This document shows positions 1 to 64,000 of a stretch of DNA of 64,000 bases, in pieces. The notes under the pieces are model-generated. The model was not told where the DNA came from. It saw nothing but the letters and a program-made list of their open reading frames with translations, and ran no database searches. Location: assembly GCA_964016885.1 (NCBI GenBank), contig OZ024743.1:317502001-317566000 (forward strand), in the 5' to 3' direction. The translations under genes were made by a program, and so were the position numbers. This DNA comes from Eledone cirrhosa. Lineage: Eukaryota. Each line of letters opens with the position of its first letter. The first letter of the stretch is position 1.

Positions 1-1755
1 CTGATTTCCTATTTAGTAGGCTAAGGTTAGAGTGAATAATATTTTTAGACTCGAGGATGCAAAGGTTACAAAATTTGTTAGGTGGTCTATATGAAGGGGC
101 CTTAGCTATCACTTCCCATTTTAAGGTGTATGGTATGTTACTTGATTTTAATGAGTGTATGTATGTGGATAGTGAGGTTACGTTGCTAAGTTTAGGATTT
201 CTGAACGAATGAAGGTGTGAATTATATCTGGTCTTAAAGCTATTCGATGTTGAGCCTATATATACTTTCGAGATGTGATTAGCGGTTACAGTACCGGAGT
301 AGACAATGTATTTAATTAGGCAGTTATTATTTAATAGGCATGTCTTGTTAGGCCTACAATTACAAATGTTTTGGTAACTAATACTGGTTAAGGGGTATGC
401 ATTTGAGTGGTTGTTTCTGTTTCTACTTCTAGTATTATGATTATGGTGAGTATTATTATTATTGGTATTATTAGTGTGATTTGCTGTATGGTCTTGTACT
501 GTCTTATTGTTCAGGTTATCTCTATGCTGGACATTATTACTTTGGTGTAATTTGAAGTACTTTTTAATCTTTCTCTTGTAGGTGCTGGCTATATGGTCTG
601 CTATGTTAGGTGTGGTGGAGTAGGATATTTTAATTGTGTTTTTGTTAAATAGGTTGTGGTATTTATGGTTAGTTGGGAAGTTTTTGTCTAGAGTAGAGAA
701 GAAAGCTTTAGGTATGTTTGTTGATACATTTAAGTTGAACGGAGGGTTAAAAAGTGTTACTTCTTCTATTCTTCTTATGGTTGTTATTCATACTACTGTT
801 TAGTGTGGTGTTAGGTTCTTTTTTATCTATATTTTTCTTTCTGAGGTGTTTCTTAGGATTATTGCTGTGGTGTGATTTAGCTTTTTTTATGGTGCCCTTT
901 GTATAGGAGTTAGGATTTTCAATACTATGATCATATTTACTTTTATTCATGACCATGTTGTGTGAAATTATATTAGATTGTCTATGGGTAGTTGACGATT
1001 TAGGTTTAAATTTAATTTTATCTCTATGGCCGGAACGGGCTAAGGCTTCATTATAGTATTGGGAGTTATGATTAAATGTATTCTCGTTGTAAGAAAGGCT
1101 AGAGATTCTATTAGATACCCCTTTAATGATTGAGGTCAGTACAGATTTAGGGTGGTTAGAGTTGGTATTTTCATTAGGTTTATGATAAGGTGTGTGTATT
1201 TTAGAGTCTAAGTAGAGAGTGACGTCCAGGAAGTTAACATTTTTGGTGTTTTAATCTAAAGTGATACTCAAGTTATAATTTTTAAATATTTTATGTAATT
1301 GTTTTCTAGTTTATATTGAACTTTTTATAGTCTAAGAGGAAAAGTGCGTCGTCTCGGTAGAGGCCACTGTTGAGGTAAGGTAGGTTCTTGTGTATTTCGT
1401 TTAAGAGAAATAGACCGAGTAAGTCGATTTCTTGTGCCGAGTCACTAGATCCCATAGTGATATCGAAGTTGTTGGGTGTATTCTTGCAGGTCCATAGCTG
1501 GTCTTCAAATTTAATTATTGTTTTCCTGGCCGCAAGGATTATATCCACCTGAAATCTAGTTAGTTCACTATTGTTCATGGCCATTATTAATGCTTTATTT
1601 AGGAGGATAGGTGAAATAGAGGTGTAGTAGGAGTTTATATCAAATTGGATGAATTTATTATTATTATTTTCATTAATACCATTAAACCATTCGATTATTT
1701 CACTAGTGTTTCTCCAGAGGTATCTCGGCTCTGTAAAACACTTGAAAATTCGCAT
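1..1755 (-). mobile_element. Degenerate Penelope-like element (Naiad-like), RT + GIY-YIG, 5'-truncated, runs off left edge
   Basis: ORF 1306-1755 has FIQFDINSYY, FDITMGSSDSA, GLYRDD. Minus strand ~150-370 reads CNCRPNKTCLLNNNCL..IVYSGTV..VYIGSTSNSFKTRY (GIY-YIG). Stops and frameshifts present. Confidence 0.85.
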
Positions 1756-1869
1756 TCAGCCTTTTGTCATGCCGGTAACCGGCTAGTACTTAGTACTACC
1801 CAACATATTTATAGCTATATCAAACATATATAAATATAAATATTCTTGTTACTATATATATATATATAG

Positions 1870-2078
1870 TAATAAGAATATATATAACAAAGGAATTGTA
1901 GTAAGGAACCAGATGGACCATAACGCACCAGAGTTCTTAATACTTAGGGTAGTAGAGTGGGAAATACGAAAAAGTATGACCCTGACGGCAGAGCTCAAGC
2001 CATTTCGACGGCTATTTCTGGTCTAGAAATACCCGTCGAAACGGCTTGAGCTCTGCCGTCGGGGTCATACTTTTTCCT
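1870..2078. repeat. Fold-back of a pLTR-like 3' fragment containing the 3' half of a hammerhead
   Basis: ~55-bp inverted arms around 2020; GAAACGGC..GCCGTC stem III motif; related copy at 12368-12517. Confidence 0.6.
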
Positions 2079-2098
2079 ATATATATATATATATATAA

Positions 2099-5000
2099 AT
2101 CAGGAAAGAAGAGTGACACGGTTTGCTATACAAAAAAGGTTTTTAATCTCATTACTGACAATTGTTTCTCTGAACTGGTAAGTCTAGAGATCGCTACCCG
2201 CTTATTTTCACGTTATTCGATCACCAATACAAAGTTATAACCAGTCAATTCATCGGAGCTTGTGAGAATGAAAAGAATATACAGGCATGGCTACTATATA
2301 TAGTAGTAATGGCATTCAATCAGAACAATACTAACAATGCTAGCAATAAATTATTTGAAATAATCACAACATCAATCTAGGTGGGAAGTATAGTATATCT
2401 ACGATTTTAGCGTGTAAAACTAGCTGACATGAGGCAGATGTATAAAATTGACATGTAAAAGCTGTCATGGGGTGTGTTATATCTAGTGTAAAGATAAGCC
2501 GGTGTCTTTAAACAATATAGGTTTGGCGGCCGTAAGAATCGTTTATTATCTGACAGATGAAGAATTTATCACTGTAGTGAGATTTGTGTGGTCTATAATA
2601 GATGAAAGAATTGTCTAGCTTTCTCATCATCAATAACATACATGTATAAGACAACATTAACAGAGTAGCAATATAATGGGCAAGTTAATACAGAGGTTAA
2701 GGAGGCAATATATATATATACACATACATGCACACAAACATATATATATATATATATATATATACATACACATATATACATACATATAAAGAGAAAACAT
2801 GCTGACTATAATTATAACAAGAGGAATGTAAAGTTCTGTTGTAGTAGTATTTTGAAATGTTCTCAGATTTAGGTTCAAGTGCTGACAGCAGCTGAGAAGA
2901 GATATGCTTATGGGTTGATGAGGTACTTACAGACATTAGTGTGGTATAGAACTAAGAAGGCTAGAATGTACTTAATGATTATATTTCTGTGGTGGTTCGT
3001 GCAGTGTAGTGGGTATCCTAAGTTGAAAGCTAGGTTATGTCGGTTCGATTCATGGAGGTTTAAATCTTGTGAATTTAGTGCCGATCCTGTATCTGCAGAA
3101 GATAGATCTTTCTAACTTGTTGTTAAGTAGTTTTTTTAACATTTCTAAGGATATACAGTAATTATAGATCACATAGCTTACAGTGGGACATACCGGTACT
3201 GTAGGTCTTTGCGGCCGACAACCTCGACCAGTTGATACTGTAGTTGGTGTTGTTGTCCTTAAGTTCCCAGATTTTTTTGGCGAGTGTTGTAGAACCCATA
3301 AGTGCGCAATTTTTCATCGAGTGTCTGTGCACATACCATCTTTTTTTAAAAGTACCCGCGGTGGATCCAATGTAATGCCAAGTGGAGTTGTCTGAGTTGA
3401 CCGTACACATGTACACTAGGCTCGAATCGAGGCATCTGTTCGCCAATGGGCACCTATCCGGTAGGTGACAGTTACAGTTTGAGGTGTTATTTCGTGTAGC
3501 TTCTACACTGCTGTTTTGTACACTGCTATAAGTGGGTTGTGATTCATGCCCGTTCGGGTTTTGCTGCTGCGTGCTTGTATGCGCTTGCGGTTGTGATACT
3601 GTGATGTGTTTATGCTTATAATTTGGTGCTATGTTGCGCATAGGTGGGGCGGATTCCCTAGAGATATTTCTGTGGTTGATCTTGCGTATGTGCGATTCTA
3701 TATTTGCTGACGTAGAGTATGAGAGTTTTATAGTGTTTCTATTGAGTATTTTATGATATCTGTGTGAAATAGGGAAGTGTTTATCTATTGAAGTGTTTAT
3801 CTAGAATGTAGAAGGCAACCTGGTTTTTACAGAGGAGTTGAAGATTGGGTTGAACCATAGATATTTTCTTTCTCTGATTCTTCTATTGCTTCTAGGGTTT
3901 ACATTATTAGCGTTTGGCCCGCTTACTCTAGGTGCTACGTACCTAACCCTATGTTACCTCTATTTTCGTGTGAGCGGTGGGTGTAATTGCTATTAGGTTG
4001 TTTAAGTTGTCTTTATTCGCTATATACTGCAGTTTATCTTTATGTCCAGCCCTATGTAATGCTGCGTTATAATAGTTAGCATGTTCATTAAAAATTTCTA
4101 AGGGATATACTACGTTCTATGGATCTGATTATGGATTTGGGGTGGTTTGAGTTATAACTAATGTAGGCCAGATTTTCATTATTTTTGTGGAAAGGTTCTA
4201 TTAATCCCGTATTTAGCTTTAGAGTCACATCTAGAAAGTTTACCTTCTTATGGTTCAGTTCGTAGGTAATACTTAGGCCTAGTTTTTTTAAGAATGTTCT
4301 AATGTTTTTTCTGGACATAAAGATAAACTGCAGTAAATAGCGAACAAAGACAACTTAAACAAACCTAATAGCAATTACACCAACCGCTCACACAAAAATA
4401 GAGGTAACAGGACTAGACATAGGGTTAGGCACGTAGCACCTAGTGTAATCGGTCCAAACACTAATAATGTAAACCCTAGAAACAATAGAAGAATCAGAGA
4501 AAGAAAATACCTATGGTTCAACCCAATCTTCAACTCCTCTGTAAAAACCATGCTGCCTTCTACATTCTTTAAACTAATAGATAAACACTTCCCTATTTCA
4601 CACAGATATCATAAAATACTCAATAGAAACACTATAAAACTCTCATACTCTACGGCAGCAAATATAGAATCGCACATACGCAAGATCAACCACAAAAATA
4701 TCTCTAGGGAATCTGCCCCACCTATGCGCAACATCGAGCCTAGTGTACATGTGTACGGTCAACTCAGACAACTCCACTTGGCATTACATTGGAACCACCG
4801 TGGGTACTTTTAAAAAAAGATGGTATATGCACAGACACTCGATGAAAAATTGTGCACTTATGGGTTCTACAACCCTCGCCAAAAAAATTAGGTAACTTAA
4901 GGACAACAACATCAACTACAGTATCAACTAGTCGAGGTTGTCGGCCGCAAAGACCTACAGTACCAGTATGTCCCACTGTAGGCTATGTGATCTATAATTA

Positions 5001-6056
5001 CTGTATATCCTTAGAAATGTAAAAAGGCTACTTAACAACAAGTTAGAAAGATCTATCTTCTGCAGACACAGGATCGCCACTAAATTCACAAGATTTAAGC
5101 CTCCGTGAATCGAACCGACGTAACCTAGCTTTCAACTTAGGATACCCACTACACTGCACGAACCACCACAGAAATATAATCATTAAGTACATTCTAGCCT
5201 TCTTAGTTCTATACCACACTAATGTCTGTAAGTACCTCATCAACCCATAAGCATATCTCTTCTCAGCTGCTGTCAGCAATTGAACCTAAATCCAAGAACA
5301 TTTCAAAATACTACTACAACAGAACTTTACATTCCTCCTGTTATTATTATAGTCAGCATGTTTTCTCTTTATATGTATGTATATATGTGTATGTATATAT
5401 ATATATATGTTTGTGTGCATGTATGTGTATATATATATATTGCCTCCTTAACCTCTGTATTAACTTGCCCATTATATTGCTACTCTGTTAATGTTGTCTT
5501 ATACATGTATGTTATTGATGATGAGAAAGCTAGACAATTCTTTCATCTATTATAGACCACACAAATCTCACTACAGTGATAAATTCTTCATCTGTCAGAT
5601 AATAAACGATTCTTACGGCCGCCAAACCTATATTGTTTAAAGACACCGGCTTATCTTTACACTAGATATAACACACCCCATGACAGCTTTTACATGTCAA
5701 TTTTATACATCTGCCTCATGTCAGCTAGTTTTACAAGCTAAAATCGTAGATATACTATACTTCCCACCTAGATTGATGTTGTGATTATTTCAAATAATTT
5801 ATTGCTAGCATTGTTAGTATTGTTGTTATTGTTCTGATTGAATGCCATTACTACTATATATAGTAGCCATGCCTGTATATTCTTTTCATTCTCACAAGCT
5901 CCGATGAATTGACTGGTTATAACTTTGTATTGGGGATCGAATAACGTGAAAATAAGCGGGTAGCGATCTCTAGACTTACCAGTTCAGAGAAACAATTGTC
6001 AGTAATGAGATTAAAAACCTTTTTTGTATAGCAAACCGTGTCACTCTTCTTTCTTG
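2099..6056. mobile_element. Divergent inverted dimer of a Naiad-like PLE 3' half (left arm minus ~2099-4316, right arm plus ~4317-6056)
   Basis: GIY-YIG ORF 3162-3641 (CNCHLPDRCPL..VYMCTV..HYIGST); arms share ~1 kb of 3' UTR in opposite orientation; same family as 15709-18840. Confidence 0.9.
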
Positions 6057-6229
6057 ATATATCATTACTGCAAGTGTTTGCAACATAGGAATTACAGCGT
6101 ACTCGCAGCATCACTATGGAAACGCCTTGTTGAGTCAAACTTAGCCATGCGTTGGTATCATCCACTACCCTGAGTACCATAACTGTACTACACTTAAGTG
6201 GACTACCTATAACAATAATTTGTTACCCC

Positions 6230-6270
<41 letters not shown>

Positions 6271-6273
<3 letters not shown>

Positions 6274-6928
6274 AATTAGTATATCTACCAACATATTTAT
6301 ACAGATGTATACTTACGCTAGCAAAGATATATGTTTTGTCCTAGTAACTTTGTGGTTCAATACAAAGAGATGTAGAACAATTATATAAAAGACGTAAAAT
6401 AAGAAAATTAACTTACTTACTTAAATTTCACTCCAACTAATTAGTTTCTGAAAGGGGTTATACATAGTCTTCAAATGGAGACCATGGAGAATCCTTTCTT
6501 CCTCAGGGAGTCATTCTCGGTTAAGATTCCTTGCAATACGCGGACACAGGGAACTTATACAAAAATAATTCAATGGATGGAAAAAAGCAAGCGCGGACTA
6601 AATTCCAAGACACTGAAAATTTTCCTGCCTTCCTGGTCAGTGGCAAATTCAAAAGAATCAATCACGTGACATCGAGGTTAATCAGTGAGGACTGGGGTGT
6701 TAAAAAGACAGTAGCTAACTAATACTATGAACCATAGTAGTAATTTAGGCAAATTTTTGCTCAACAAAATAATTTGGAGATAATTATAAAGAATTAGTAT
6801 ATCTACCAACATATTTATACAGATGTATACTTACGCTAGCAAAGATATAGGTTTTGTCTTAGTAACTTTGTGGTTCAATACAAAGAGATGTAGAACAATT
6901 ATATAAAAGACGTAAAATAAGAAAATTA
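6271..6928 (-). mobile_element. Retrozyme-like ~520-531 bp family, ~1.25 units
   Basis: AAGAATTAGTATATCTACC repeated at 6271 and 6789; homologous to 19561-20038 and 36175-37370; non-coding; carries a hammerhead. Confidence 0.75.
6430..6511 (-). ncRNA. Type I hammerhead ribozyme
   Basis: Minus strand: ACTCC-CTGAGGA-[stem II]-GAAAC-TAATTA-GTT-GGAGT. Confidence 0.7.
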
Positions 6929-6944
6929 TAGTAATTAATTAACT

Positions 6945-7800
6945 TAAACGGTCGGCACACATCTCCTCCTAAACCGTACGTTCAAATTTCGGTGAAATTG
7001 CTACACTTATAGATGAAGGTCCGGCGGAGACATCGGCCAAAACATTTTCAAATCGACCCACGCCAAGTGCAAAAATCGAATTAGTAATGTATTGATTTTT
7101 CAGTTCAAATGTATAAATAGAGACGAGAGACGAGTTATTTCCCTTTTATGACGTCATTCTGCTTATCTATTTACGTTACGAATAAACGACGCGTGCAAAA
7201 GTACACGAACAACTTTCGGGCCAGCAAAATTTTAACCTGCAAAATTCATGAGTTCGAAATTTCAGCATTAAGCTTCCATTTTGCTTCATTTCCATTAAAA
7301 AGTCTTTTAAAACAATATTTTTACTTGAAAACAAGCCTATTTGAATACACCGTAAAACAAGCAAATATTTTGTAAAAAAAAGCATTGAACTCGAATAAAG
7401 CCTTATGAGATTTTCATTTAGAAGCAATGATTTTAAACGAGACAGATAACGCATTTTTGTTTTGTTTTTCATGTCCATTCAATTTCTTTGTTTCCAAATA
7501 ACTGATAGTTTGGTTACGCTGATGTTTTTCTCCGAGACAAGTGTTGCAGTGTTTACATTTTCGATTTTTGTTAATAGATTACCAGTGCAGTTTTTATCCC
7601 CAGCATCCTCTTTTGTTTTAACATTCGAGTTATGGTTATGTTTTCTTAACTTCATAAGGCATACTCTTGGTTGAGGGAATATTAATCAAAAGTACCACAT
7701 GAAAGTCTACACTGTAGACTCTACAGTTTTTAAGCCAAGAAAGGAACTTAACATTGTAACTTTAACACAACCACCGAGCAATGCAGGGCTTTACTGCTAG
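6945..7800 (+). mobile_element. Non-autonomous Helitron-like element (5' end uncertain)
   Basis: 3' end CCGAGCAATGCAGGGC..CTAG|T resembles the Helitron-type end at 57403-57430. Confidence 0.45.
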
Positions 7801-8219
7801 TTAGAGATTAAAATGTTTCAAGTATTACGGATCAAATTATACAATATATTGGATATATAGCAGGGGAAGCAGATGTTAAACAACAATGACAGTGATGATG
7901 ATGATGATATCTAAGATCAAAGAAAAACTTGAGATAAAAGTCTTCAAGGAGATCAACAAAAAGATAAAATAGTCAATTGTCTGGCTCAGGTCGACAATCA
8001 GATAAAATAGTGAGTTGAGTTGATCAGGTCAAAATTGAAAATAAACTTGACAAAAGCAACTTAAAAACAAAATATCATGTTAGGGTGTGTAATTAGAATA
8101 CAACCTTTGTTTATTTCTGCTTGGTTAAATACAACACTGTCAAGTTTGTTGTCCAATCTAATGTTTTAAGTCTGTTGTATTTGTATAGGAAAGGAATTTA
8201 ATACATTTCTTTGGTGTAA

Positions 8220-8723
8220 CTCTTTAGCATTAAAATCGGCCATATCCGGACAGAATTCTCTCACCTCTTTCAGTTCAAACTAGCCATAACTGGCCACTCA
8301 AACTGATGTTAAGGTATTGTTCTCAAAATAAATAATATAAAAATCTCATAGATTCGATATTATGTGAGATAAAGCCTTTACTGTGAAAATACAATAGTAA
8401 ATATAGAGTAATGTAAATGTTAACGGCTTAACTAAAATTTTAGCCATACATATAAATATATTCAGCGAATAACTGTTAAAGTAAAGTGTTAATGTGTTAG
8501 AGCACAAGTAGGTTAACCCTTTAGCATTTAGACCGGCTGTATCCGGCCAGAATTCTCTCACCCCTTCTGGTCAAACCAGCTGTAACTGTCCAATCATACT
8601 GATGTTAAGGTATTGTTCTCAAAATAAATAATATCAAAATCTCATAGATTCTATATTATGTGAGGTAAAGCCTTTACTATGAAAATATAATAGTATATAT
8701 AGAGTAATGTAAATGCTAAAGAG
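8220..8723. mobile_element. Two ~207-bp piggyBac-type MITE copies (8220-8427, 8517-8723)
   Basis: Second copy TTAA|CCCTTTAGCATTTA...TAAATGCTAAAGAG|TTAA; first copy is a diverged direct repeat. Confidence 0.75.
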
Positions 8724-9047
8724 TTAAGATACAAAATCGACAACACTATGTTGTTTGGGGTATTTCTTTTTTTATTGCTTATGTGAAAGAGTATCTTTTA
8801 ATTCTTTTATTAGTTTCGAGCATTAGACTGTGGCTATGCTTTAATTAGTCGATCATGTCAACCTTGATATATATTTTTCAAGTCTGGTACTTATCTCCTT
8901 GATCTCTTTTTGTTGAACTGCTAAGTTACAGGACATAAACACAGACACAAACGTAAACACAAACATGAACACATAAATACACCTGTTATCTTATCACTTA
9001 TACTTGAATGTATATTTCCATATAACATTTTTGTTTTTGCTCAAAAG

Positions 9048-9242
9048 GGTCAGTCACTTCATGGTCTCAGCCAACAGGATGGAGAAGACATTGCCCAGGA
9101 GGATGGTAATGGAGACACACCGGAACAGCCACTCCACTCCGATAGCAGTGAGCATGGATGTGGCCTTAGTGCCCAGAATACCGGAAGTCTCCACTGTCAC
9201 AGGCTCAGCTACAAATCTATCAGAGAGCAGCCAATATTTTGA
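9048..9242 (+). CDS. Candidate terminal coding exon of an unidentified host gene
   Basis: Polypyrimidine tract + AG at 9046-47; GC-richer island; open frame GQSLHGLSQQDGEDIAQEDG...REQPIF then TGA; AATAAA near 9326. Confidence 0.4.
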   Translation, partial: GQSLHGLSQQDGEDIAQEDGNGDTPEQPLHSDSSEHGCGLSAQNTGSLHCHRLSYKSIREQPIF

Positions 9243-9495
9243 CAGTTTGCTCTCTTCACCTGGCAGGCAGCATTTTTTTTATTTCTGTTGTGATCACCTC
9301 TAAAGTTTGCAGTAAATTCTCCACAAATAAACACAAAAACTCTAGTTGTATCTTCTGCTAAACACAATGAAAACTTCCACTTACAACATCGATGCATGTT
9401 GACTTATCCGTATTCACATAATATCTTTCATAAATTGTTATTTGTTTTTTTTTTTAAACGGGAATATGTGCAATTTATTACTATAAACCCAGTTA

Positions 9496-9700
9496 GGGCA
9501 GTGGATTGGCAGTATCGGTAGAGTGTCGGACAACATGCTTTAGAGCGCATAATTACGTCCCTTTACATTCTGAGTTCAAATTCCACCGAGGTTAGCTTTG
9601 TCTTTCATCCTTACAGGGTCGATAAAATAAAGTACCAGTAAAGCACTGCGTTGATCTAATCAACTTTTTCCCTCCTCCCCACTATATTGTTAGCCTAAAT
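9496..9700 (+). mobile_element. tRNA-derived SINE
   Basis: A/B-box-like TGGCAGTATCGG and GAGTTCAAATTCC followed by conserved TTTCATCC..GGGTCGATAAAATAAAGTACCAG domain. Confidence 0.75.
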
Positions 9701-10346
9701 CAAAAACCATTATTTTGAAAACAATTTATATAATGAATATGATTTACAAAAGAAACAAATCTATAGAAATTAATCAAAGAAATTTTTTTTTTTTTTTTAA
9801 ATTAGAGAAGACATACTTATTGAATTATACACTACAACATGGAATGTCGGTGTTTCCGCCTAAAAACAAATTGCTACTTGTTTCTTAACTAGCTACTCAA
9901 CCAAGCAAACCAGCCCCTCTGTTCAATTTATCAAGTAATATATCGTGATGAATGGTAACAAAAGCTTTTATTTCAATCGATAAATACTCCCACTGCATTC
10001 CTTTTATTTATGTCTAAACAATTAGCAATTCTTTTAATTGATTCATCTAATACAAACGAGGTTGATCTGTTTATTTTGAAATCATACTAATTGCCAAGTC
10101 TGTATTGAAATCCTCACAAATAAATAAACATGACCTTTTGGATCTGCAGAGATGTCTAAAGAGTAATCTTATTTACATATAAAAACAATTTATTTCATGA
10201 ATAATATTTACATCAGAAACAAATCAGTTGAGATTAATCAGAGAGAAAAAGAAAGGAAAAAATGCAAAAAGATATACATATGACGGAGTGTTGGTGTTAT
10301 CCTTTCAACATTGTGGCAAGCCAAGAAACACGACATTGCCATAGAT

Positions 10347-10921
10347 CAGCAGTCACCAACCTTTCAGACCCCACGGACCACTAAATTCATAATTTTAAAT
10401 CACGTGGATCACTAATATGAATTTTTAAATAAAGATAAATACATTTGTAAAATAATAGTTTCTACTTTTGGCACAAGGCCAGCAATTATCCCAGTGTATT
10501 ACTGGTACTTTATTTTATCGATCCCGTAAGGATGAATGGCAAAGTTTACCTCGGAGGGATTTGAACTCAGACCGTAAAGGGCCGTAGCTCCATGCTGCAA
10601 AGCATGGCGTCCAGCCCTCCACTGATACTGCCAATCCACTGCCCTTACATTTGTAAAATAATGATCAGAGAACTTCCATTTTATTAAATAATACTGAAAC
10701 ATACGTGTGTCATATTGTTGATAGATGATACATAATTGTAAAAGATTTTCATGGATGTTAGTTCTTTACTGAGGAGAAACATTCTTTAGGGGTGTTATAA
10801 TATATATTTTAACTGAATATTATTTTTGTTTTATTAATTAAACATAAAAATTGCAAATAATGCCCAATTTTTTCTGCGGACCACCAAAGATTTCTCTCAG
10901 ACCACTGGTTGGCGACCGCTG
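10347..10921. mobile_element. hAT (Charlie-like) MITE interrupted by a SINE
   Basis: TIRs CAGCAGTCACCAACC / GGTTGGCGACCGCTG; imperfect 8-bp TSD CCATAGAT/ACAAAGAT. Confidence 0.7.
10457..10645 (-). mobile_element. tRNA-derived SINE with 17-bp TSD
   Basis: Same family as 9496; TSD TACATTTGTAAAATAAT at 10440-10456 and 10646-10662. Confidence 0.8.
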
Positions 10922-10993
10922 ACAAAGATGATAGGAAGAGTAAGAAGTTGGATTAGTGAAGCATCCTAATAAACATCATCTGATACTTTAGAT

Positions 10994-11315
10994 CAGTGGT
11001 TCTCAAACCGTGTGTCGCAGAACATCAGTGCGCCGCAAGATGTAACTAGATGTGCTACAAAAGACTAAGATTAAGTTTTAAGATGTGAAAAATACAAACT
11101 GAAATTTGTATGAAAGTTCCTATATAACTGGCAAAGTGGCTAAAAAGAAAAATTCAGAAACAAGATTTGTGAAAAATAACACAAACGCTAAGTTATGCTA
11201 ATATGTATGAAAAACTCTTTTGAATTAATTTTATAATTTATGGTACAAAGTGTGCCAGCATATATTTGCTTTTCCAAAAATGCTTCATAAGTTTTAAAAT
11301 GTTTGAGAACCACTG
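10994..11315. mobile_element. hAT (Charlie-like) MITE
   Basis: TIRs CAGTGGTTCTCAAAC / GTTTGAGAACCACTG; perfect 8-bp TSD CTTTAGAT. Confidence 0.9.
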
Positions 11316-11494
11316 CTTTAGATGATATTTCAGTTATTTGAATTGTTTTTGCAAACTTTTTTTTTCTATCTTATTCTTAAATATTTTAACACTCGAGAGA
11401 AATGAAGCAACCATGCTTCCTGAGATGTGCAATGTAAATGTTAGAGAAAGGTAGAGCTTGGATGAACTGAGAGAAAAACTGGGTATACGAGGAA

Positions 11495-12133
11495 TCAGAT
11501 GTAGCCATCATAGCCATCACAATGTTGTCCAACATGACCATTTAGGTCACCAGCAATAATTATGTAGTCACTGTCGGTTATTTGGGAGGTACTGAGCATT
11601 AGCGACTCATAGAATCTGTCTTTTGTAACGCCAGGTAGTCCAGATTGGGGTGCATAAGCAGATATTATTGTCACAGTAGTTCTATTTAGGACTAGTCTTA
11701 TTTTAATTATTCTGTCGTTCACTCTATTTACGTCAATTACCTTATCTACCCATTTTTCTGCTAACATAATTCCTACTCTACCCAGCCCATTTTCATTTCC
11801 CACCCAGAAAAGTTTATAGCATTGTTTTTTACCCACAATGAATCTAGCAGACCCACTCCACCACCTAGTCTCTTGAACACAACAAACATCAACTTCCTTA
11901 CGTTCAAGCATCTCTACAACCTCGTTAGAGCGACCTTTTAAAGTGCGTACATTCATGGTACCAACCCTGAAGTTTTGGATTTCGTTTGGTGGGTGGAAGG
12001 GATGGGTTGGAGGCGCAGGGAGGGGTGAGGGAGATGGGGTTATGTTAGCCATCCGTGTCTGAAATAAAGAGGAGTCCTTGCATTCTCGTCTGGCAACATG
12101 AGGTGAATTTATCTTTATCTTTGACATTGTCAT
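11495..12133 (-). mobile_element. RTE-clade LINE 5' fragment (APE endonuclease), joined to a short plus-strand RTE 3' fragment (~11395-11495)
   Basis: VGTMNVRTL, CCVQETRW, IISAYAPQSG, IIAGDLNGHVG motifs. Confidence 0.85.
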
Positions 12134-12367
12134 TGAGTGTCCAGATTCTTCAGACTCTCCAGAATTCTATAGTCCATCTAGCATATCAAAAAGCAACCAG
12201 GTTTAAACTTAAGGAGTGATAGCCGAGGCGGTGGTTTTTGTGAAAGAGATTGGTAAGGGAAACATTATAAGCCACTGAATTATGATTGGACCAAATAGTA
12301 ATGGTTACGTGTGGGGGCGGAAGTTAACGAGAAGATTATTTTTATAAAGGTCCTACATATACGTATA

Positions 12368-12514
12368 TAGAGTTCAAGCCGTTTCGACAGCTATTTCTCA
12401 GAAATACCCGTCAAAACGGTTGAGCTCTGCCGTCGGGGCCCTGAACCTTTTCCTATTACCCACTCTACTATCCAAAGTATCAAGTAGTCCTGGTTCCTTA
12501 CCACACTTCCTTCG

Positions 12515-12517
<3 letters not shown>
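12368..12517. repeat. Second fold-back copy of the 1870-2078 family
   Basis: AGAAATACCCGTC..GAGCTCTGCCGTCGGGG shared; ends in (TA)n. Confidence 0.65.
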
Positions 12518-12597
<80 letters not shown>

Positions 12598-12611
12598 TAT
12601 AATAATATATA

Positions 12612-13050
12612 AGATCAAAAGATGGTTAAAAGAGTTCCATGTATTTTATTATGCGCATTTCAAAAACAAATATCATCATGCAATAACATTTGCAGGGAGA
12701 CATGATATGAAGGTTAAAACACACTTGTGAATAGTGCAGTTTTAAATCAACATATGAAAAGTAGTTTTAGATTGATGTGTGATATTGGGGGAAAAATTGA
12801 GGGGTGGGTGGGTGGAAAGGATGAAAAAGAGGAGGAGATGAGAGTAAAAAGTGGAGGGGGAGGAGTATAATGAGGAAGGATGAGATAGGAGGAGAAATGG
12901 CTGATAGAGAGAGAGAGATAGCTTTTATAACTGAGAAAAATATATTGTTTTACATAGAGAGGTTGAAAAACCGTTGGAAGATAATATATAAATTAAAAGA
13001 ATTTGAAAATTAACGAAAAGAAAAATGTTTAAATAATGTTAAATTACATA
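12612..13050 (-). mobile_element. Diverged solo pLTR/3' UTR of the 55318-59250 PLE family
   Basis: ATCAAAAGATGGTTAAAAGAG..ATGCGCATTTCAAAAAC matches 55320-55380; hammerhead core deleted. Confidence 0.65.
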
Positions 13051-13560
13051 TTATAATTGCTGGGTTTTTACGCCTCGAATATATCTGGCTATTTTTAAAT
13101 TTGTTTCTCTCGCTATTTTTTTTTTTTTTTCCTCTCTCTATATTTTTTCTCTCTCTATATATCTCCCTTACATTAATACTTGAGCTAAATAAATAAATAA
13201 ATAAATAAATGTATCATTGATACATTTATTCAAAATGACCTCCCACTACCTAATTTTCTATATATATATATGTATCTATCTCTATTTCCTCTCTCTCTAT
13301 ATATATATATCTCTTTCTGTTTCTTTACATGAAGTTCTTCGCTTTATCTATCTTTCCATCTCTCTATTTTGTTCCATGCATTTCCTCTTTCTCTTCTTTT
13401 TCTTCCTTTTCTTCGTTTTCTGTCTTTCTTTCTTTTTTCTTTTTTCTCTCTTTCTTTCTCTCTGTGTAAAATTTTTTCACTGCCAGCTTAAACCTCTTCA
13501 AATGAAGTCGGTGTTATAACGGTATGTCGAATCTATTTATCTATAAAACTGTTTATATTG

Positions 13561-13626
13561 TATTTTGTCTGATGAAGGCATAGCATATTGTTAATATGAT
13601 ATCCCCGAAATATATATAATGAAATA
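13561..13626 (+). ncRNA. Type I hammerhead ribozyme in a pLTR-like fragment (~13500-13760)
   Basis: TATTTTGT-CTGATGA-[stem II]-GAAA-TATATA-TA-ATGAAATA; 8-bp stem I; homologous to 32530-32594. Confidence 0.75.
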
Positions 13627-32963: not shown

Positions 32964-35900
32964 TATAGACATAGAATATTCGAAAATATTCTGTATGTTT
33001 ATAATAAACATTTTGAAGACCTAATCGCTATAGAATAGAATACGTCACGTATTACAATTAGATTCTCGATAAAAGCAAGGGAAGTAATCTACGCGTTTCA
33101 TTCTTGTTAGAAATCATCAGGACTACATATCCAGTGCTTTTATCGAGAATGACACAGCTAGAGACTTATAGAATACTTAGCTGTGTACAGGAACTGGTTT
33201 GAAAGAGCGGTTGCCGGTCCGGCAGAAATTAGAAATTGGAATAAATGCTCTGAAATAGCGATATATATGTGAATATAGACATAGAATATTCGAAAATATT
33301 CTGTATGTTTATAATAAACATTTTGAAGACCTAATCGCTATAGAATAGAATACGTCACGTATTACAATTAGATTCTCGATAAAAGCAAGGGAAGTAATCT
33401 ACGCGTTTCATTCTTGTTAGAAATCATCAGGACTACATATCCAGTGCTTTTATCGAGAATGACACAGCTAGAGACTTATAGAATACTTAGCTGTGTACAG
33501 GAACTGGTTTGAAAGAGCGGTTGCCGGTCCGGCAGAAATTAGAAATTGGAATAAATGCTCTGAAATAGCGATATATATGTGAATATAGACATAGAATATT
33601 CGAAAATATTCTGTATGTTTATAATAAACATTTTGAAGACCTAATCGCTATAGAATAGAATACGTCACGTATTACAATTAGATTCTCGATAAAAGCAAGG
33701 GAAGTAATCTACGCGTTTCATTCTTGTTAGAAATCATCAGGACTACATATCCAGTGCTTTTATCGAGAATGACACAGCTAGAGACTTATAGAATACTTAG
33801 CTGTGTACAGGAACTGGTTTGAAAGAGCGGTTGCCGGTCCGGCAGAAATTAGAAATTGGAATAAATGCTCTGAAATAGCGATATATATGTGAATATAGAC
33901 ATAGAATATTCGAAAATATTCTGTATGTTTATAATAAACATTTTGAAGACCTAATCGCTATAGAATAGAATACGTCACGTATTACAATTAGATTCTCGAT
34001 AAAAGCAAGGGAAGTAATCTACGCGTTTCATTCTTGTTAGAAATCATCAGGACTACATATCCAGTGCTTTTATCGAGAATGACACAGCTAGAGACTTATA
34101 GAATACTTAGCTGTGTACAGGAGCTGGTTTGAAAGAGCGGTTGCCGGTCCGGCAGAAATTAGAAATTGGAATAAATGCTCTGAAATAGCGATATATATGT
34201 GAATATAGACATAGAATATTCGAAAATATTCTGTATGTTTATAATAAACATTTTGAAGACCTAATCGCTCTTTCAAACCGCTCTTTCAAACCAGTTCCTG
34301 TACACAGCTAAGTATTCTATAAGTCTCTAGCTGTGTCATTCTCGATAAAAGCACTGGATATGTAGTCCTGATGATTTCTAACAAGAATGAAACGCGTAGA
34401 TTACTTCCCTTGCTTTTATCGAGAATCTAATTGTAATACGTGACGTATTCTATTCTATAGCGATTAGGTCTTCAAAATGTTTATTATAAACATACAGAAT
34501 ATTTTCGAATATTCTATGTCTATATTCACATATATATCGCTATTTCAGAGCATTTATTCCAATTTCTAATTTCTGCCGGACCGGCAACCGCTCTTTCAAA
34601 CCAGTTCCTGTACACAGCTAAGTATTCTATAAGTCTCTAGCTGTGTCATTCTCGATAAAAGCACTGGATATGTAGTCCTGATGATTTCTAACAAGAATGA
34701 AACGCGTAGATTACTTCCCTTGCTTTTATCGAGAATCTAATTGTAATACGTGACGTATTCTATTCTATAGCGATTAGGTCTTCAAAATGTTTATTATAAA
34801 CATACAGAATATTTTCGAATATTCTATGTCTATATTCACATATATATCGCTATTTCAGAGCATTTATTCCAATTTCTAATTTCTGCCGGACCGGCAACCG
34901 CTCTTTCAAACCAGTTCCTGTACACAGCTAAGTATTCTATAAGTCTCTAGCTGTGTCATTCTCGATAAAAGCACTGGATATGTAGTCCTGATGATTTCTA
35001 ACAAGAATGAAACGCGTAGATTACTTCCCTTGCTTTTATCGAGAATCTAATTGTAATACGTGACGTATTCTATTCTATAGCGATTAGGTCTTCAAAATGT
35101 TTATTATAAACATACAGAATATTTTCGAATATTCTATGTCTATATTCACATATATATCGCTATTTCAGAGCATTTATTCCAATTTCTAATTTCTGCCGGA
35201 CCGGCAACCGCTCTTTCAAACCAGTTCCTGTACACAGCTAAGTATTCTATAAGTCTCTAGCTGTGTCATTCTCGATAAAAGCACTGGATATGTAGTCCTG
35301 ATGATTTCTAACAAGAATGAAACGCGTAGATTACTTCCCTTGCTTTTATCGAGAATCTAATTGTAATACGTGACGTATTCTATTCTATAGCGATTAGGTC
35401 TTCAAAATGTTTATTATAAACATACAGAATATTTTCGAATATTCTATGTCTATATTCACATATATATCGCTATTTCAGAGCATTTATTCCAATTTCTAAT
35501 TTCTGCCGGACCGGCAACCGCTCTTTCAAACCAGTTCCTGTACACAGCTAAGTATTCTATAAGTCTCTAGCTGTGTCATTCTCGATAAAAGCACTGGATA
35601 TGTAGTCCTGATGATTTCTAACAAGAATGAAACGCGTAGATTACTTCCCTTGCTTTTATCGAGAATCTAATTGTAATACGTGACGTATTCTATTCTATAG
35701 CGATTAGGTCTTCAAAATGTTTATTATAAACATACAGAATATTTTCGAATATTCTATGTCTATATTCACATATATATCGCTATTTCAGAGCATTTATTCC
35801 AATTTCTAATTTCTGCCGGACCGGCAACCGCTCTTTCAAACCAGTTCCTGTACACAGCTAAGTATTCTATAAGTCTCTAGCTGTGTCATTCTCGATAAAA

Positions 35901-36107
35901 GCACTGGATATGTAGTCCTGATGATTTCTAACAAGAATGAAACGCGTAGATTACTTCCCTTGCTTTTATCGAGAATCTAATTGTAATACGTGACGTATTC
36001 TATTCTATAGCGATTAGGTCTTCAAAATGTTTATTATAAACATACAGAATATTTTCGAATATTCTATGTCTATATTCACATATATATCGCTATTTCAGAG
36101 CATTTAT

Positions 36108-36112
<5 letters not shown>
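32961..36112. repeat. Divergent double array of a 310-bp retrozyme-like unit: ~4.2 units (ribozyme on minus, 32961-34269) + ~5.9 units (plus, ~34277-36112)
   Basis: Period 310 (32961, 33271, 33581, 33891, 34201; 34281, 34591 ... 35831); units essentially identical. Confidence 0.95.
34362..34404 (+). ncRNA. Minimal type I hammerhead, one per 310-bp unit (10 copies in total)
   Basis: GTAGTC-CTGATGA-T-TTCT-AACA-AGAA-T-GAAAC-GC-GTA-GATTAC; stem I extended by 16-bp helix ATTCTCGATAAAAGCA/TGCTTTTATCGAGAAT. Confidence 0.9.
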
Positions 36113-36174
<62 letters not shown>

Positions 36175-36179
<5 letters not shown>

Positions 36180-37365
36180 GACGTAAATAAGAAAGTTATG
36201 AAAATTGACTTACTAAAATTTCACTCCAACTAATTAGTTTCTGTAAGGGGATAAATACAGTTACGTAATACCTGTAGAGAAGCCTTACGTCATCAGGGAG
36301 TCTATTCTCAGCTAAGCCACCAGGCAATGCGGGGACACTGGAAGCTTATATAACAATAATTCAGTGGATGGTAAAAAGCGAAAAAATCGAGCGAGGATGG
36401 ATTCTAAGCACTGAAAAATTCGCTGCCTCCTTGGTCAAGTTTTGAATTTCCCACTTGACCAAGGAGGCAGCGAATTTTTCAGAGCTTAGAATCCAGCCCC
36501 GCTCGATTTTTTCGCTTTTTTCCATCCACTGAATTATTTGTTATATAAGCTTCCAGTGTCCCCGCATTGCCTGGTGGCTTAGCTGAGAATAGACTACCTG
36601 ATGACGTAAGGCTTCTCTACAGGTATTACGTAACTGTATTTATCCCCTTACAGAAACTAATTAGTTGGAGTGAAATTTTAGTAAGTAAGTCAATTTTCAT
36701 AACTTTCTTATTTACGTCTTTCATATAATTGTTCTGCATCCCCCTGCATAGAACTACAAAGTTACTAAGACAAAACATATATATCTGCTAGCGTAGGTAT
36801 GCATCTGTATACATATGTCGGTAGATATATTAATTCTTTATATCCTTCTCCAAATTATTTGTTGAGCAAAATTTGCCAAATTACTACTGTGACTGATAGT
36901 AGTAGCTAGGCTCTGTCTTGATAGCACCCCCACTCCAAGCTGGTTAACCTCAGTGTCACGTGATTAATTCTTTTGAATTTGCCACTTGACCAAGGAGGCA
37001 GCGAATTTTTCAGTGCTTAGAATCCAGCCCCGCTCGATTTTTTCGCTTTTTTCCATCCACTGAATTATTGTCATATAAGCTTCCAGTGTCCCCGCATTGC
37101 CTGGTGGCTTAGCTGAGAATAGACTCCCTGATGACGTAAGGCTTCTCTACAGGTATTACGTAACTGTATTTATCCCCTTACAGAAACTAATTCGTTGGAG
37201 TGAAATTTTAGTAAGTAAGTCAATTTTCATAACTTTCTTAGTTATGTCTTTCATATAATTGTTCTGCATCCCCCTGCATAGAACTACAAAGTTACTAAGA
37301 CGAAACATATATATCTGCTAGCGTAGGTATGCATCTGTATACATATGTCGGTAGATATATTAATT

Positions 37366-37370
<5 letters not shown>
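36175..37370. mobile_element. Retrozyme-like 531-bp family: inverted arm (36175-36438) + ~1.75 tandem units; hammerheads at 36223-36301 (minus), 36593-36671 and 37123-37201 (plus)
   Basis: CCACTTGACC at 36451 and 36982; ACTCC-CTGATGA..GAAAC-TAATT(A/C)-GTT-GGAGT. Confidence 0.85.
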
Positions 37371-37399
<29 letters not shown>

Positions 37400-37403
<4 letters not shown>

Positions 37404-37516
37404 TGAAACAAAATGAAAACGAAATTTCATTTCTCACTCTTAGTATGGCACTTACTTAAATGTAAGTATGCATGTATACGTACATACATATATGTATACT
37501 AACGTACAGTAGCATG

Positions 37517-37555
<39 letters not shown>

Positions 37556-39200
37556 GCATACAGGTACACATACATATATGCACGTATCAGTTTAGCGGCG
37601 CTTATTATAACGTCGCTTTGTTCGTTTGTAAACAAACTGAACAGCCTGAATTTATGCCATACGGTGTTAAGGCAACCACGTCACCTTTTTGTTCAACACT
37701 GACACAGGAACGATGTACTAGTTTCAAGCTTGTTAGCTATCATCAGCACCGTTTACCCATCTGCCAGATAGTTGAACGTTCGAAAGTATATACTTTCCTT
37801 ATGAAAATTAACGGCTGAGCAGCCTAATTTGCATATTGAGTGAGTTAAATCGGTCAGGCATACCGAAAACGATAAATTGAAACAAAATGAAAACGAAATT
37901 TCATTTCTCACTCTTAGTATGGCACTTACTTAAATGTAAGTATGCATGTATACGTACATACATATATGTATACAGACGTACAGTAGCATGCACATATATA
38001 TATATATATATATACATATATATATACATATGCATACAGGTACACATACATATATGCACGTATCAGTTTAGCGGCGCTTATTATAACGTCGCTTTGTTCG
38101 TTTGTAAACAAACTGAACAGCCTGAATTTATGCCATACGGTGTTAAGGCAACCACGTCACCTTTTTGTTCAACACTGACACAGGAACGATGTACTAGTTT
38201 CAAGCTTGTTAGCTATCATCAGCACCGTTTACCCATCTGCCAGATAGTTGAACGTTCGAAAGTATATACTTTCCTTATGAAAATTAACGGCTGAGCAGCC
38301 TAATTTGCATATTGAGTGAGTTAAATCGGTCAGGCATACCGAAAACGATAAATTGAAACAAAATGAAAACGAAATTTCATTTCTCACTCTTAGTATGGCA
38401 CTTACTTAAATGTAAGTATGCATGTATACGTACATACATATATGTATACAGACGTACAGTAGCATGCACATATATATATATATATACATATATATATACA
38501 TATGCATACAGGTACACATACATATATGCACGTATCAGTTTAGCGGCGCTTATTATAACGTCGCTTTGTTCGTTTGTAAACAAACTGAACAGCCTGAATT
38601 TATGCCATACGGTGTTAAGGCAACCACGTTACCTTTTTGTTCAACACTGACACAGGAACGATGTACTAGTTTCAAGCTTGTTAGCTATCATCAGCATATA
38701 TGTATGTGTACCTGTATGCATATGTATATATATATGTATATATATATATGTGCATGCTACTGTACGTCTGTATACGTATACATATATGTACGTATACATG
38801 CATACTTACATTTAAGTAAGTGCCATACTAAGAGTGAGAAATGAAATTTCGTTTTCATTTTGTTTCAATTTATCGTTTTCGGTATGCCTGACCGATTTAA
38901 CTCACTCAATATGCAAATTAGGCTGCTCAGCCGTTAATTTTCATAAGGAAAGTATATACTTTCGAACGTTCAACTATCTGGCAGATGGGTAAACGGTGCT
39001 GATGATAGCTAACAAGCTTGAAACTAGTACATCGTTCCTGTGTCAGTGTTGAACAAAAAGGTGACGTGGTTGCCTTAACACCGTATGGCATAAATTCAGG
39101 CTGTTCAGTTTGTTTACAAACGAACAAAGCGACGTTATAATAAGCGCCGCTAAACTGATACGTGCATATATGTATGTGTACCTGTATGCATATGTATATA

Positions 39201-39258
<58 letters not shown>

Positions 39259-39308
39259 CATGCTACTGTACGTCTGTATACATATATGTATGTACGTATA
39301 CATGCATA

Positions 39309-39311
<3 letters not shown>
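37400..39311. repeat. Divergent double array of a ~476-bp retrozyme-like unit (~2.7 units minus + ~1.3 units plus, switch near 38695)
   Basis: AATTGAAACAAAATG at 37401, 37875, 38351; inverted from ~38696. Confidence 0.92.
38992..39036 (+). ncRNA. Minimal type I hammerhead of the 476-bp unit (also 37709-37753 and next unit, minus)
   Basis: AACGGTG-CTGATGA-T-AGCT-AACA-AGCT-T-GAAAC-TA-GTA-CATCGTT. Confidence 0.9.
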
Positions 39312-39388
<77 letters not shown>

Positions 39389-39458
39389 CGGAGCAAGTAA
39401 ATATTAAACAAACTTTTAAATAAATTAAAATACGATTTAAATATTCACCCGTTCTAGT

Positions 39459-39538
39459 GCTGTGACCGGCGGTTTCGCTTATCAAAAGATTGGAAATTCA
39501 GAGAATTTCCAATGGAAAGAATCAGCTCTTCAGACAGC
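39459..39538 (-). ncRNA. Type I hammerhead in an inverted pLTR-like segment (39385-39700)
   Basis: Minus strand: GCTGT-CTGAAGA-GCT..AGC-GAAAC-CGCCG-GTC-ACAGC. Confidence 0.8.
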
Positions 39539-39701
39539 TATTTCCATACCACAAGGCACAAAGCCTTGTATTTTTGCAAATATGTCGCTTTCTGCCCGAT
39601 GCATGAAGACAGGCTGTTAAAGTGACCCACACATAAATAGGCCGTTAGAAAAAGCGGGATTATAGACTCGTTGATATTTCATGCCACTATAAAAATAGGT
39701 C

Positions 39702-40503
39702 GTGCATGCAATAGTGATTAGTATTAAAACTACCCTAAAGGGCCACATATTCAAATTCAACGAAATGATCTACACCCAAAATGAGGGAGCAGCCATTGGT
39801 GTCAGCATAGCTGGTGACGTTGCCAACCTTTCTATGGTATGGTGGGAAAGGAGACTCAAAGATCTCCTTGATGGGAGCTCCATAGACCTCATCATGTACT
39901 CTCGTTAGGTAGATGATATTAATATAGTAATAAGGACACCCCAACAAGAGAGTAGTAACAAATATGATTTAGAATGTAGCACAATGGAAAGCATCCAGCA
40001 GATAGCTAACTCCATACACCAGAGTATAACTGTAAGTATCGACTACCCTTCCAAACATCCTAACAGTAGACTACCTGTATTAGACATGGAACTCTGGATT
40101 AACATTATAGACGAGAGGGCCCAAATTCTCCACTCACACTACGCTAAACCCATGTCCTCCAAATACCTGATACTCAAAAACTCAGCAATGTCCAGTAGTG
40201 CTAAGTTTAATATTCTGATCGCAGACTTAGTACGAGTGATGAAGAACGTGTCCCACATGTGCGACCCAACAGAAATGGAAAGACACATCCGACACTTCAT
40301 CAACCGCATGCAGTTCTCTGGCTACAACCAAAGAGACAGAATCAGAGTATACAAAGGAGCCACGGAGAAGTATAAGACCCTCATAGAACTGGACATGAAA
40401 GGAATTTGCCCATTATACAGGAGCAAATCATGGAATAGCTTAGATAGGACTAAACATAAGATAGGGAAAGCCACCTCATGGTACGACAACCAGAGATACC
40501 AGT
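39702..40503 (+). mobile_element. PLE RT fragment related to 29736-31473
   Basis: GAAIGVSIAGDVANL..MYSR*VDD..IANSIHQSI..LPVLD. Confidence 0.85.
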
Positions 40504-43500
40504 GTGTCTGTGTGTGCGGAGGTGTGGTGGAAAGGGGAGAGGATGGGTAGGTGTGAAAGGTGGAGGGAGAAGGTGGTGGTGTGGGGAGATGGTGTGTATA
40601 TTAGTGGAGGTGTTAGTGGGATGTGTGTGTGAGGGGGTGTAGGTGGAGCGGGGAGAGAGAGAGGGAGAGAAAGCGTGTTGGGGACGGCGGAGGGAGTGTA
40701 GTGTGCGTGTTTGGATATGAGTGTGTGTGTGTGGTAGAGAGGGTGTTAGTATTAATGATGGTGGGGAGGGGGTTGAATGCGGGTGTGTAAGTGGGGGTTA
40801 GTGGTGGTTCGGTGTGTGGAGTGGGTAGTGTATCGGTGTGTACGTAGGTGTGGGTGGGTGTATGTGATGGTGTGTGTTCGTGTATGTAGGTGAGGGGGAA
40901 GGTAGGTTGGGGGATGTTAGCAATATTAGTTGTGGGGGTGGTCAGATGTGGATGTGTGGGTTGGGGTTAATGGTAGTTATAGGGTGTGTGGATAGTGTGA
41001 GTGCATGTATATATGTACAGGTGGGTGTGGGGAGTGTGGGTCCGCGGGTGCTAGGGGTAGGGGTGGGGATGTTAGTATTATTACTTGTAGGGTGGGTCAT
41101 CCAGGTGGGGGCGGTGAAACTGAGGAGTGTGTTAGTGGGGAATGTGTGTGGGGGGGGGGGGTCGGTCGGTCGAAGGCTAAAGGAATAGGGGTGGGGAGTT
41201 CAGGCCGGGGTATGTGTGGGTCTGTAGGGTGAAGATGGTGTGATGTTCGACCTTGAGGCGGGTGGCGGGTGTCCCATGGCATTGGGTCAGGCTACCGACT
41301 GTGAGGTGGTGGGCGGAATGTCCAGGGGAGCCAAAGTGGCGGGCGATGGGGAACTCCCGTCGAGACGAATATCGCGGAAATGCTCCGTGCTCCTATCCGC
41401 CAGGCGACGTCCAGTCTGTCCGTAGACGAGTTTGGAGGAGGTGCAGCGGAAGGCGTCCCTGACAGAGAGAGAGTGGCCATTGGGACCTTGGAAGGTGGTG
41501 TGTTGGTGATGTGGGAGCAAGGAAGGGAACCGGGGGGGGGAGAAGAGCTGGGTTGGAGGGTAGGGAGCTGCGGACGAGGATGGAGTGGAGATTACGCGCG
41601 CGTTTGAAAGAGGGGGAGGTAAGATGGGGGACGTGGAGGAGTCGGACTGGAGGCGTCGGAAAAGGCGGAGGATGGTGCGGTGGTGGGGTAGGATGGTGGG
41701 GTGGTAGGTGATGGGGAAGGGGATAGGGTGGGTGGGTGTGCAGGGGCGTGGGGTGAGGGTGGTGGAGCGATGGATCGCACGGATGCGAGTGATGGCGGTG
41801 TGGACGAGGGAGGTGGGGTAACCTCTCTGGATGAAATGGCTGACTAGGGAAAGGGCCTGGGATTCGAAGTCAGCTTCTCGGCTGCAGAGGCGGCGGATCC
41901 GGAGGAGTTGGGAGTAGGGAATAGAGTGTTTTGTGTGTGTAGGGTGGGAGGAGGTGAAGTCGAAGTAGGAGTGGGAGTCGGTGGGTTTGAAGAAGGCGGA
42001 GGTGACGAGGGAGCGGTGGGAGGGGTCGATGGCGACGGAGATGTCAAAGAAGTGGACGTGGGTGGTGGAGATAGAGGTGGTGAAATGGAGGGAGGGGTGG
42101 AAGGAGCAGAAGAAGGAGAGAAAGGAGTCAAGATGTTCTCGGGTGAGGGTCGTGGCCCCGATACAGTCGTCGATGTAACGACCATACTGTTCGGGTGTGG
42201 GGCCGGTGTACTGGGAAAAGATTTGGGCCTCAACATGACCAACGAAAAGGTTGGCATAGTTTGGGCCCATTCTTGTGCCTATAGCTACTCCAGCGACCTG
42301 TTGGTAAAACTCACCTGAGAAGGAGAAGCAGTTGAGGGTGAGGACCAGCTCGGCGAGGCGAAGGAGGGTGGGGGTGGAGGGGATGGGGGAGGGACGAAGG
42401 TCGAAGTAGTGCCGGAGGGCACGTAGGCCATCGGCGTGGGGGATAACTGTGTAGAGGGACATAATATCTAGGGTGAAGAGGAGGGGGTGTGGGCCGGGTG
42501 GGAAAGTGAGGGAGTCGAACAGGCGAAGGGCGTGATTGGTGTCGTAGATGTGGGAGGGGAGGGTGGTGACGAGGAGAGCGAGGATGGAGTCAAGAAAGGC
42601 GGAGATAAGTTCAGTGGGGCAGTTGCAACCGGAGACGATGGGGCGGCCTGGGTTGTCTGGTTTGTGGAGTTTGGGGAGGATGTAGATCGTGGAGGTGCGA
42701 GGGGTGCGGACGATGAGGTGGGAAGCGGTGGGAGAGAGGAGGGAGGAGGATACGAGGTGTTGGATAGTGGAGGAAACTTGTTGTTGGTAGAGGGGTATGG
42801 GGTCGGAGGGTAGAGGGCGGTAGAAGAGGGGGTTACGGAGCTGCCTGGGGGCTTCACCGTGTAGAGGTCAGCGTGCCATACCACCACGGCGTCTCCTTTG
42901 TTCGCCGGTTTGATGACGATGTCATCTCAGCTACGGAGGGAGCTGAGTGCGAGGAGTTTGCCCCGTGTGATGTTATGCCGTTTGGAACGGCGGCGGAAGT
43001 CGAAGCGATTTACTGCGCTACGGCAGGCGTCGACGAACGTGTCCAGGGTGCTAAATTGCCCGGATGCCAGCATCCAAGATGATGGTCGTCGGCCCAGAGC
43101 GAGAAAGGGGTCTGGGGCGTTCGGAGCCGGTGGGGTTTGGTGAAAATGTGCCTGTAGCTTGGTGCGTCGCACGAATCGCTCGACATCCGTTCGGGTGCGT
43201 CACTCGTCGTTGCGCGGGGTGTGGGGTATGAAGCGCAGGCCTCTACTGAGGAGTGAGCGCTCGGGTGCGGAGACGGGGAGGACAGGGGGTATGGTGACGA
43301 CAAATGAGGGTGAGGTGGGTGCGGTTTGAGTGGGGTGGGGCGTGGGGGTGATGGGGGGTATGGAGGGGTGTGATAGGGGGAGGGGAGTGTGTGGTGGAGG
43401 GTGGTGGGGATGGGTGTGATGGGTGAGGTGCATGTGGGGGGTCTCGGGAGTGGGGGATAGTGGTGGGGGAAGGTATGGTGGGGTGGAGTATGTGTGGCTT

Positions 43501-43935
43501 AAGTGCTTTGGTGGAGGTGAGGAAGGAGAAGATGTCGTGGTTGAGGTTTTGTATGAAGAGGAAGATGGAGTGGGCGAGGAGGGGGTGGCATGTGGAGTTG
43601 AGGCGGAGGAGGGTGGGGGTGAGTTTGTGGCCAAGATTGAGGAAGGTGGAGAGGGAGGAGCGGAGTGTGTTGTACATTAGGAGGTGCGAGGACCGGGTGG
43701 GGATACGTTTTGTGGAGGGGCAAGTGGAGGGGGAGGCGTGGAAGTGCAGTCGGAAGCCGAGGGGGGTGAGGTGGAGGTGGAGGAAGCGACTGAGGAAATG
43801 GATGTGGCTGGACTGCCGGGTTTTGGCGAAGAGAAGGTAGGAGGGTTGGAGGGCCGAAGGGAGATAGCAGGGTGGGAGGAGGGGCGATGTTTAAGGCGGG
43901 TGTGGAGTTGGTGGAGAAAGGATTTCAGGCTGGAT
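40504..43935 (-). mobile_element. C-rich disrupted PLE (Neptune-like), near full length
   Basis: LSRGLRFIP, MSLYTVIPH, GVAIGTRMGPNYANL, RYIDD, KPTDSHSY; degenerate GIY-YIG. Confidence 0.9.
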
Positions 43936-44119
43936 ATATCTCATCATCATCATCATTTTACGTCCGCTTTTCCCTGCTTGCAAGGGTGGAACGGGAACTG
44001 ATTCTGGCTTGATTTCTACAGCTGGATGCCCTTCCTAACACCAACCTCATTTACAGTGTGGGCTGGCTGCTTTTTTGCCGTGGCACCTCCAGGACTACTT
44101 TGCAGTGGAATGACCCCAG

Positions 44120-44272
44120 TCCCTATCATCTCATTTCTACAGCTGAGTAAACTGGAGCAATGTAAAATAAAATGTCTTGCTCAAGGAAACAACACATCAC
44201 ACGGTCTGAGAATTGAATTCACAACCTTTCGATTGCAAGGCCACTGCTCTAACCACTAAGCCATGTGTCTCC
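44120..44272 (-). mobile_element. tRNA-derived SINE (an RTE-like 3' tail with (CAT)n lies at 43940-44095)
   Basis: Minus strand: GGAGACACATGGCTTAGTGGTTAGAGC (A box), GAATTCAATTCTC, TTCCTTGAGCAAGAC. Confidence 0.7.
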
Positions 44273-44305
<33 letters not shown>

Positions 44306-44375
44306 TACACGCACACACACATACATATATATATATATACACACATAGACACACGATAACAATTAACAGTGCTTT

Positions 44376-45215
44376 TTAGCCCAGCCAATGATCTAAAATG
44401 TCTTGCACAGAGTTGGCAACCAAAACATTCACTGGGAATAACCGGTTGTGCTGGAGTTCATGTACTTTTGCATGTCGTTTGAGCCCTCCTGCTGATTTAC
44501 ATTCTCTACCACATGCTTGGCAAGCCTGATGAGTAGCATCTCCAACAGCAGCCTGGTAGTCAACCACTGGTCTTACTTTATCACTGCGAAGATGACTTTC
44601 GAGTCCAGCTTTGCTGAGGCGGAGTCTCGCACAGACACTGCATGTCATCGCCATAGGAGGACCTTCCCTGTCTGGAAATGCAACAGTAATGCCCTTTCTC
44701 GTATCCCTCTTTACTTTCTTGTATGTGATTCGAGATGCCTCAAAGGCAACTTTCCCCTCATATACAGTTTTTCTCCATTTATTACGATCAGCAGAGATGT
44801 TAGTGTCTTTCAAAGAGGCTCTTAACGAATCCTTATACCTCTTTTTTGGTTTACCTGGAGGTCGTTTTCCTTTAACTAACTCTCCATAAAAGAGTTGTTT
44901 TGGTATTCACACATGCCTTGTACACCTTTACCTTTGTCTTCTTGCATATGTTTCACCGACCCCAGAGCCGCCTTTCTAGCTTTCCGAAAGCATGACTTGC
45001 TTTCCTAATCCTGAGTGGAATTTCATGATCAAGGTTGCTGTATCAATTGACAGTGCTTCCCAGGTAGACAAACTGATCAACCACAACGTTTACCATATAC
45101 ATAGATATTTCGCTCACTCTACTGCTTACCAGGGGCAGGTTGAAACATGACGGCGGTTTTCTTGAGACTGACAGTCAATCCAAGGGCAGTGCAAGTATCA
45201 GAAAATGCATTCATA
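44376..45215 (-). mobile_element. RTE/BovB-like LINE 3' fragments with C-terminal C2H2-like fingers
   Basis: [18 protein letters not shown]; YGEL..GKRPPGKPKKRYKD; CSVC..AGLESH and CQAC..GGLKRHAKVH. Confidence 0.8.
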
Positions 45216-45234
45216 TACGTATATATATATACAC

Positions 45235-45335
<101 letters not shown>

Positions 45336-45363
45336 GATATAGATATATATACATATATATTAT

Positions 45364-45412
<49 letters not shown>

Positions 45413-45457
45413 CACATATATATACATATATATATATACATATATATATACACACAC

Positions 45458-45550
<93 letters not shown>

Positions 45551-45568
45551 TATATATACATATATATA

Positions 45569-45678
<110 letters not shown>

Positions 45679-45679
45679 C

Positions 45680-45710
<31 letters not shown>

Positions 45711-45917
45711 CATATATACAATATATACATATATATATATACATATATATATATATACATATATATATATACATATATATAAGAAAGTAAGTCCATAGAA
45801 TCATTTGATAAAATATATACAGTATTTCTCCTCCCAATCAGCACTATCAACCACATCAAAAATCAATTAAACGAGGCTATAAGTTTAAAATGTACTTATG
45901 CATATACATCACGCAAT

Positions 45918-47890
45918 CTCCGCACCCTCCTCGTCCACAGCTCTCTACCCCCCAACCCACGCTCCCCCCCCCCCCCAGGTTCCTTTCCCTGTTCTAGGCC
46001 CCGCTGCAACACCTGTCCCCACATCACCAACACCACCACCTTCCAGGGTCCCAACGGCCACTCTCTCTCTGTCCGGCATGCCTTCCGCTGCACCTCCTCC
46101 AACCAAGTCTACGGACTTCGCTGCACGGAGTGCAGCGCGACTTACGTCGGACAGACGGGACGTCGCCTGGCGGACAGATTCACTGAGCACCTCCGGGATA
46201 TTCGTCTCGGTGGTAGTTCCCCCATAGCCCGCCACTTTGGTGCCCCTGGACATTCCACACGCCATCTCACAGTCTGTGGCCTACTCCAATGCCACGGAAC
46301 ACCCGCCAATCTCCTCAGCGTTGAACAAAGAACCATCTTCATCTTACAGACCCACACTCCCCCCGGCCTGAACTCCCCACCCTTATTCCTTTAGCCTTCG
46401 ACCGCTCCCCCCCCACACATATTCCCCACTAACACCACTAACACACCCCTCCTTTTCACCACCCACCCCACAACTAACAATACTAACACCTCCACTCCAC
46501 CCCTCATCCGACCACCCTTCCCCAACTAACATACTCCTCCCGCCCTCCTTATCACACACACAAACCCACCGGCACATATATACACGCGCTCACACTAAAC
46601 ACACACCCTACTACCACCACTAACCCTCACCCCCACACATCCACCCCACCACCCCGCAACTAACATCACTAACACCCCCTGACCCCAAGCACACGAACAC
46701 ACGCACCCACTTACACCACCCACCCTACACGCAACTAACATCACTAACACCCCCCAACCCCACGCACACGTACACACACACCCTCTTACACCACCAACTC
46801 TACGCACCCTACCACCAATGACCCCCACTCACACCCGCATTCAACCCTTTCTCCACCTCCTGTATACTAACACCCCCTTCATCAAACTACACACACACCA
46901 GTACACCGCACTCCCTCCATTGACCCCCACACCCTTTCTCCAACACTCACTCATCCCACTAACACCTCTACTAATATACACCCCCCACCTCACTCACTAC
47001 TTTCACACCTACCCATCCTCGCCCCTTTACCATTCCACCCTACTGCTGCTATGCCCTCTGACCACCTCCCAGCACACACAGACACACAGCACTCCTACTG
47101 CCTTGACCACTTCCTGTTGCGCGCGCACCCCACATCTCCTCTCTTCCGACCATCTATTCACGGATTCCTCGTATGTGGACCTTGACCGCGGAATCAACTA
47201 CCATCCTAGGATTTTACCAACCTTTCCACCACATCTTCTTACGGAATCACCTTCATGACTCACCCACACACACACCCCAAACAATTTTTTTCCCACACGC
47301 CACCTACACACACAACACGCTTAAACACCACACACACTTGCGTTCCGCCACATATTTACACATTCAGCCTCCGGATTCCTCTCCCCCCACCCCTCTATCC
47401 ACACACGCACACATACTCCGACCTACACCCCACCCCACACACACCTCTTCCTGAACATGCAACCCCGTTCTTCCCCCAACCCTAGCTTTCACATACACAG
47501 ACACACACACACACACACGTACACCTACACACACACACCACCTTCAGCCCTCCGCGCTCGGACACCCCGTCTCCCTCTCCCCACTCCACCCGCCACCACC
47601 CCTACACGTCCCACATCCTTCCATCACCTGTTTTACACCATTTTAATTTTATTTTGATCATGTTTTTATTTTTATTTTCATTAGCACCGTTTCCTCCACG
47701 CCCTTTTTGCTATATGTCTCTCCACCACACCCCTACACACCCTTTGAACTCTCTTCCCACACATTTTTCACCTGAAGAAGGGCTTATGCCCGAAACGTCG
47801 TTCCCCACCACCACCCCACTCTCAAGAGCGTGAAATTAATAAACATTCGTTGTACTGCCTCTCTGTTTTGTTCCTGTTCAAATTTTCCAT
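45918..47890 (+). mobile_element. 3' end (GIY-YIG + C-rich UTR/pLTR) of the 40504-43935 PLE family, opposite orientation
   Basis: CNTCPH..CTECSATYVGQTGRRLADRFTEH; similar to reverse complement of 40500-41560. Confidence 0.85.
47768..47802 (+). ncRNA. Minimal PLE-type hammerhead
   Basis: CTGAAGA-A-GGGC-TTAT-GCCC-GAAAC-GTC; stem I weak. Confidence 0.7.
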
Positions 47891-47913
47891 TATATATATA
47901 TGTATATATATAC

Positions 47914-48004
<91 letters not shown>

Positions 48005-50842
48005 CCAAAGAGGGCTCGATAAGGATAAATATATATCAAATATATAAGAACCGTAGAGCAAATATTTATTAAAATAACATATTAAGGTTTAAGCAAAGAA
48101 TCGCTGCTTTCACCCTTAACGGGATCTTCTGAAACTAACAAAGTCAATCTGTAAACGCAGAAGTGGATATTTCAAAAAACGTTGCAGCCGGAGGAAGACA
48201 GGAAGACGATACTTTGGTTCGTGGACACGTTCGCTGGCAAAGAACGGGAAAAAACGAATAAGATACGTCATTAATAGGAGCGGTGAAAAACAATTACGCG
48301 CAAAGACAGAACCACGTTTATGGTATAAAAGAGGTCGTAGACTAAAGTTCTCTTAGGTGGTTCATAGAGACGTTCTCTGGCAATGAACGAAAAAAACGAA
48401 GATAATACGTCATATGTGGACCATAGAGAACAATAGCACGCAAAGACAAAACCACGTAAATGGTATAGCAGAAGTCGTAGACTAAAATTCTAACTAGGAC
48501 ACCGAATGAATCTCCGCTACAGAGTTAAGAACAAAGTAAATAAATACAATACAGAAGTAATAGAAATAAATAAATACATACACGCAAACAAATACGTACA
48601 TACACAAGCATACGCAAAAACACTTACCATAGGTATACAAAACCACGCACATATAAATATGTGTGTGTGTGTGTGTATGCGTGTATACAAATAAATAAAT
48701 AAATAATTATATAAACGTATATAAATAAATAAATACGTAAATAACAAGCGCACACACATACCTACATGTAAATACACGAATGTTCGGAGACGTAAGTCAA
48801 CCAAAACATGAAGTACACATATACACACACCCTACATACGTACGAACCTGCATACTCACACAGACACAAAACTCCCGTATACACATAGCCAAACCATATG
48901 TACCAGAATAAAAAAAATAAAAAAAGTTTATACGCCATAACATAAACAATCAAATATACGTACGAGAAGGTATACGTACCTTCACGAAACATACGGGTAA
49001 TATATACTTACCTATGCAAATAAGTAATGGTATAAACAAAACATATACTTAGCTCCCACATCAAGACGTAACATATCCACGTATAGATCGTACTATCCAT
49101 TAGGGTATAACGTGGGGCTGTAATACAGGAAAGTTTTGTGCAATTTATGTTTACAAGCCGAAATTGCCTCAGATTTTTTGTTTAAGATGTGGTCTGTGGC
49201 GTATAGTATTTCCAGGGCCTCAGCGGCGCAGAGGTCACAAGGTCTTTTATTTCCGTTATACGATCTAGCCCTAGCTAGGATCTCCCAGTGTAACTTATAT
49301 TGGGTGTGGTTGTCTTTTAGACTCCATATATAAGCTGAAAGTAACGTCATATTCCTTCTTAGAGGGTAACGAAAAGAATGGGTATGCGTGTAAAGACGCT
49401 GCTTGAATCTATTGGCGGTTAACCCTATGTAGGCCCTACGGGACGTGGGTGTTACAACCTTACATTTGTAGACAATGTTACTAGAGAGGCAATTCCCGGA
49501 TAGGGGCATTCAGCCCGATTCCTACAATTACAGTTAGTACTAACTACAGGGTTGCACGTGTTCCTACGGCTAGGTAGTTTAGCTAAATTTGAAGCTGTGA
49601 TGTTATGTGCAAGGTTAGGAGTCGTAGAGTAAGAAATTTTAATAGTATTTCAATTAAAAATTTTACTATATTTATGTGTAGGGGGAAAATGCTTCGTAAT
49701 AAGGGAAAGAAAGATCTTAGCTAATGGTGTGGCCACCTCCATATTATATGGTGGGTTATACCAACAAATGCGACGGGATCTATTTCTTCTAGGTCTATTT
49801 TCGTACTCTGTATATGCTACCTTATCGACAAATCCACTTCGAGCAAGAGCTTCATTGTAATAAGTGGAGTGGTCGTTGAAAATACGCTCGTTGGTGGAAA
49901 GAGGGGAAAGCCTCAACGAAACGTTTCTTACCAGGTTCTTGGTTATGCTGGCAGGATGGTTGGAATGCTTACTTATGTAATTAAGCGTATCATTCGGCTT
50001 TCTATACGAGTAATACAACCCATTCAATAAATTGAGGGTAACGTCAAGGTAATTAACGACCGAGAGATTGGCCTCAACCTGTATAGAGAGGTTGAAGCCT
50101 TTAAAGAAGGCTGTGAGTTCTTTTCTGAACCTGTCGAAAGCACGAGGTCCGCACTTAGTCATGGTCAAAAGACCATCGTCACGGTACAAACCACCGCCCG
50201 CGTTGGGGAATTCGTTCTTGATAGAGAAAAGAAGGAAAAGGTCGATAAGATTAGTAACCTCCGCAGAATCACTAGCGCCCATGCTCACGTCGAATGGGGT
50301 GCTATGAGATTTTTTAATCCAAATAGAGTCGTCGAAATTAATCACCGACTTTCGGGCATTGAGGATGACATCAACTTCGAAATCCTTAACCACTGTGAGT
50401 GTTTTAGCGAAATTGATAGCTCTAAGGAGAATTGGTAAAGTGATGGAGGAGTAGTAATTGTTGATGTCGAATTGGATAAAACGGCAATGTTCCTTGTTAC
50501 ATATGCCGTTGAACCAATCAATCACCGCGAAAGAATTGTTCCACAGTGCAAGAGGGGCCAATCTTCTGATTTCAGGTATAATTCTATCAAGAATCGTTTT
50601 ACTAAGTCTACCTAAATCGGACTTCGTAAGGTTAATAAGCCGAATAGAGGGGTTGTTCGGAAAATTGGAGCGATTCTTTGCTTAAACTTTAATCTGTTAT
50701 TTTAATAAATATTTGCTCTACGGTTCTTATATATTTGATATATATTTATCCTTATCGAGCCCTCTTTGGATTTTAGTCTTGAAATTTATTATTATTAATA
50801 TTTAGCTCCCTCGGTTGAGCACTCTACTGACTTATATTCATC

Positions 50843-52972
50843 ATGCAGAAACAACATCTGAATATTTCTACAAAGAACATACCCGTACCAAGCAGGAAAT
50901 CATACCTAAAACTCCTGATACAGAAAACAGACGCGTTCATTAAAAGGTTGCGTTGGCGTGCCTTTTATTTCGATAACCCGCAAAAAGCAGACAACAAACA
51001 GGATAAATGTGGATTTAAAACCTATAATAACCCCCCGTGTAACCCAGCATTGCTACCCTTCGAAAATGATGTCTTGGAACTCAGTCGGAGTATCAAATTT
51101 CTGAATAGGAGCAATTCCTTCCAGCAAGACCTGAAGAATAGAATTCGTTCTATTAAGGATTCTAATGCCGTGCACGTCCATTCCGACAAAACTGGCAACC
51201 TATATCAAGTGGAACGCAGTACTTACCATCAACTACTACATAATGCTGTAACTAAGGATTACCGTAAAACTAATCGGTGCGTCATCAATGAAATCAACGA
51301 TGCTGGGTTTAAAATCACATCTGATCTCAACATCCTGGACCGGACCGAACCTCTGGACCCTATTTCTCCCCACTTTACCCTGAAGGATCACAAATCCAAT
51401 TTTCCGAACAACCCCCCTATTCGGCTTATTAACCCTACGAAGTCCGATTTAGGTAGACTTAGTAAAACGATTCTTGATAGAATTATACCTGAAATTAGAA
51501 GTTTGGCCCCTCTTGCACTGTGGAACAATTCTTTCGCGGTGATTGATTGGTTCAACGGCATATGTAACAAGGAACATTGCCGTTTTATCCAATTCGACAT
51601 CAACAATTACTACTCCTCCATCACTTTACCAATTCTCCTTAGAGCTATCAATTTCGCTAAAACACTCACAGTGGTTAAGGATTTTGAAGTTGATGTCATC
51701 CTCAATGCCCGAAAGTCGGTGATTAATTTCGACGACTCTATTTGGATTAAAAAATCCCATAGCACCCCATTCGACGTGAGCATGGGCGCTAGTGATTCTG
51801 CGGAGGTTACTAATCTTATCGGCCTTTTCCTTCTTTTCTCTATCAAGGACGAATTCCCCAACGCGGGCGGTGGTTTGTACCGTGACGATGGTCTTTTGAC
51901 CATGACTAAGTGCGGACCTCGTGCTTGCGACAGGTTCAGAAAAGAACTCACAGCCTTCTTTAAAGGCTTCAACCTCTCTATACAGGTTGAGGCCAATCTC
52001 TCGGTCGTTAATTACCTTGACGTTACCCTCAATTTATTGAATGGGTTGTATTACCCGTATAGAAAGCCGAATGATACGCTTAATTACATAAGTAAGCATT
52101 CCAACCATCCTGCCAGCATAACCAAGAACCTGGTAAGAAATGTTTCGTTGGGGCTTTCCCCTCTTTCCACCAACGAGCGTATTTTCAACGACCATTCCAC
52201 TTATTACAATGAAGCTCTTGCTCGAAGTGGATTTGTCGATAAGGTAGCATATACAGAGTACGAAAATAGACCTAGAAGAAATAGATCCCGTCGCATTTGT
52301 TGGTATAACCCACCATATAATATGGAGGTGGCCACACCATTAGCTAAGATCTTTCTTTCCCTTATTACGAAGCATTTTCCCCTTACACATAAATATAGTA
52401 AAATTTTTAATTGAAATACTATTAAAATTTCTTACTCTACGACTCCTAACCTTGCACATAACATCACAGCTTCAAATTTAGCTAAATTACCTAACCGTAG
52501 GAACACGTGCAACCCTGTAGTTAGTACTAACTGTAATTGTAGGAATCGGGTTGATTGCCCTCTATCCGGGAATTGCCTCTCTAGTAACATTGTCTACAAA
52601 TGTAAGGTTGTAACACCCACGTCCCGTAGGGCCTACATAGGGTTAACCGCCAATAGATTCAAGCAGCGTCTTTACACGCATACCCATTCTTTTCGTTACC
52701 CTCTAAGAAGGAATATGACGTCACTTTCAGCTTATATCTGGAATCTAAAAGACAACCACACCCAATATAAGTTACACTGGGAGATCCTAGCTAGGGCTAG
52801 ATCGTATAACGGAAATAAAAGACCTTGTGACCTCTGCGCCGCTGAGGCCCTGGAAATACTATACGCCACAGACCACATCTTAAACAAAAAATCTGAGGCA
52901 ATTTCGGCTTGTAAACATAAATTGCACAAAACTTTCCTGTATTACAGCCCCACGTTATACCCTAATGGATAG
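50843..52972 (+). CDS. PLE RT-GIY-YIG polyprotein, 709 codons with a single in-frame TGA at 52412-52414
   Basis: SDKTGN, IRLINP, FIQFDI, FDVSMG, GLYRDD; frame continues NTIKISYS..CNCRNRVDCPL..VYKCKV..AYIGLT to the stop at 52972. Confidence 0.85.
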
Positions 52973-53928
52973 TACGATCTATACGTGGATATGTTACGTC
53001 TTGATGTGGGAGCTAAGTATATGTTTTGTTTATACCATTACTTATTTGCATAGGTAAGTATATATTACCCGTATGTTTCGTGAAGGTACGTATACCTTCT
53101 CGTACGTATATTTGATTGTTTATGTTATGGCGTATAAACTTTTTTTATTTTTTTTATTCTGGTACATATGGTTTGGCTATGTGTATACGGGAGTTTTGTG
53201 TCTGTGTGAGTATGCAGGTTCGTACGTATGTAGGGTGTGTGTATATGTGTACTTCATGTTTTGGTTGACTTACGTCTCCGAACATTCGTGTATTTACATG
53301 TAGGTATGTGTGTGCGCTTGTTATTTACGTATTTATTTATTTATATACGTTTATATAATTATTTATTTATTTATTTGTATACACGCATACACACACACAC
53401 ACACATATTTATATGTGCGTGGTTTTGTATACCTATGGTAAGTGTTTTTGCGTATGCTTGTGTATGTACGTATTTGTTTGCGTGTATGTATTTATTTATT
53501 TCTATTACTTCTGTATTGTATTTATTTACTTTGTTCTTAACTCTGTAGCGGAGATTCATTCGGTGTCCTAGTTAGAATTTTAGTCTACGACTTCTGCTAT
53601 ACCATTTACGTGGTTTTGTCTTTGCGTGCTATTGTTCTCTATGGTCCACATATGACGTATTATCTTCGTTTTTTTCGTTCATTGCCAGAGAACGTCTCTA
53701 TGAACCACCTAATAGAATATCAGTCTACGACCTCTTTTATACCATAAACGTGGTTCTGTCTTTGCGCGTAATTGTTTTTCACCGCTCCTATTAATGACGT
53801 ACCTTATTCGTTTTTTCCCGTTCTTTGCCAGCGAACGTGTCCACGTACCAAAGTATCGTCTTCCTGTCTTCCTCCGGTTACAACGTTTTTTGAAATATCC
53901 ACTTCTGCGTTTACAGATTGACTTTGTT

Positions 53929-53979
53929 AGTTTCAGAAGATCCCGTAAAGGGTGAAAGCAGCGATTCTTTGCTTAAACT
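53929..53979 (+). ncRNA. Hammerhead variant (CAGAAGA core) in the pLTR; mirror copy 48086-48136 (minus)
   Basis: AGTTT-CAGAAGA-TCCC-GTAAA-GGGT-GAAA-GCA..TGC-TT-AAACT. Confidence 0.65.
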
Positions 53980-53995
53980 TTAATCTGTTATATTA

Positions 53996-54108
<113 letters not shown>

Positions 54109-54139
54109 TATAAATATATATATACATACATATATATAA

Positions 54140-54170
<31 letters not shown>

Positions 54171-54344
54171 CACATATATATATATACATATATATATAAA
54201 TATATATATATACATATATATATATACATATATATATATATATGTATATATATATATTTATATATATGTATATATATATATATATGTATGTATATATATA
54301 TATTTATATATATGTATATATATATATATATGTATATATATATG

Positions 54345-55078
54345 TTTCTTGGTCAGTGTCCAAGTCTCAGACCCATACAGCAGCACAGACTCCACTACAG
54401 CAATGAAGAGGCGGATTTTCAGGTCTCTACGAAGGTCCGACTTCCACACCGATCTCAAGCTGTGGCACGGCGCCCAGGCCTTGCTCTTTCTCTCAACCAC
54501 ATCATCTTCCGTATTCCCAATCTTTGCTCCCAAATACAGGAAGCCCTCGACCAATTCTAGCGGCTTCCCGCCTACATTAGTGATCCCCTCTGGCTTCTCA
54601 ACATTCTCTACCAGATATTTTGTTTTAGTCTCATTCATTCTCAGCCCCACACTCATCGACACAGTCTCAACCTCCCGCATCAAATCCTCTGCCTCCTTCA
54701 CTGTATTTGTCACTCAGATGGTGGATGGGTGCTACACGAGAATGCTGAGGATGGCTCTGAACATTAATCAGTATACACAGAGGTTGAAAAACTCAGAGCT
54801 GTATGGGAGCATCCCAAAAGTCAGCTCAAAAGTAACACAGAGGAGACTGAGGTTAGCTGGACATGCTCACCGACATCCAGAGTTGACATTGCACTCAGTG
54901 CTCCTCTGGGAGCCCCTACATGGACACACTAGAAGGGGAAGACCAAGGTTAACGTATGTTGATGCCCTAAGGACAGACACTGGTCAGTTGGAGACGCAGG
55001 ACATGGCAGCGATAATGAGGGACAGAGACCGCTGGAGAGAACTCGTCCATGGATCTCGGGAATTTTACCCGCCTTAGA
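54345..55078. mobile_element. RTE-like LINE 3' end with 5' inversion (54345-54713 minus, 54714-55078 plus)
   Basis: Minus piece ends [13 protein letters not shown]; plus piece begins [29 protein letters not shown]. Confidence 0.88.
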
Positions 55079-55092
55079 TATATATATATATG

Positions 55093-55167
<75 letters not shown>

Positions 55168-55261
55168 TTATATATATATATTTTTATATATATATGTATA
55201 TATATATATTTATATACATATATATATATATACATATATTTATATACATATATATATATAC

Positions 55262-55312
<51 letters not shown>

Positions 55313-55317
55313 ATATA

Positions 55318-56687
55318 AAATCAAAAGATGGTTAAAAGAGCTCCATGTATTTTATTATGCGCATTTCAAAAACAAATATGATCATGGGATAATATTTGCG
55401 TTCTCATCAGGTAAAATAGGGAGACATGATATGAAGCCTAAAAAAACACTTGCGAGCAGTGAAGTGTTAAATCAACATAGGAAAAATAAAATAAGAGGGA
55501 TATATGAGATTGGAAAAAAGGAAAGGAAGGAGGAAAGAAAAGGTAAGGAAGAGGAAGGAAAAATATAGATAGAAGAAAAAAATATAATAATAAGGAAAGG
55601 ATGACGGAGGAGGAGTATAAGAAGGAAGGGCGAGAGAGGAGGAAAAAATGAGTGAGAGAGAGAGAGAGAGAGAGGGATAACCTTTAATATTGAAAAACAC
55701 TGTCTCACAGAGAAAAATTTAAAAAAAACCGTTTTAAGATAATACATAATTTAAAATATTTAAGAAATTAAAAGTTAATGAGGTTTATGAATGGTGATGC
55801 TTATGATTAAAGAAAAAGGAATTAAGGATACTATTTATTTAAGGTTTATATATTGAAGGGTTTAATAAGATGTGCGAAAAGGAATTTATTAAAATGTATT
55901 ATTAAAATAAAATATATTAAGAAGATAAGGAGAATGAAGATAAGGTTAAATGAATTATGAACTTAGAGGAATTAATTAAGGTCCAAGTTTGTTTCTATAT
56001 ATTATATTAGGAAAAAGTAAATAATAGATTTAATACGAGCATGGAAGGAGAGAAGAAAGAAGAAATTCAAGGAAGAAAAAATATATAACGTCAAAAAATA
56101 TATTTACAAAATGTCTCTAATGGTAATATTAGTATATATCTATATATATAAAACAGAGGATGTCTGTGTGTCTGTTTCCCTAAAACTCGAAAAGTACCCA
56201 ACGGTTGTTTTTCAAACTTTACACGTGTAATAAATATGACCCTGGAAGTGTTTTGAGCAAAAAAAAATTCAAATTATTCTGTCCTAGGGATCGAATTAGT
56301 GAAGTGACCAATGTCTCTACATAATGAGGGAGTGAGAGGGGAGAGAAAGAAACGGTGAGGCGAAGTGACGAAGTGGCTTTTTTCTCCTCTTCCTCCTTCT
56401 CCCATTCGTCACAGCGTTTTTCGATAGAATGTAAGTTACAAAGAGAGAGAGAGAGTGAGAGTGAAAGAAAGAGACAGACTACAAGAGGGGGATAGCGGGA
56501 GGGAGAGAGAGAGTGAAAGACGCTGTCTTTTGATATTGTCAAAGATACATGACGTATAACTATTAACATGTGTGCGTGTGTGTGTGTGAGCGTTCCAATA
56601 AGAGTAAAATCTATTAACATGTGAGTGTGTGTATGTGCACATATGCGTGTGTGACTTTGCCATATGTATATGTGTCTGTATAAACGC

Positions 56688-56751
<64 letters not shown>

Positions 56752-59250
56752 ATGATTATTATTATTATATATATTTATATACATGTGTATATGTCGTCTG
56801 CTTCCCTTATGAGTTAACGATCTCTTTCTCTTTCTCTTAGACTTTCTCTTTTTAGATAGATACATAGATATGACGTCGCGCCTTCATAATATCTGTCTGT
56901 ATGCCTGACTGTCTGCATTACGTCATTATGACGCGATCAGTGTGTGTGTGTATATATATTCTTATGCCAGGGAACGTCTTCACGAACCAAAGTATCGTCT
57001 TCCTGTTTTCCAGATTGATTTTTTTAGTTTAAGAAGATCCCGTTAAGGTTGAAAGCAGCGATTCTTTGCTTAAACATTAATATGTTATTTTAATATAGAT
57101 ATTCGTGTACAGATATTTTTGCATACACAAAAACAAAATATAAACAAACAAAGCCAAAGATTACATCAATTAGTCTTAGTGTATGTACTTCATACTGCTT
57201 TTAGGTAGAATATCCCGTTAAGGGTGAAAGCAGTGATTCTTTGGTTAAACTTTAGTCTGTTATTTTAATATATATATATAATTATATATTTATGGACAGA
57301 TATTTTTGCATACACAATAACAAAATATAAACAAACGTATTTATTTCACGAGGTTCGATAAGGATAAATATATATCAAATATATAAGAACCCTATAGCAA
57401 ATCCCGAGCAACGCCGGGCCATTCTGCTAGTTAAATATAAAACTGTGTATGGCTGAGAATATAAGGAAAATGCTATAGTGAGTTATAAGATGAATTAAGA
57501 ATAAAAGTTGCAGATTAAAGATTAGAAATTAAAAAAGAAGAAAATTAGGGGACCGCTAACGACATAGTATGAATAATTGTTTCTACTTTAGGTACAAGGC
57601 CAGCAATTATCCAGTGCATTACTGGTACTTTATATGAATAATATTGTATAATTGTTTCTTACTGAAATAAGGTAGAAAGATGGGTATATTTGTAAAAATT
57701 ATAAAAGTGTTTGAGAAAAAAAGATTTTAAACTAATTAGGTAGTAAGATATTAGCTATATACTTTATGGAAAGTTCTATGGGATTTATGCAAGCAGAGCG
57801 AAAATAAATCCGTACGTCTATTTATTATAGAATTAAAATTAGAGATAATGGTAAATTTCTCCGCTAGGCAGAGATTACATGTTCTGGATAGGAAAGAATT
57901 AAGGTAAGGAGAGGCGTTGCAAACCTTTCTTCAAGAAATGTAGTTAATATTTTTGTCCTTTAAGGACCATATGAGTTCTGAGAGTGCTGTGTTAGTTCTT
58001 TTAAGTTGGTATTTAAAAGAAGATATGTGATTATAAAATCTTGCCTTAAAGGAAGTGGAAGTGGAACCAAAATAAGTAAAAGAATTAGTACCAGTAATAA
58101 CCTTACATTCATACACTAAATTTTTATCAAGACATTGGTTACTAAGAGGAGATTTAGTTCTAACAGGGCAATTGCAATTACAATTAGAGAAATTGCCAGA
58201 GTTATTAGAAAGTGACCCAGTATTATTTATAGAAGGAATTGATTGGAGAAGTTACTTACGATAGGTGCTAAAATTTCCTGATTTAGATTGGTATTATGAA
58301 CATTCGACAAAGTTACGTTTGACGTCGTATTTAAATTTACGGAATCTAGCCTAGAGTTAACATTGACGTCGGGCCTACTATTGTTATCATTATGACGCTC
58401 AGTGTTGACGTTATATATTTTTCTTCCTTGATTTTTTTCTTTCTTCTCTCCTTCCATGCTCGTATTAAATCTACTTTTTCCTATTACAATATATAGAAAC
58501 AAACTTGGACCTTAATTAATTCCTCTAAGTTCATAATTCATTTAACCTAATCTTCATTCACCTTATCTTCTTAATATATTTTATTTTAATAATACATTTT
58601 AATAAATTCCTTTTCGCACATCTTATTAAACCCCTCAATATATAAACCTTAAATAAATAGTATTCTTAATTCCTTTTTCTTTAATCATAAGCATCACCAT
58701 TCATAAACCTCATTAACTTTTAATTTCTTAATTTTTTTAAATGTATTATCTTACAACGGTTTTTTTTTTTCTCTGTGAGACAGTGTTTCTCAGTATTAAA
58801 GGTTATCCCTCTCTCTCTCTCACTCATTTTCTCCTCCTCTCTCATCCTTCCTTCTTATACTCCTCCTCTGTCATCCTTTCCTTATTATTATATTTTTTTC
58901 TTCTATCCATATTTTTCCTTCCTCTTCCTTACCTTTTCTTTCCCCCCTTCCTTTCCTTTTTTCCAATCTCATATATCCCTCTTATTTTATTTTTCATATG
59001 TTGATTTAACATTTCACTACTCGCAAGTGTTTTTTTAGACTTCATATCATGTCACCCTATTTTACCTGATGAGAACGCAAATATCATCCCATAATGATAT
59101 CTGTTTTTGAAATGCGCATAATAAAATACATGGAGCTCTTTTAACCATCTTTTGATTTTATATTATTTATACTCCAGTCCTATAAACTGTTGAGTGCTTC
59201 TTACCCGACATTTGCATTGCTTTATTGTGCTACAATAAAACTCACCTCCT
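55318..59250. mobile_element. Naiad-like PLE 3' end (GIY-YIG on minus ~57730-58230) with inverted pLTR arms (55318-56095 / 58405-59162); hammerheads at 55348-55418 (minus) and 59058-59128 (plus)
   Basis: CNCNCPVRTKSPL..VYECKV..TYFGST; TATTTTAC-CTGATGA..GAAA-TGCGCA-TA-ATAAAATA. Confidence 0.85.
56139..57430 (+). mobile_element. Non-autonomous Helitron-like element inserted in the PLE UTR
   Basis: A|TCTATATATATAAAA 5' end; CCCGAGCAACGCCGGG hairpin and CTAG|T 3' end; no TSD. Confidence 0.7.
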
Positions 59251-59347
59251 ACATATATATATATACATATATATATATATACATATATATATGTATATAT
59301 ATATATATATGTATATATGTATACATATATATATACATATATATATA

Positions 59348-60112
59348 TAATAATAATAACTAGGAATTGATCAACATATATATAAATAAATATAAACATG
59401 AAAAATCACAGGAGATAATTTTTACAAGCGGTAACCACGCATGGCTAGTAGGTAACAAATAAATAAAGTTAACTAGAACTTCAAAAATATATACCTTTTA
59501 ATGATTAATCTTCCCTGTATATATTTCATTAAAGAAATATATTTCACCAATTAATCAGATGGTAAGTCACGGAAAGTGGATATTATTGGATTATCAACAA
59601 GGAAGAACAATATCAAGCGATCCATGTTTACACTTCGAGTCAAAATCTTAAACTGGCCGTTACCACGTGTTGATATTACACATCACAGCGGCTTCGTTTC
59701 AGTGGCGTGAATAGGTATTCGACAACTAGAAATAGCAGTCAATTCCCTTCAACAGAGTTAGCTCTACAATTAAGGAGCAGTATTTATATATCTATATCCA
59801 AAATTAAGATAGATTAAAAGAATTCAATCAGAATCGAAATTGTGGGTGTCATTCCTTAACGGAATGCGCCATATCGCCCGGAAAATAAGCTCTAGGACTT
59901 TGTAGGTACGAGCATTTTATAATAATAACTAGGAATTGATCAACATATATATAAATAAGTATAAACATGAAAAATCACAGGAGATAATTTTTACAAGCGG
60001 TAACCACGCATGGCTAGTAGGTAACAAATAAATAAAGTTAACTAGAACTTCAAAAATATATACCTTTTAATGATTAATCTTCAGGGAAGATTAATCATTA
60101 AAAGGTATATAT
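59348..60112 (-). mobile_element. Retrozyme-like 569-bp unit (~1.3 copies) with terminal fold-back; degenerate hammerhead at 59510-59566 (minus)
   Basis: TAGGAATTGATC at 59361 and 59930; minus strand CTGATTA..GAAA-TATATA-CAGGGAAG. Confidence 0.6.
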
Positions 60113-60162
60113 ATCATTTAATTATTAGATAGTTGTTGCTTGCATTGCCTTAAAAATAGTAG

Positions 60163-61207
60163 ACCAGATAGAAAAATGCGTACAGCAAAAAAAAGTAATA
60201 TTTAAAAATACAGGACAAGAAACTAAAATAAAACTTTAAAAGAATAGGACAAGAAACTAAGATAAAACTTTAAAAGAATAGGACAAGAAACTAAGATAAA
60301 ACTTTAAAGAATTGTACAAGAAATAAAAAATTTTACAATAATATTAGTGGCAAAATTTTTTTATTCGTTTCCTGTGCTATGCCCCAGTATCTTCTTGATT
60401 AGTGCATAATAATTGTCATGCTCTCATTGAGCGTTGCCCCTGAGCGGCTGGTTCTGGTTGGGGTTGGTTGGCTGATCAGTTCTGCTCCTTCAGAATGACC
60501 ATTGCAAGAAGAATTGGCCGATGCAGCTGCAGGTCTCCTCCAAGAATGCACTTCTGGTCCCGCAACACCAGACGAAGATGGAGAAGACGACTGGGACAAG
60601 ATGTCGACTCTGACCACCGACTACGGCACCTCCCTCAACCACCGGTCCTCCCTCCCTCTGTCCCGTCATCCCTCCAGTCCTCCTGCTCCCCCTTCCTGTA
60701 CCAGAAAGCTGTGGCACGCATTCATCTGGACTGCCGGACTGGAACTCAAGGACAAGATGCAAGGAGAAGATGGACGGGTTGGTCAAGATCAAGGATGAGC
60801 GGGACGACAAGACCGTCCGCTGCTGCTCAAGATCTGTGCTCATGGGCCCATGGGTCCATTCACATTATGCATGACACATGAGGCGTGTCGCCGAATGATG
60901 AAATAAGGGCATGGTTATGGCCCAATTGGTGTTCAAACCAGGATCAAATGATCCCCCCGGTCTGACGACGACCTCTGAATGTGGAACCCAGAGCCTATGA
61001 ATGTGGAACTCGATTTTTTACCAATAAAAATTTTGCCACTAATATTATTGTAAAATTTTTTATTTCTTGTCCAATTCTTTAAAGTTTTATCTTAGTTTCT
61101 TGTCCTATCCTTTTAAAGTTTTATCTTAGTTTCTTGTCCTGTATTTTTAAAGGTTTATATTCCAACAATATTACTTTTTTTTGCTGTACGCATTTTTCTA
61201 TCTGGTA
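60163..61207. repeat. ~190-bp inverted arms (60163-60363 / 61023-61207) enclosing a GC-rich segment
   Basis: Arms contain ~32-bp subrepeats GGACAAGAAACTAAGATAAAACTTTAAA. Confidence 0.75.
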
Positions 61208-61251
61208 TATATATATATATATATATATACATATATATATACATATATATA

Positions 61252-61305
<54 letters not shown>

Positions 61306-61500
61306 TATATACATATATATATATATACATATATGTATACATATATATTTATACATATACATATATATATACATATATATACACATATACTTATATATAT
61401 ACATATATATATACATATATACATATACATATATATGCACATATATATATACATATATATATATACATATATATACATATATATACATATATATATATAC

Positions 61501-61531
<31 letters not shown>

Positions 61532-61705
61532 CATATACATACATATATATACATATATACATACATATATATATATACATATATATATATACATATATAT
61601 ATATACATATATATACATATATATATACATATATATATATACATATTTATATATGTATACATATATATTTATACATATACATTTATACATATACATATAT
61701 ATACA

Positions 61706-61737
<32 letters not shown>

Positions 61738-61760
61738 CATATATATACATATATATATAC

Positions 61761-61791
<31 letters not shown>

Positions 61792-61954
61792 CATATATAT
61801 ATACATATATATATACATATAAATAAAGTTATATATATATATATATATAACTTTATTGCCGCCAAGACATCAGGGGCGCCAAACGTTATGTCCGATAAGG
61901 TGTAATGGGGAGTAACATCGCCGATACAGCCCAGATCGGCCATATATATATATG

Positions 61955-62006
<52 letters not shown>

Positions 62007-62035
62007 CATATATATATACATATATATATATATAT

Positions 62036-63900
62036 AAAACACAAAATCACTGGCTCTACTGTTGGCCCTCTAATTGATGAAAATGGCACTCTTCAAGACA
62101 ATGCTAAAACCATGGGTGAGATACTGCAGAAACAATACTGCTCTGTTTTCAGCAATCCTGATATGGCCGATCTGGGCTGTATCGGCGATGTTACTCCCCA
62201 TTACACCTTATCGGACATAACGTTTGGCGCCCCTGATGTCTTGGCGGCAATAAAGGAAATCAAGCATAATTCAGCAGTAGGTCCCGATAGGTTCCCTGCT
62301 TGTGTCTTGAAGGCGTGTCAACACCAACTTGCATCTCCTCTTGCCAATCTGTGGCGGAACTCACTGGATGCTGGATATGTGCCAGAAAACCTTCTATCCC
62401 AGTCTGTTGTCCCAGTTTTCAAAAAGGGAAACAAATCCCTTGCCGTGAATTACCGTCCAATCTCACTCACCTCTCATATCATTAAGGTATTTGAGAGAGT
62501 GGTGAGATCGCGAATGACCCACTTCCTTGAGAGTAACAATATGCTGAACTCCAACCAGCATGGATTCCGTAATGGAAGGGATTGCCTGACGCAGCTACTG
62601 CATCACTTTGATGACATTTTGAGAGCCTTGGGAGAGGGTTCCAACACTGATGTTATCTACCTTGATTTCAGCAAGGCCTTTGACAGGGTTGATCATAACA
62701 TTCTACTGAGAAAGCTGTCCAATATTGGTGTCACTGGAAAGCTGCTGCAGTGGATCAAGAGCTTCCTGTCAAACAGAACCCAACATGTTGTAGTTGAGGG
62801 AGTCAAATCAAGCCCAGCCAAAGTCAGTAGTGGGGTCCCACAAGGCACTGTGTTGGGCCCACTTCTCTTCATCATCTATATTAATGACATCACTGACATC
62901 ATCAAACACAGCATCATTAAAATTTTCGCTGATGATTCCAAGCTCCAAAAGGTCATCAATGGCGTGGATGACCGGCTAAGCCTTCAGTCAGACCTACTGG
63001 CTGTTACCCAATGGGCAGAAAAGAACAACATGTTACTGAACGAAGACAAATTCGAACTGATCCACTTTGGAAAAGAGGATGCTCTGAAACTCCCGTACTC
63101 CCTTCCCTCCGGGGAAACTCTCGTGGCATCTAACAACATCAGAGACTTGGGAGTAACCGTGGACAGCAACATAAGCTGGACCACGCATATAAGCAGCAAA
63201 GTTGACATGGCCCGCAGAATGTGTTCCTGGATCCTCAGAACCTTCCAGTCGAGAGATTCCCGCACCATTATCCTTCTCTTCTCTACTTTTGCCCGACCAC
63301 ACCTTGAATACTGTTGTCCACTGTGGTCTCCCCACACGAAACAAAGTATCATGAAACTTGAAGCTCCTCAAAGGGCAATCACGAAAAAGATAGATGGCAT
63401 GTCAGACCTTGACTACTGGGGTCGATTAGAAAACCTGAAACTTTACTCACTCCAACGTCGCCGTGAGCGTTATATTATCTGCATGATGTGGAAAATGTTC
63501 CATCATCACTGCCCAAATGATGTTGGCATCGCCTTCAAGATACACCCAAGGCTTGGGCCCCGTGCTATCCGTCCCATTCAAAAATCTAAATCGCAACTCA
63601 TAACAACAATACGGCACAATTATTTCACCTCAATCGGCCCTGCTCTCTTCAACATCACACCAGGACACGTCAAAACAGAAACTGACCACACAAAATTCAA
63701 GAAGTCTTTGGACAAATTCCTCCAAGTAATCCCGGACAAACCACCCACACCCGGATATGTCTCCGCAAACAGTAATTCTCTTCTCGAATGGGCCATGGTG
63801 CCCAAATCCTGAATTGAAAGACTTCGCCAGGTGGTGCTATTAAGTTAGACATGGCCTGGGCCAATACTGGCCAAAACATTTCAAAGTTATTCAAAGTTAT
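62036..63900 (+). mobile_element. 5'-truncated CR1-group LINE with open RT frame to 63812; inverted 93-bp piece at 61851-61943
   Basis: YRPISLTS, QHGFR, YLDFSKAFD, SGVPQGTVLGP, FADDSK; (TTCAAAGTTA)2 tail then (TA)n. Confidence 0.92.
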
Positions 63901-64000
63901 ATATATGTATACATATATATTTATACATATACATATACATATATATATACACATATACATATATATATACATTTATATATATACATATATATATATATAT

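Follow-up and report, generated by a model that had tools for sequence, protein, structure and literature searches.

Why do two tandem-repeat families in the genome of Eledone cirrhosa, with units of 310 bp and 476 bp, carry what appears to be one and the same hammerhead ribozyme? Both lie in the window analyzed here, a stretch of 64,000 nucleotides (GCA_964016885.1, contig OZ024743.1, positions 317,502,001 to 317,566,000 of the forward strand). A preliminary description of this DNA ascribed the likeness to selection on structure and proposed that a U.U pair at the base of stem II, an AACA loop II, and a GUA cleavage site might together define a distinct hammerhead subtype.

Hammerhead Motifs in the Window

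Both motif strings given in that description are present letter for letter in the window, the 310-bp motif in ten copies (six on the plus strand, four on the minus strand) and the 476-bp motif in four (one plus, three minus). A loose hammerhead pattern has 16 matches in the window against 0.66 expected, and 14 of the 16 are these copies.

34356..34408, plus strand: type I hammerhead of the 310-bp family, first plus-strand copy, repeated every 310 bp up to 35958
34368, 34678, 34988, 35298, 35608, 35918, plus strand: cores of the 310-bp family
33120, 33430, 33740, 34050, minus strand: cores of the 310-bp family, in hammerheads spanning 33080..34062
38987..39039, plus strand: type I hammerhead of the 476-bp family
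38999, plus strand, and 37746, 38222, 38694, minus strand: cores of the 476-bp family
37706..38234, minus strand: two complete hammerheads of the 476-bp family, cores starting at 37746 and 38222

The minus-strand copy at 38694 is without the 5′ strand of stem I. In the 310-bp hammerhead, stem I comprises stem Ib (GGA/UCC), a UAU/U internal loop, and stem Ia (GUAGUC/GAUUAC); the motif further has U10.1.U11.1, a UAACAA loop, and the stem III sequence ACGCGU, and the first plus-strand copy is predicted to be cut between 34398 and 34399. The 476-bp hammerhead has GGG/CCU, UAA/U, and ACGGUG/CAUCGU at the corresponding places, again U.U and UAACAA, ACUAGU in stem III, and a predicted cut after 39029. 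The AACA that was taken for loop II is thus indeed common to both families, as the middle of a hexaloop and not as the whole loop.

Both motifs fit the canonical animal type I fold, on a common scaffold of a 6-bp stem I, a UAH/U internal loop, a 4-position stem II, a YAANNA hexaloop, and a palindromic stem III. Each has the core CUGANGA...GAAA...NUH with helix I open, and each has the helix lengths that PMC4209133 gives for canonical animal type I hammerheads (helix I of 6 bp, helix II of four positions, short palindromic helix III). They depart from the canonical form at 10.1/11.1, where U.U stands in place of a purine-pyrimidine pair. At the gathering threshold Rfam has no match in the window; the best match, HH9, scores 19.2 and 18.5 bits, far under its 52-bit gathering cut-off. 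Since HH9 agrees with them in helix lengths and has CAAAAA as its consensus loop, we regard the loop and helix features of both families, as read from their sequences, as those common to animal type I hammerheads in general. In neither 75-mer does the minimum-energy fold show the open core, and the fold of the 476-bp family lacks significance (z -1.3). The alternative of a minimal Penelope hammerhead that has one additional base ahead of 10.1 was ruled out by inspection, because the shift leaves stem II incomplete, and weak microRNA matches in the window were set aside as TA-repeat artefacts.

Nine helix pairs differ between the aligned 310-bp and 476-bp hammerheads, eight of them by double changes and one by G-C to G.U, and none is broken. 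Among 13 hand-picked representatives of the scaffold, 13 of the 16 stem pairs show double changes; the covariation score is 0.709, whereas shuffles give 0.264 +/- 0.034 and sliding never more than 0.145. Selection on structure is therefore upheld, as is the covariation claimed for stems I, II, and III, except that the stem III change (GC versus UA) counts as a pair in the dimeric fold only. By sequence, all 13 representatives agree at loop positions 2, 3, and 6, at U1.7, and at the internal-loop A, bases expected for a contact between stem I and loop II; genome-wide, loop position 6 is other than A in only 563 matches as against more than 54,000.

Repeat Units and Insertions

Outside the ribozyme the families are as dissimilar as had been described: local alignment detects no homology between the 310-bp and 476-bp units, and the best score, 28 (shuffle mean 20.4, with 5 of 200 shuffles as high), is a TA repeat. 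The units are tandem and non-coding, with one type I hammerhead each and a GC content of 34% and 35%, under 50%. Both families form two-armed arrays, and a third such repeat lies between them.

32951..34269, minus strand: 4.3 units of a putative 310-bp retrozyme, forming its left (inverted) arm; the short 3′ end, at unit position 130-139, passes into (TA)n
34276..36113, plus strand: putative 310-bp retrozyme, right arm, 5.9 identical units
36171..37373, no strand assigned: third non-coding two-armed repeat, ~531-bp period
36218-36306, minus strand; core 36598, plus strand; 37118-37206, plus strand: putative hammerheads of the third repeat
37398..38696, minus strand: 2.7 units of a putative 476-bp retrozyme, forming its left arm; the long 3′ end, at unit position 320, passes into (TA)n
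38697..39318, plus strand: ~1.3 units of the putative 476-bp retrozyme, forming its right arm; the short 3′ end, at ~unit position 254-261, passes into (TA)n

The 3′ end of the 310-bp right arm, at unit position 165, is the long end with a tail of ~26-35 nt and passes into (TA)n. The 476-bp left arm adjoins the right one at its 5′ end, shortly before a CUGAUGA core, and the tail of this family, ~59 nt, exceeds the 30-40 nt stated for Penelope elements. By eye, the third repeat carries a hammerhead with a long stem II, C.A at 10.1/11.1, and a GUU site.

This anatomy recurs at other loci of the genome. Opposite-strand neighbors are divergent in 49 cases and convergent in 3; both arms of an insertion carry the same fixed variants, and the position of the arm junction varies between insertions. 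The ends of the repeats pass directly into (TA)n. All 33 resolved 3′ ends of the 310-bp family fall at unit positions 117-139 or 156-167 and none at the cut site, and strictly alternating TA follows 22 of them. One short and one long 3′ end are found in 15 of 15 two-armed 310-bp insertions and in 12 of 16 two-armed 476-bp insertions, the other four being unresolved; the internal TA tract of the 476-bp family varies, and its ends were mapped otherwise than by exact words. The predicted circle of the 310-bp unit is strongly self-paired (-67.8 kcal/mol against -47.3 +/- 4.7 in 30 mononucleotide shuffles), as is that of the 476-bp unit (-157.5 against -96.6 +/- 7.2, likewise in 30 shuffles), the latter value being inflated by the internal TA hairpin. 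Four contig runs of unknown kind show the presence of the repeat only; the single 340-base contig in three of them is compatible with tandem DNA and with a circle, and no weight was given to it.

Divergent arms, TA-repeat targets, and fixed short and long 3′ ends are hallmarks of Penelope elements, and the insertions combine an inverted 5′-truncated copy beside the tandem, a tail at one end, and a microsatellite (TA)n target. We consider it likely that the repeats are copied by Penelope-type retrotransposons, and the window holds a candidate for the type of helper only:

50831..52972, plus strand: Penelope-like open reading frame, interrupted by a stop, with RWR, DKT, and CxCX5C motifs

Its motifs resemble those given in PMC8557442 for the TA-targeting Hydra clade; the reading frame has no Pfam or PDB match. 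A retroelement fragment lies near 35 of 162 repeat loci, and these fragments are of mixed types. No autonomous Penelope element sharing the units was found at the 162 loci, and among the matches listed the units show no similarity to Penelope ends in the window. Matches spaced 2-4 kb apart, considered as full autonomous elements, were rejected as higher-order periods in long arrays.

Variation of the Scaffold across the Genome

The pattern set out in the preliminary description has 15,963 matches in the genome and none in a reversed control, and 15,305 of these (96%) are the two exact window motifs. The same scaffold occurs far more widely: U.U is found in 38,876 copies (~71% of scaffold copies), any base other than U at 10.1 in 15,701, and a purine-pyrimidine pair in 13,759, and C.A and A.A occur as well. 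Within the 310-bp family an A-U sister, 99.7% identical over 308 bp, has reached 3,944 copies as against 14,189 with U.U. Relatives of the 476-bp family have G-C (about 67% local identity), C-G or C.A (74-93%), and A.A (65-72%). Sister copies also show AAUA, AACG, and AAUG in the loop and GUU and GUC at the cut site, with no consistent trade-off between pair strength and cut-site triplet (G-C is found with GUU and GUC, A.A with GUU).

Core bases behave differently from their neighbors. Mutants of the catalytic G8 are rare (23 copies versus 14,189) and none founded an array, whereas array-wide fixed differences occur at N7, at 10.1, and at loop positions 4 and 5; no invariant core base is among the 25 distinct changes at 16 loci with a full unit.

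The viral contigs searched contain no match to the hammerhead. Metagenome contigs contain 19 loci, of which only L200, in an unrelated record, is fully paired. Most of the other metagenome loci belong to one repeat family with imperfect stems.

Discussion

Judged from their sequences, the two arrays very probably represent separate non-coding tandem-repeat families, likely non-LTR retrozymes, whose hammerhead is of the standard animal type I and tolerates U.U and AACA as variants. Their ribozymes would resemble each other because this fold constrains every canonical animal type I hammerhead. In other words, this is a known kind of element and not a new ribozyme subtype, the U.U mismatch having already been published (PMC7229834; PMC3088659). 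The ~71% share of U.U exceeds what pure tolerance obviously predicts, an excess that descent from few founder lineages can explain.

We infer a mechanism that would start with arrays transcribed as multimers, in which two neighboring hammerheads would pair through the palindromic stem III and cut at GUA, the U.U pair probably slowing the cut without abolishing activity. Unit-length RNA would then be circularized. A Penelope-type reverse transcriptase/GIY-YIG endonuclease may nick (TA)n, start at fixed internal sites on the RNA, and circle the template several times, which would yield a head-to-head array of two arms, the 3′ end being short in one arm and long in the other.

The preliminary proposal that U.U, AACA, and GUA define a distinct subtype with its own tertiary contact has in its favor that all three features are common to both window families, that they recur in 15,963 genomic copies, that U.U is the commonest state of the 10.1/11.1 pair, and that the hammerhead of L200 is of the U.U/GUA form. 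We nonetheless find it highly improbable. Each feature varies independently in expanded sister subfamilies: the 13 representatives have AACA in only five, G-C and A-U ones among them, U.U in only four, and A, U, and C at position 17 in five, six, and two, respectively. Just 4,587 of the 14,189 U.U copies of the 310-bp family have the exact window motif, the sister arrays with A-U, G-C, AAUA, and AACG contradict the proposal, and the loop fits the HH9 consensus. Little more credible is the reading that these are ordinary satellites, grown locally by unequal crossing-over from Penelope terminal repeats with the hammerhead as a passenger. Such a route has been proposed (bioRxiv 10.64898/2026.07.22.740005), and some long arrays (L158, L161) do show higher-order periods, but the two arms of an insertion have their fixed variants in common, their ends in (TA)n recur at two exact unit positions across many loci, and core mutants founded no arrays whereas neighboring non-core variants did.

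A more serious possibility, though still an unlikely one, is that weak 10.1/11.1 pairs (U.U, C.A, A.A) are positively favored and that U.U arose separately in the two families, a slower ribozyme keeping circles or multimers intact long enough for reverse transcription. Retrozyme lineages here might then repeatedly tune the ribozyme down at 10.1/11.1, on top of a stem III that pairs only in the dimer, because slower cutting favors copying from circles. Consistent with this, seven of the 13 representatives are mismatched at 10.1/11.1 and none at the other three stem II pairs, U.U predominates among the copies, the units are unrelated and Watson-Crick forms also occur within each lineage, and, according to PMC7229834, ribozyme activity in circles has to be held in check. 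Yet A-U and G-C forms too have reached thousands of copies in long arrays, the cut-site triplets show no consistent compensation, and only about five lineages were sampled, none of them rootable for direction or independence.

Under the retrozyme interpretation that we prefer, the locus has no importance as a ribozyme subtype, since neither the fold nor the U.U variant is new. It is of use instead as a test system. Among more than 54,000 copies are nearly identical alleles of recent expansion that differ at 10.1/11.1, at N7, and in the loop, and they reveal where the hammerhead of a spreading retroelement can change. The highly regular two-armed insertions provide genomic evidence for the proposal that animal retrozymes are copied by Penelope-like enzymes, and, if that is so, the fixed short and long ends would map the two Penelope reverse-transcription start sites on the RNA. 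Should the tuning-down be real, the U.U and A-U forms of the 310-bp family would be a natural allele pair, both spreading, in which its effect could be measured.

Comparison with Known Systems

The repeats resemble the animal non-LTR retrozymes of Cervera and de la Pena (2020; PMC7229834) in several respects: the tandem units are non-coding, a few hundred bases long, under 50% in GC, and equipped with a single canonical type I hammerhead each; copies number in the tens of thousands; the circle is predicted to be strongly self-paired; and Penelope elements with minimal hammerheads coexist with them. They differ in that the 476-bp unit slightly exceeds the 150-450 range described there, and in that those retrozymes were shown to be expressed, whereas ours are known from genomic sequence. 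Two-armed insertions with alternative 3′ ends were not found in that report, whose main text does not contain the word "inverted."

That report describes in the axolotl a hammerhead, HHR_Amex2, with a U.U mismatch at the base of helix II and about 60,000 copies, whose monomer reached 22% cleavage in 1 h and whose dimer cut much more, and another, HHR_Amex1, with a 1-bp helix III and a palindromic tetraloop. Compared by description and not by sequence, the window ribozymes share U.U with HHR_Amex2 and the type of helix III with HHR_Amex1; both weak features sit in one ribozyme here, while HHR_Amex2 has a more stable 2-bp helix III. According to Perreault et al. (2011; PMC3088659), natural stems II can start with U-U, which supports more cleavage than any other mispair; a rare variant in that study, U10.1-U11.1 is the majority state in this genome. 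Eight of nine predicted retrozyme dimers did not cut in vitro (bioRxiv 10.64898/2026.07.22.740005).

Hammerhead_HH9 (RF02275), the amniote intronic type I family, has the same 6-bp stem Ia, internal loop with UA, core, and 4-bp stem II with a YAANNA hexaloop; unlike the window ribozymes it has G10.1-C11.1 and a real stem III hairpin, and the window hammerheads are not members of that family.

Endonuclease-bearing Penelope-like elements, including the Hydra clade (Craig et al. 2021, PMC8557442; Frangieh et al. 2024, PMC11167929), encode protein and have the minimal hammerhead, whereas the repeats encode none and have a full tertiary-contact hammerhead. In a Penelope in vitro system, insertion did not need hammerhead cleavage (PMC11167929). 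The features in common are those of the insertions themselves: partial tandems, an inverted 5′-truncated copy, a tail at one end, (TA)n or AT-rich targets, and an internal start of reverse transcription.

The Two Hammerheads and Their Setting

Both hammerhead strings occur inside the window as the preliminary description wrote them, in tandem arrays surrounded by clustered Penelope-like retroelement fragments and TA microsatellites of an animal genome (G000, Eledone cirrhosa, 3.0 Gb; contig C4). A loose hammerhead pattern has 16 matches in the window against 0.66 expected. Genome-wide, the pattern first proposed has 15,963 matches (control 0), among them 10,718 copies of the exact 476 motif and 4,587 of the exact 310 motif; since these dominate, a covariance model built from that pattern would be essentially two sequences. 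Except for 37 ribozyme bases, the 310- and 476-bp units are unrelated.

Repeats and retroelement fragments in the window
32951-36113: 310-bp array, 10 hammerhead copies
37398-39318: 476-bp array, 4 hammerhead copies
36171-37373: third two-armed non-coding repeat, between the 310 and 476 arrays; related copies at 6236-6946 and 19555-20041
32289-32733: small inverted element, hammerhead-like cores at 32386 (-) and 32538 (+); related copy at 13537-13840
31224 and 47772: hammerhead motifs of the minimal Penelope type with a CUGAAGA core, lying downstream of Penelope ORFs
747-4813, 16690-18468, 24246-26493, 29728-31018: Penelope-like ORF fragments
39775-40507, 41287-42867, 49093-52972: further Penelope-like ORF fragments
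11495-12166, 61899-63812: two LINE-like fragments

By eye, the hammerhead of the third repeat has a long stem II whose basal pair, 10.1/11.1, is C.A, together with a palindromic stem III and GUU as its site; its minimum-energy fold recovers stem I only. The small inverted element, with a long stem II and weak stem I, is possibly decayed. The Penelope-like fragments are of at least four kinds, several forming inverted pairs.

Read with its flanks, the layout shared by the two families consists of a 3-bp stem Ib, a UAH/U internal loop, a 6-bp stem Ia and CUGAUGA, followed by a stem II of four positions, U.U first, capped by a UAACAA hexaloop, and then by GAAA, a six-base palindrome (ACGCGU in 310, ACUAGU in 476) and the cut-site base, position 17. 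The top Rfam match for both is Hammerhead_HH9 (19.2 and 18.5 bits, cut-off 52), which has equal helix lengths and a CAAAAA loop. Such a layout is the canonical metazoan architecture, in which a weak palindromic helix III favours dimers (PMC4209133), and the features common to the two families are thus mostly general consensus.

Structural Conservation without a Distinct Subtype

The proposed selection on structure is borne out by a clear covariation signal, scored by other means than R-scape. Of 166 distinct 53-mers in the fetched loci, 13 were chosen by hand as representatives, spanning about five lineages. In these, 93.3% of cells pair and 13 of 16 pairs show double changes; they score 0.709 for covariation, compared with 0.264 +/- 0.034 when shuffled (a shuffle that ignores relatedness) and at most 0.145 when slid. 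The exception to pairing is 10.1/11.1, which is G-C in three, A-U in two, C-G in one and mismatched in seven (U.U 4, A.A 2, C.A 1).

The suggestion that U.U, an AACA loop and a GUA site mark a distinct subtype fails, because all three vary across sister arrays and U.U is already published. Genome-wide, the scaffold with a YAANNA loop carries U.U in 38,876 copies and a purine-pyrimidine pair in 13,759 (controls 0); any non-U at 10.1 accounts for 15,701 copies (control 0). An A-U allele of the 310 family, its unit 99.7% identical, is arrayed at many loci (3,944 copies with N7 fixed as U, versus 14,189 U.U copies with N7 free), and relatives of the 476 unit have G-C, C-G, C.A or A.A. Five of the representatives have AACA at the loop centre, six AAUA and two AAUG; entire arrays carry AACG, and position 17 can hold A, U or C. 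Across all 13, no change is seen at U1.7 or at loop positions 1-3 and 6; a base other than A at loop position 6 gives just 563 matches (control 8), mainly single copies. Elsewhere, axolotl HHR_Amex2 has U.U in about 60,000 copies, its monomer cleaving weakly and its dimer well (PMC7229834); U.U was the most active mismatch for Perreault et al. 2011 (PMC3088659); and one of 19 metagenome loci, the unrelated record L200, has a fully paired hammerhead with U.U/GUA. Judged by sequence, both families carry the ordinary animal type I hammerhead motif and no distinct subtype. The motifs and their structural conservation are genuine, and the two probable retrozyme families are new.

Some A-U alleles, at loci L104 and L106, have an extra base in the 3' strand of stem I (unit position 2; 311-bp unit); L105 and other A-U arrays are without it. 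A metagenome repeat family (L192-L209) has U.U hammerhead-like motifs with a CAAGUA loop, and L194, L196 and L197 include divergent inverted pairs.

Probable Selection on the Ribozyme

Only 23 copies of the 310 family are G8 mutants, against 14,189, and none of the mutants forms an array. At 16 loci with a full unit, out of 19 examined, 25 distinct changes run through whole arrays, among them N7, 10.1 and loop positions 4 and 5, two stem I changes that keep pairing, and, directly 3' of the cut site, one substitution and one one-base insertion; none hits an invariant core base. The scarcity of G8 mutants and the untouched core support selection on the ribozyme without being decisive, as few founder lineages could partly produce the same by chance. 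Whether weak 10.1/11.1 pairs are favoured is testable on the naturally occurring U.U and A-U alleles.

Array-wide substitutions on the ribozyme strand at L091-L107 (310 family) number seven A>G to one T>C, small numbers in which A-to-I editing of the RNA template could be reflected.

Insertions and Proposed Mode of Spread

We sampled 17 stretches of the 310 family (all ten clusters among the first 100 exact-motif matches, one of them taken as two stretches, together with variant clusters) and 20 of the 476 family, picked to favour two-orientation clusters. Across all fetched loci, neighbouring opposite-strand hammerheads are divergent in 49 cases and convergent in 3. The 33 resolved 3' ends of the 310 family all lie within two ranges of unit positions, 117-139 and 156-167, and none is at the cut site; strictly alternating TA follows 22 of them. 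In each of 15 two-armed 310-family insertions, one end is short and the other long; the same pairing, with ends at about 261 and 320, occurs in 12 of 16 such insertions of the 476 family, the other four having ends not placed. Both arms of one insertion often share identical units, distinct from other loci. Read-through of the cut site suggests that the template would have been a circular RNA; it may instead have been an uncut linear multimer.

In the 476-family array at L161:1-5950, units alternate, each being 96% identical to its neighbour and 99.8% to the unit two places along, and the inverted arm is closer to one of the two phases, as if the template were a dimer. L158 has a 7-unit period.

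Animal retrozymes are in print as a class (PMC7229834; review, PMC7761336), as is their link to Penelope (bioRxiv 10.64898/2026.07.22.740005); a literature search of incomplete coverage, together with keyword look-ups in main texts, yielded no description of two-armed retrozyme insertions. A Hydra-type Penelope-like ORF is present within the window, and no Penelope helper sharing 310 or 476 units was linked in the window and loci examined. Endonuclease-bearing Penelope elements are recognised by their TA targets, by a tail on one side only, and by partial tandems together with an inverted copy truncated at its 5' end (PMC8557442), the tail arising because reverse transcription initiates internally (PMC11167929). 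The 310 and 476 insertions resemble these elements in their partial tandems and inverted truncated copy as well as in their one-sided tail and TA target.
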